Origin: a virus
Direction: 5' to 3' (one strand)
DNA length: 37,716 bases
IMG/VR virus record: IMGVR_UViG_3300045988_027439
In this document: one piece after another, positions 1 through 37,716 of the stretch
How positions within the stretch are numbered: the first letter of the stretch is position 1
How the letters are laid out: the number at the start of each line of letters is the position of its first letter
Notes under the pieces: model-generated
Database searches by the model: none
Seen by the model: the letters and a program-made list of their open reading frames with translations, nothing else
Told to the model about the DNA's origin: nothing
Translations under genes and position numbers: made by a program

Positions 1-99
1 CTTTTTTTTGTGACCGTGCATGTTCCAACATGCCACCCCGTACCCTCGAACGCAAACTCAAGACATGCTCTGATTGTCTGTTCATCCGATTCAAAGCCA
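1..99. repeat. Terminal overlap copy 1 (identical to 37618..37716)
   Basis: Base-by-base comparison shows all 99 nt identical. The reading frame of the tail gene is continuous across the join. Confidence 0.95.
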
Positions 100-368
100 T
101 ACGGGAAAGCCGTCCCCTCCAACTCCTCGACATTGAGAACGGCAGTGTATTTGTTGAATTGTTCTCCCTTTTCAACTGCTTTTATGACAAATTCATCTGT
201 TTTTGTGCGTATATAATATTCTTCTTGCAATAAACCAACCAACGCTCCCGACGCAGGATATGCAAATGTCATTTCCTTGTCACCGGAATCCAGTGTCGTG
301 GTGATTGCTCTGTCTTTGAATCCGGACAGTGTTCCGATTCTTTTCTTTCTGTCATTAAAAATTTGCAA
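1..368 (-). CDS. Tail-tip / minor structural protein (tail endopeptidase-like), N-terminal part; continues across the circular junction into 35604..37617
   Basis: TTG start at 368, 6 nt after AGGAGGTG (382..375). My translation QIFNDRKKRIGTLSGFKDRAITTTLDSGDKEMTFAYPASG...GWHVGTCTVTKKRTIDEQENITAWDVLQKC runs in frame into the 637-aa ORF. Total 2382 nt = 793 aa. Position after Dit is as expected. Confidence 0.75.
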   Translation of the reverse strand, partial: MQIFNDRKKRIGTLSGFKDRAITTTLDSGDKEMTFAYPASGALVGLLQEEYYIRTKTDEFVIKAVEKGEQFNKYTAVLNVEELEGTAFPYGFESDEQTIRACLEFAFEGTGWHVGTCTVTKK

Positions 369-380
369 CGCTCTCACCTC

Positions 381-1079
381 CTAAATCCACATTGGAGTGT
401 ACTTGATTGTCACTCTTGCGTTTGTATCAGAGAATGTGAGTGCTGTTTCTCCCGACTTTAGCACTGGAAACGCCCATAAATCCACTTTGTCAAATGCGTT
501 CGCCCCGTCGATTGTCACAAGTCCGGTTTTTGCGTCAATCACAACCGTTTTTCCTGCTGCAAGACTTTCCACGATGATGTCATCGTCTCCCAACCCGCCG
601 ATTGTGTAGTTCGTCAAGACTTTCTTTGCATATACCTCTACAACGCACGGAGCGTCCCTTGTGCCTACTTTATAGAACGACGCAGAGGTTTTCCCATCAA
701 ACACGATTGAGAGGTCATCATCAACAAAAAAGCCGTCAAATTCGATATTCACAACATATCGTTCTTTCACATTCTTTTTCTCATAATCATTCGATGTGAT
801 GAATCCGATATACGTTCCTTTGTAGCCGTCAAGTTCCAGCTTGCAAGCCTTTGTGAAATTCATCATAAACTCTGACGCTACCCGAATGATATTGTTTCTA
901 TTCTTGCCCTTGAAATAAATTGAAAGTTTCAAACGCCCCATCTGAACCTCTGTCTCAAATTCCGTCGGCAATGCTGCTCTCGTCAGCCATTCATAACTAT
1001 TCGAAAATGAGGGAGGCTGCACATCGGCGGTCAACTGTTTTGCATTATATTTTCTGATGTCTATACCATTTATTTTCAT
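381..1079 (-). CDS. Distal tail protein (Dit, siphovirus tail family)
   Basis: 232 aa, immediately downstream of the tape measure gene. The sequence (MKINGIDIRKYNAKQLTADVQPP...) looks like the phage tail family typical of Dit. Confidence 0.7.
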   Translation of the reverse strand: MKINGIDIRKYNAKQLTADVQPPSFSNSYEWLTRAALPTEFETEVQMGRLKLSIYFKGKNRNNIIRVASEFMMNFTKACKLELDGYKGTYIGFITSNDYEKKNVKERYVVNIEFDGFFVDDDLSIVFDGKTSASFYKVGTRDAPCVVEVYAKKVLTNYTIGGLGDDDIIVESLAAGKTVVIDAKTGLVTIDGANAFDKVDLWAFPVLKSGETALTFSDTNARVTIKYTPMWI

Positions 1080-1088
1080 CGCCCTGTT

Positions 1089-4000
1089 TTACCTCCCTTT
1101 TCTTCTATCCGTAACCATTTGTGCATCAACTTTTGACACGGTTCTGCTTGCAACCTCGTCTCCGTCGATATAGGTGTGATTCGTTACATAAACAATATTT
1201 GATTTTTGAACGGCATCCAGTTTCTTGTCGAGGATGTTGTTCAATTTGTTGTAAAATTCCGCAAGTGGCAAGATTGCCTCGTCTCCTGCCTCGCCTCCCA
1301 CCATGAGGTTGTTGCCGTTGATTCCGAACATTGTCGGGTTCGTCATGATACCTCCGGATTTGTACCAACTGATTCCAAAATGAGGCACAGACGGCGGGTT
1401 AATTGAAAAGCTTCCACTAATCGAAATATGCGGTAATTTCAACCGTGGCAATGACCAACTAAAATTGAACGCACTTTTTATTCTTTCTAATGCGTTTGAA
1501 ACCGTTGACTTTGCACTTTCCATTTTTGAAGAAAATGCAGACTTTATCCCGTCCAGTATGGAGGATGCGGTTGACTTCGCACTGGATAATTTTGACGAAA
1601 ACGCTGACTTTATGCTGTCGAGTTTTCCTCCGGTCAATGTGTTCGCCTGCGACATGAGAGAGGTCATTGTATCTTTCACGCCCTTAAAAGATGTGGACAC
1701 AATTCCCTTGATACCGCCTCCGGCGTTCGTGTACGCCGTTTTCATATTGTTCAATTTTGTCGAAACATTTGTTTTCGCCGTCTCCATGAGAGAGGTCGCT
1801 TTATCTTTGATATTGGTAAAATCTGACGACCACTTTGTCTTGATCTCCGAAACCTTTGTTGAGAATCCGGTTTTGATCTCATTCAGCTTGTTGGTTGCAT
1901 TATTTTTCCATTCGGTCATTTTTGTCGTGACCGTGGTTTTCATGTTCTCCCAACCGGACGACACATTTTCCTTGATGCTCGAAATTTTTTCAGAAAATCC
2001 GGTTTTGATTTCCTGTAATTTGTTTGACGCATTGGTTTTCCATTCGGTCATTTTTGTCGTGACCGTGGTTTTCATGTTCTCCCAACCGTCTGAAACCTTT
2101 TCCTTGATCTCGGATGTTTTTTCGGAAAATTTTGTTTTTATTTCTGAGAGTTTTCCTCCGGACAAATCATCAACAAATGTGAATCCTGTGGAATAATATC
2201 CTTTGATTCCCTCCCATCCGGCAGCAACAACGCCCTTGATACCGCCTCCGTTTTCTTCATAGGCGGTTTTCATGTTCCCCAGTTTTTCCTTTGCCGTTTC
2301 GGTCGCTGCTGACATGAAATTGTGAACGGTGGCCTTTACGCTGCTGAATACTTTCGTCGTCTCTTGTCCGATGGTGCTATTTTTTATATTATCGCCGATC
2401 TCTTTGACCTTTTCCGTGACCGCCTCTTTCGCTTTCGTGAACGCTCCCGTGATGGTCTCTTTGATTGCATTGAATTTTTCATTGATGTTGCCCCACAATT
2501 CGGACAATTTTTCTTTGACCGTATCCCAGTTTTTATATAGGGCGACACCTGCTGCAATCAGTCCGGCAATCAGCGTCACAATCAGAATAATCGGACACAA
2601 GCTCATGACTGCGTTCAATGCGGTCTGTGCTGCCGTCATTCCTCCGGTTGTTGCTGTGGCTGCTGTTGTTGCTGCCGTATGTGCTGCCGTGGCTGCTGTT
2701 CCTGCCGTATCTGCTGCCGTTCCCGCTGCCGTGGCTGCTGTCTTTGCCGTAATCTTTGCAATTATCTTTGCAGCTCCGGACACAAATTTCTGTCCGGTCG
2801 TTATCGTGCTAGAGATTCCCTTTGCTACTTTTCCAAATCCGATTGACAACGGACCGATAGCAGCAACCACAAGGCCCACCTTGAGGATTGTTTGCTGTTG
2901 GCTCTCGTCTAAATGTCCGAACCATTCACTTAATAGGTGTACTTTTTCGGTAAATTCTTTTACTATTGGCGCAGCCGATGACATCACTGTTTGTCCGAAC
3001 TGTAATGTCGTATTTTTCAACTCGTTTAATGCGATTTTTATATCATACGATGTTGTTTTCATTTTGCTAAACGCCGTATCTGTCGCACCTGTTGAATTTC
3101 TCATTTCTTGTAAAGTTCCGTTGAAAGAATCTGCTCCATCTCCTAAGAGAATCAATCCTGCTTTTGCTGCCTCGGACGATGAAAACATATCTCCCATAGA
3201 CAGATTTTGTTCTTTTGCTGCATCATTGATAATGCTTAATACATCCGCAAGGCTTGAACCGCTTGACATTAATTCCCCGAAAGATTTTCCCGTCTTTTCT
3301 CTCAATATTGTATCTGTTGTACTTCCTGTTTTTCCAAGTTCGTTCAACATTGAGTTCATATATGTCGTTGATTCTGCTGTTGCAACACCGTTCGCCGTCA
3401 TTATTGCATAGCCTGTGCATAACTGGTCTAATGCCACGCTGTTGGCATTTGCCGTCGGAATAACTTTTCCCATCGCTGACGATAATTCAGCAACGGTTGT
3501 TTTTCCTAAATTTTGTGTCTGTATCAACATATCTGACACATTCGTCACTTCGGTCGCCTCTAAACCATAAGCGTTGAGAATAGTCGTCAATACATCCAAT
3601 GTATTTCCGGATTCTGCAAATCCCGCTGTTGCTAATTTTGTTGACTCTCTTACGAAATTTACAGCATCACCCGTTTTTTGTCCTGCACTTATCGCATTAT
3701 ATACATTGTCTGCTATATCTCCCGCTGCAATTCCTGTTTCATTTGATAAACTCAGAATTGCATCTGACATGTCATCAACAGACATTACGCTGTCATCCAT
3801 AATTGTTGATACTTTTGCAATATCATCCTCAAAGTCAATCGCCATTTTCCCCGATGCCGTTGCAAAAGTCGCCAGTCCCGTTGACACGACTGACATTTTT
3901 TTTCCGAAACTCTCCATCTTTTCGCCCGTTGTCTCACAAGCCTTTGCGAATGTTTCGAGTTTATGATTCTTTAATTGTTCGTTTACATCTTTCAGTTCTG

Positions 4001-4490
4001 CCTCCATGTTCATGAGGGCAGTCTTTGACTTTTCCGTCTTTACCGTCTGATTTGCAAGTGCGGTCTCTGTCTTTCCGATTGCTGTCTCATTTGCGGTGAA
4101 CTCTTTCTCTAACTTGTCGAGTTCATCCTTGAGTGCTTTTGACTGCTCGGAGTTCTTTCCGGTCTCTGCCGTTGATTTCTCATAAGCCTCTTTCGCAGCA
4201 TCAATCTTTGTTTTGAGTTCCTCCTGCTTTGTCTTTTGGTCTGACAGTTTCTTTGTCAACTTCTCCTGCTGCTCACTGTTCAACTGCACGATGTTCTTTT
4301 GCACCGTGATTTTTTGAGTGAGCGATTCGGCTTTTGCCTTGAGGCTGTCTGTTTCTGACCCGAACAACTTTGCTTTCGTCGCTGCCGTCGTATATTCCGC
4401 AGACAAGACTTTCATCTGCGATGCTGCCGATTTCATTTGTGATTGATAACTGCTCGAATCTGCCGATATTTTGACGCTTGTATAAGCCAT
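1089..4490 (-). CDS. Tail tape measure protein (TP901-family core)
   Basis: 1133 aa with an N-terminal coiled coil. Core resembles TP901 TMPs (IAAGDIADNVYNAISAGQKTGDAVNFV...LGKTTVAELSSAMGKVIP). Also has an Ala/Thr-rich transmembrane segment and C-terminal tandem repeats. RBS GAGGAGG lies 7 nt upstream. Confidence 0.92.
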   Translation of the reverse strand: MAYTSVKISADSSSYQSQMKSAASQMKVLSAEYTTAATKAKLFGSETDSLKAKAESLTQKITVQKNIVQLNSEQQEKLTKKLSDQKTKQEELKTKIDAAKEAYEKSTAETGKNSEQSKALKDELDKLEKEFTANETAIGKTETALANQTVKTEKSKTALMNMEAELKDVNEQLKNHKLETFAKACETTGEKMESFGKKMSVVSTGLATFATASGKMAIDFEDDIAKVSTIMDDSVMSVDDMSDAILSLSNETGIAAGDIADNVYNAISAGQKTGDAVNFVRESTKLATAGFAESGNTLDVLTTILNAYGLEATEVTNVSDMLIQTQNLGKTTVAELSSAMGKVIPTANANSVALDQLCTGYAIMTANGVATAESTTYMNSMLNELGKTGSTTDTILREKTGKSFGELMSSGSSLADVLSIINDAAKEQNLSMGDMFSSSEAAKAGLILLGDGADSFNGTLQEMRNSTGATDTAFSKMKTTSYDIKIALNELKNTTLQFGQTVMSSAAPIVKEFTEKVHLLSEWFGHLDESQQQTILKVGLVVAAIGPLSIGFGKVAKGISSTITTGQKFVSGAAKIIAKITAKTAATAAGTAADTAGTAATAAHTAATTAATATTGGMTAAQTALNAVMSLCPIILIVTLIAGLIAAGVALYKNWDTVKEKLSELWGNINEKFNAIKETITGAFTKAKEAVTEKVKEIGDNIKNSTIGQETTKVFSSVKATVHNFMSAATETAKEKLGNMKTAYEENGGGIKGVVAAGWEGIKGYYSTGFTFVDDLSGGKLSEIKTKFSEKTSEIKEKVSDGWENMKTTVTTKMTEWKTNASNKLQEIKTGFSEKISSIKENVSSGWENMKTTVTTKMTEWKNNATNKLNEIKTGFSTKVSEIKTKWSSDFTNIKDKATSLMETAKTNVSTKLNNMKTAYTNAGGGIKGIVSTSFKGVKDTMTSLMSQANTLTGGKLDSIKSAFSSKLSSAKSTASSILDGIKSAFSSKMESAKSTVSNALERIKSAFNFSWSLPRLKLPHISISGSFSINPPSVPHFGISWYKSGGIMTNPTMFGINGNNLMVGGEAGDEAILPLAEFYNKLNNILDKKLDAVQKSNIVYVTNHTYIDGDEVASRTVSKVDAQMVTDRRKGR
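1850..2110 (-). repeat. Tandem 132-bp (44-aa) repeats inside the tape measure gene
   Basis: The string ccattcggtcatttttgtcgtgaccgtggttttcatgttctcccaaccg occurs at about 1908 and 2040. The protein repeats are GWENMKTTVTTKMTEWK(T/N)NA(S/T)NKL(Q/N)EIKTGFS. Confidence 0.85.
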
Positions 4491-4506
4491 TCGGTCGCCT
4501 CCTCTC

Positions 4507-5034
4507 TTACTGATTTTCGTTGATTGTATCTAATTCAAATTTTAAGTAGTCCAACAACGTGACAATGTTCTCTTTCATGCATTGACTGTATGAGTTTTTC
4601 AATAGCCGAATCGCAATTTTCACAACACGGTCAACAATTTCCCCGCAGACTTTCCATTGATTTTCCTCCGGTTGTTCATCCTCGTCCTCATATCCGTTTT
4701 CACGGTCATAGTCATCGAATGCGGATGCCTCTTTTTCTACCTGTTCAACCTCGACAATGCTCAACATCTTCTCTGCAACAATGTTCTGCATGATGAAATG
4801 AACCGTCTTGATTGCCGTCAGAAATTCAACTGCATCAATCTCCCCAACTGCTGCAAGCGACAATTCATTCCTGAACATCTCCTGCATTATCTTTTTGTTG
4901 AAAAACATCACTCCGGAGAATTTCTCCGTGTCATTCTTTTCCATGAGACTGATGTATTTTTTATACTGTTCTACCGTTACGGAATTGATGAAAAGTCTCT
5001 CACCTCTGCAAGTGACCTCGATTTCCGGTATCAC
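4507..5034 (-). CDS. Tail assembly chaperone, T-like frame (probably made as a G-T fusion by -1 frameshift; GTG start possible)
   Basis: Lies between the G-like chaperone and the tape measure gene. It is in the -1 frame relative to 5031..5348 with a GTGA overlap. The C-terminal half is acidic. Confidence 0.7.
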   Translation of the reverse strand: MIPEIEVTCRGERLFINSVTVEQYKKYISLMEKNDTEKFSGVMFFNKKIMQEMFRNELSLAAVGEIDAVEFLTAIKTVHFIMQNIVAEKMLSIVEVEQVEKEASAFDDYDRENGYEDEDEQPEENQWKVCGEIVDRVVKIAIRLLKNSYSQCMKENIVTLLDYLKFELDTINENQ

Positions 5035-5348
5035 TTGCCACTCTGAAAATTTTTCTCGATGTTCTCCATTCTCTTGGTGAGTTCGTCTGCAATTCCCATG
5101 TCGATGAACTGGAACTCAAGAATCAAACCTGCTGCATCAAGTCCGGTCTCCGGATTCTTTAATTCCTCAACGGTGAACTGGTCTCCGTATGCTTTGCAGA
5201 TAAAAAGACCCATCGCCTCAATGTCCTGCTTTGAATATCTCTGTTTTGCGTCGATAACCTCTGCAAGTTCGAGATATTCCGTGTATGTGTCGATTGACAT
5301 TTTCGGCATTGTAAACTCTTTGTCATTGACTATAATTTTTCTTTTCAT
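5031..5348 (-). CDS. Tail assembly chaperone (G-like)
   Basis: 105 aa, directly after the major tail protein gene. AGGAGG lies 7 nt upstream. This is the conserved position for the gene. Confidence 0.7.
   Translation of the reverse strand: MKRKIIVNDKEFTMPKMSIDTYTEYLELAEVIDAKQRYSKQDIEAMGLFICKAYGDQFTVEELKNPETGLDAAGLILEFQFIDMGIADELTKRMENIEKNFQSGK
5046..5052 (-). promoter_or_regulatory. Candidate -1 programmed frameshift slippery heptamer A_AAT_TTT (G/GT chaperone pair)
   Basis: Zero-frame codons are GAG AAA AAT TTT CAG AGT GGC AAG TGA. After a -1 slip the frame reads TCA GAG TGG CAA GTG ATA CCG, which is the frame of 4507..5034. Confidence 0.6.
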
Positions 5349-5377
5349 GATTTATCCTCCTGTTATATGCCCTCTTA

Positions 5378-6013
5378 TTAGCCTAAACCGCCGTTTTTCT
5401 CCTGCACTTTGCTGAACCATGCCTTGATTGCCTCTGCTGCCTTTGTGTCTCCGGAAACGAGGTTTGATTCGTCGACCGAAATCTCATACGCATTGTCAAG
5501 ACTTCTCTCATAGAATGAACCCTTGATGCTCTTTGTTGTCGGAGACAATTTGCCCTCTTTTGTGCTCGCCTCCTCACTGATGCCCTCTGCAAACTTTCCG
5601 GCGTATAACCATTTGAAATCATACTTTCCGTTGAGTTTTCTTTCTCTCCATCCGACAGCAACCTCCGGTGCTTTGTCATCCGCAGTCTTTACAAGAAAAC
5701 CGTTCTCGTATAACTGACCGAAAAGAATTTGTCTGTCCTGTGGTGCAAGTGCATTGACCTCAAGTTCGATTTCTGTTCCCTCATAGGAATTGATGACTTC
5801 CTCTGTTCCATCGTCAGAGTAAATCTTTTCAGAACTCCACTTTTCGTCAACCTTTGCTTTGATTGCTCTTGCCAGTTTGACCGGAGTTTCTGCAACGTAT
5901 GCTTTCGCATCGTTCTGTGTGAGTTTTGCGATGTAGAAATCTCTACAACCGCAAGTTCTACTCCTCACAATCTTCTGTTCTGTGCCGCTAACCTGTGTTA
6001 CTGTTTCGCTCAT
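5378..6013 (-). CDS. Major tail protein (phi13/TP901-1-like)
   Basis: 211 aa, positioned between the connector genes and the chaperones. The sequence looks like this family (FYIAKLTQND...GWRERKLNGKYDFKWLYAGKF). Confidence 0.8.
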   Translation of the reverse strand: MSETVTQVSGTEQKIVRSRTCGCRDFYIAKLTQNDAKAYVAETPVKLARAIKAKVDEKWSSEKIYSDDGTEEVINSYEGTEIELEVNALAPQDRQILFGQLYENGFLVKTADDKAPEVAVGWRERKLNGKYDFKWLYAGKFAEGISEEASTKEGKLSPTTKSIKGSFYERSLDNAYEISVDESNLVSGDTKAAEAIKAWFSKVQEKNGGLG

Positions 6014-6015
6014 GT

Positions 6016-6378
6016 CTATTCCTCCATTTCATAAAACTTTGAAAACCTTTGTGCTTTCATATAGATTCCGTCCTCCGGCTTTGAATCGTCTCCGTTCCTG
6101 CCATCAAATGAGAAATCATTTTCTTTCATGAGTGACTTGATTTCTCTCGCAAGTTCAACCTCGTCATTCTCTGAAAATATAGTGACCTGCACTGACAGCA
6201 TCACTCCCTCTGCATCATCGTCCGAAAAATTCTCGTCGTTTTCTCCCAAATCCCACAATGTCACATGTCTGTCATGGATGTTTTTGTCATACCATCCTTG
6301 CATCACAATGATCCTCCTGTCTGATATTGGTTTCAATGCGTCGGATGCATCTTTGATGATGTCCGGACTGCTGCTCAT
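6016..6378 (-). CDS. Tail completion/terminator-like protein (by position)
   Basis: 120 aa, between the HK97 gp10-like gene and the major tail gene. RBS GAGGTG. No specific motif recognised. Confidence 0.45.
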   Translation of the reverse strand: MSSSPDIIKDASDALKPISDRRIIVMQGWYDKNIHDRHVTLWDLGENDENFSDDDAEGVMLSVQVTIFSENDEVELAREIKSLMKENDFSFDGRNGDDSKPEDGIYMKAQRFSKFYEMEE

Positions 6379-6387
6379 GCTCTCACC

Positions 6388-6837
6388 TCATTTCAATGTG
6401 TTGTCTAAATAGGATTGATATTCCTGTTCTGCGATTTTTTGCAGTTCCGCATCTGCCTCACGCCCTGTTGCGTAAATAAATTCTTGAGGCGGTCGATAGA
6501 TAGTACCCCAGTTTATGAATTTCACATAAAAGTGTTCGCTATTGTCCGACTTTTCCCATCCGACATCTGCTGTTGCTCCTGTGTCTTTCATTTTGACTGC
6601 TCCCATCGGTATGCTGTCCGCTGCATGTGATGTCACGGACGACTTTGAACCGAAACCTCTACCGGATAATTTGATGTCTGCCGATTTCGGAATTTTGCCG
6701 GACATGATGTTTTTCACAACTGGTTCGCTTTGCTTTACAATCTTTTGATTGACCTCTTTTATGTCCTCGTCGCTTGCTGCGTCCTCAAATGCTTTCATAA
6801 GTTCTTTCAAGCCTTGAAATTCCATTTCGATTTTCAC
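6388..6837 (-). CDS. HK97 gp10-family head-tail joining protein
   Basis: 149 aa with a GTG start after GGAGGTG. Recalled family features: MEFQGLKELMKAFE...HFYVKFINWGT. Confidence 0.7.
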   Translation of the reverse strand: MKIEMEFQGLKELMKAFEDAASDEDIKEVNQKIVKQSEPVVKNIMSGKIPKSADIKLSGRGFGSKSSVTSHAADSIPMGAVKMKDTGATADVGWEKSDNSEHFYVKFINWGTIYRPPQEFIYATGREADAELQKIAEQEYQSYLDNTLK

Positions 6838-6866
6838 TGCATCACCTCCGGTGTCAGATTATGACA

Positions 6867-7184
6867 CTATGCTCCCGCTCTACATTTCAACTGATATTTC
6901 CTGTCGTCTGTGAACATCGGACACGCATCATATATCTTGAACTCAACGCCTTTATATACTGCGTAGAACTCTTTCAGATTCAATCTGATTTCCTCCATCT
7001 TGTCGCAGGCTCTCGTTTCAAACATGATTGTGTTCTCAAGACCTATCTGCAACGCATTGTATTTTTCATTTGTTCCCAAACTCTTGACATCACACCAACA
7101 TGAGAAAAACTCCTTTTCCTCCTGCTGTCGTCTACCGTCAACAACACTTGTTGTCTTGCGAATTATCTCGATTCTGCCTGTCAT
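6867..7184 (-). CDS. Head-tail adaptor / head closure protein (SPP1 gp16-like)
   Basis: 105 aa. Motif-like stretch RIEIIRKT...FFSCWCDVKSLGTNEKYNALQ...IMFETR. ATGA overlap with the upstream gene. Confidence 0.7.
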   Translation of the reverse strand: MTGRIEIIRKTTSVVDGRRQQEEKEFFSCWCDVKSLGTNEKYNALQIGLENTIMFETRACDKMEEIRLNLKEFYAVYKGVEFKIYDACPMFTDDRKYQLKCRAGA

Positions 7185-7489
7185 TCTGCTGCACCTCCGT
7201 ATATTTCTTTCAATAGCATGGAAGAAACGGCAGCGGATAGCGTTTTCGTGTCGCTCCGGTACTTGTCACGGTTGTCGTACAGTTCTTTCACGGACATAAA
7301 TGCAAGCAGTTTTTGACGGCTTGCGAGGTTGTTCCGGTCGAAATTCGGAATCAGTTCCGTCATTTCATCCAGTGTCGTGTCAAGCATCAATTCAAGGATT
7401 TCGATGTCGTCATCATAGTCGATATGACAATATGTCTTGCATGTAGCAATCAGACCGCCTCTGTACTTCTCTTTTTCTTCATCCGTCAT
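7181..7489 (-). CDS. gp6-like head-tail connector protein
   Basis: The ORF track starts at a TTG (7507). The ATG at 7489 follows AGGTGAG and is preferred. Sequence MTDEEKEKYRGGLIATCKTYCHIDYDDDIEILELMLD is typical of gp6-like connectors. Confidence 0.65.
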   Translation of the reverse strand: MTDEEKEKYRGGLIATCKTYCHIDYDDDIEILELMLDTTLDEMTELIPNFDRNNLASRQKLLAFMSVKELYDNRDKYRSDTKTLSAAVSSMLLKEIYGGAAE

Positions 7490-7509
7490 GTTCTCACCTG
7501 CTTTCAATA

Positions 7510-7532
7510 GCAGGACGGATTCACCGCCCTGC
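7510..7532 (-). terminator. Hairpin just after the major capsid gene (possible attenuator or mRNA stabiliser)
   Basis: Minus-sense GCAGGGCGG-tgaat-CCGTCCTGC gives 9 bp with one G-U. The same position is an A-C mismatch on the plus sense, so the structure favours the minus-strand RNA. The U-tract is weak. Confidence 0.35.
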
Positions 7533-7539
7533 TGCCATA

Positions 7540-8772
7540 TTACCCGTTGATAACTTCTGTAATCTGGCCCTTGATGACTGCCCCCTTGTCAACAGGCTGC
7601 ACATCGAAACGGTCACGCACCTTGATTCCGGTCATGTCCTTATCCCATAAACCCGCACCTTTGTCATTGAGGTCGATTGTGAGGACGTTTCTGTCAAAGA
7701 GTGTGACTGCCTCTTTTAAGTCACCGCAGAAAATAGGATGCTTGTACCCGTCGATTGTGTGACCATCGGTGTTCATAATCTTCTCGGATGCAAGAGTTTT
7801 CTTTGATAATTTGATGATAGGATATTCACCGAAAAGCATCTTTCCCTTTGTCTGCTGTGTCGGGTCTTTCTGTAAAATATAGTTGCCGTCTTTATCCTTT
7901 AACTTGTCAAGGTAGTTGAAACCGCTCTGATTTGTGATAACAACTGCATTGTCAGCGATTGCAGGGTCTAACTGCTCATTGAAAATATCCTTGAGGCTGT
8001 CAAGGTTCTCGACTGTGACCTCTTTCCCTTTTGTCATCTCATTGAGTACTTTGAGAATCATTGCGTTACGGGTTGCCTTTGTTTTCTTGGCAATCCATTT
8101 GTTGATGTATGCCATGATGTTGGATGCTGTGTCCTCAAGTAACTCTGCTGTCATCTTGAGGATTCCACCCTTTTTCTTTACCTTGTACTCAATCGGTAAA
8201 AATTTCGGTTCGTCCATCTCCGGAAAATCCGCAGCCTCGTCAACATTGTCAAATGGTGTTGATTCTGCATCAACCTCAATGTTTCGTGTTCCTGTCTTAG
8301 TTGTTACGCCCTCGACATTGACATACTGTTCAAGGTTGTCGGATGAACGACGCAACTCGATGATGTCTGTTCTGATGTCCTCCGGAATTGTCACGCCGAT
8401 TCCGACCTCTCCCTCACTTCCTGCGGTTGTGTCGGATGTGAGTGCATCCTTGTACACCTTGATGTCTGCCTCGTCTGCCTCTTTGTGCAGGAATCCGGCT
8501 TTGACAATGTTGACAAATGATTTCACGATGTTCTTTTTGTCCGGCTTGACATCCCCGCCGACCTGCTTTGCAGTTCCATCCTTGACCTTGTTCTCGATGC
8601 CGTCCTGCTCGTCCTCGTCTAAATCATAGAGGAGGTTGAATCTGTTCTGTAATTCTACGAGTTCCTCCTTTGCTGCTCTTGCCTTGTCGAGTTTTCCATC
8701 GTTCACAAGGCTCTTGACTTCATTTTTCTTGTCGTTAATCTGCTTTAATAACTTCTGTAATTCCTTATTCAT
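7540..8772 (-). CDS. Major capsid protein, HK97 family (with N-terminal delta/scaffold domain)
   Basis: 410 aa with an N-terminal coiled coil (MNKELQKLLKQINDKKNEVKSL...). Follows the ClpP-like protease gene, as in HK97-type heads. Confidence 0.9.
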   Translation of the reverse strand: MNKELQKLLKQINDKKNEVKSLVNDGKLDKARAAKEELVELQNRFNLLYDLDEDEQDGIENKVKDGTAKQVGGDVKPDKKNIVKSFVNIVKAGFLHKEADEADIKVYKDALTSDTTAGSEGEVGIGVTIPEDIRTDIIELRRSSDNLEQYVNVEGVTTKTGTRNIEVDAESTPFDNVDEAADFPEMDEPKFLPIEYKVKKKGGILKMTAELLEDTASNIMAYINKWIAKKTKATRNAMILKVLNEMTKGKEVTVENLDSLKDIFNEQLDPAIADNAVVITNQSGFNYLDKLKDKDGNYILQKDPTQQTKGKMLFGEYPIIKLSKKTLASEKIMNTDGHTIDGYKHPIFCGDLKEAVTLFDRNVLTIDLNDKGAGLWDKDMTGIKVRDRFDVQPVDKGAVIKGQITEVING

Positions 8773-8792
8773 GACTTTCTGTCCTCCATTTC

Positions 8793-9620
8793 TTACATAC
8801 CATAAAGGTATAAATCATCAAGAATCTGCTGCTTTTCTGCCTCGATTCTCTGTTTCTCTGCCTCTGCTGCTGCATTGTTCCGGTTTTCCAATTCCGCAAT
8901 TACCGCATCGACAATGTCCTTTGTGTCGATTCCCTTGAGTGCCTCCGGAATATTGTTGTATTTCTCGAAAAAGTCAGATGCACACGCTGCAACTGCTGTC
9001 TTTTCCTCGATTTCAACATTGAAATACTGTTGCATCTTCTTACTGTCGAACCATGTCTCATTGCTCATGAGAGATTGAATTTTGTCTCTTGTGACACCCT
9101 CCTGCACATGTTCCATGTAGACATCAAGAATTGAATCCTCGCAGAGATTCAACTGCTTTATGACTGCCTTGAAATCGTCTGCATTTCCGTACGCCATGCA
9201 TAACGGTTTGTGAATCATCGCTTGAGCACCTGTTGCGAAATGCAGTTCGTCACATGCAAACATGATGACTGATGCAATGGATGCAGCCATTCCGTCAACA
9301 TATCCGACTTTGTGTCCGTCATATCGCTTTAACTGGTTGTAGATTGCTAGTCCTGCAAATACATCTCCACCGCCGGAATTGAAATAGATGTCAATGTCCT
9401 CATATCCATCTAACTGGTTGAGGAAATCTGCGATGTCCTGCGGACATCTGTCCTCCTCATACCACATAGATTCCCATGTCGCTGATACAATGTCACCGTA
9501 GAAATACAAGGAACATCTGCTCTGCTCCTCGTCCTGCTCTAAATCCAAATAGCCGACATTCTCAACTTTTCCGCTGCGTTTATTTTTCTTTGTGAAATCA
9601 AAACGTCTTTTCTTTGCCAT
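8793..9620 (-). CDS. Head maturation protease (ClpP/S14-like)
   Basis: Motifs IDIYFNSGGGDVFAGLAIYNQL and GMAASIASVIMFACD...MIHKP resemble the ClpP serine protease fold. Confidence 0.88.
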   Translation of the reverse strand: MAKKRRFDFTKKNKRSGKVENVGYLDLEQDEEQSRCSLYFYGDIVSATWESMWYEEDRCPQDIADFLNQLDGYEDIDIYFNSGGGDVFAGLAIYNQLKRYDGHKVGYVDGMAASIASVIMFACDELHFATGAQAMIHKPLCMAYGNADDFKAVIKQLNLCEDSILDVYMEHVQEGVTRDKIQSLMSNETWFDSKKMQQYFNVEIEEKTAVAACASDFFEKYNNIPEALKGIDTKDIVDAVIAELENRNNAAAEAEKQRIEAEKQQILDDLYLYGM

Positions 9621-9622
9621 GC

Positions 9623-11026
9623 TTATTCACCTCCCTCCTCGTCAGTCTCGTCCTCTGCCGTGTCGGTTTCGTCCGGTTCTGTTGCTGTGTCCGGCTGCTC
9701 TGTGTCCGGCTCTGCTTCTTCCGGCTGCTCCGGTTCTTCGGTTTCATCCGGTTCGGATGCACCTTTCAAATATGCTGCTCCCGCCATAGTCAACGGAACG
9801 ATGCTGCCATTTGCAAGCAGGACATCGCCTCCCTCCGCATCTTCCATGTCGAGTTTACGTCTTGCCTCATTCGGTTTGATAATCATTCCCCCGACACCGT
9901 TTCTCAAATATTCCATCTGTGTTTTTGAATCGGTGCGGAACAATACCTTTTCGTTGAATTTGTAATAATACCCGTCGTCTGCATCTTCATCCGGCAGCAT
10001 CTTGAAATTGATTTCCTCCTCATACTGCTTGATGATGAACAGTTCTGTGTCGACGTAAAATGATAACTGCTGCATCTCGCTGTTACTGTATGACGACTTT
10101 GAATAGTCGTTGATTTGATTCGGTTTTACCCCGAACGCTCCGGCAATTTGCAGGGCGTTATATTTTTTCAGTTCAAAGAACTGTGAATCTGTCAGTTTGA
10201 TGTCGAGAGGTGTGAGTTTCATCCCTAACGGAACGGGCAGGATTTTTCCTGTATTCTTTGCCCCGCTGCCGAACTCCTCAAACGACTTGACGAGTGCTGT
10301 TTTCGCTTTTTCGTTCAGTTCTCCGGTATATTCAAGAGTTGCCTTTGCTGTCAGACCGCTCTCATATAAGTTGTTCATGAACGCCTGTGATTCGGACGCA
10401 CCTGCAACCGTATCTCTCAATATCTGCTGCACTGGTAGTCCTGTGATTCCGTCAAAACTGAATGATGTTTTGAAGTGCATGACCTCGTCTGTGCTGAACA
10501 CATATTGACGACCGGATGTCGGGTCTGTGTAGACGTACCACAAACACCCCACTCCTGCGAATATTCCCGCATCGTCAACGACTATCTGCACACAATTTGA
10601 CTGCATGACCCACAAATCAACGATTTTGATTTCACCGCCGTATTTCTTGCGGTTAAACTTCTTTCTCATGTACACATAGGCGTTTCCGTAATGGTTGCGG
10701 TTGATTTCAACCGTGTTCCAAAATGTCGTTGGTGTCATAAACGGATTCGGTCTTTTTGAGAGCAGCTTTGAGGCGTCCGTTGCCTCTGCCTCAATGATTC
10801 CCTTGTCCGTTTTCTGATAATATTTGATAGGCATTTTCGCAAGGGTCTCCGACAACATCTTGAGACATGTGAAATATGTGACCTCTGATGTCGGTTTCCC
10901 TTTTCTTTTCAGTCCTATCCTCTCAAGGAACGTCGGTGAGTTCAGTGTCACAACGCCTCCGCTGTCCTGTGGTTCTCCTCTCCACCAATTTGAAATTTTC
11001 ACTCCTAATCTCTGAAACGGATTCAT
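9623..11026 (-). CDS. Portal protein (HK97 family)
   Basis: 467 aa, immediately after TerL. Has an acidic Glu/Asp/Pro/Thr-rich C-terminal tail. Confidence 0.88.
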   Translation of the reverse strand: MNPFQRLGVKISNWWRGEPQDSGGVVTLNSPTFLERIGLKRKGKPTSEVTYFTCLKMLSETLAKMPIKYYQKTDKGIIEAEATDASKLLSKRPNPFMTPTTFWNTVEINRNHYGNAYVYMRKKFNRKKYGGEIKIVDLWVMQSNCVQIVVDDAGIFAGVGCLWYVYTDPTSGRQYVFSTDEVMHFKTSFSFDGITGLPVQQILRDTVAGASESQAFMNNLYESGLTAKATLEYTGELNEKAKTALVKSFEEFGSGAKNTGKILPVPLGMKLTPLDIKLTDSQFFELKKYNALQIAGAFGVKPNQINDYSKSSYSNSEMQQLSFYVDTELFIIKQYEEEINFKMLPDEDADDGYYYKFNEKVLFRTDSKTQMEYLRNGVGGMIIKPNEARRKLDMEDAEGGDVLLANGSIVPLTMAGAAYLKGASEPDETEEPEQPEEAEPDTEQPDTATEPDETDTAEDETDEEGGE

Positions 11027-12826
11027 TTATTTCTCACCGCCTTTCTTCATGTATTTTTCAAATTGCTCAAGCCATTCATTGACAGTTTCATTCACATCCG
11101 GACGGTATTCCTCTTTCATTGCGTGTTTCCATGCGTCAATGATAGCGTCAATCGGGTCTATTCTCTCTGTCGTGATGTCTTTGTCAATTTTTATTTCGCC
11201 GTAGTTGTTTGAGATGGTCTTTGCGTTTGCGATAGACCACACAAGCAAGCCATCGGCAGGAACAACAATCTTGTTTCCCTCTTTTCCGACCTCTACTCCC
11301 TCGATTTCCACGTTGCCCGCCAAAATCTCAAGTCTGAAATCGACCGTCGCATCGTTCAACTCTTTCGCTGTCTGTGTAACAGAGATTGAATCGAATCCCA
11401 ACGCCTCAAGGTCTGACAGGAACGCCGATGCGTTGTGCGGGTCATAACATATCAACTGCGGTTTGAGGTCGTATTCTTTCACCAAATCCTCAAGATATTT
11501 GATGATGTATTTGTAATCTGTCTTTATTCCTCCCAGTGTCTCGGTCACTGTCACAAGACCCTTTTCAATCCATACGTCATAAGGTACTTTGTCGGTCTTG
11601 ATGTGTTCATCCACCCTTGAGGACGGAATGAACGAATGTGTGTGTACAAAATATTTCTTTACTCCGTCAACCATGAACGGAATCACGATTGCGATTGATG
11701 TCAAGTCGCCTCCGGATGACAGGTCGACCCCGACATAACACTTTGACCCTCTGAAATCCTTGAGTGATTTCAGAACGGCACATGCTTTCCATTTTGCGAT
11801 GTCCTTGATATACAGTGAATTTGACCACTGCATCCACATATTCAACTGCTTTACGAGGAAATCTCTCAAATCCTCCCCGCCCATATCACGGGCGGTATGT
11901 GCAATCGGTATGAGGTTTTCAAGAGCATCCATGTCAAATTCAAGAATTGGGTTTGCTTTTATCCAGTTCTCCGGAACATATCTGTCGTCATGTTCGTCCA
12001 TCTGTGCGATATATACGAACTGACTGTCGTTTTCAAAAACGCCCTTTAACAAATTGCAGCAATATTCATACAATTTATAACAGGGTGATTTGAGGTCGAA
12101 CCCTGCTGTCGTGATGACCGAAATCAACGCTGACTTGAGTTTCTTGATACCTCCCTCAAGCAGCTTGTACATCTGATTCGTCTTGTGTGCGTGATACTCG
12201 TCGACAATTCCCAAATATGCACGGTGTCCGTCAAGTGACTTTGTATCACCGGACAGCGCTTTGATTTCTGAATGTGTCAACAGGCAGTCAATCGTGTGGT
12301 TGTGGTCATGCACTTTGAACCATTCCGACAAATCCTCGTCCGAATTGATGAATTTTGCGACCTCGTCAAAAACAATGTTCGCTTGGTCTTGCTTGGTAGC
12401 CGTACAAAAGATTTTTCCGTACTTGTACCCGTCAAAATTCCCGTAATAACATGCCAAAATACCGTTGATGAACGATTTTCCGTTCTGTCTGCCTAATTGC
12501 ACGTAGGACGTTCTAAACCGTCTGTATGATTTTTCCTTTGTTCTCCACCCGTTGAGTGACCCTAAAATAAAGCACTGGAACGGATATGCGGTCACATGCT
12601 CGTTTTCTTCGCCCTCTGCAATGGTCAATTCCTCTGCAAAATTGATGATTTCCTCTGACTTTTCAACGTCGAAATAGTATTTGTACGGTGCTGCTTTCGA
12701 TTTCTCAATGTCGTCGAGGTGTCTTTGACATGCAAGTCGGACATATTCTCCGGCTGTTATCTTGCCCGAAACAACATCAAGGGCGTATTGTGTGCAGCGG
12801 TCTTGTGTTTCTCCTGCTTTCGCCAT
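11027..12826 (-). CDS. terL: Terminase large subunit
   Basis: 599 aa. Walker A-like QLGRQNGKS. Position between TerS and the portal gene. Confidence 0.9.
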   Translation of the reverse strand: MAKAGETQDRCTQYALDVVSGKITAGEYVRLACQRHLDDIEKSKAAPYKYYFDVEKSEEIINFAEELTIAEGEENEHVTAYPFQCFILGSLNGWRTKEKSYRRFRTSYVQLGRQNGKSFINGILACYYGNFDGYKYGKIFCTATKQDQANIVFDEVAKFINSDEDLSEWFKVHDHNHTIDCLLTHSEIKALSGDTKSLDGHRAYLGIVDEYHAHKTNQMYKLLEGGIKKLKSALISVITTAGFDLKSPCYKLYEYCCNLLKGVFENDSQFVYIAQMDEHDDRYVPENWIKANPILEFDMDALENLIPIAHTARDMGGEDLRDFLVKQLNMWMQWSNSLYIKDIAKWKACAVLKSLKDFRGSKCYVGVDLSSGGDLTSIAIVIPFMVDGVKKYFVHTHSFIPSSRVDEHIKTDKVPYDVWIEKGLVTVTETLGGIKTDYKYIIKYLEDLVKEYDLKPQLICYDPHNASAFLSDLEALGFDSISVTQTAKELNDATVDFRLEILAGNVEIEGVEVGKEGNKIVVPADGLLVWSIANAKTISNNYGEIKIDKDITTERIDPIDAIIDAWKHAMKEEYRPDVNETVNEWLEQFEKYMKKGGEK

Positions 12827-12829
12827 ACC

Positions 12830-13369
12830 TTAATTTGCATATTTCGCAAATTTATTCTCCGGCTTTTGCTGCTGCGGTTTCGGTACGACCAAACGGCAGC
12901 GTGAGGAGACTGTTAATCCGAAATCCGATGCTCCCTGTCTGCACTGTTTCATGCAGCGGTCTTGAATAATCATGAGACGCTCACGTTCACCGTTCACGAC
13001 CTGCCTTGTACCGACCTGCACACGTTCTTTTTCTCCCGTGTCCGGATTCGTCTTTGTCTCATATACCGGAACATCCTCCATCAATGGAGTTGCTCTGATT
13101 TGCTGCGTGATTTCGATGTACTGGTCTTGTGCAATGAGCAATCTCGCCAGTGCATCGCTGTCAACATTCGCAATCAGTTTGATTTCAAGTAATTCTTTCG
13201 CAATCTTCCGGAACTTTTTCTTTTGCTCCGGTGTCAAATATGACGGAGGTTTCACTTTGTTGTTCGGTGCTACAACCTCGGCGTTTTTTCGTGCCTCAAT
13301 TTCTGCTTTTGTGAGGTGTTTTCGCCCGTTCATAACAACCAAATCCGTGGGTTGTCTCTGCCCTGCCAT
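12830..13369 (-). CDS. terS: Terminase small subunit (P27 family)
   Basis: 179 aa. MAGQRQPTDLVVMNGRKHLTKAEIEARKNAE... is characteristic of P27-family small terminases. Confidence 0.8.
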   Translation of the reverse strand: MAGQRQPTDLVVMNGRKHLTKAEIEARKNAEVVAPNNKVKPPSYLTPEQKKKFRKIAKELLEIKLIANVDSDALARLLIAQDQYIEITQQIRATPLMEDVPVYETKTNPDTGEKERVQVGTRQVVNGERERLMIIQDRCMKQCRQGASDFGLTVSSRCRLVVPKPQQQKPENKFAKYAN

Positions 13370-13413
13370 GTAGCAACAAACCCCCTTTCCGTCAACATTT
13401 CAGTGATTTTGTG

Positions 13414-13956
13414 TCACATTCTGACACCCCTTTCGGATGTACCTTTCTGCTGAAATTCCCGTGGGGAGTTTTCTCCAAACAAAAGAGGGGGTGCGACTAG
13501 AAATGAATCGCACAAAACTTTTTTATATCCCCCTGCCTCTCGAAAGTGGTACTCAATCAGTGATCTCAACTGTTTCTGTGTTGCTCTCATGCTCGCTTTG
13601 CTCTGCTTATACAGAGCCGTGATTGTATTGTGTGTTTTATGATTGAGAGGTATGAGGTTGAACGGATTCAAACGCTGCTCCCAGTCGTCCTCAAGTTCAA
13701 CGATATGGTGAACAGGATTGCATGTGAGTAGTTCATGTTCGACATATAATGCGTATATATCTACGTTGTCATAGACCTCAATGATACGTTCCCGCATCGC
13801 CCGCCATTCCTTTGATACATAGAACTCCGCTGCTCTCTCGTCTCGCCGTGTGTTGTTGTATATCATGTGTCTCGACTGCTGCTGCCGTTCACATTCCTCG
13901 CACATCTTCATCGACTGCGGAATCAGCTTGCCACACCTGCATGATTTCAAAAGCAT
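13414..13956 (-). CDS. HNH endonuclease (packaging-associated)
   Basis: Cys pairs CRCG...CEEC and an HNH core HHIVELEDDW...NLIPLNHKTHN. Lies directly upstream of terS, as in HK97-like cos phages. Confidence 0.85.
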   Translation of the reverse strand: MLLKSCRCGKLIPQSMKMCEECERQQQSRHMIYNNTRRDERAAEFYVSKEWRAMRERIIEVYDNVDIYALYVEHELLTCNPVHHIVELEDDWEQRLNPFNLIPLNHKTHNTITALYKQSKASMRATQKQLRSLIEYHFREAGGYKKVLCDSFLVAPPLLFGENSPREFQQKGTSERGVRM

Positions 13957-14147
13957 CTGTGTTCTCCTCTCTTTCTTGGTTCTCCTGCTTTGTTATCCAC
14001 AAGAGGCGGGCAGTTATGCACATTACTGTGTATACTTACCCGCATATAACAGGAGGGCAAACAGGCAGGAAAAAAGCGACTGCATATCTGCAATCGCTCA
14101 ACTCAACTGTTCACGCTAACATATTAGCACTTTCATTTCGTCTTTTG

Positions 14148-14230
14148 TTCACCCACTTTTCACCCCTATTTTCACCTTCATTTCACCCTGTTTTCACTCC
14201 GTTTCTATCGTTTTCAATCGCTTTTGCACC
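14148..14230. repeat. Helically phased array of TTTTCAC(C) / GGTGAAAA motifs (7 units, about 11-bp period)
   Basis: CAC cores at 14150, 14161, 14173, 14184, 14195, (14215), 14227. The array spans the 3' end of the activator gene and the start of the 226-nt gap before HNH. Confidence 0.8.
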
Positions 14231-14626
14231 AAATAATTTGATTGACAGACGTTGAATCATAACCTTGCACCACTTTTTCGGTGAGTTGCGTCCGCAGCCT
14301 GTCTCCCTCACTATATCCTCGTATGTTTTGCCCTTGATATATACCGCCTCAAGTGCGTCATACTTGTACCCCTCACCTGCTGCCTCTGCATCTTCTTTTA
14401 GCGATGCAAGAGCCTGTTTGAGATGCTCGAACAGAATGACCGTCTCTGCACGGCACTCTCTGACTGATTGCAGAAACGCTCTCTCTGCTGATATGTTGTA
14501 TTTGCTTATGTTTGGCACTTGAGAGGTCTCTGACACTGCCTCTTTGATGTATCGTTCCATTTCACGATAGTTTTCGAGATATAGCAGGGTTTTGTCAATG
14601 ACTGTCTGCTCCTTTTCCTCTTTCAT
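14183..14626 (-). CDS. Putative late-gene transcriptional activator, sigma-70 region-4-like HTH (RinA/ArpU-type position)
   Basis: 147 aa. The C-terminal stretch YIKGKTYEDIVRETGCGRNSPKKWCKVMIQRLSIKL resembles a sigma r4 HTH. It is the last gene before the HNH/terminase block. RBS GAGGAG. Confidence 0.5.
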   Translation of the reverse strand: MKEEKEQTVIDKTLLYLENYREMERYIKEAVSETSQVPNISKYNISAERAFLQSVRECRAETVILFEHLKQALASLKEDAEAAGEGYKYDALEAVYIKGKTYEDIVRETGCGRNSPKKWCKVMIQRLSIKLFGAKAIENDRNGVKTG

Positions 14627-14969
14627 GCTTTCTCCTCGCTTTCTGCTTTCGTCTCATAGGCAGACCGTGCATTTTACGCCAGTTATTTGTATCTCGGCGA
14701 TTTGTGCATCCTTGCGAACCGCTCATTTTCATAATTGCCGTTTTTACCTGCTCCGCTGTGACCCCCGTTTGCATGACCGCCTCGGCGAACTGTTCTGCTG
14801 TTGTCTTTGCTTTGATTTCCGGTTTTTTATATTCCTTTTTTTCTGCGATGCCCTTATTAACTGTTGCTTTATCTGCTGCCTGTTCGATCATGTTTGAGAT
14901 TTCTTTTTCTGTCTTTCCGGCTTTTCTAAAATGCTCAATCACGCTTTTCACGATGCTCATAATTCCCAT
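14595..14969 (-). CDS. Hypothetical protein with a basic C-terminus
   Basis: 124 aa. AAGGAGGAG lies 9 nt upstream. The 3' end overlaps the next gene by 32 nt. No family recognised. Confidence 0.5.
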   Translation of the reverse strand: MGIMSIVKSVIEHFRKAGKTEKEISNMIEQAADKATVNKGIAEKKEYKKPEIKAKTTAEQFAEAVMQTGVTAEQVKTAIMKMSGSQGCTNRRDTNNWRKMHGLPMRRKQKARRKHERGKGADSH

Positions 14970-14992
14970 ATTATCACGCTCCTCCTTTCCGT

Positions 14993-15421
14993 TTACACAA
15001 AAGGGAGTTGTTCGTCAACGCCGTCCGGAATATTCATGAATCCGTCTCCTGCATCCGTATAATCTGCATTTTGTCCCTGTTCTCCCGCTGCTTTCTTACT
15101 TTCCGCAAATTCCTGTTCCTCAATCACAACATCTGTCGTATAAACCCGCTGTCCGTCTCTGTTTGTGTATGAGCCTGTCTGAATCCTGCCTGTGACAACG
15201 ATTTTCGTTCCCTGTTTCAAATGTTTCTCTGCAAATTCGCCATTTCTGCCAAATGCAACGCATGAGATGAAATCTGCGGACGGTTGCCCGTCCCGCTGCC
15301 CCCAACGATCAACCGCCAGAGTGTAACGTGCCACGCACATGGATTCCTGCGAACTGTTCTGCTGCGTATATCTGACATTCGGGTCTCTTGTGAGTCTCCC
15401 CATCAATATGACTTTATTCAT
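14993..15421 (-). CDS. ssb: Single-stranded DNA-binding protein
   Basis: OB-fold N-terminus MNKVILMGRLTRDPNVRYT and an acidic tip ending DEQLPFV. Confidence 0.92.
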   Translation of the reverse strand: MNKVILMGRLTRDPNVRYTQQNSSQESMCVARYTLAVDRWGQRDGQPSADFISCVAFGRNGEFAEKHLKQGTKIVVTGRIQTGSYTNRDGQRVYTTDVVIEEQEFAESKKAAGEQGQNADYTDAGDGFMNIPDGVDEQLPFV

Positions 15422-16007
15422 TTGCCGTTCCCGTCCTTTCTCTCTGCATCACATACTCATTTTGCATCTTCTGCAATCTGACGAGACCTTTTTTGAACTC
15501 AAGATCATCGCCATTCATGCAGACATCGAATATTTTCTCATAATCAACAATGTGCATCTTGATGAACTCTGCCTCTGCTGCCGTCCGGCTCTCATTGATG
15601 AACATTCCCTTGACTGCCTCTTTTATCATCTCGCAATGGGTCTTTTCCTCCTCTGACTGTGGCGGTGTGCTTTCGATCATGCGGTCATAGACTTTGTCAA
15701 TCGCCCCTGCAATCAGTTCTCTCCAACCTTTGCCCTTTTCCCCGATTAACTGGTTTTCAATGTCCTCAAATCGGTTTCCGTGTCCTGCTGCTACGATGCG
15801 GATGTCCTTTTTGCCCTTTGCTGCAATCAGAATCAAATCGTCATCGTATGCTTCCATGTAATAGTCAAATTTTGCATCGAAATTCTCTCTCGGATTGATG
15901 ATGATTTCCGGCTGACTGTTTCCCTCCGTCTTGATACTCACTCCGATGTATTTCGCATCCTTGATTTTCGCATTGATAAATTCTGCCTTTAATGTGCTTT
16001 TGTTCAT
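15414..16007 (-). CDS. Hypothetical protein
   Basis: 197 aa. ATGA-coupled to the upstream gene with a GGAGGAG RBS. No motif recognised. Confidence 0.55.
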   Translation of the reverse strand: MNKSTLKAEFINAKIKDAKYIGVSIKTEGNSQPEIIINPRENFDAKFDYYMEAYDDDLILIAAKGKKDIRIVAAGHGNRFEDIENQLIGEKGKGWRELIAGAIDKVYDRMIESTPPQSEEEKTHCEMIKEAVKGMFINESRTAAEAEFIKMHIVDYEKIFDVCMNGDDLEFKKGLVRLQKMQNEYVMQRERTGTANE

Positions 16008-16577
16008 GCTGCTCCTCCATTCACTAATCTGTTGAGTAACTGTTCATACATGGTCTTGTATGTGTCTCTTTCTGTCTGCAATCGGATTGTCTCCTCTGAT
16101 GATGCTGTGTTTTCCGGCTTTACATTTGCCTTTTCTTTCAATTCCTGCTCCATCGCTTGAATCTTGTTGCGATAGAGTTCGATTTCCTCCTGTTGATTCT
16201 TGATTGTCTCATTGTATTTCTTTGAGGTTTTCATGCTGCTGTCAAGCTGCAAGGAAATCATGAGAGCGATGTCGATGTTCTCCATCTCTTTGTCTGTACA
16301 CTCCCCGATATACGTTCCGATGCGTTCTGTTGATACCGAATAGACCTGTTCACACAAAACGGTGCTTGGTCTGCCCGTCGATCTCACTGTCACATGCGTC
16401 GGAAGATCTGTTTTCGGCTGTGTGGTCATATATACAATTTCAACGACATTACTGTTCTCATTGTTCTTGTTATTGCTCACAATGACCGCCGGACGGTCGG
16501 AGTGCTGCTCGCTCCCGCTATACGATGCCCCCCCCTCTGCTGATATAGAACATTTCGCCTCTCTTGATGTTATCCAT
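16004..16577 (-). pseudogene. PemK/MazF (EndoA)-family toxin gene with C-terminal coiled-coil extension, interrupted by a frameshift in a G8 (plus-strand C8) tract
   Basis: The ATG at 16577 (GGAGG 7 nt upstream) gives MDNIKRGEMFYISRGGGIV*, ending at 16518. Removing one G gives MDNIKRGEMFYISRGGASYSGSEQHSDRPAVIVSNN...LPTHVTVRSTGRPSTVLCEQVYSVSTERI...IDIALMISLQL. This aligns along its length with my recollection of B. subtilis EndoA (KRGDVY..GSEQGGVRPVLVI..LPTHVEI..SVILLEQIRTIDKQRL..ALQISLAL). Confidence 0.85.
16528..16535. repeat. C8/G8 homopolymer at the MazF frameshift site
   Basis: Counted directly: gatgCCCCCCCCtctg. Confidence 0.95.
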
Positions 16578-16876
16578 CACAATTCCTCCTTTTTTATCAC
16601 TCTATACAGTCTTTTTGCCTTGATATATTCCTTGTATTCTTCATCGGTCATCATCACAATATTTGTTTTGTCCTTTATATCTTCCGTAAACTGTTCTTTG
16701 CTTTTTCCGTACACATCCGCACCAAAAATCCGCAGATGTTTAACTAAAGTCTTTCCTCTGATGATTCCCTCTCTGATAATTTTTCCGTCCTCCGTTTCTG
16801 TGTCCTCAAATCTTTTCAATGTGTAATTCAGCGAGAACTCCATTGCTGCCAAAATCGGGTCTTTTATCTCTGTCAT
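16577..16876 (-). CDS. Hypothetical protein (99 aa), translationally coupled (TGATG) to the MazF-like gene; possible antitoxin by position only
   Basis: ATG at 16876, just after the ParB-like stop. Its stop overlaps the MazF ATG by 1 nt. No RHH/AbrB motif recognised. Confidence 0.5.
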   Translation of the reverse strand: MTEIKDPILAAMEFSLNYTLKRFEDTETEDGKIIREGIIRGKTLVKHLRIFGADVYGKSKEQFTEDIKDKTNIVMMTDEEYKEYIKAKRLYRVIKKEEL

Positions 16877-16877
16877 T

Positions 16878-18197
16878 CTACGCCTCACCGTCTTTCATGA
16901 GTTTGGTTGCCATGATGCAATATCCGTCCTCAATTCCGGTGTAGTCCTCAAGAATATACGTCACAAGCACCTTGACCATGCGTCCGGTGTTCTTCCCGTC
17001 TGCAAATTCCATCATCTCAAGAATGTCGCCTTTTTTATAGCCTCTGTCATTCTTCTGGAGTTCAAATGTTTTGATTCCGTTTGCCACATCATCGAAATAA
17101 GGCTTTGCAAGGCGTATCTGATGCACTTTCTGTCCGGTCTCCTGTGTATCTGACGGGAGACTCTGCATCTTCTCCTCCTGCTCCATCTCACGGAGTTTTT
17201 TCTTTGTCTCACGGTCGATTGCATCCTGCTCCTCTGAATATCTCTGCTCGTCGGTCTTGTACGCCTCCGCACGGTTGTTGTACTGGTCGCATGAGGTACA
17301 TGTTCCGGTCTTGACATTGCATGTCTCATATTCGGTGCAGGAATAGCAAATGGATGTGATTCCCTCCGGATGCGGTGTCTCGTAATCGTCGCCCGCTCTT
17401 ACTTCCGGAGGATTCATGCTGCTTTCTGCTGTGTCGGATTCTGACACCTGCTGCCCCGCTGCTTTCGCTTCTTTCATGTCTTTCACTTCTTTATGTGTCA
17501 GTTCTCCGGTCTCTGCGAATTTTCCCAGTGCCTCACGCTGCTCGTCCTCTGTCATTCCGCTCAATTCATAAGCTGCGGAGAATGTGAGACGTTCTTTCTT
17601 GAGTTCTTCCCTCCATTCCGGAATCAGATTGTTGTTGACTGCCTCAATCTGTGCAATCTTCGTTTTGCTCATGTGCAGCATCGAGGAAATCACATCTCTC
17701 AACCGTCCAGATTGCAGGTCATATCCCTTGATTTTTTTCCCTGCTGCTTTCATACGCTCAAGAGATGCCTTGAGGCGTGTTTCCTCCTCGATCATGTCAG
17801 AAATGGTCTTTGTACGGTATGCGTTGGCGATGATGATTTCAACCTGCTCCTCGTCATCATCCTGCGGTGTGGTCAATTTACTTGTTGCCAGTTCAAAGTC
17901 GTTATATCCCTTTGATACGAGGTACTTGAGAGCCTCCCATCGTCTTTCACCTGCGACGATTCTGTATTCGCCCTTTTCGCATGGTGCATATACGAGTTCG
18001 AGGTTCTGTTTCAAACCGGACAGGAGGATATCTCCTGCCAGTTCTTCGATGTCCTTGACACTGTAAAAATTCATGGTGTTGCGGTACATCTTGAAAATCG
18101 AAATGTCCTTTGTCCGGAATCTCGCTCTCGGAGATTCGTCAATTCCTGCTTTGCTGTTTTTGTTGAGTGCGTCTTTGACGCTGAATCCTGCTGCCAT
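16878..18197 (-). CDS. ParB-like N-terminal domain protein fused to a Cys-rich linker and a C-terminal DUF3850/ASCH-like domain
   Basis: ParB box YRIVAGERRWEALKYL. HTH-like MSKTKIAQIEAVNN. Cys cluster ICYSCTEYETCNVKTGTCTSCDQY. C-terminal VHQIRLAKPYFDDVANGIKTFELQKNDRGYKKGDILEMMEF resembles DUF3850 (ASCH fold). Confidence 0.75.
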   Translation of the reverse strand: MAAGFSVKDALNKNSKAGIDESPRARFRTKDISIFKMYRNTMNFYSVKDIEELAGDILLSGLKQNLELVYAPCEKGEYRIVAGERRWEALKYLVSKGYNDFELATSKLTTPQDDDEEQVEIIIANAYRTKTISDMIEEETRLKASLERMKAAGKKIKGYDLQSGRLRDVISSMLHMSKTKIAQIEAVNNNLIPEWREELKKERLTFSAAYELSGMTEDEQREALGKFAETGELTHKEVKDMKEAKAAGQQVSESDTAESSMNPPEVRAGDDYETPHPEGITSICYSCTEYETCNVKTGTCTSCDQYNNRAEAYKTDEQRYSEEQDAIDRETKKKLREMEQEEKMQSLPSDTQETGQKVHQIRLAKPYFDDVANGIKTFELQKNDRGYKKGDILEMMEFADGKNTGRMVKVLVTYILEDYTGIEDGYCIMATKLMKDGEA

Positions 18198-18215
18198 CTG
18201 TTCACCCTCCTGCTG

Positions 18216-18638
18216 TTACTCTGTGAGTTTCTGTTTTTTTGTCTCGGTACGTTCGACGTTGTTTTCGCCCTTGCTATTCTGCGAAATAGAGGCTTTCACG
18301 CCTCCACGGAGGTTCAATGTGACCTTTGCCAGTCCTCCGGTGTAAATCTCCTCGACCGCTGCCTTGAGAATCTTCACAATTCCCTCTCCGCATCTCTTGT
18401 CCGGTGCTGCTGCCTCTCCGAACAGTGCAGCGACGTTCTGCATCGCCTTTTCTTTCCTCTGTTTCTCTTTCTGATATTCAACTGCATCCGGACAATTACA
18501 TGTCATGGTTGCCTGTTCCTCTGCCTGTGCTGCTGTCAGTTCTTCGTCTGCCTCAATCTGCGTCATTTGACCGCAGAATCTGCATTTTGCTGTTTTCACA
18601 ATATTTCCCATGCGTTTTTCCTCTCTTTCCGGTCTCAT
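18216..18638 (-). CDS. Hypothetical Cys-containing protein (start at 18638 or at MGNIVK, 18611)
   Basis: 140 aa. CRFCGQ...CNCPD suggests a small zinc-binding motif. Both candidate starts are plausible (ATGA overlap versus GAGAGGA RBS). Confidence 0.5.
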   Translation of the reverse strand: MRPEREEKRMGNIVKTAKCRFCGQMTQIEADEELTAAQAEEQATMTCNCPDAVEYQKEKQRKEKAMQNVAALFGEAAAPDKRCGEGIVKILKAAVEEIYTGGLAKVTLNLRGGVKASISQNSKGENNVERTETKKQKLTE

Positions 18639-19021
18639 GCGACCTCATGCAAAATAATTTTTCTGAATATGCTCTCGAATATTGGAACGGCGATGCTGTT
18701 TCCTGCTTGGTCGTATAATGCTTTGTAATACTTCCCGTTTCTTTTCTGCACCGCTTTCGCCCTGTCGAAATCCTCGTCCGTGTACCCCATCAACCGCCAA
18801 CACTCACGCTCAGTCAAATAACGATAGCGTCCATCGCCTCGGTCGATGACCTGTGCGGGTGTCCGGTCTTGTCTCGTTGTGATGGTATATGCACATTCTT
18901 TGATAACCGTCGCCCTGCGGATGCCTTTTTCTCCGATACATGCAAGGACGGACGGTTGTGTCACGTTGTAAACATCCGGAACACTTGCATCGTCCTCAAG
19001 AAACTCCTGCAAATTACGCAT
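18635..19021 (-). CDS. C5-cytosine DNA methyltransferase, C-terminal part (TRD + motifs IX-X)
   Basis: RYLTERECWRLMGY (motif IX) and QAGNSIAVPIFE (motif X). The frame stays open upstream and reads FEFDDLIRTPMRNLQEF. Confidence 0.85.
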   Translation of the reverse strand: MRNLQEFLEDDASVPDVYNVTQPSVLACIGEKGIRRATVIKECAYTITTRQDRTPAQVIDRGDGRYRYLTERECWRLMGYTDEDFDRAKAVQKRNGKYYKALYDQAGNSIAVPIFESIFRKIILHEVA

Positions 19022-19029
19022 CGGCGTTC

Positions 19030-19617
19030 TTATGAGGTCATCAAATTCAAATTTTCTCCATTCAGAGCAGAAACTGTGAACACTCGCTCTCTCGCTTGTG
19101 GCAATCCGAACTCTCTTGCATCCAGTACCTCAAAATTATTCGTATATCCCAATCGCTCCATTTCAACCATGTATCTGTCAAAATTCGGTCTCATGTACTT
19201 TGATTTCACATTCTTCACGTTTTCCCATATCACATAACGAGGTCGCCATTCGCCCATATTCTCAATGATATGTATTGTCTCCCACATGAGAGAGGAACGT
19301 GTTCCGCTCCCCTCGTCTGAACCTTTGCCTCGGTTGATTCTGCCCTCTCCTGTCGCCTTTCCTTGATGTCCTGCAATGCTCATGTCTTGGCAAGGTGAGC
19401 CATGAATCAGAATGTCCGGTTTCAGATTCCATCCGACAACCGTTTGTGTTTTATATGCCAGTTCCTCACGGAACATTGAATTGTACGAACGCACCGCCTT
19501 TTCATTGATTTCCACATAGTCGATTGCTTTTGTCGGAATGTTCAAATTTCTCAAGGCACATCGAGGCGACCCAATCCCTCCGAATAACTCAAGGATTTGT
19601 ATTGTCTCGTTTTCCAT
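19030..19617 (-). CDS. C5-cytosine DNA methyltransferase, N-terminal part (motifs I-VIII)
   Basis: ELFGGIGSPR (motif I), HGSPCQDMSIAG (motif IV), VIWENVKN (motif VI), QARERVFTVS (motif VIII). Ends at a TAA shortly after the A4T3 run. Confidence 0.88.
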   Translation of the reverse strand: MENETIQILELFGGIGSPRCALRNLNIPTKAIDYVEINEKAVRSYNSMFREELAYKTQTVVGWNLKPDILIHGSPCQDMSIAGHQGKATGEGRINRGKGSDEGSGTRSSLMWETIHIIENMGEWRPRYVIWENVKNVKSKYMRPNFDRYMVEMERLGYTNNFEVLDAREFGLPQARERVFTVSALNGENLNLMTS

Positions 19618-19620
19618 GCC

Positions 19621-20400
19621 TTACCCCTCCATTTCCTTGAGTAACTCATGTACAACGCATCTGTAATCTTGAGACACGATTCCACGCTTTGAAAATTTCG
19701 GGAGCGGTATCATTGCCGTTGTTGATTTCTCCGCAACAATGGAACGGCGAACCGGAGTGACAAACATGTCAAATCCGGATTCTGCTTTCAACCACTCCTC
19801 AACCTCAAGAGATGTCTTGTTTTTCTGTCGCATTGTCATGAGTGCCTTGATTCTCAAGTCCGGATTGATGTCTCTCAAGTCCTCAATCTGCTCCTCAAGG
19901 TTCTGCAATGCCTCGATTTCATATCCCCCGACCTTTACCGGAGCAATAATGAGTTCTGTTGCAATCAGAATGTTAATGACCACCATGTCAAGCAGTCGAC
20001 CACAATCGCAAATGCAATAATCGTATGCGTCCGCTACCTCCTCCAACGCCTCACGCAATCGTGTGACTTGATTGTCCTCTGACTTGAGCAGCAAATTCAT
20101 GTCCGTCTGCATGAGATAGCCATTTGCCGGAATGATGTCAACGTGCGAATATTCTGTCGGGCGAATCAGATCACTCGTTTTGTATGTACCGCCGACGCAT
20201 TCATGTTTCTCAAGCAGCTCACTCATTCCGATTCCGTCCGATTCAAATACTCCGAACGTCTTTGATGTATCGCCCTGCGGGTCTCCATCTAACACAAGCA
20301 CTCTTTTCCCCTGTTCCTCGCCCAACATATAAGCGATTGAATCGGATGTCGTCGTTTTCCCGATTCCTCCCTTTGGTGACATCACTGCAATAATTCTCAT
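19621..20400 (-). CDS. parA: ParA/Soj-family partition ATPase
   Basis: Deviant Walker A MSPKGGIGKTTT, followed by VLVLDGDPQGD. 259 aa. Confidence 0.88.
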   Translation of the reverse strand: MRIIAVMSPKGGIGKTTTSDSIAYMLGEEQGKRVLVLDGDPQGDTSKTFGVFESDGIGMSELLEKHECVGGTYKTSDLIRPTEYSHVDIIPANGYLMQTDMNLLLKSEDNQVTRLREALEEVADAYDYCICDCGRLLDMVVINILIATELIIAPVKVGGYEIEALQNLEEQIEDLRDINPDLRIKALMTMRQKNKTSLEVEEWLKAESGFDMFVTPVRRSIVAEKSTTAMIPLPKFSKRGIVSQDYRCVVHELLKEMEG

Positions 20401-20425
20401 GTTGATTCCTCCTGTTATTGTCCTG

Positions 20426-20875
20426 TTATTTTATTTTCCCGTCCTTGAGGATGCTGTTGTTCGGGATGCTCATGTTCAGACTTCTCTCCCTGTGTGCTGA
20501 ATCCGACAAATTCAGATATTCCTCAATAACCTTGATTGCCTCCTCTGCTGAATAGCAGGTTGCAACAAAATGTCCGGCTGCTGCCATGTCTGCAAGGAAC
20601 TCTTTCTGTGTCTCCTGCTGCCTGTTGTTGCCGAATTTCATCTCGACGAACAACCCGCAGTATGAACCTTTCGGATATGGGAGTTGTAAGTCGGAAACGC
20701 CCGCCTTGACACCCATCTGTTTGAATTTCACCGCCTCCGCTCTGTTCCTGCTGCCTCCATTCGGCACATGGAACAACCACTTCAATTCCGGATAACGGTT
20801 CATGTTCCATCCCGCCCATGACACGACGTTGATTTGCTCCGTGTCCTCACTTCGTTTCGCATATCTCATGTTCAT
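20426..20875 (-). CDS. VRR-NUC domain nuclease
   Basis: LFHVPNGGSRN...GVSDLQLPYPKGSYCGLFVEMK matches the VRR-NUC catalytic pattern. Start moved to the ATG at 20875 (GAGGAGG 9 nt upstream) in place of the track start at 20971. Confidence 0.8.
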   Translation of the reverse strand: MNMRYAKRSEDTEQINVVSWAGWNMNRYPELKWLFHVPNGGSRNRAEAVKFKQMGVKAGVSDLQLPYPKGSYCGLFVEMKFGNNRQQETQKEFLADMAAAGHFVATCYSAEEAIKVIEEYLNLSDSAHRERSLNMSIPNNSILKDGKIK

Positions 20876-20990
20876 TTGCTTTCGCCTCCTCTTTGCACAT
20901 GTCATAATATTCGCAGAACAGACACACATGTTTGCAGTCCTTGACCTTGAGCATGTGTCTGATTTTCTCAATGATTTCTCCTGCCCTCAC
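20847..20990 (-). CDS. Small Cys-rich protein (47 aa), not on the ORF track
   Basis: GTG at 20990 (GTGA overlap with the SLT stop, GGAGGTG upstream). Translation VRAGEIIEKIRHMLKVKDCKHVCLFCEYYDMCKEEAKANEHEICETK. It looks more protein-like than the R/S/C-rich N-terminal extension of the 181-aa track ORF. Confidence 0.35.
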   Translation of the reverse strand: MRAGEIIEKIRHMLKVKDCKHVCLFCEYYDMCKEEAKANEHEICETK

Positions 20991-21724
20991 TTTCCGACCA
21001 CCTCCTCAATCTCTTTCATCCTCTGCATGATTGCACTGTTGTACGAATACACATACACTCCGTTGCTCCACAAATGTTCCCTTGCACCTTTTTCACCGTA
21101 GTTGTACGCTGCAAGCGCATCCTGCACCGTGCCGTATTTCTTGAGCAGGTATGAGAGGAAATCAATCCCAACCCTCACATTTTGATACGGATTCATGAGG
21201 TCGGTGCATCCTAACCTCTGCATCCGGTCGGTGTGCCATTTCTCATATATCTGCATATATCCCTTTGACCGCCCGCCGTCTCCGACCTTGTCAAATTCAT
21301 ATCCGGATTCATGCTCTATGAGTGCCAACGCAAGGGCATACGGAACGTCATTTTGCTTGCACAGGCATCTTGTGTATATCTGCATTTTCTCCGGAAAATA
21401 GCCTTTATCTGCATACTGCTCCGGCAGGTCATAATATATGAACCCCTCAAGATCACAACTGCCCCAGTCCTCGGACATGGTGTCAAAAACCTTGTATTTG
21501 CTTTCGGTCTCCTCTGCCGTCTGCACGATTGTTTCCGGATTCTGCACCGTTTCCGCATGTGTCGTCTCCTCCTGCGTTGTCTCCTGCTGCCTCTCCTCGA
21601 TCTGCTCCGGCTTTTTGCTGCCGAACACTGCCACGCACAACACTGTCACAACTCCTGTGACCACGATCACACGAAACGTATTACGTCGCCTTGCTCGTCT
21701 TGCCCGTCTTTTCCGTCTTTTCAC
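20987..21724 (-). CDS. Membrane-anchored lytic transglycosylase (SLT domain)
   Basis: N-terminus has KRRKRRARRARRR followed by a transmembrane segment (VIVVTGVVTVLCVAVFG). SLT motifs LIEHESGY, GYMQI, AAYNYG. GTG start 7 nt after AAGGAGG. Confidence 0.8.
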   Translation of the reverse strand: MKRRKRRARRARRRNTFRVIVVTGVVTVLCVAVFGSKKPEQIEERQQETTQEETTHAETVQNPETIVQTAEETESKYKVFDTMSEDWGSCDLEGFIYYDLPEQYADKGYFPEKMQIYTRCLCKQNDVPYALALALIEHESGYEFDKVGDGGRSKGYMQIYEKWHTDRMQRLGCTDLMNPYQNVRVGIDFLSYLLKKYGTVQDALAAYNYGEKGAREHLWSNGVYVYSYNSAIMQRMKEIEEVVGK

Positions 21725-22637
21725 CTTGCAGCCTCCTTTTTCTCATTCGTGCATGTATGTAAAACATGCAATTAAAATTGTTGTAGTACACGTTTGCGTT
21801 CGTGAAATCCATGTCCGGATACCACTTTCCCAAAATCTCCGGAATTGAATCCCTGTCTTTGACCATTCCATCAACAAATGAGCCTATTTTTTTATAGCTG
21901 CCTCCTGCTGCCGGACGTTTGGAATGTACGACCTTGATTCGTGGGTCTCTCAATCCCTGCGAACTGTTCCATCTCCTTTCCGACGGAACACGGTTCTTTT
22001 CTTCGACGATATAGTTCGCCATGCCAGACAGACCATTTTCATCCGTCTGCAATCTACGAACCTCATTCCTGCTTGACTGTTTCCAACATGATTCAACCGT
22101 CTCCATGTCCAACGCACCGTCCATGACAATGTGATGATGCCATCTGATTTCCGCATCCGGATTGTATGCGGTCACATAGACATATTTTGTGTTCGGGAGA
22201 CCCCTCTTTTTCCTCTGATAGTTGATGCGTCGGATGTACTTTTGCACATTCTTGATTGCTGCATCCACATCCCCGTCCGGTGGGAGGTGTGCGTCATCAT
22301 AGGTCAACGTCATCCAAATATCACGATCACTGAAATTCTCATTGATTAACCTCTCAACGTATTTCCGTGCGTTCTTGTCATTCAGATTCTTTTGAGCCTT
22401 GTTATTGTCTTTCTTGATAGTTCTCCCCTCCGGAGGTACTTCATCCATACTCCGGAACTGCGGGTATATCTCAATCTCAAACTGATCTCCTGCGGTTATC
22501 TCTTTCAAGGCATATACAACTTTCTTTCTGTGTTGGAACAGGTTCTCAATAAACCATTCGTGCATTTCCTCCAACGATTTGTTATATGCTGCCTCATAAT
22601 CATACGGGATGAACTGCATCCTTTTTTTTCTTGCCAT
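21681..22637 (-). CDS. Rolling-circle replication initiator (HUH endonuclease, pC194/phiX-type motifs)
   Basis: Motif I IWMTLTYD, motif II (HUH) RWHHHIVMDG, motif III GMANYIVEEK. Start set to the ATG at 22637 (AGGAGG 10 nt upstream) in place of the track start at 22700. Confidence 0.65.
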   Translation of the reverse strand: MARKKRMQFIPYDYEAAYNKSLEEMHEWFIENLFQHRKKVVYALKEITAGDQFEIEIYPQFRSMDEVPPEGRTIKKDNNKAQKNLNDKNARKYVERLINENFSDRDIWMTLTYDDAHLPPDGDVDAAIKNVQKYIRRINYQRKKRGLPNTKYVYVTAYNPDAEIRWHHHIVMDGALDMETVESCWKQSSRNEVRRLQTDENGLSGMANYIVEEKNRVPSERRWNSSQGLRDPRIKVVHSKRPAAGGSYKKIGSFVDGMVKDRDSIPEILGKWYPDMDFTNANVYYNNFNCMFYIHARMRKRRLQGEKTEKTGKTSKAT

Positions 22638-22747
22638 CTGACACATGCCTCCTATATAGGTTTTCGTAGACTTGTTATTATCTATTACAAGGACGCTCAA
22701 ACCTCCGAAAACCCTGTATTTTCACGACTTCTCCGGTCGTTTTCGAG

Positions 22748-22776
22748 TTGCTTTTTCGTGTCAGATTTGCTATAAT
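22748..22776 (+). promoter_or_regulatory. Sigma-A-type promoter TTGCTT-17-TATAAT on the plus strand (antisense to the early operon)
   Basis: -35 at 22748..22753, a 17-nt spacer, and a consensus -10 at 22771..22776. Confidence 0.55.
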
Positions 22777-22782
22777 ATCTTT

Positions 22783-22851
22783 TTAGTGATAGCGACTGAC
22801 ACAATCAGTCAAATCAAGGACGACCACTGCAATGGTTGTCCTTTTTCTTTT
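22783..22851 (+). ncRNA. Candidate ~70-nt antisense sRNA (countertranscript) upstream of rep
   Basis: Predicted start about 7 nt after the -10. Hairpin 1 is GACTGA-cacaa-TCAGTC (22794..22810). Hairpin 2 is AAGGACGACCA-ctgcaa-TGGTTGTCCTT (22816..22843), followed by TTTTCTTTT, which makes an intrinsic terminator on the plus strand only. No ORF. Confidence 0.4.
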
Positions 22852-22876
22852 GTTCTCATGCTCCTGCTTTATGTAT

Positions 22877-22905
22877 GCCCCGCCACCGTGACGGGGCGTT
22901 TTTAT
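22877..22905 (+). terminator. Second plus-strand intrinsic terminator
   Basis: GCCCCG-ccaccgtga-CGGGGC followed by GTTTTTATT. On the minus sense there is no U-tract. Confidence 0.5.
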
Positions 22906-23087
22906 TAAACGGCTGCAACTGCCTCTTTCTGTTCCCATCTGCGACGCTCCTCTGCTTTTCCCGCTGCCTTACCCTCGGCATACGCAGACATCACCATAAT
23001 GGTCATTGATTTTCCCTCAAGGTCGTCAATATTCATGAATTTTTCTGCCATGCTCTCAATCACTGCCTTTTTCTCATTTCTTGTCAT
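22905..23087 (-). CDS. Hypothetical small protein (60 aa)
   Basis: ATGA-coupled to the upstream HTH gene. GGAGGTG lies 7 nt upstream. Confidence 0.55.
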   Translation of the reverse strand: MTRNEKKAVIESMAEKFMNIDDLEGKSMTIMVMSAYAEGKAAGKAEERRRWEQKEAVAAV

Positions 23088-23305
23088 TTCTCAACACCTC
23101 CTCGGATTCGCTCAATCTCTTTTTCTATGTTCTTTCCGGAATAATCTGCAAGCAGTTTTTCCGAAATGTGATACGTCCAAATTGAGGACATCTGCACCGC
23201 CGTTCCTATCGGGAGTTTTCCCTGTTGCATTGCTACCCTCACAAATTGCGGTGACACATTGAGGATTGCTGCTGCCTCTGTCGGCAATATTCGTCCTATA
23301 TCCAT
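23084..23305 (-). CDS. Small HTH DNA-binding protein (excisionase/MerR-like HTH)
   Basis: Start set to the ATG at 23305 (GGAGG 7 nt upstream). MDIGRILPTEAAAILNVSPQFVRVAMQQGKLPIGTAV resembles the Xis-type HTH pattern. Confidence 0.6.
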   Translation of the reverse strand: MDIGRILPTEAAAILNVSPQFVRVAMQQGKLPIGTAVQMSSIWTYHISEKLLADYSGKNIEKEIERIRGGVEK

Positions 23306-23556
23306 CTTGATTCCTCCTGTTGGTGGTTCTCTCGGTCTTTTCATCCCGTCCACCTGCTTTCCGGCATTGTCTACCGTGTTGATGCTTTTCGCCTTAAAAA
23401 TCATCGAAAACCTGTTGACTGACCATGCACTTTCTAGCAGGTGCGACCGCTGCCATGTTTCCCACGGTATCGCTGACGCTGTCTTTCGGCTTGCCATCGT
23501 CAGAGTGTCGGTTGCCGTCCGAACACTGACGGGGCGACTGTTGCCCCGTTTCGGCT

Positions 23557-23691
23557 TTAGTAAAATGAATCCCTCTGCATTTCGTCGTCAACTTCTTTCG
23601 GTATCTGGATAGGCTCGAAATCATCGTTTTTCTCGTTCCAATAATCAAATAACTCTTTTATGTACTGGTTCAATGTCTCTGCATTGCTCAT
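23557..23691 (-). CDS. Hypothetical small acidic protein (44 aa)
   Basis: ATG at 23691, 7 nt after AGGAGG. The track's longer start lacks an RBS. Confidence 0.45.
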   Translation of the reverse strand: MSNAETLNQYIKELFDYWNEKNDDFEPIQIPKEVDDEMQRDSFY

Positions 23692-23712
23692 TTCTGTTCC
23701 TCCTGCTCTTTC

Positions 23713-23741
23713 TTGTCCTGCTACATCTCCTGCCATATAAT
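23713..23741 (+). promoter_or_regulatory. Candidate plus-strand promoter TTGTCC-17-TATAAT
   Basis: -35 at 23713..23718 and a consensus -10 at 23736..23741. Lies 40 nt upstream of the small plus-strand ORF. Confidence 0.4.
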
Positions 23742-23781
23742 AAATGTGCAACCATTCTCAAATGACAGGAGGTGAAATGCT

Positions 23782-23955
23782 GTGGACGATTATGAAAATT
23801 TGTATAAGGATGTCAGCAATCAGAATGTTGACACCGCCGAACTTGAGCGTCGTAAAAAAGAACGTTATCAAAACCGTTTCAATTATTACAATAGTGTTGT
23901 TGCAACCCTCGCTTTGATTCTTTCGATTATCGGTATAATCTTAGGATTAAACTGA
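23782..23955 (+). CDS. Small tail-anchored membrane protein (57 aa), not on the ORF track
   Basis: GTG at 23782, 9 nt after AGGAGG. Translation (M)DDYENLYKDVSNQNVDTAELERRKKERYQNRFNYYNSVVATLALILSIIGIILGLN. The C-terminal transmembrane segment is paralogous to that of the convergent gene. Confidence 0.5.
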   Translation: MDDYENLYKDVSNQNVDTAELERRKKERYQNRFNYYNSVVATLALILSIIGIILGLN

Positions 23956-24214
23956 TAATTGACAGGATAATCGCTAATGTTGAGCAGATTGCGGGCATCC
24001 ATTTAATAATTTTTATTTTCATGGGTGTCTGCTGCTCCTCAAGTCTCTCCTCTGCCTCCGTTTCAAGCTGTTTCTTTGCAATCGTAACTTTCGCAGCTAC
24101 GTTCTGACTTCTTGAGACAATTTCAATCTCTGTCATGTTCAAATCTAATTTTTCATACACATTCAAGGTCTCTTTCATTGCCTCTTTGATTTTTGTTCTT
24201 CTTATTTCCTCCAC
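23927..24214 (-). CDS. Small tail-anchored membrane protein (95 aa), first gene of the early minus-strand operon
   Basis: GTG at 24214, 5 nt after AAGGAGGTG. The track's upstream ATGs lie within or before the -10 of the promoter. C-terminal transmembrane segment PAICSTLAIILSIISLILRLYR. Confidence 0.6.
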   Translation of the reverse strand: MEEIRRTKIKEAMKETLNVYEKLDLNMTEIEIVSRSQNVAAKVTIAKKQLETEAEERLEEQQTPMKIKIIKWMPAICSTLAIILSIISLILRLYR

Positions 24215-24237
24215 TGTTTCACCTCCTTGTGTTGTCC

Positions 24238-24297
24238 TTGAATACATAATATGCGTCTTTGACAACTTTGTCAATAGTTTTTGTATTCTTTGAATAC
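24238..24297. promoter_or_regulatory. Operator-like palindromes in the divergent switch region
   Basis: TTGACAA-ct-TTGTCAA (24259..24274) overlaps the -35. GTATTC-ttt-GAATAC lies at 24283..24297. An extra TTGAATAC half-site lies at 24238..24245, just downstream of the -10. Confidence 0.55.
24246..24274 (-). promoter_or_regulatory. Early (lytic-direction) promoter TTGACA-17-TATTAT
   Basis: Minus-sense -35 at 24274..24269 (consensus) and -10 at 24251..24246, with a 17-nt spacer. Confidence 0.65.
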
Positions 24298-24304
24298 TTT
24301 TTTA

Positions 24305-24333
24305 TTGCATTTTATTTCAACGAGTGTTATGAT
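24305..24333 (+). promoter_or_regulatory. Promoter of the CI-like repressor gene, TTGCAT-17-TGtTATGAT (extended -10)
   Basis: -35 at 24305..24310, -10 at 24328..24333, and TG at 24325..24326. RBS AAGGAGGTG at 24340..24348. Confidence 0.6.
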
Positions 24334-24354
24334 TCATGAAAAGGAGGTGTTCAC

Positions 24355-24738
24355 ATGACACAAAATGAGCGTGTAAAGGAAATAAGAAAGACGCTCGGTC
24401 TCACTCTTGAGAAATTCGGGGAACGTATCGGAGTGACAAGAGGTTCAATGTCTAATATAGAAAACGGAAATCGCAACCTAACCGAACAAATGACAAAATC
24501 TATTTGCCGTGAGTTCAGCGTTGATTATATGTGGTTGACTACTGGTGAGGGCGAAATGTTCATTGACACGGACGATGATTTCATCGAACGCATTGACCGC
24601 ATCATGGCGGGTGAGGACGAGGCACGAAAAAACCTTTTCAAATTCATGCTTGAGTTGAGCGACGAGGACATCGTTGCACTTGACCGCTTAATGAAAAAAG
24701 CTATTGAGTTCACACAAAATAATAAAGAAAAAGACTGA
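24355..24738 (+). CDS. XRE-family HTH repressor (CI-like, no peptidase domain)
   Basis: RVKEIRKTLGLTLEKFGERIGVTRGSMSNIENGNRNLT is a classic XRE HTH. Divergent from the early operon. Confidence 0.8.
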   Translation: MTQNERVKEIRKTLGLTLEKFGERIGVTRGSMSNIENGNRNLTEQMTKSICREFSVDYMWLTTGEGEMFIDTDDDFIERIDRIMAGEDEARKNLFKFMLELSDEDIVALDRLMKKAIEFTQNNKEKD

Positions 24739-24759
24739 CAGCCTTTTCAACTGTCAGTC
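24733..24759 (-). terminator. Intrinsic terminator (minus sense; possibly bidirectional)
   Basis: GACTGACAG-9 nt-CTGTCAGTC is a perfect 9-bp stem. On the minus sense it is followed by TTTTTCTTTATTATTTT. It overlaps the repressor gene's stop codon. Confidence 0.55.
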
Positions 24760-24896
24760 TCATGGGTGTACAGATACGCCACGAATTTATATATCCTTTT
24801 GAGGATGCGTTCGTTTTGTATCTTCCCGACTATTTCAACAATAGCCTTTTTGTAATTCAAGGGGAACACCCCCTTTCCGATTACAGTGTATCATAT

Positions 24897-24946
24897 ATTT
24901 CCATGATTGTGGAAATATTGAGGTTGATTTCCATAATCGTGGAAAT
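24897..24946. promoter_or_regulatory. Two 20-bp palindromes ATTTCCAT(G/A)AT(T/C)GTGGAAAT spaced 30 bp centre to centre
   Basis: Located at 24897..24916 and 24927..24946. Each has 7-bp perfect arms, ATTTCCA/TGGAAAT. They sit in the non-coding gap between the two XRE genes. Confidence 0.7.
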
Positions 24947-24987
24947 CGTTCCTCCTGCTGCCGGAATCTCGCTGCAATGTGATACAA

Positions 24988-25185
24988 TTATTTGTATTCG
25001 GATTCAAACAGGTCGGTGATTTTAACGCCTAATGCAATCGCTATCATTTCAAGTTGAAACAATGTCGGCGACACCTTACCGTTTTCGATGTTGTTTATCG
25101 TAGACTTTCCGATTCCGGATTTCTTCGATAGATCCATCAATGTGAACCCTTTTGAGGTTCTCATTTCCCAAACGAGAATTTTCAT
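24988..25185 (-). CDS. Small XRE-family HTH protein (65 aa; Cro-like or int/xis regulator)
   Basis: ATG at 25185, 6 nt after AAGGAGGTG. MKILVWEMRTSKGFTLMDLSKKSGIGKSTINNIENGKVSP. The track's 128-aa form lacks an RBS. Confidence 0.75.
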   Translation of the reverse strand: MKILVWEMRTSKGFTLMDLSKKSGIGKSTINNIENGKVSPTLFQLEMIAIALGVKITDLFESEYK

Positions 25186-25433
25186 CCTGCTCACCTCCTT
25201 TCTCAAGGAAAGTGTACAGATAGAAAAATCCCGCTCGAAATCAACGGTTGTTTCGCTAACTGCAATAAAAAAAGACGACCCACGCTGCAACGTGAATCGC
25301 CTTTGTGAAACTTCCGTCTCATGCTTCTGCAAAAGGCACTTGATAGATAGTTCCTGCAAACACCATTCTATCATAAAACCGTGCTTTTTGCATTGGTTTT
25401 ATTTTTTATACTCTTTTTTAGGATGGTGATTTT

Positions 25434-26486
25434 ATGAAACTACCGAACGGATTCGGAACGGTTTACAAACTTTCGGGAAATCGCCGGAATCCTTATGTTG
25501 CCAAAAAGACAAAAGGATGGGAAATTGACCCGAAAACAGGTAAATCAAAACAATTATATACGGTCGTCGGATATTACCCGACCCGTAAAGAGGCATTGAC
25601 CGCACTTGCGGAGTTCAATGCAAATCCTTATGATGTGGATGCTGCAAAAGTCACATTCGAGGATGTATATGAGCGATGGTCTGATGAACATTTTCCGACC
25701 GTCAGTGATTCCAACGTCAAGGGTTATCGTGCAGCATGGGCGTTGTGTGATAAACTTGCACATATGCGTTTTGTTGATGTAAAGCTCGATCACCTGCAAA
25801 TGATTGTCGATGAATCCGGCAAAAATTATCCGACGCTCCGGAAATTGAAAGTCCTGCTCGGTCTGATGTATAAATACGCCGTGATTCATGAGATTATTCC
25901 AAAAGAACGGAATCTCGTTGAATACCTCGACATCAAAAAGGCAGGAAACCCGAACGCATACAACCGGAAACCTTTTTCAAAGACAGAGGTCAAAAAGATA
26001 TGGGATGTCAAGGATTCAAATATATATTATACTGTCATCCTCATGCTGTTATATACCGGATGCAGAATCGGCGAACTCCTCGACCTCAAGAAAGAAAATG
26101 TGAACCTTGAGGAAAGATATTTCAAGATTGTCGCCTCAAAAACTGCTGCCGGAATCCGTACCGCTCCAATCTCCGAAAAGGTTTATCCGTTCTTTGAATA
26201 CTGGTACAACCTCAATGATTGTGAATATCTCCTCTCTACTCCGGATGGTGAGCATTTCAAATACCGGAATTATTATGATTCGTACTGGTCGCCACTTATT
26301 GAGACCCTCGGAATGAAACACCGCCCTCACGATACCCGTCACACATGTATTTCTATGTTGACGGTTGCCGGAGTGTCAGACAAGGTCATCAAGAAAATTG
26401 TCGGTCATAAAGGACAGGGCGTGACAGAGGTCGTATATACGCATTTTGAAATCGAGGAACTGATTGATGCTATCAACAAAATATAG
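25434..26486 (+). CDS. int: Tyrosine integrase (with N-terminal arm-type DNA-binding domain)
   Basis: Catalytic region CRIGELLDL...HRPHDTRHTCISML...VGHKGQGVTEVVYTH (R..HxxR..Y). N-terminal GTVYKLSGNRRNPYVAKK is AP2-like. Confidence 0.92.
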   Translation: MKLPNGFGTVYKLSGNRRNPYVAKKTKGWEIDPKTGKSKQLYTVVGYYPTRKEALTALAEFNANPYDVDAAKVTFEDVYERWSDEHFPTVSDSNVKGYRAAWALCDKLAHMRFVDVKLDHLQMIVDESGKNYPTLRKLKVLLGLMYKYAVIHEIIPKERNLVEYLDIKKAGNPNAYNRKPFSKTEVKKIWDVKDSNIYYTVILMLLYTGCRIGELLDLKKENVNLEERYFKIVASKTAAGIRTAPISEKVYPFFEYWYNLNDCEYLLSTPDGEHFKYRNYYDSYWSPLIETLGMKHRPHDTRHTCISMLTVAGVSDKVIKKIVGHKGQGVTEVVYTHFEIEELIDAINKI

Positions 26487-26495
26487 AGGTGTGCC

Positions 26496-26834
26496 ATGAA
26501 TAGAACTGAATATAAAAACAATTTCGGGCGTGAGCATTACGAACGAATCAATCTCGTTGTACCTAAAGGCATGAAAGACATCATCAAGGCTCTTGCATCC
26601 AGTAAAGGAATGTCGGTCAATGCGTACATGCAAGACCTTGTCAGAAAAGACCAATGCGGTTTATTTGATACAATGCAGATTGCAGAAAAGAACAGAGAAA
26701 TGATTTCCGGAATCACCGGAAACATGCACGACGGATATGACATCATTTTCAAGGACGGTCATTCCTGCCATTGCAGGACGAAAAAGGATGTCCGGTCATG
26801 TATCATTGAATACTGCAACGAAAAGGGCGATTGA
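26496..26834 (+). CDS. Ribbon-helix-helix (Arc/CopG-like) protein
   Basis: YERINLVVPKGMKDIIKALASSKGMSVNAYMQDLV fits the RHH strand-helix-helix pattern. The C-terminal half is unknown. Confidence 0.55.
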   Translation: MNRTEYKNNFGREHYERINLVVPKGMKDIIKALASSKGMSVNAYMQDLVRKDQCGLFDTMQIAEKNREMISGITGNMHDGYDIIFKDGHSCHCRTKKDVRSCIIEYCNEKGD

Positions 26835-26848
26835 ATCGTCCTTTTTTA
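26823..26848 (+). terminator. Intrinsic terminator after the int-RHH operon
   Basis: AAGGGCGA-ttgaa-TCGTCCTT followed by TTTTATT. Confidence 0.55.
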
Positions 26849-26861
26849 TTGCAAAAAATGT

Positions 26862-26938
26862 GTCTTACATAAGACTTGCAATGTCTTACACAAGACAGCA
26901 TTTCCCGTGTTAGTTACCTGTTAGTTATGTGTTAGTTA
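26862..26938. promoter_or_regulatory. Putative attP arm-site repeats
   Basis: GTCTTACA(T/C)AAGAC occurs twice (26862..26875 and 26883..26896; 21-bp period, each internally palindromic). TGTTAGTTA occurs three times (26908, 26919, 26930; 11-bp period). A related GTTACCTGT lies at about 27109. Confidence 0.5.
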
Positions 26939-26997
26939 CCGTTGAAATTTCGTGTGTTTTTGTGGTGTCTGATAGATTTATCGGAATATAAAGAAAT

Positions 26998-27022
26998 CCC
27001 CGAAAACTCGATGTTTTCGGGG
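26998..27022. terminator. Perfect 10-bp hairpin, probable bidirectional terminator between the lysis and lysogeny modules
   Basis: CCCCGAAAAC-tcgat-GTTTTCGGGG. The minus sense is followed by ATTTCTTTATATT. Confidence 0.55.
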
Positions 27023-27162
27023 AAAATTGTTCTTTCTGATATTCGGTTTGAATTATCTCTTGCATAACTCCGAACGCCTATTTTTGGGCATTTTTCAAGC
27101 ATTTGTTCGTTACCTGTGTTTTACACATAAAACCCCGTCTTGTTTCCCGTTGTTTTATTATA

Positions 27163-27843
27163 TCATAACTGCTCGAATTGTACATGCTCTGATTCTCCGG
27201 AGAGGTAAAGGTCGCCGATTGTTCTGACCATCTTCTTTCCGTCCACAACATGAATCTCTTTCACATAATATGACTGTCCTCTGATAGCACGACCGCAGAT
27301 GTTATCATTGCCCCACGCTGCTGAACGTCTGATGTTGAGTGAACCATCGCAAACGACAGTCACTCTCATTTTGCCCTGCGGGATAATAACTTTGTCCTCC
27401 GGCTCGTCCTCTGATGTATCGTCCGGCTCTGTATTTGCCCCATTTTCGCCGTTTTCCTGTTCGGTCGGTGGATTTGTTACCTCGCCCCCGTTTGAGGCGC
27501 TCTTGTCATCCTCTGCGTTCTCCTGTGTGTATTTCTGTTCATTGTCTCCTGTGGCAAGTTCGCTCACATCGTCATTGACTGTCGTCATTTCTTTGAGTGT
27601 CTCTGCGTCTACTGTTCCGGTCTTTTTTCCGTCTGCATCATATGTGTTGACACTGCCGTCCGGATTTGTCTGCAACGCCCCCTCCGGAACATCATCCGTG
27701 AGCGAACCGATGACCTTTCCTGTTTCATCCCAAACAATGAGGCTCTCGTCCTTTGCTGCTGCCTTGAGTGCTGCATCAAGTTTCTTGTACTCTTTGCAGT
27801 CCTCTTTCTTAAACTTTGTTCCTTTGCCTAAATAGTATAACAT
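27163..27843 (-). CDS. Hypothetical protein with an acidic low-complexity linker and a C-terminal SH3b-like domain
   Basis: 226 aa. C-terminal MRVTVVCDGSLNIRRSAAWGNDNICGRAIRGQSYYVKEIHVVDGKKMVR resembles a bacterial SH3 domain. It is the last gene of the minus-strand operon. Confidence 0.55.
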   Translation of the reverse strand: MLYYLGKGTKFKKEDCKEYKKLDAALKAAAKDESLIVWDETGKVIGSLTDDVPEGALQTNPDGSVNTYDADGKKTGTVDAETLKEMTTVNDDVSELATGDNEQKYTQENAEDDKSASNGGEVTNPPTEQENGENGANTEPDDTSEDEPEDKVIIPQGKMRVTVVCDGSLNIRRSAAWGNDNICGRAIRGQSYYVKEIHVVDGKKMVRTIGDLYLSGESEHVQFEQL

Positions 27844-27857
27844 GATTATCCCTCCTG

Positions 27858-28691
27858 TTATCTTAAAATTCTATTGACTTCATTTTGAACTGCCTTTGCA
27901 TCATATCCCGCTGCTGTGAGGCGATTCGTTCTGTCGCTACCATTTCCCCATTTTCCGTTGATGACCTCTTTTGCCACTTCATTGATGCTTTTGCTCGGTG
28001 CTGATGTTTCTCCTTTTAAGATTCTGTTGACTTCATTTTGAACCGCCTTTGCATCATATCCCGCTGCTGTGAGGCGATTCGTTCTGTCGCTACCATTTCC
28101 CCATTTTCCGTTGACGACCTCTTTTGCCACTTCATTGATGCTTTTGCTCGGTGCTGATGTTTCGGACGCTTTTGAACCTGTTGTCAGATTTGTCGCAACG
28201 TGAGCGTTGTCGTTGAGGAGAATATCTCCCTCAAGCAAATACGCATCCGATGTCAGATATTTGCTATCTGTCAACACCTCGAATCCTGCTGCCTTGAGAC
28301 CCGCTCTCATGTTTCCGGTATAGAGATAAATGCTCACATTCTTCATTTTCTCATTTCCCAGTCTGTAGCCTGCACCCTTTACGATTGCAGCGACACCGGA
28401 TGAACAATCTGCCTCACACGCAATCGTGATTTGTGCAGGGTCGTAATTTGATGCCTTGAGATGCTCCCAAAATGTGTATCTCTCTGACTGGTCATATCCG
28501 ATTTTGTCATTGACCGCTGCTGCCTTTGCCATGCTTGCGATCATTTTTCTAACCTTTGCATCCGGATGACGGAGTACACATTTCCACGGGCGATTATACC
28601 AGTTTATAACCCGCCACTCTGTTCTCGTCTGGTCTCCCGCCTTTCCTCCGCTGTATCTGTTGTTTTCATCATGTCCACAATTTGAAATCAT
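27858..28691 (-). CDS. Endolysin: N-terminal peptidoglycan hydrolase domain + two CW_7 cell-wall-binding repeats
   Basis: The C-terminus has two copies of SINEVAKEV(V/I)NGKWGNGSDRTNRLTAAGYDAKAVQNEVNRIL (Cpl-7-type CW_7). The N-terminal CGHDENNRYSGGKAGDQT motif occurs in phage lysins, but I cannot assign the exact catalytic class. Confidence 0.8.
   Translation of the reverse strand: MISNCGHDENNRYSGGKAGDQTRTEWRVINWYNRPWKCVLRHPDAKVRKMIASMAKAAAVNDKIGYDQSERYTFWEHLKASNYDPAQITIACEADCSSGVAAIVKGAGYRLGNEKMKNVSIYLYTGNMRAGLKAAGFEVLTDSKYLTSDAYLLEGDILLNDNAHVATNLTTGSKASETSAPSKSINEVAKEVVNGKWGNGSDRTNRLTAAGYDAKAVQNEVNRILKGETSAPSKSINEVAKEVINGKWGNGSDRTNRLTAAGYDAKAVQNEVNRILR
27861..28142 (-). repeat. Near-identical tandem 144-bp repeat encoding the two CW_7 modules
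   Basis: Units at 27861..27998 and 28005..28142. The DNA is almost identical by eye (a few substitutions, one giving V/I). Confidence 0.85.
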
Positions 28692-29020
28692 TTGTTTTCC
28701 TCCTTGTCAAATTCATCTGCTGTGAATCCGCATAATTCCGGATTCTTTTCCTGTATTTTGTCATATAGCATCAAGCATCCGACGATCAACGGTGTCCCCC
28801 ACCACATCAACGCAGCGGGTATCGAAAGAATAAATCCGCACACCCTTGTCACCGCTTTTCCGAATCTCGCCTCGTCCGTGTCGATATAACAATCACCGCA
28901 TTTCCTCATTTCCTCCCGCATCTCTTTGTCTAAATCAAAAGAGATTTTCCAAAAGAAAATATTGACTGCTGCAAATACGGCAACCGCCATGATTGCATAT
29001 ATCAACACAAGCATCTGCAT
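28688..29020 (-). CDS. Small multi-pass membrane protein (holin/antiholin candidate)
   Basis: Start taken at MQMLVLIYAIMAVAVFAAVNIFFW (29020). A second hydrophobic segment is GFILSIPAALMWWGTPLIVGCLML. ATGA-type overlap with the endolysin start. Confidence 0.5.
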   Translation of the reverse strand: MQMLVLIYAIMAVAVFAAVNIFFWKISFDLDKEMREEMRKCGDCYIDTDEARFGKAVTRVCGFILSIPAALMWWGTPLIVGCLMLYDKIQEKNPELCGFTADEFDKEENK

Positions 29021-29036
29021 ATTTCCGATCACGAAA

Positions 29037-29411
29037 TTACATAGCTTTTTCACCGACCTCACCTGCCTCACCGTTCACGAGTTCCTGCATAGCTTTGTTG
29101 CTCTCAAGCATTTTTTTCATTTTCTCAAGTGCTTCATCAACCATCATTGAAAAAGCCTCGAACGAGATCACCCTTGCAAGCCATGCGAACCGTGCAACGA
29201 ACATATCATATACATATCGCAGCTTGATTTGACCTGTACCGCCTCCCATTTCCTTTTCTGCTTTTGTGACTGCATAAAGCAACCATTCTCTCACTTTGTT
29301 CAGCTGCTTGTCTGACGGCATTTTCACGAAAACATATACCGCATATCCTCCCGCTGCCAATACCGCAATCAGACCCACAATCACGAACCAATTCTCGACG
29401 ATGTATTTCAT
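29037..29411 (-). CDS. Holin, LL-H-family-like
   Basis: N-terminal transmembrane segment WFVIVGLIAVLAAGGYAVYVFV, then ...AEKEMGGGTGQIKLRYVYDMFVARF..., which resembles LL-H holins. Confidence 0.55.
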   Translation of the reverse strand: MKYIVENWFVIVGLIAVLAAGGYAVYVFVKMPSDKQLNKVREWLLYAVTKAEKEMGGGTGQIKLRYVYDMFVARFAWLARVISFEAFSMMVDEALEKMKKMLESNKAMQELVNGEAGEVGEKAM

Positions 29412-29761
29412 CCTTGTACCTCCTCGTCATTCTGCTCCGGTTCATCATTGTGTTGTATTTCTCCGTTCGGCTTTGTTCCCTTGACCGTTTTCACGGACTT
29501 AATGAGTGCCATTGCCCCGCCCTCAACTGAAAGAAATCTGAATACATTCTCAATCAGTGTCGACGGCTCTGAACCCATCCGTAAAAACACAAATATCATC
29601 ACGACTGTAAAGATAAATGCTGCAAGAATCAAAGTGAATACAACACGTTTCATGAACAGACCGGGCACCTTTTTGTCATGTCTCTCTTTTCGCTCTCTTA
29701 TCCGATGCATTCTTTTCAGATGCCGGATTCTGATGCGTCGTTCCTGTTCTGTCATTCTCAT
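29408..29761 (-). CDS. Membrane protein (basic N-terminus, one transmembrane segment)
   Basis: 117 aa. Transmembrane segment VVFTLILAAFIFTVVMIFVFL. In the lysis cassette. Confidence 0.5.
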   Translation of the reverse strand: MRMTEQERRIRIRHLKRMHRIRERKERHDKKVPGLFMKRVVFTLILAAFIFTVVMIFVFLRMGSEPSTLIENVFRFLSVEGGAMALIKSVKTVKGTKPNGEIQHNDEPEQNDEEVQG

Positions 29762-29812
29762 GTATTGCCTCTTTTCTGTGAGGTTGATTCTTGCCCGTTT
29801 CCTGCCCTCCTG

Positions 29813-30124
29813 TTATCGGTCGGAATGCTGTTCTCCGTCCAGTCTCTTGTGATAACTCTTGAGTGACTGTTCCACAATGACAACACGCTCTCTCAATGTT
29901 TTCATCTCCTCACGGTTCTCTCTCGATTCCCGTTTGATGTCTTTGAGGTCGTCTGCGATGTTCTCAAGTTTCACCATCACCATTGTGTCGGTTGTTGCTC
30001 TCTGTTCCGTCTCTTCCTGCGTGTCTTTCTTCTCATTTCTCTGCTTTGAGCAGATTCCGAAAAAGATTGCACATGCAACAGATACTCCGGAGAGCAACAG
30101 GGATATTTCAATCGTCAACGGCAT
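29813..30124 (-). CDS. Membrane protein with an N-terminal transmembrane segment and coiled coil
   Basis: Start at ATG 30124 or TTG 30118. MPLTIEISLLLSGVSVACAIFFGIC, followed by a heptad-rich region. Confidence 0.5.
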   Translation of the reverse strand: MPLTIEISLLLSGVSVACAIFFGICSKQRNEKKDTQEETEQRATTDTMVMVKLENIADDLKDIKRESRENREEMKTLRERVVIVEQSLKSYHKRLDGEQHSDR

Positions 30125-30353
30125 TCTCCTTTCTGAACTCTGTCGCCTCGATGTCGTCGTTGTCGCAATATTTCCGCATGTGGTATTCGAGAACATCCAT
30201 CTCCTTGTCTGCCCCCTCTACCTCATGCCGGAGTTCTGCTCTGACCTCCTCTTCGATTTTCGACTGTTCAATGATTGTTTGCTGCTTTTTCACGATTGCT
30301 GATAGATTTTCCGTCACATCACACAATCGTGATATTATTTCAAGCGGACTCAT
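30108..30353 (-). CDS. Hypothetical protein (81 aa)
   Basis: ATGA-coupled to the XkdX-like ORF. No motif recognised. Confidence 0.5.
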   Translation of the reverse strand: MSPLEIISRLCDVTENLSAIVKKQQTIIEQSKIEEEVRAELRHEVEGADKEMDVLEYHMRKYCDNDDIEATEFRKENAVDD

Positions 30354-30502
30354 TCTGCATCACCGCCGGAGAATTTTTCTCCTGTGATGTATTCATATTC
30401 ATCTGCTGAAATACTGCCCTTTGCGACACGCTCGGAAATCTGTTTCTTTGTGAGAGTGCCTTTTTTGTACATTCTTTTGAGACTTTCAACAAGCATTTTC
30501 AT
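30350..30502 (-). CDS. XkdX-family small phage protein (50 aa), not on the ORF track
   Basis: MKMLVESLKRMYKKGTLTKKQISERVAKGSISADEYEYITGEKFSGGDAE. The ...KG.I...EYE.ITGE.. signature is typical of XkdX. Confidence 0.65.
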   Translation of the reverse strand: MKMLVESLKRMYKKGTLTKKQISERVAKGSISADEYEYITGEKFSGGDAE

Positions 30503-30503
30503 A

Positions 30504-30830
30504 CTAAATCAACCCCTCCTCAATCAACTGCTGTGTGTATTCGTCTATGACTGCATCTTTCTGAAACTGTGTCACTGATTCGACGATTCCGGATGTGTTC
30601 TCCTCAACGACTGACTTCATGAGTGTCATGTTCTCATATTCCTTGACTGTCATTTCTTTCTCGTCGTACTGCCATTCGGTCACTGTCTGCATCTTTCCGT
30701 CGCTGCCCTCAACCTCTCTTGTCACCTGTTCGATGTTCTTACGCAGGTAAACCGTTGACGGCGACGATGTCCTGTCGACCTCCTCCGGCTTGTCCGACTG
30801 TGTTCCTGTCACCTTTTTCCAGTCTGTCAT
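30504..30830 (-). CDS. Hypothetical protein (108 aa) preceding XkdX
   Basis: GGAG lies 7 nt upstream. The 5' end overlaps the RT ORF by 92 nt in another frame. Confidence 0.55.
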   Translation of the reverse strand: MTDWKKVTGTQSDKPEEVDRTSSPSTVYLRKNIEQVTREVEGSDGKMQTVTEWQYDEKEMTVKEYENMTLMKSVVEENTSGIVESVTQFQKDAVIDEYTQQLIEEGLI

Positions 30831-32124
30831 GTTCGTTCTCCTTTCTGCTATGCTTTGAAACTATCCTCTTGAGTTTCTTAACATTGATTTTTGGTTTGAT
30901 GTAATCAATGTAATAGTTGTATGTGTCCGTGTGTTTGAACAATCCCATATATGACAACATCACCGATGCGTTATACCATGAGATTTTATTCTGCTTTGAG
31001 ATATGGTTTGTCTTACGTCTCGCAGCCTCAATGTTTGATTTCCGGATGGTTGTCCTGTCATGGTGAAATTGAAATCCCATAAAATCAAGCATACGACCCT
31101 TTGTGACCTGCTTTCCGTCTTTATCAAGTACCGGATTCCCGCCTTTATCAAATACCGGATATTCAAATCTAAACACCTGCCAATCGCCTTTTATTTCAAG
31201 GTCGAGGTTGTCATTCAGATATGTTTCAATTGCTGCATGTATTTTGTGTAGTTTCTTTTTGCTCTTTCCCAGTATCACCATGTCGTCCATGTATCGCATG
31301 TAATGTTCTGCGCGGAGTTTCTCTTTGATGTAGTGGTCGAGTGCTTTCAAGTAAAAATTGCCGAACCATTGTGATGTGAAATATCCCAACGGAACGCCTT
31401 TTCGCATCTCCTCAATAATTTCTTTCAGTTCATCGAACATCGCTCCTGTGATGCCGATTTCCTGCAATATCTCCAACGCTCCGGAGATGTCGTCAAATGC
31501 TATGCATCCGACAAGCGTTTTCGTCTGCTCTGCATCTATCTCAACGCCTGCATCCGTCAAAATCTTTGCAACGAGTGCTATTTTGTCATGCTCAATCAGT
31601 ATGCAGAGTAATCTATAAAACCGTTTATCTCGAATTACCTCTTTGAGTTTCCTTTTGAGGATTCTCCGGTTTATGGATTCAAAGAAATGGTGAACATCCA
31701 TCTTGAGAACAAAGAATTTCTTTCCGTCGTAGGAATCAAGCCATTTTCTCATGTACTTCTTTCCGTAATGAACACCCCTGCCCGGAATGCTCCCGCATGA
31801 AAATTCATACAATCCATTCATCACAATCGGTTTGAACTGACCTATTGCACAATGATGAATAACCTGTTCATATTTGTAATGCGGTTTCAATATGCGGCGT
31901 GTTTTCTTGCTGCTGCTCTCGTTGATGATGCTCGGTTTGTGATAGTCCGGAATGAACAACTCCTCTGTCAACATCTTTTTCAAGAGTTCTGTGTGTTCAT
32001 CGAGGTTCTCTAATACCTCCCGCACATCATTCCTGTTCTTTTTCTTTTTGGATGCATTTATAAAACACTGTTTTATGTAGTCGTCTTGTAACATTGGTTC
32101 ATATAGGTTGTTGTAACTTCTCAT
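30739..32124 (-). CDS. Diversity-generating retroelement (DGR) reverse transcriptase
   Basis: RT motifs RRILKPHYKYEQVIHHC, SIPGRGVHYG, VLKMDVHHFFESI, GVPLGYFTSQWFGNFYL (the DGR-type TSQ motif) and YMRYMDDMVILG (YxDD). The TR lies 125 nt upstream. Confidence 0.9.
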   Translation of the reverse strand: MRSYNNLYEPMLQDDYIKQCFINASKKKKNRNDVREVLENLDEHTELLKKMLTEELFIPDYHKPSIINESSSKKTRRILKPHYKYEQVIHHCAIGQFKPIVMNGLYEFSCGSIPGRGVHYGKKYMRKWLDSYDGKKFFVLKMDVHHFFESINRRILKRKLKEVIRDKRFYRLLCILIEHDKIALVAKILTDAGVEIDAEQTKTLVGCIAFDDISGALEILQEIGITGAMFDELKEIIEEMRKGVPLGYFTSQWFGNFYLKALDHYIKEKLRAEHYMRYMDDMVILGKSKKKLHKIHAAIETYLNDNLDLEIKGDWQVFRFEYPVFDKGGNPVLDKDGKQVTKGRMLDFMGFQFHHDRTTIRKSNIEAARRKTNHISKQNKISWYNASVMLSYMGLFKHTDTYNYYIDYIKPKINVKKLKRIVSKHSRKENEHDRLEKGDRNTVGQAGGGRQDIVAVNGLPA

Positions 32125-32249
32125 ATAGTATTTTCTTATCTCCTATCGGTTTTTGTGCGGATGCTTACTCAACCGACCCTATATCCGGAATGATTTTCGC
32201 CTTGTGGCGTGGGATATAGGCTGCATTTGATTAAACGCTCCGATATGAG

Positions 32250-32367
32250 AAGAAATTGGACGCACCGATGTAACAGTTCGCAGCGCCCGCAGAAGTGCTC
32301 AAATTCAAGCAATCCGCACCGCAGTACTCGCCATTGATACAGCCACCGCCGACAAGGGCGACCGCAG
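32250..32367 (-). repeat. DGR template repeat (TR), 118 bp, non-coding
   Basis: Aligns without gaps to 32511..32628 (offset 261). Contains 16 adenines on the coding sense. Lies between the target stop (70 nt away) and the RT start (125 nt away). Confidence 0.9.
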
Positions 32368-32437
32368 GGAGCAGGAACACCGCCCGACACCGCACCCTAT
32401 ATCCCTATATTCATTTTTCTAAAAACGACCACACCGC

Positions 32438-33784
32438 CTAACGGCGGGAATAGCGGAGGCGTTCCCCCTCCGTTCCTCCCCCTGCTGCTTGCGCAGCGAT
32501 AGGCTGTTCTAAGAAAACGGACGCACCGATGTAACAGTCCGCAGCGCCCGCAGAAGAGCTCAAATGCAAGTAATCCGCACCACAGCCCTCGCCAGAGACA
32601 CAGTGACCGCCGACAAGGGCGACCGCAGTAATTCCGGCATTCCACCAAAAATAGTCACATGTGTATGTGCTACTGCTGCCACCTATTGAATTGACAATGC
32701 GTCCGAATCTGCTTGACTTTGTTCCTTTCTGATAACCGTTGCCGGATGATGTGAATGTGATTCCGACCTTTTCAAAGTCCTTTCCTGTCAGATTGTACGG
32801 AGGTGTCATTTTCGCAAGAATTTCTCCTCCGACCATCAACAGACCGTTGATTCTATCCCAACGGTTGCCCCACCATTTTTCAATGTAGAACACTTTGACC
32901 TCATGGGTCGTGTCCTTATAACCGAAAAACTGTCCTTTGTTTGTCAATGTTCCGGTCGCAAGGTGTCCGTAATTCTGTGACGCATTATCAACATATCCGG
33001 ATGTCTGACCCTGTCCTAATGCAGTCTGCGAATTGTCTGTCTTTGACATAATCTTGAGCATACAATTCAACAAGTTTCGTTTGCTCCATGAGCCGATATT
33101 CCATCCCGCACCGTTTGCCTTTGCTCTTGCGATCTCTGTTGATGCGTTTGTATTATACATGAGTGCCTGTCCTGCAAGTGAGCGGATGCGTGTTCCATCA
33201 TACGAACCGCCAAACATCGGGAAATAGAGTTTGTCCGCATGTGAACCGTCCTCTCTGACATATGCGTCATCGTTGTATGATTCATCGTACTGGACATTTG
33301 AAATAATCATGTACTCATAGTTTCCGACTTCAAACTGCGAGAGCCAAATCTTGCCCTTGTCACCGCTGCCATCGAATACACTCATTGCATTTCCTCCGTA
33401 TGCCGTGTTTGAGACATCGGATGCCGTTTTTCCGTCTGCTTTCTTTGTGTGGTCGTTCGGGTCGAGTTTATAATCTTCTGTACCGTCATATTTGACCATT
33501 GCCGGATAATTGTTCTTTACAAAAAAGACGTTTCCCCAGTCTCCAAAATCGAACCGTCCGGCAGAATAATTCATCGCAGCGGGTGTCATTCCCACCGCAT
33601 CGAAAAGATATGTGCATCGTGTTGCCGGATTGCTGTCATTTTTGTTGATTTTCATTCCGTAACGCTTTACACCCTTTATTCTTACGTCTTCCCCGACTGC
33701 TGCCAGTATAGCGTTTGTATTCGCATATGTGCGGTCGAGTGTTTCTTTGTCTGCTACTTTTACAATTACGTCTCCGCTTGCCAT
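32438..33784 (-). CDS. DGR target protein: putative receptor-binding tail fibre with a C-terminal variable region
   Basis: 448 aa. The VR encodes AVALVGGHCVSGEGCGADYLHLSSSAGAADCYIGASVF, whereas the TR template encodes AVALVGGGCINGEYCGADCLNLSTSAGAANCYIGASNF. GGAGG lies 8 nt upstream. Located in the fibre module. Confidence 0.85.
   Translation of the reverse strand: MASGDVIVKVADKETLDRTYANTNAILAAVGEDVRIKGVKRYGMKINKNDSNPATRCTYLFDAVGMTPAAMNYSAGRFDFGDWGNVFFVKNNYPAMVKYDGTEDYKLDPNDHTKKADGKTASDVSNTAYGGNAMSVFDGSGDKGKIWLSQFEVGNYEYMIISNVQYDESYNDDAYVREDGSHADKLYFPMFGGSYDGTRIRSLAGQALMYNTNASTEIARAKANGAGWNIGSWSKRNLLNCMLKIMSKTDNSQTALGQGQTSGYVDNASQNYGHLATGTLTNKGQFFGYKDTTHEVKVFYIEKWWGNRWDRINGLLMVGGEILAKMTPPYNLTGKDFEKVGITFTSSGNGYQKGTKSSRFGRIVNSIGGSSSTYTCDYFWWNAGITAVALVGGHCVSGEGCGADYLHLSSSAGAADCYIGASVFLEQPIAAQAAGGGTEGERLRYSRR
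32511..32628 (-). repeat. DGR variable repeat (VR) at the 3' end of the target gene
   Basis: There are 14 mismatches to the TR. Nine are at TR adenines (plus-strand VR positions 32517, 32518, 32539, 32557, 32566, 32586, 32595, 32596, 32599). Five are at non-adenines (32571, 32582, 32587, 32604, 32605). Confidence 0.9.
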
Positions 33785-33787
33785 GTG

Positions 33788-34219
33788 TTAAGCCTCCCTT
33801 ATCGTCAAAATTCCATCCTCAACCGTGAGGACACATGTTTTCTTTGTGACGGTATCAACCATAGTGTTGAGACCGTTCACAATGCCTTGACACGCTTTTG
33901 CTGCTGCACTCGCTGTCAACGCTGCATTGTTTGCCGTTGCTGCTGCACCGTTTGCACTGTTCGTCGCCTCCGTCATGTTCTTACTGAAATTGTTCACGGT
34001 GTTCATATATCCCTGTGTCAATGTCAGTATTTCCTCATAACGGGCATTGTTAACGATAATCGGCAGGTCAAAAAATTTCTTTTTACCATCTCCCTGTCTG
34101 ATTTGATAATGACCGGATGTGTCAATCTCAACTCCGATTTCTCTTTCCTTGAGAATCAGAGTGTCCTCAACTGCTTTCCAGTCTGCCGTTGTTCCGGTGC
34201 ATGGTCTGATTGCTGCCAT
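33788..34219 (-). CDS. Tail-fibre-associated protein with an Mtd_N / hyaluronidase-N-like motif
   Basis: GTTADWKAVEDTLILKEREIGVEIDTSGHYQIRQGDGKKKFFDLP resembles the W..NP.L..GE.G.E.DT...KIGDG..W..LP motif of major-tropism-determinant N-terminal domains. Confidence 0.5.
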   Translation of the reverse strand: MAAIRPCTGTTADWKAVEDTLILKEREIGVEIDTSGHYQIRQGDGKKKFFDLPIIVNNARYEEILTLTQGYMNTVNNFSKNMTEATNSANGAAATANNAALTASAAAKACQGIVNGLNTMVDTVTKKTCVLTVEDGILTIREA

Positions 34220-34309
34220 TGTTCAACCTCCTTTGCTCCGTGATTATGGAATATATCACACAATCACTCCTTTGTGTTCGTTTCGCCGTCTGTTTCCAGT
34301 ATCATGGAA

Positions 34310-35371
34310 TTATACTGCTAATTGTCGGGAGGTCGGCGTTCCTCCGTCAAAATCAACGCCCTCATTCGCATTTCTGACCTGTGGCGTTGCTCCGTCAATG
34401 AATACCGGTGTCACCGTTCGCAGATACGGCGTTTCTCCGTCACAATCAAGATACATGCTCGAATATAACGCCTCTGCACGGTTGAAATAGTCCTGCACAC
34501 TCTCAAGGATTTTTTCTGCTGATGCAAGCAGTGAATTTTGAATCGTGTCATCAATATCCTTTTTGTCCTGCTCGACCTGTTTCTTTGCCTCTGCAACTGC
34601 TGTCTGCATCTGTGACACATCCTGTCGAATCTGTGTCGCCGTGTTCAATGTCGCCTCAAGCTGCTCTTGATTCTGCAATGCGTCCTCTGCCCGCTCTGTG
34701 ACCTCTTTGCAGGCTGTCGTCGCCCTCTTGGATTCATCCGTTGCATCGTTCGTATTCTTGACCGCCTGTGAGGTGTCCTGCTGCCTCTGCTGTTCCTGTT
34801 GGATGCGGGTGTTTTCATTCTGCTGTCGATTATTCTCTGCTGTCGCTCTTGCCTGTTCTGCTTTTACTCTCGCATTTTCTGCGGTCACTCTTGCCTGTTC
34901 CGCTTTCTTGACTGCCTCATTCGTGCTGTCAATACTCTCAATGTGACCCTTGACACGATTCTCAAGTTCTGTGAACTCATTCGCTGATAGAATCGCATTG
35001 TCGTTCCTCTGCGACGGTTCAATCTCCATTGTGAACGATGCGGATGTGATAACCTGTGAATCGTCACTCGTCCGGATTTCAATGTCACAATACGCCGTTC
35101 CGGAGGCTGCAAGTGCTTGATTTGTCAGTTCGACCGTCACATCCGAACCGGAATATGTACATGTGTTATACACATGTTTCCCGTCCGGCTTTGCAATATT
35201 GATGACCACTCTCGACCCTGTCGGGATTGTGTACGCTTCACCGTTATTGAGTAATTTCGCAATGATGAATCGTGTTGCCTTGTCTCCCTGCTTTACAGAT
35301 ACTAAATATCTTTTCGTGTCTCCGGACATCTCAAGATTGATGTATGTTATCAATTTCGTCAACGCTGCCAT
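34310..35371 (-). CDS. BppU-family baseplate upper protein with a long coiled coil
   Basis: The N-terminus (KQGDKATRFIIAKLLNNGEAYTIPTGSRVVINIAKPDGKHVYN...GTAYCDIEI) matches the BppU_N pattern. The middle is Q/E-rich coiled coil. Confidence 0.6.
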   Translation of the reverse strand: MAALTKLITYINLEMSGDTKRYLVSVKQGDKATRFIIAKLLNNGEAYTIPTGSRVVINIAKPDGKHVYNTCTYSGSDVTVELTNQALAASGTAYCDIEIRTSDDSQVITSASFTMEIEPSQRNDNAILSANEFTELENRVKGHIESIDSTNEAVKKAEQARVTAENARVKAEQARATAENNRQQNENTRIQQEQQRQQDTSQAVKNTNDATDESKRATTACKEVTERAEDALQNQEQLEATLNTATQIRQDVSQMQTAVAEAKKQVEQDKKDIDDTIQNSLLASAEKILESVQDYFNRAEALYSSMYLDCDGETPYLRTVTPVFIDGATPQVRNANEGVDFDGGTPTSRQLAV

Positions 35372-35400
35372 GCTCTCGCCTCCTCTCGGTGCTGCCTCTT

Positions 35401-35607
35401 TTATTCTCCCTGTTCCTCAATCCAGTCATTGATGAATTTTTTCAGCCAATCAATATGGCTTTGTGCCTCCTCGCTCAAAACCGTCATGCTGCCTTTGTTG
35501 TTGTCACTGGTGGTTTTTCCGCTGTCGGTCATTTCCGTGTATGTGAACCCCAGTCGCTGCCCCTGTGCTGCATTTGTGGCGTTGAATCCTGTGATAACTC
35601 GTCTCAT
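35401..35607 (-). CDS. Hypothetical small protein (68 aa)
   Basis: ATGA-coupled to the tail-tip gene. GGAGG lies 7 nt upstream. Confidence 0.5.
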   Translation of the reverse strand: MRRVITGFNATNAAQGQRLGFTYTEMTDSGKTTSDNNKGSMTVLSEEAQSHIDWLKKFINDWIEEQGE

Positions 35608-37716
35608 TCTGATTCCTCCATTCTTTCAATTATTCGGTTTTGTTCTTCCTGTACTTCGATTTCATCCTTTTCCATCTCATACAGTAACATCATCTGATTT
35701 CTCATTTGCTCATTGAGCATTTCCTGCTCCTCTGCCGTTATATCTTCTTTTTCCGTTATATCAGACTGTTCAATCCTTGTGTCTCTGTTTCCCTTTTGTC
35801 TTGTCTTTACTTCCCAGTAAAATTCAAGTTTCGGTGTGCCTTTTACTACAAAATAACCGTCTTTTTCATTTGTTGATTCAACGTATAATCCGCCTGTTCC
35901 CTTTGCGGTGAGCATTACAATATATTTCATGTCTCTCTCTACTGTCAGCAGGAAATCATCATCAAGATACACATAGCATTGACCGTCCTCGTCAAGTTTT
36001 CCCGTTCCCATGTCTCCGAATGTAGGGGATGCCGTTTCATATGCGTACATCTCGATGTTCCGTCCGTCATCGGTGTGTATGATTCGCGTTTTCTTCCCTA
36101 AACATCCGATAGCTCCATACGCATATATATCATTATTCGCCGTGAATCCATATCCCCATAGAGTGCCACCGTCTTCACCGACATATATATTTTCCCCGAC
36201 ATATCCCAGTAACATGGAGTAATTGAGTTGTGACAATGTCCCTATTTTAAATTCACTATTGATGTACAATCCGGAATAAAATTTCGGCGATAGCGCAAAC
36301 ACATTCCCCACATTGGTGATTTCACAGTTTCCTCCAATGAGCAGCGAACCTCCTGTGATTGTTAACGCCTTTGTTTCTGCCGAACCGTCTGTGTTAATTT
36401 TAAAATTTGAGTTTGCCGTCACTGCTCCGTTCAAACTTATTTTTTCTGCATTTATCGACACTTTTTCTGCTGACTGATTGATTTTTGAGATAATCTCGTC
36501 ACTTCCGACTTTTTTTGAAACAGTTGATTCAATCGCATCCGCTTTTACTTTAATTGCAGAGTTCATTTCTTCCGTTGTGGAATACTCTGTCAACTTCTCG
36601 TCGGTCGCTGCATTAGCGTTCTTCTCCGCTGCATTGGCTGCATCCTGTGCCGTCTTATTCGCTGCGGTGATCTTCTCTGACACAGAGGTTTTTGTCTCAT
36701 AGGTCTTTGACACTCCTAAATTGATTTCATCGGCTTTCATGTCGATTGCCGATTTCATCTCCTCTGTGGTGGAATACTCTGTCAACTTCTCGTCGGTCGC
36801 TGCATTAGCGTTCTTCTCCGCTGCTGCAACTTTCTCCGATACAGTCTTTTTTGTTTCATACACCTGTGAAACGCCTAAACTGATCTCGTCTTTTGCTGCG
36901 GTGATATGTGATTCAACATCGCTTTTTGTGTAATATCCATCTTTCAACACCTTTTTTGTGTTGCTGTTGGCGATGGAAATTGCCTCCTCCGTAGCTGCTG
37001 CCGTTGCTTCTTTTTGAATATCCGCAAATGTTTTTCGTACATTTGAAATCTCAACCGTATTTTTTTTCGGTGTTTCCGGATATTCCGTAATTTTGACAAT
37101 TCTCTGTTTTTCTTTTGTTCGGGTTTTCTTTGACACAAGTGTGACCGTGTCTCCGATTCCGTATGAAAGAATGTCTTTGTACTCCTCTGACGCTTTCGCA
37201 AGGTCAACAACCTCCGCAGTATATGCCTTGTACGGTCGTGACATTTCCTCAATCTTTGCCGTCGCATCCTCAATCAGACTTGTGGTGTTGGTGTATCGTT
37301 CATCTTTCCACACATACGCCTTGACTTTGGAGCTATACTGAAAATTATCGATGTAATCTTTTCCGGTCAACCATTCCGGTGTGATGCCGTCTTTGCCAAT
37401 CGGATAGATTCTTGTATAAAAATCATAAGTGTCGGATTTCAAAGATATTTTTCGGAGGTTTATCCCCTCTATGAAATAGCAGCCTTTATCACTGCCTATT
37501 CTTTCGTAAATATTCACCGTTTTATTGATTGAATCAATGATACATTCGCACCTATATGTTGATAGGCACTTTTGCAGGACATCCCACGCCGTGATGTTCT
37601 CCTGCTCGTCAATGGTTCTTTTTTTTGTGACCGTGCATGTTCCAACATGCCACCCCGTACCCTCGAACGCAAACTCAAGACATGCTCTGATTGTCTGTTC
37701 ATCCGATTCAAAGCCA
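35604..37716 (-). CDS. Tail-tip / minor structural protein (tail endopeptidase-like), C-terminal part of the junction-spanning gene
   Basis: The frame stays open upstream of the track's GTG (37517) through to the window end and joins 1..368. IYERIGSDKGCYFIEGINLRKISLKSDTYDFYTRIYPIGKDGITPEW is typical of the siphovirus minor structural / tail endopeptidase N-terminal region. Confidence 0.8.
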   Translation of the reverse strand, partial: GFESDEQTIRACLEFAFEGTGWHVGTCTVTKKRTIDEQENITAWDVLQKCLSTYRCECIIDSINKTVNIYERIGSDKGCYFIEGINLRKISLKSDTYDFYTRIYPIGKDGITPEWLTGKDYIDNFQYSSKVKAYVWKDERYTNTTSLIEDATAKIEEMSRPYKAYTAEVVDLAKASEEYKDILSYGIGDTVTLVSKKTRTKEKQRIVKITEYPETPKKNTVEISNVRKTFADIQKEATAAATEEAISIANSNTKKVLKDGYYTKSDVESHITAAKDEISLGVSQVYETKKTVSEKVAAAEKNANAATDEKLTEYSTTEEMKSAIDMKADEINLGVSKTYETKTSVSEKITAANKTAQDAANAAEKNANAATDEKLTEYSTTEEMNSAIKVKADAIESTVSKKVGSDEIISKINQSAEKVSINAEKISLNGAVTANSNFKINTDGSAETKALTITGGSLLIGGNCEITNVGNVFALSPKFYSGLYINSEFKIGTLSQLNYSMLLGYVGENIYVGEDGGTLWGYGFTANNDIYAYGAIGCLGKKTRIIHTDDGRNIEMYAYETASPTFGDMGTGKLDEDGQCYVYLDDDFLLTVERDMKYIVMLTAKGTGGLYVESTNEKDGYFVVKGTPKLEFYWEVKTRQKGNRDTRIEQSDITEKEDITAEEQEMLNEQMRNQMMLLYEMEKDEIEVQEEQNRIIERMEESE
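36577..36824 (-). repeat. Internal 192-bp (64-aa) direct repeat in the tail-tip gene
   Basis: gtggaatactctgtcaacttctcgtcggtcgctgcattagcgttcttctccgctgc occurs at 36577 and 36769. The protein repeat is AAEKNANAATDEKLTEYSTTEEM(K/N)SAI. Confidence 0.85.
37618..37716. repeat. Terminal overlap copy 2 (identical to 1..99)
   Basis: Same as copy 1. The 99-nt length is typical of a de Bruijn k-mer overlap on a circular contig rather than a biological terminal repeat (inference). Confidence 0.95.

Follow-up and report, generated by a model that had tools for sequence, protein, structure and literature searches.

The window, that is the whole 37.7-kb stretch of viral DNA that was analysed, carries on its minus strand a gene of the MazF/PemK family (16004..16577) that is of the phrog_1936 type and belongs to a temperate phage; the allele found here is frameshifted and OFF. 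The ATG start codon lies at 16577..16575, where the sequence reads ATGGATAACATCAAGAGAGGCGAAATGTTCTATATCAGCAGA-GGGGGGGG-CATCGTATAG, and 7 nt upstream of it we read a ribosome-binding site GGAGG directly from the minus strand (16585..16589). Frame 0 from this ATG encodes MDNIKRGEMFYISRGGGIV and ends with TAG after 19 codons (16518..16577, minus strand), because a run of eight G shifts the frame. The run (16528..16535, minus strand; C8 on the plus strand) covers codons 15-17 in the β1-β2 loop and encodes Gly-Gly and the first base of Ala; its common in-frame length is G7. From the tract onwards the +1 frame meets no stop codon until TGA at 16006..16004, and it holds the body of the toxin (16004..16527, minus strand) with a predicted catalytic Arg (DRPAV), TTQ, a coiled-coil linker and a conserved C-terminal helix ERDTYKxMYEQLL, its translation running ..GGASYSGSEQHSDRPAVIVSNN..LPTHVTV..ALMISLQL... 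The original prediction of a MazF gene broken by a shift of one nucleotide at G8 is therefore correct, as is its statement that G7 or G10 restores the frame: the two versions give ORFs of 190 and 191 amino acids, respectively, and both lengths occur in nature. Gene callers annotate just 16004..16480 (158 amino acids) of the gene. The tract is the sole G/C homopolymer of at least 6 nt in the window. About 0.3 C8 runs per window are expected from composition (Markov-1), so that the run alone is unexceptional and the weight rests on its position and on the comparative data.

The downstream frame had been called MazF-like from the sequence alone, and homology searches agree. The G7-repaired ORF matches PF02452 with 78.7 bits (cut-off 23.1; E-value 4.8e-22), residues 5-109 aligning with profile positions 1-109 of 109; in the unrepaired gene of the window this domain is interrupted at codon 17. 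It also matches phrog_1936 (5.1e-47) over residues 1-188, tail included, and the MazF proteins of Staphylococcus aureus and Bacillus subtilis (E-value about 1e-10) over residues 2-113. The repaired protein is exactly P0121 / WP_178811378.1 and was found in 690 blocks on 325 public contigs, while the INPHARED records of cultured phages gave a single match, partial and unannotated (MT835666.1). Relatives of the phrog_1936 type at E ≤ 1e-30 form 159 clusters at 50% identity, mostly of 160-225 amino acids and aligned to about residue 185. With S. aureus MazF (PDB 4mzm, 2mf2) and B. subtilis EndoA/MazF (4mdx, 1ne8) the phage toxin has in common GSEQ..RP, the catalytic Arg, TTQ with its Thr, and LPTHV. 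In the PDB alignments R28 (DRPAV) and T51 (TTQ) fall on the catalytic residues of the Bacillus and Staphylococcus proteins, an Arg and a Thr (Arg25 and Thr48 in the numbering of the published B. subtilis MazF structure), and both residues are invariant in an alignment of 29 family members.

In contrast to these two MazF proteins, the phage toxin has an extra tail of ~77 amino acids, composed of an indel-rich coiled coil and an invariant helix ERDTYKxxYExLL. The tail had been described as an unusual coiled coil of ~50 amino acids; it is longer than that, and a coiled coil is the norm in this family. Searched against PDB sequences, the tail gave coiled-coil matches, none of them significant. With 34 bits the toxin stays far under the 120-bit cut-off of the NCBIfam MazF equivalog, and PADLOC defence-system models matched neither the toxin nor four neighbouring proteins. 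The likeness to the long phage MazF proteins of phrog_1936 ("MazF-like growth inhibitor") extends over the full length, but the poly-G tract is limited to the sub-clade with at least 64% identity to the toxin of the window, more distant members encoding the loop otherwise. Judged by its sequence, the gene product is a phage-borne homologue of MazF/PemK-family endoribonucleases with a helical C-terminal tail typical of its family. RNase activity and toxicity are attributed to it by homology, toxicity because a cognate antitoxin was not identified and because the AF2 model, calculated from a shallow alignment, is too poor (pLDDT 52) for an SH3-like barrel, or the placing of the C-terminal helix on the RNase domain, to be read from it.

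The toxin gene is located within an early/replication operon in the order ParA, methylase, ParB-like protein, a 99-aa ORF (orf99), MazF, a 197-aa protein and SSB. Near the toxin gene we found no promoter-like or terminator-like sites on the minus strand, counts not exceeding those in shuffled sequences, and the overlaps between the genes resemble those of a long operon. The stop codon of orf99 (16577..16876, minus strand) overlaps the toxin start in TGATG, as originally described, and the start codon of the 197-aa gene (phrog_34936; 15414..16007, minus strand) overlaps the toxin stop in ATGA. Close to the end of orf99 lies an A6 run (16590..16595, minus strand; A_AAA_AAG in phase), which was A6 in 15/15 census loci with matching flanks; A7 alleles fuse orf99 and the toxin to proteins of 290 amino acids.

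Orf99 had been proposed as a possible antitoxin. It stands beside the toxin in only 14 of the 49 related loci of our synteny table, although the toxins are about 90% identical, and the others have unrelated sequence at this position. Just 39 homologues were detected, all of them close, and the ORFan product has no match in Pfam, PHROG, PADLOC, NCBIfam or PDB sequences. Given its synteny, its narrow distribution and the missing family or structure match, we reject orf99 as the antitoxin; it is not a conserved partner of the toxin, and to treat the upstream ORF as antitoxin would be wrong for the phage MazF family here. The 197-aa gene, on the other hand, directly follows the toxin in nearly all relatives with at least 64% identity; one exception is a locus (L084) with a 254-aa gene in between. 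Its product is without match among Pfam, PHROG-function, PADLOC, NCBIfam and PDB sequences, and its AF2 model (pLDDT 87) found no PDB fold with Foldseek at E ≤ 0.001. An antitoxin with AbrB/MazE, RHH, HTH or Phd fold was recognised neither in orf99 nor in the 197-aa protein, and no MazE-like gene adjoins the toxin. Thus, the co-occurring cognate antitoxin of a mazEF-like type II module was not found; the 197-aa gene is syntenic, but nothing ties it to neutralisation. The S. aureus and B. subtilis MazF proteins, in contrast, are encoded next to MazE in an autoregulated two-gene module and not in a phage early operon. Like pemIK/kis-kid of R100/R1 and phd-doc of P1, the phage locus places a toxin of the MazF/PemK family on a mobile element, together with genes for ParA- and ParB-like proteins. 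It differs from them in that no labile antitoxin is identifiable and an integrase is present, so that plasmid-like maintenance would be conjectural here.

The window holds a real, heritable G8 OFF allele. A second contig (L061), assembled with metaSPAdes at a coverage of 24.8, matches the window without a single difference over 6315 nt, G8 included. Homopolymers are classic sites of indel errors, and if the true length were G7 the toxin gene would be intact. The original argument against this was that other homopolymers of the window are in frame. The T6-T8 runs of the window match the relatives wherever covered, but a frameshift in the C5 methylase gene had been overlooked: compared with a contig of 99.8% identity, the window has a private 1-nt deletion (A5 to A4 near 19051), a second homopolymer deletion that could count in favour of an error. 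However, the split methylase gene is also present in the second contig, and since both lesions are common to two independently named sequences they are more plausibly real. Moreover, the window and a relative (L001) differ by only 2 indels in 12.9 kb, and OFF lengths were found in about a quarter of the contigs from MEGAHIT, metaSPAdes, Logan and IMG/VR as well as in RefSeq and isolate genomes. An assembly or sequencing error is therefore very improbable. As an observation apart, the methylase frameshift could instead mark the window as a decaying or lower-quality copy; the split methylase was seen only in these two sequences, and an association between it and the OFF allele was not apparent.

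Comparison with homologous phages, as had been proposed, showed that tract length varies from G4 to G10 across hundreds of near-identical phage genomes. Two unbiased censuses comprised 122 related contigs with G7 in 86, G8 in 24, G6 in 4 and G9 in 2, the remaining 6 being in frame as G4, G10, A+G9 or interrupted tracts. Hence 30/122 contigs (about 25%) were out of frame, 8/41 in the census of metagenome contigs and 22/81 in that of IMG/VR contigs, all of these counts coming from partly non-independent contigs, since the databases overlap, some samples belong to time series and the IMG/VR set 3300045988 supplies many of the sequences. The exact 158-aa product of an OFF allele occurs in 156 blocks on 85 contigs, including RefSeq WP_306778014.1, which is carried by an Agathobacter rectalis genome; ten OFF contigs that we read had G8 (seven), G6 (two) and G9 (one). 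Contigs of another genotype had G8 in 9/9 cases, the genome of the isolate Bariatricus sp. SGI.154 has G6, and the G10 allele was confirmed in 4 samples.

Each of the three upstream contexts includes OFF alleles, and so do the CA and the TG variants of the downstream sequence. OFF alleles differ from G7 contigs by 1-5 SNPs per 6.3 kb and are often nearer to these than to one another, and in 7 of 13 recurrent flank haplotypes (500 nt identical) the tract occurs in two or more states. In comparison, A/T runs of 6-7 nt at the same loci are almost constant (e.g. 37/37 and 20/20). In 586 kb of related DNA, 80 of the 87 G/C runs of at least 7 nt are at the toxin tract site. No relation of the OFF allele to contig size class (integrated versus phage-only) was apparent, 16-24% being OFF per length bin. 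Since the tract varies across near-identical genomes, it acts like an on/off mutational switch and not like a one-off defect. The original prediction had left slipped-strand ON/OFF switching and recent inactivation as options, and the population data, with about 18-27% of the sequences out of frame on near-identical backgrounds, fit the former.

We propose that the poly-G run at codons 15-17 is a hotspot of slipped-strand mispairing in DNA replication. The ON state, with the full protein of 190/191 amino acids, would be given by G7 and in rare cases by G10 or G4, while in the OFF state (G6, G8 or G9) translation would end about 19 codons in, 5' of the catalytic Arg. Changes in tract length would outpace substitutions in the flanking DNA, which would leave about three quarters of the copies ON and one quarter OFF across the phage lineage. 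A real, recurrent slippage polymorphism that creates both ON and OFF versions of a gene homologous to MazF is, in our judgement, probable. Two properties of a simple-sequence-repeat contingency locus were found: an intragenic, frame-setting G/C run of at least 7 nt (G7/G8) and repeated length polymorphism on near-identical genomes (G4-G10, 30/122 OFF).

Transcriptional slippage on homopolymers occurs in bacteria, and tRNA-Gly can re-pair in the +1 frame on G8. The G8 allele might thus still give full-length toxin, by +1 ribosomal slippage on GGG_GGG_G or by slippage of RNA polymerase, and "OFF" would then mean "low". However, in about 75% of the relatives the DNA itself encodes an unbroken frame, whereas programmed frameshifting would entail conservation of the shifted arrangement. 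Furthermore, neither a slow codon nor a stop codon directly follows the shift site, no stimulatory element was detected, the run is below the length of typical transcriptional-slippage tracts, and the OFF lengths G6 and G9 would require different shifts. We consider recoding at this site very unlikely.

In principle, the OFF allele might also encode a functional, N-terminally truncated protein, e.g. a dominant-negative form or a regulatory subunit, in which the helical tail is kept. The truncated product has 158 amino acids when started from the GTG at 16480 in the window and 174 in the TG variants, where a GTG is located directly 3' of the tract, and products of both lengths are annotated by gene callers. 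However, the 158-aa product is devoid of the β1-β2 strands and of the catalytic Arg28, the internal GTG in the window has no Shine-Dalgarno sequence, and the position of the start varies among the variants. A function of this kind is hardly credible to us.

The slippage polymorphism that we favour raises the question of selection. The toxin gene has a dN/dS of 0.04-0.17 with dS of up to about 2, which indicates strong purifying selection, and GGGGGGG is retained in 7 lineages, deep ones included, despite saturated synonymous sites. Taken with the variation in tract length, this retention leaves slipped-strand ON/OFF polymorphism well supported, while phase variation that is reversible and selected is plausible. 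Among the conserved four-fold codons of the 7 lineages the third base is constant in 6/27, and two of these six are the tract glycines, both encoded by GGG, which is rare here (12% of Gly codons); the third base varies in all four other conserved Gly codons. The corresponding test is modest (about p = 0.03), and it compares lineages that share ancestry. These codon patterns are suggestive only of selection maintaining the tract.

Alternatively, the tract may be a hotspot of mutation with no selection for a switch. The G run would then be accidental to the coding of Arg-Gly-Gly-Ala, reversibility would have no adaptive role, and OFF alleles would represent frequent loss of function, tolerated briefly or purged, in an accessory gene that is dispensable or has a mild cost. 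Consistent with this, G8 is far more frequent than G6 and G9, as one-step slippage from G7 predicts, and in some relatives a neighbouring gene has a second poly-G (G7/G8), at a different RGG motif, that is also frameshifted, which suggests that poly-G instability is general here. Other relatives are inactivated in different ways, one by a stop within TTQ (L049) and one as a deletion remnant (L053). Interrupted, "locked-ON" alleles (GGGGAGG, GAGGGGG, AGGGGGG, GGGGGAG) occur as well, so that the tract is not indispensable. However, the low dN/dS shows that the gene matters, and under such strong purifying selection a deleterious hotspot should have gone by synonymous change; instead, the rare codon persisted while other conserved Gly codons drifted. 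In addition, OFF alleles have no second lesion, their 158-aa tail being identical to the ON protein. A hotspot without adaptive role is a possible explanation that we hold with less than even confidence.

Adaptive, reversible phase variation at the tract is a tentative conclusion, to be given somewhat under even weight. It would provide bet-hedging by subpopulations of phages or lysogens that express the toxin and others in which it is silent. The slippage mechanism, the return from OFF to ON and selection of mutability itself as bet-hedging are inferred from the allele distribution; OFF-to-ON reversion is only suggested by the G10 alleles, which presumably arose via G8 and G9. In a further speculation, which we rate as possible but rather doubtful, a hypermutable tract is maintained by selection in widespread temperate phages of Lachnospiraceae, variants with the toxin ON or OFF are continually produced, and the toxin is neutralised without a classical adjacent antitoxin. 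Its own conserved C-terminal helix or the syntenic 197-aa protein may then serve this role.

In a few Gram-negative pathogens, phase variation of surface and restriction-modification genes by homopolymers is textbook knowledge. For toxin genes, or in phages that infect Gram-positive commensals of the gut, it has hardly been described, and our search of the literature on phase-variable MazF, toxin-antitoxin systems and homopolymers in gut phages found no specific report. Like the contingency loci of Campylobacter jejuni, Neisseria and Haemophilus, the phage gene has an intragenic G tract of at least 7 nt near its 5' end, a change of ±1 flips the frame between ON and OFF, and polymorphism exists among otherwise identical genomes. 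Unlike these loci, it belongs to a temperate phage with Gram-positive Lachnospiraceae hosts in the gut, and its target is a cytoplasmic toxin-like RNase and not a surface or restriction-modification gene. Moreover, there is one tract in the genome and not a genome-wide repertoire, and its variation was read from assembled sequences. In C. jejuni, 29 loci with G/C tracts of at least 7 nt were described (PMC4965091).

Public metagenomes already contain hundreds of naturally occurring alleles, ON and OFF, in the same genetic background. These alleles could be used to study the role of the phage MazF-like protein, its cost to phage and host, and bet-hedging in phages. For annotation it follows that the proteins of 158 and 174 amino acids listed as "PemK/MazF toxins" are the 3' parts of frameshifted alleles.

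The minus-strand MazF/PemK gene of the window (16004..16577) begins, as read from the sequence, with an ATG at 16577..16575 that is preceded by GGAGG 7 nt upstream and, as had been claimed, is overlapped by the stop of the upstream ORF in the form TGATG. After this ATG, 14 codons are followed by exactly eight G (plus-strand C8, 16528..16535) and then by CATCGTATAG. Frame 0 yields MDNIKRGEMFYISRGGGIV and a stop, spanning 16518..16577 (minus strand), while the +1 frame has no stop between the tract and a TGA at 16004..16006. Removal of one G produces a 190-aa ORF and addition of two G produces 191 aa, which confirms the one-nucleotide break at G8 described in the original prediction. Below, ON denotes tract lengths that keep the frame (G7, G10, G4) and OFF those that break it (G6, G8, G9). 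The C8 is the sole G/C homopolymer of at least 6 nt across the window. Since the Markov-1 expectation for one C8 in the window is ~ 0.3, the run is unremarkable by base composition alone, and the case must rest on context and comparison.

The repaired protein covers the whole Pfam profile PemK_toxin PF02452 (E 4.8e-22, 78.7 bits), matches PHROG phrog_1936 "MazF-like growth inhibitor" with residues 1-188 (E 5e-47) and has S. aureus MazF and B. subtilis EndoA as nearest solved structures (E about 1e-10, residues 2-113), in agreement with the proposed toxin type. Two residues that are invariant in a 29-member family alignment, the DRPAV Arg and the first TTQ Thr, align with the catalytic Arg and Thr of these two enzymes. 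In the same alignment, family members have a MazF domain at residues 1-112, then a coiled-coil linker rich in indels, and last an invariant terminal helix ERDTYKxxYExLL. In a full HMMER scan 159 clusters (50% identity) were found at E ≤ 1e-30, most of them 160-225 aa long and aligned to about residue 185. The C-terminal coiled coil, thought to be unusual, is thus the family norm. The exact ON protein is already public as WP_178811378.1, annotated "type II TA system PemK/MazF family toxin" (our P0121, on 325 contigs).

Among relatives, the tract at these toxin codons is hypervariable. Two whole collections were scanned by a pattern with fixed flanks and free tract length. The 41 metagenome contigs carried G7 (31), G8 (6), and G6, G9, G10 and A+G9 (one each), with 8 out of frame; the 81 IMG/VR contigs carried G7 (55), G8 (18), G6 (3), G9 (1), G4 (1) and an interrupted in-frame tract (3), with 22 out of frame. 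Pooled, the frame is broken in 30/122 (25%). Look-ups of exact sequences give the same picture: the 158-aa OFF product of gene callers, identical to window 16004..16480, was found in 156 blocks on 85 contigs, including RefSeq WP_306778014.1 (Agathobacter rectalis), and the exact ON protein in 690 blocks. The tract was read in ten OFF contigs (seven G8, one G9, two G6), and a second genotype had G8 in 9/9 contigs. The exact 191-aa protein, a G10 allele, occurs in four samples. The isolate genome of Bariatricus sp. SGI.154 has G6, and Agathobacter sp. LCP21S3_B2 has G7.

The tract has changed repeatedly, and faster than substitutions accumulate. Each of the three upstream gene contexts has OFF alleles, as do both the GCA and the GTG downstream variant. 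Across 6.3 kb of flanking sequence, an OFF contig usually has a G7 contig at a distance of 1-5 SNPs, and often lies nearer to it than to another OFF contig; the G9 contig L055 differs from the G7 contig L076 by 1 SNP, and the window from L076 by 4. Both 250-nt flanks are complete in 112 census contigs; of the 13 flank haplotypes found more than once among these, 7 occur with two or more tract states. A/T runs of 6-7 nt from these loci, taken as a control, show almost no variation (37/37, 20/20, 19/20 and 5/6), and 80 of 87 G/C runs of at least 7 nt in 586 kb of related DNA lie at the toxin-tract site.

An assembly error could produce a G8. Over 12.9 kb the IMG/VR contig L001 matches the window at 99.8% identity, with 24 SNPs and just two indels between them, namely the G tract (G7 in L001) and an A5 run near 19051 that lacks one A in the window (A4, minus strand, 19051..19054). 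This deletion splits the C5 cytosine DNA methylase (18635..19617) into 19030..19617 (195 aa) and 18635..19021 (128 aa), a frameshift overlooked in the statement that other homopolymers stay in frame. The intact 327-aa methylase is found in L001 and in 11/12 related loci; the lesion is common only to L061 (ERZ1034027, metaSPAdes, coverage 24.8), which has the G8 as well and shows no difference from the window across 6315 nt. Because L061 shares both lesions and OFF alleles come from several assemblers and also from RefSeq, we consider an assembly error very improbable. The reading best supported is an ON/OFF polymorphism created by strand slippage at the hypermutable poly-G, with a genuine G8 OFF allele in the window. 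This allele truncates the protein ahead of the catalytic Arg; that full-length protein is still made from it by recoding, or that the truncated OFF product is functional, is unlikely. The slipped-strand mechanism itself is classical in kind. Its setting, a gene for a toxin-like RNase in a widespread temperate gut phage with Gram-positive hosts, seems not to have been described in the literature that was searched.

Of the alternatives first offered, switching or recent inactivation, recurrent ON/OFF length polymorphism stands; its purpose is graded lower. Strong purifying selection acts on the MazF domain (dN/dS 0.04-0.17; from the window to the deepest lineages with the tract, dS reaches 1.6-2.0). 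All of these lineages keep GGGGGGG, including those in which the Arg codon before it is CGA instead of AGA and neighbouring codons are different. In seven lineages the third base is identical in 6/27 conserved four-fold-degenerate codons, two of which are the tract glycines, and the other four conserved Gly codons all vary. GGG is the rarest Gly codon of the phage (12%), and GGG-GGG is used in 0/54 Gly-Gly pairs of the 32 genes tallied. This suggests that the G run itself is maintained, at roughly p = 0.03 by internal control among lineages that share ancestry. Interrupted "locked-ON" alleles count against such maintenance, and the tract is absent from relatives at ≤ 49% identity. Tract mutability may be an evolved bet-hedging device, which we hold to be plausible and short of probable; that the poly-G is no more than a tolerated hotspot is about equally plausible.

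Relatives show further routes of toxin inactivation. In L049, a Lachnospiraceae MAG, a stop codon (about 6150) replaces the Gln of the catalytic TTQ motif, and in Blautia luti MSK.16.34 (L053, 6001..6429) the N-terminal half of the toxin is deleted and the tail fused to the end of a methylase ORF. A second poly-G occurs in three related loci (L010, L042, L047) in a 131-aa gene upstream of the ParB-like gene, once more at an Arg-Gly-Gly motif (GAACCTCCGA + G7/G8); it is G7 in two and a frameshifted G8 in L042, and the window counterpart is without the tract.

The upstream 99-aa ORF (orf99, 16577..16876, minus strand), suggested as antitoxin, is without support in this role. It is present in 14/49 related loci of the synteny table, its place being taken in the others by an unrelated 113-aa ORF or by a short gap without coding sequence, though the toxins of loci without it are about 90% identical. 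With only 39 homologues, all at ≥ 69% identity, and no match in family and structure searches, it was ruled out as a conserved toxin partner. Downstream, a 197-aa gene (phrog_34936, 15414..16007, minus strand; 422 homologues) overlaps the toxin stop as ATGA and directly follows the toxin in nearly all relatives at ≥ 64% identity; in L084 a 254-aa gene is inserted between them. The AF2 model of the 197-aa protein is confident (pLDDT 87), with an alpha/beta N-terminal domain and a helical bundle, has no significant fold match in the PDB and may represent a new fold. No promoter-like or terminator-like signal setting the toxin gene apart from the surrounding early operon was found. The gene is thus a homologue of MazF, though not demonstrably part of a canonical type II TA pair.

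N-terminal fusions to the toxin are repeatedly tolerated, as two cases indicate. At the minus-strand A6 (16590..16595, in GTG ATA AAA AAG GAG GAA TTG TGA), A7 alleles join orf99 and the toxin in one frame, so that 290-aa proteins result (at least 7 variants); the DNA was checked in five contigs (L083-L087), and in two of these the G tract is interrupted as well. A_AAA_AAG, in the zero frame here, is the slippery heptamer of the dnaX type for -1 frameshifts, and such a shift would yield exactly the same fusion. In L190-L194, compared with L017, L019, L026, L032 and L041, a TAA to CAA change (GGAGGTAAAAATCAATG to GGAGGCAAAAATCAATG) joins an unrelated 113-aa upstream ORF to the toxin; these 317-aa proteins occur on many contigs, in an upstream context different from that of the window.

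The window appears to hold a complete temperate-phage genome in circularly permuted form, with tail genes that leave at the right end and resume at the left. Putative portal, capsid and tape-measure ORFs (about 1 to 12.8 kb) were assigned from size and position only, and a terminase (Terminase_4, 12830..13369) by synteny with Pfam-annotated contigs. Also encoded are the methylase, ParB_N+DUF3850, orf99, MazF, the 197-aa gene and SSB, as well as a ParA-like protein (19621..20400), an integrase (25434..26486), repressors and a replication initiator. Because integrase, ParA-like and ParB-like proteins are all encoded, the maintenance mode, integrated or plasmid-like, is ambiguous. Named hosts of relatives are Lachnospiraceae (Agathobacter, Bariatricus, Blautia, "Ruminococcus sp."). 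The right end encodes an endolysin, a reverse transcriptase and distal-tail genes. The reverse transcriptase (RVT_1, 30739..32124) adjoins a pair of 118-nt repeats that are 88% identical, one (32250..32367) between this gene and a 448-aa tail-region ORF and the other (32511..32628) at the 3' end of that ORF. About half or more of their mismatches fall at adenines of the intergenic copy, and the reverse transcriptase and repeat pair are likely a diversity-generating retroelement.

Follow-up and report, generated by a model that had tools for sequence, protein, structure and literature searches.

Diversity-generating retroelements (DGRs) of gut phages are catalogued by the tens of thousands, so that the element considered here, found in a viral DNA stretch of 37,716 nucleotides (IMG/VR record IMGVR_UViG_3300045988_027439, hereafter the window), is a routine one. 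Its closest described counterpart is the DGR of the Bordetella phage BPP-1 (mtd-avd-TR-brt). Both are carried by a temperate phage whose tail-fibre tip gene bears a variable repeat (VR) at its 3' end and in which a template repeat (TR) lies upstream of the reverse transcriptase (RT), and the window RT, with [I/V/L]GxxxSQ and YMDD, is closest to bRT in sequence as well as in fold. In both systems, substitution affects about 50% of adenines and less than 1% of other bases, the template is AAY-rich with no possible stop codons and some 10^14 variants, and the 3' boundary combines a GC-rich common segment, TR/VR mismatches and a hairpin with the stop codon in or next to it, a candidate equivalent in the family of the window. 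The two also differ in several respects: avd is present in BPP-1 and none was found in the window cassette, the RT is 328 aa long there and 461 aa here, the spacer RNA is RT-10 there and RT-18 here (Weinberg 2017), the boundary mismatches are five in 21 bp there and only two here, the hairpin here has a 5-bp stem with a GTAA loop, and TR here directly follows the target gene. In this reduction to target, TR and RT, the cassette resembles the Avd-less DGRs, which account for 26% of 372 surveyed elements and for which Avd-independent homing was inferred by the authors (Wu et al. 2018, NAR 46:11).

Synthetic DGRs (DGRec; the BPP-1 DGR in E. coli) provide a second term of comparison, since adenine-specific mutation of the template itself occurs there, with progressive adenine loss and a shrinking search space, a behaviour that their authors contrast with natural DGRs (10.1101/2025.03.24.644984; 10.64898/2026.07.21.739853). 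These constructs rely on an overexpressed RecT-type recombinase, without natural IMH/hairpin targeting. In current theory, the loss of TR adenines is modelled by spontaneous mutation, the sole route considered (10.64898/2026.02.18.706561). In the literature found, self-mutagenesis of TR is reported for synthetic DGRs only, and a probable natural case, as described below, is what makes an otherwise ordinary locus of interest.

Organization of the cassette

The cassette neighbours tail and lysis genes and comprises the following features, all on the minus strand (coordinates are those of the window):

30739..32124, minus: intact 461-aa DGR reverse transcriptase, bearing LGYFTSQ (residues 246-252), YMDD and Pfam RVT_1
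32132..32209, minus: RT-18 RNA motif (Rfam RF03021), in the 125 nt between TR and RT
32250..32367, minus: template repeat (TR), non-coding, eroded, with 16 adenines vs 26 in the family consensus
32250..32268, minus: TR 3' boundary segment, TCGGTGCGTCC-AA-TTTCTT, counterpart of BPP-1 IMH*
32432..32446, minus: terminator-like hairpin and T-run between target gene and TR, from a consensus scan only
32438..33784, minus: target gene, tail-fibre/receptor-binding protein, 448 aa, with VR near the C-terminus
32484..32497, minus: hairpin GCTGC-GCAA-GCAGC, 13 nt downstream of VR (DNA fold)
32511..32628, minus: variable repeat (VR), encoding target residues ~386-425
32511..32529, minus: VR 3' boundary segment, TCGGTGCGTCC-GT-TTTCTT, counterpart of BPP-1 IMH
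33788..35371, minus: upstream fibre/baseplate genes, a 143-aa protein and a 353-aa BppU_N protein (Pfam)

The first-pass annotation, made from the letters of the window alone, had read 30739-33784 as a DGR, and this reading is supported. A repeat search of the window returned a single direct repeat of 118 nt (32250-32367 and 32511-32628, gapless, 88% identical, spacing 261), which is the gap-free TR/VR pair already proposed. The window has no further TR-like copy beyond these two. The layout around the pair was also correctly described: TR ends 125 nt ahead of the RT start codon, 70 nt separate the end of VR from the stop codon of the 448-aa ORF 32438-33784, and the RT of 461 aa (30739-32124) carries GVPLGYFTSQWFGNFYL and YMRYMDD. 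On the minus strand, the 14 mismatches announced between TR and VR were recovered; the 16 TR adenines account for nine and the 102 other bases for five, i.e. an adenine bias with p = 1.9e-6 (Fisher, one-sided), or p = 4.3e-5 without the fixed boundary positions 110-111. The substituted TR codons are those listed at first reading (ATC, AAT, TAC, AAT, ACT, AAC, AAT), and the non-adenine mismatches lie in GGC, TGC and TGC. As for the upstream genes, the assignment of BppU stood (BppU_N, E = 1.4e-14), whereas that of an Mtd_N-like gene did so only weakly (19.8 bits for a cutoff of 26.3), the 143-aa protein concerned also exhibiting an alanine zipper.

The element is thus a genuine but ordinary DGR rewriting a gut-phage tail-fibre tip, and it is highly probable that it belongs to a temperate, siphovirus-type phage of human-gut Agathobacter and operates along the lines proposed below.

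Reverse transcriptase and target protein

The RT matches phrog_1423 (7e-91), its best PDB match by sequence is the Bordetella bRT 8ub7 (E = 1.7e-17), and its model (AF2, pLDDT 77.5) has bRT for its top five Foldseek PDB matches (E = 8e-14). Compared with bRT, a helical insertion of ~70 aa (residues 167-238) is confidently predicted, together with a longer C-terminus. At motif 4, DGR RTs bear [I/V/L]GxxxSQ and other RTs QGxxxSP (PMC7826257); the window RT reads L246-G-Y-F-T-S-Q252 and has YMDD. The DGR type read from the motifs at first reading also holds, as the enzyme sits outside the group II intron, retron, DRT and Abi groups, all such NCBIfam models scoring far under their cutoffs. A group II intron RT/maturase was rejected on TIGR04416 (69.8 bits vs a cutoff of 300), on the LGxxxSQ motif and on fold matches ranking below bRT, and Rfam gave no match to a group II intron RNA across the window. 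A retron, DRT/UG or Abi RT was likewise rejected, on the NCBIfam scores (Drt2, 57 bits vs 390; Drt3a, 56 vs 200; retron, 46 vs 235), on PADLOC matches that are generic RT-domain matches only, and on the neighbours, which are tail and lysis genes. Neither Pfam, PHROG nor NCBIfam recognised an avd/HRDC accessory gene, either within the cassette or among those adjacent ORFs that were tested, and the mechanism consequently cannot be identical to that of BPP-1.

The target protein matches phrog_5302 'tail protein' (1e-73), and its homologues have 429-431 aa in most of those listed. The fold check suggested at first reading, for which an Mtd/TvpA-like C-type-lectin fold was expected, is supported by the model (AF2, pLDDT 83.7, pTM 0.85), which in the PDB comes closest to TaqVP, a DGR variable protein of Thermus aquaticus (5vf4, E = 2.6e-11), Mtd (1yu0) being the next-best and a weak fold match (E = 0.03-0.3). 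Both are C-type-lectin folds, the kind of variation-tolerant, ligand-binding fold seen in most known DGR targets. Sequence identity with the two is only 11-14%, and the TM-scores (TaqVP, 0.40-0.49; Mtd, 0.22-0.31) are low, which means that the overall architecture of the target differs from theirs. Matches in BFVD are 'tail collar fiber' proteins, the likeness being in the N-terminal part. As in TaqVP and Mtd, VR falls in the C-terminal part, at residues ~386-425 of 448. In 90%-identity clusters, the target counts 15,513 and 9,645 distinct member sequences vs 863-2,663 for the RT, an indirect pointer to ongoing mutagenic retrohoming.

Boundary segments, hairpin and spacer RNA

At the 3' boundary, a GC-rich 11-mer common to TR and VR is followed by AA in TR; most VRs carry GT there (4/124 loci have A at 110 and one is a GC variant). 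Judging from these alignments, the difference at 110-111 is a largely fixed family difference and not a product of mutagenesis. The VR boundary segment is largely conserved across the 124 unique loci, and the TR/VR comparison reveals no information transfer 3' of position 98. By analogy with BPP-1, this segment may contribute to the directionality of the transfer (PMC3240598).

BPP-1, like other phage DGRs, depends on a GC-rich hairpin whose loop has 4 nt and which is located 4-34 bp downstream of VR (PMC3240598). The hairpin of the present family, found after VR and absent after TR, has a 5-bp stem and a GNRA loop (GTAA/GCAA) vs 7-10 bp and GRNA in that study. Its family form, GCTGC-GTAA-GCAGC, includes a TAA stop codon within the loop and GTAA is conserved in 121/124 unique loci, with GTA in two; the window alone has GCAA, a change that also removes the stop codon.

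In the spacer, RT-18 scores 41.6 bits, just over the Rfam gathering score of 41.3, and was found at the same place in 8/8 relatives tested, one of them with an RT only 72% identical. A compensatory change (G:C to A:U) occurs in its first hairpin in two diverged relatives. RT-18 is a candidate DGR spacer RNA that could position or prime cDNA synthesis in the manner of RT-10 in BPP-1 (Weinberg 2017).

Variation among related loci

The comparison was extended to 124 unique related loci of human-gut phages, substitution rates being drawn from 115 unique pairs; L173, which looks like an error-prone long-read assembly (4 indels in RT), was left out. These loci hold 25 distinct TRs against 124 distinct VRs, and the consensus TR is present in 82/124. 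Adenine sites are changed in 1329/2739 cases (48.5%), non-adenine sites in 34/9911 (0.34%), and 89 of the 115 pairs differ at adenines only, so that the mismatch pattern first noticed in the window extends to related genomes, where VR variation is confined nearly exclusively to TR-adenine positions. At adenines, the VR spectrum is G > T > C. These rates match those of bRT in vitro, namely 52% at adenines vs 0.4-1.7% elsewhere (PMC7826257). With a TR almost invariant and every VR different, retrohoming activity is shown at the family level, as far as such comparisons can tell. The exception to the invariance of TR consists of five lineages, including the window, with adenine-eroded TRs.

By homology with BPP-1, TR, spacer and RT would be transcribed, and the RT would use the TR RNA as template for a cDNA that the RT-18-type spacer RNA positions or primes, with misincorporation opposite adenines about half the time. 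This cDNA would then be substituted for VR in the 3'-terminal part of the tail-fibre gene, its integration being anchored in the GC-rich stretch that immediately follows the last mutable adenine on the 3' side, with a variable reach toward 5', and up to 14 codons could be re-randomised in a receptor-binding tip of the variable-protein type. The programmable host-range switching claimed by the first-pass annotation would follow from the BPP-1 precedent.

Erosion of the template in the window

Relative to the consensus, the window TR differs at 11 sites (32344, 32343, 32337, 32326, 32310, 32298, 32295, 32284, 32283, 32273 and 32272), ten of them at consensus adenines (hypergeometric p = 5e-7), the eleventh being the non-adenine change G94T, adjacent to a changed adenine. 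The template has thereby lost 10 of its 24 mutable adenines, with 14 remaining, and keeps 3/10 AAY codons; its coding repertoire falls from ~10^14 to ~10^8 peptides, a cut of about a million-fold. Four of the five non-adenine mismatches of the window fall on consensus-TR adenines and are explained by their loss from the window TR.

The closest relative, L102, is 99.8% identical outside the repeats and has kept the consensus TR. Out of 9701 positions, 47 differ between the two, with 19 in VR, 11 in TR and 17 elsewhere. Spontaneous point mutation, perhaps selected as hard-coding a useful fibre sequence, might account for the single A-to-G changes in the TRs of L221 and L224, but 11 changes in 118 nt vs 17 in the surrounding 9,465 nt (Poisson p = 8e-16), and the concentration of these changes at adenines, make it a most improbable cause of erosion. 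Besides, the TR changes (A-to-G 38, C 9, T 9) match the VR spectrum (816, 194, 319) and form contiguous, 3'-anchored tracts.

The eroded TR is identical in three separate assemblies, namely one contig from JGI and, from ENA, a scaffold of an HMP sample and a 'NODE' contig, the 100% identity covering TR, VR and 8-9 kb of flank, though the three may stem from one person or even from the same reads. An assembly or polishing artefact, in which reads of VR variants were threaded into the TR position, could be invoked given the 23-nt identical 5' anchor common to VR and TR, the heterogeneity of VR populations and the precedent of L173. Yet these three assemblies from different pipelines agree, the changed sites are at most 16 nt apart with T95 15 nt from the TR-specific AA, so that a k-mer of at least 21 links them, any k of at least 25 links G23 to the unique 5' flank, and the TR-specific 3' end and both flanks are kept, all of which renders an artefact very hard to credit.

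In the 3' block (positions 58-109), all six TR changes are common to VR, including G94T, and TR and VR otherwise differ there at three sites, each of them a surviving TR adenine, a pattern requiring at least one TR-to-VR transfer after erosion. The proposed history is that TR itself was rewritten in an adenine-specific manner, with ten adenines and one adjacent G changed, and that the eroded TR would later have been copied again into the 3' part of VR; such re-copying means that the element stayed active after erosion, with a smaller repertoire.

The window cassette could instead be a decaying, inactive DGR, with no host-range switching now. In keeping with decay are the ten lost adenines and the few AAY codons left, the hairpin loop unique among the 124 loci together with the stop codon lost from it, the replacement by Cys, in both TR and VR, of a Trp kept by the close homologues shown, the identity of VR in the three assemblies carrying the genotype, which fits a currently quiet element, and the cassette deletion derivatives found in relatives, e.g. 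L106. The RT is nevertheless intact and 100% identical in protein to that of L003, a relative with the consensus TR, the spacer and RT-18 have the sequence of the family majority, 14 mutable adenines remain and the VR 3' block requires a transfer after erosion, so that decay appears doubtful, if conceivable.

Erosion in other lineages

Four further lineages have eroded TRs, with changes at adenine sites in 15/16 cases for L040, 10/10 for L144, 4/4 for L160 and 18/18 for L207. The consensus TR persists in the nearest relatives of each, which share 98.4-99.9% identity with it across the adjoining 1.5 kb. Each of the five tracts extends to the mutable adenines closest to the 3' end (positions 95-98), the 5' ends lie at 23, 23, 23, 57 and 83, and the TR-specific AA at 110-111 is retained in 4/5. 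Tract polarity, as judged from only two partial tracts, is that of retrohoming.

Homologous recombination (gene conversion) from VR to TR, within the same genome or from a co-infecting relative, has to be weighed here, as TR and VR form a direct repeat with a spacing of 261 nt and 85-90% identity, and as DGRec showed some TR/VR exchange by homologous recombination even with a dead RT (10.1101/2025.03.24.644984). It is possible for L160, in which 4/4 TR changes equal its own VR, and for the 3' block of the window; over the whole window TR, 7/11 changes equal its VR, G94T included. In the window, L040, L144 and L207, however, the own VR has A or another base at many eroded sites, with A still present at 2, 8, 3 and 5 of them, respectively; the eroded TR was hence not copied from the present VR, an eroded TR being in addition unable to restore adenines to a VR. 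Moreover, the five tracts end in the stretch of 11-14 nt that separates the last mutable adenine from AA/GT, four keeping AA, an interval that leaves very little homology for resolving a conversion tract and yet corresponds to the site of DGR cDNA integration (PMC3240598), and no RecT/Erf-type annealing protein was recognised among the genes tested. On this balance, gene conversion is a rather unlikely general source of erosion. Erosion probably arose because mutagenised cDNA was occasionally installed at TR instead of VR, i.e. by a leak in directionality.

Erosion was seen five independent times among ~120 loci of one gut-phage family, and we lean, with some caution, towards natural DGRs not being strictly one-way: mutagenised cDNA would reach the template at a low rate, by the same 3'-anchored integration, and act as an irreversible ratchet of adenine loss. 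Compared with synthetic DGRs, with which it has adenine-specific mutation of the template in common, the phenomenon occurs here in wild phage genomes, at low frequency (5/~120 unique loci) and with no recognisable RecT/Erf gene among those tested. Every eroded template is found with one VR only, a hint that such lineages are short-lived and that lineage-level selection, and not perfect molecular directionality alone, keeps templates adenine-rich. In a bolder version, write-back of a successful fibre sequence would sometimes be adaptive, by restricting subsequent searches to the neighbourhood of a receptor-binding site that works.

As a side observation on the repeats of the window, a T at position 30 is common to TR and VR, which the proposed three-step history explains only as a coincidence of about 5%.

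The repeat pair and the diversification cassette

The window holds a single gapless direct repeat of 118 nt (32250-32367 and 32511-32628, 261 nt from start to start), with no third copy anywhere when the whole window was searched. On the minus (coding) strand, the template repeat (TR) and the variable repeat (VR) differ at 14 positions, 9 of which fall on the 16 TR adenines and 5 on the other 102 bases (Fisher one-sided p = 1.9e-6), which confirms the observation made in the first-pass annotation; the distances, codons, ORF lengths and reverse transcriptase (RT) motifs it reported all match the sequence on re-checking. The cassette and its immediate surroundings comprise:

32250-32367, minus strand: TR, the downstream, non-coding copy of the repeat
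32511-32628, minus strand: VR, the upstream copy, in the target gene
32438-33784, minus strand: target gene, phrog 'tail protein'
30739-32124, minus strand: RT, RVT_1 domain, phrog_1423 (7e-91)
30504-30830: maximal 108-aa ORF, with a 92-nt overlap with the RT 3' end
30350-30502: Phage_XkdX family protein, encoded next to the 73-aa/108-aa ORF

Regarding the RT, for which a group II intron or retron affiliation had been a concern, scores fall far under the NCBIfam cutoffs of all group II, Drt and retron models. Its best sequence relative among solved structures is 8ub7 (E = 1.7e-17), which is the reverse transcriptase of a diversity-generating retroelement (DGR) ribonucleoprotein, namely Bordetella bRT, according to the structure-search record, and the second is a group II RT (1e-6). 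The AlphaFold model (pLDDT 77.5) likewise retrieves bRT as its top five Foldseek matches (E = 8e-14, TM 0.72 on target), followed by group II maturases, DRT9, DRT2 and retron RTs, and residues L246-G-x-x-x-S-Q252 correspond to the DGR signature [I/V/L]GxxxSQ (PMC7826257). Compared with Bordetella bRT, the C-terminus is longer and basic, and an insertion of ~70 aa is present (residues 167-238, window 31411-31626), predicted as five short helices packed into a bundle (pLDDT 92-97). Searches of the cassette-flanking ORFs and of several small ORFs elsewhere in the window revealed neither avd nor an HRDC gene. Avd being itself a helical-bundle protein and absent from the cassette, it is conceivable from the model that the RT insertion could act as an in-cis substitute. 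The avd gene is lacking in 26% of catalogued DGRs (Wu et al. 2018, NAR 46:11). The product of the ORF overlapping the RT end is acidic and of an unknown PHROG; gene callers begin it after the RT stop, which leaves 73 aa (30504-30725).

As for the target, the closest solved fold to its structural model (pLDDT 83.7, pTM 0.85) is that of TaqVP, a DGR variable protein (5vf4, E = 2.6e-11), followed by Bordetella Mtd, in line with the fold expected earlier, and the model also resembles many phage 'tail collar fiber' models; a sequence search against PDB gave no match, so that fold comparison alone is informative here. Distinct target sequences number 15,513 and 9,645 in 90%-identity clusters. Upstream of the target, the BppU described previously is present as a BppU_N protein (Pfam), while the gene called Mtd_N-like does encode a 143-aa protein, the Mtd_N match of which lies under the Pfam threshold.

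Two putative structural elements accompany the repeats. Between TR and RT, the motif RT-18 is found at the same place in 8/8 relatives tested, with a compensatory G:C to A:U change of its first stem in two diverged relatives; its sister motif RT-10 is located between TR and brt of the Bordetella phage BPP-1, and other RT motifs were guessed to serve other DGRs (Weinberg et al.). A scan for a TR promoter gave none convincing. Located 13 nt after VR, a hairpin has the family form GCTGC-GTAA-GCAGC, the loop of which contains the TAA stop of the target. It recalls the hairpin required in BPP-1, where the loop sequence is critical and a stop codon also lies in the hairpin (PMC3240598), but the stem is shorter and the loop is GNRA instead of GRNA. 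At window 32491, i.e. loop position 2, the minus strand has C where relatives have T (GTAA to GCAA), so that the TAA stop becomes CAA; this single change, borne by the window alone among 124 unique loci, takes the target to 448 aa instead of 431, the added tail being predicted as disordered (pLDDT < 50).

Adenine-specific diversification across the family

TR/VR pairs were retrieved with a 23-nt anchor from IMG/VR, public metagenomes and one genome. The 124 unique pairs comprise 25 distinct TRs vs. 124 distinct VRs, with the consensus TR, i.e. the family majority template, in 82. Among the 115 pairs with an uneroded TR, adenine sites are substituted in 1329/2739 cases (48.5%) and other sites in 34/9911 (0.34%), mismatches being exclusively at adenines in 89 pairs; the mismatch pattern first seen in the window thus holds in related genomes. 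These rates match those of bRT in vitro, namely 52% at adenines and 0.4-1.7% elsewhere (PMC7826257), and adenines are replaced in VRs by G (816), T (319) or C (194). Of the 14 codons that can vary in the consensus TR, ten are AAY; no stop is reachable, and ~10^14.2 peptides are possible. Supported by the RT, the target fold and the family-wide adenine bias, the DGR interpretation stands, and on each of these counts the element qualifies as a DGR.

Information transfer has its 3' boundary at positions 110-111 of the repeat, which read AA in TR and GT in most VRs (with one GC variant), and a comparable boundary was reported for BPP-1 (PMC3240598) and Bacteroides DGRs. This boundary is not absolutely fixed, since a TR-like A occurs at VR position 110 in loci L186, L205 and their duplicates (4/124 unique loci; GTCCATTTT) and a VR-like G occurs at position 110 in the TR of locus L040.

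A naturally eroded template

The window TR differs from the consensus TR at 11 positions, 10 of which are consensus adenines (23G, 24G, 30T, 41T, 57G, 69G, 72C, 83G, 84C and 95T; hypergeometric p = 5e-7). Four of the five mismatches that appeared as non-adenine in the first-pass annotation (23, 24, 41 and 57) are therefore ancestral TR adenines, and the fifth, C46T, is silent in a Cys codon. The eleventh TR change, G94T (window 32273 in TR, 32534 in VR), adjoins A95 and converts to Cys, in TR as well as in the expressed VR, a Trp kept in the close homologues shown (A-x-W-x-IGAS). The tandem GA to TT substitution suggests one misincorporation event, which would then have been propagated.

The closest relative (L102, same as L003) has kept the consensus TR and its RT protein is 100% identical to that of the window. 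Over 9,701 aligned bases, the 47 differences are distributed as 19 in VR, 11 in TR (Poisson p = 8e-16) and 17 in the other 9,465 nt. An assembly artefact was rejected for the window TR. At least three other assemblies carry a gene for precisely this 448-aa target (JGI 3300006349, ENA ERZ28584437 from SAMN10658394, and ENA ERZ1034027, where the copy lies on a 'NODE' contig with 23x coverage), and in these three the eroded TR and the VR are identical to those of the window, with 100% identity across 8-9 kb. Besides, the changed sites are so closely spaced that assembler k-mers of at least 21-25 link them together and to TR-specific sequence.

Four further lineages carry eroded templates, where TR changes fall on adenine sites in 15/16 (L040), 10/10 (L144), 4/4 (L160) and 18/18 cases (L207); their RTs are intact, and the consensus TR persists in their nearest relatives, which share 98.4-99.9% identity across the adjoining 1.5 kb. 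Judging from these comparisons, the window and the four lineages represent five independent and recent erosion events among ~120 unique loci, each eroded TR being found with one VR only.

A sixth candidate, L173 (VOFH01003356.1), the TR of which is nearly identical to its own VR, was left out because, with four single-base indels in RT and one in TR, typical of long-read error, it looks like an error-prone long-read assembly. L106, L155 and L166 were also rejected, as their 40-57 apparent mismatches stem from indels, namely one deletion removing the TR 3' half and most of RT (~1.1 kb) in L106 (IMGVR_UViG_3300029758_000026, ~2894-2963), a 3-nt deletion in the VR of L155 and an indel register shift in L166. 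The target protein of another relative (P0026) ends in a tail resembling the RT C-terminus, which suggests a deletion or fusion similar to that of L106; together, these two cases indicate that cassette loss also occurs in the family.

Origin of the erosion

Pooled over the eroded templates, the TR changes (A to G 38, C 9, T 9) resemble the VR spectrum. All five tracts extend to the 3'-most mutable adenines (95-98), with 5' ends at 23, 23, 23, 57 and 83, and the TR-specific AA at 110-111 is retained in four of five. This polarity is that of retrohoming, in which the 3' end integrates within the shared GC-rich segment and the 5' end is resolved through homology (PMC3240598). The most likely cause, favoured with some reserve, would be the occasional installation of mutagenised cDNA at TR. 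The main rival, gene conversion from some VR into TR, appears possible and distinctly less probable: the present VR is ruled out as donor in the window, L040, L144 and L207, since it still has A at 2, 8, 3 and 5 of the eroded TR sites, respectively. As regards installation of cDNA at TR, BPP-1 keeps ~1e-3 of its activity without the hairpin (PMC3240598), so that, by analogy, a hairpin-less TR sharing the GC-rich segment, two bases different, is a plausible weak target. Since the loop is normal at the other four eroded loci, diversion of cDNA to TR by the GTAA to GCAA loop change was discarded as a general explanation. An annealing protein was also sought as a possible explanation of TR targeting, as in DGRec; none of the RecT, Erf or Rad52 type was recognised in ten replication-module ORFs, with some ORFs lacking annotation, the only matches being SSB, an HNH endonuclease and a weak resolvase-like one.

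At the window locus, the VR 5' part (23C, 24A, 29G, 32T, 33C, 41G, 42G, 57A) would have been set from an uneroded TR, the TR would have been eroded afterwards, and the eroded TR would then have been copied into the VR 3' part, the crossover lying in the interval from position 57 to position 62. In this 3' part, all six TR changes including G94T are common to TR and VR, and the remaining differences (62, 71 and 89) all fall on surviving TR adenines. As the VR shares these changes, the element seems to have worked after erosion. Its present repertoire amounts to 11 variable codons (3 AAY), i.e. ~10^8.3 peptides; the identity of the VR in three assemblies and the hairpin-loop change unique in the family would both fit an element that may now be quiet.

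Significance for DGR biology

Taken as a DGR, the element is an ordinary representative of a known and very large class, with tens of thousands of examples in gut phages (MGV) and one from Eubacterium rectale on record by 2011 (PMC3240598); its scientific value lies in the naturally eroded template. In the textbook model, TR 'remains unchanged throughout the process' (PMC3240598), in theoretical work adenines are lost slowly through spontaneous mutation (10.64898/2026.02.18.706561), and TR self-mutagenesis is viewed by engineers as a defect peculiar to synthetic systems (10.64898/2026.07.21.739853), where it was described and contrasted with natural DGRs (10.64898/2026.07.21.739853; 10.1101/2025.03.24.644984). 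No report of natural TR erosion was found in a literature search of incomplete coverage (e.g. without Doulatov 2004 and Guo 2008), the nearest being the reports on synthetic systems, Treponema TR variants at the level of lineages, and one theory paper. The present family supplies natural, assembly-replicated and adenine-specific TR erosion with a clear polarity and a measurable frequency, which, if DGR-mediated, would set the natural error rate of directionality. TR erosion is also a possible mechanism of DGR ageing and death. In practice, DGR finders demanding adenine-only mismatches will mis-score eroded loci, 5/14 having looked 'wrong' here, and Agathobacter prophages offer a tractable system for testing template protection.

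Phage context

The window phage is temperate, with genes for TerS/TerL, portal, ClpP-type protease, capsid, tape measure, Dit, Prophage_tail, BppU, holin, an ELLD/CW_7 endolysin, integrase, a Cro/CI-type repressor, SSB, and ParA-like and ParB-like proteins. Two of these genes are located as follows:

25434-26486, plus strand: integrase
27858-28691: endolysin (ELLD domain), the C-terminal end of which consists of two nearly identical CW_7 cell-wall-binding repeats

Relatives (L102, L100, L154 and L255) run continuously from window base 37716 into base 1, so that the window is probably a complete, circularly permuted genome. All relatives come from human gut samples, several within contigs of 100-340 kb, and the sole isolate-genome match is Agathobacter sp. 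LCP21S3_B2.

Within the endolysin region, a DNA repeat spans 27857-28010 and 28016-28163. The Prophage_tail gene (35604-37517, tail tip) also contains internal repeats, 36553-36632 and 36745-36824, ~92% identical, at which L254, an otherwise identical assembly, aligns in two offset pieces; this suggests a difference in repeat copy number or length. Accessory genes lie at 16004-16480, 18635-19617, 19621-20400 and 16878-18197, the set comprising a MazF-like toxin, a DNA cytosine methyltransferase, which appears to be split into two ORFs, a ParA-like ATPase and a ParB_N/DUF3850 protein.
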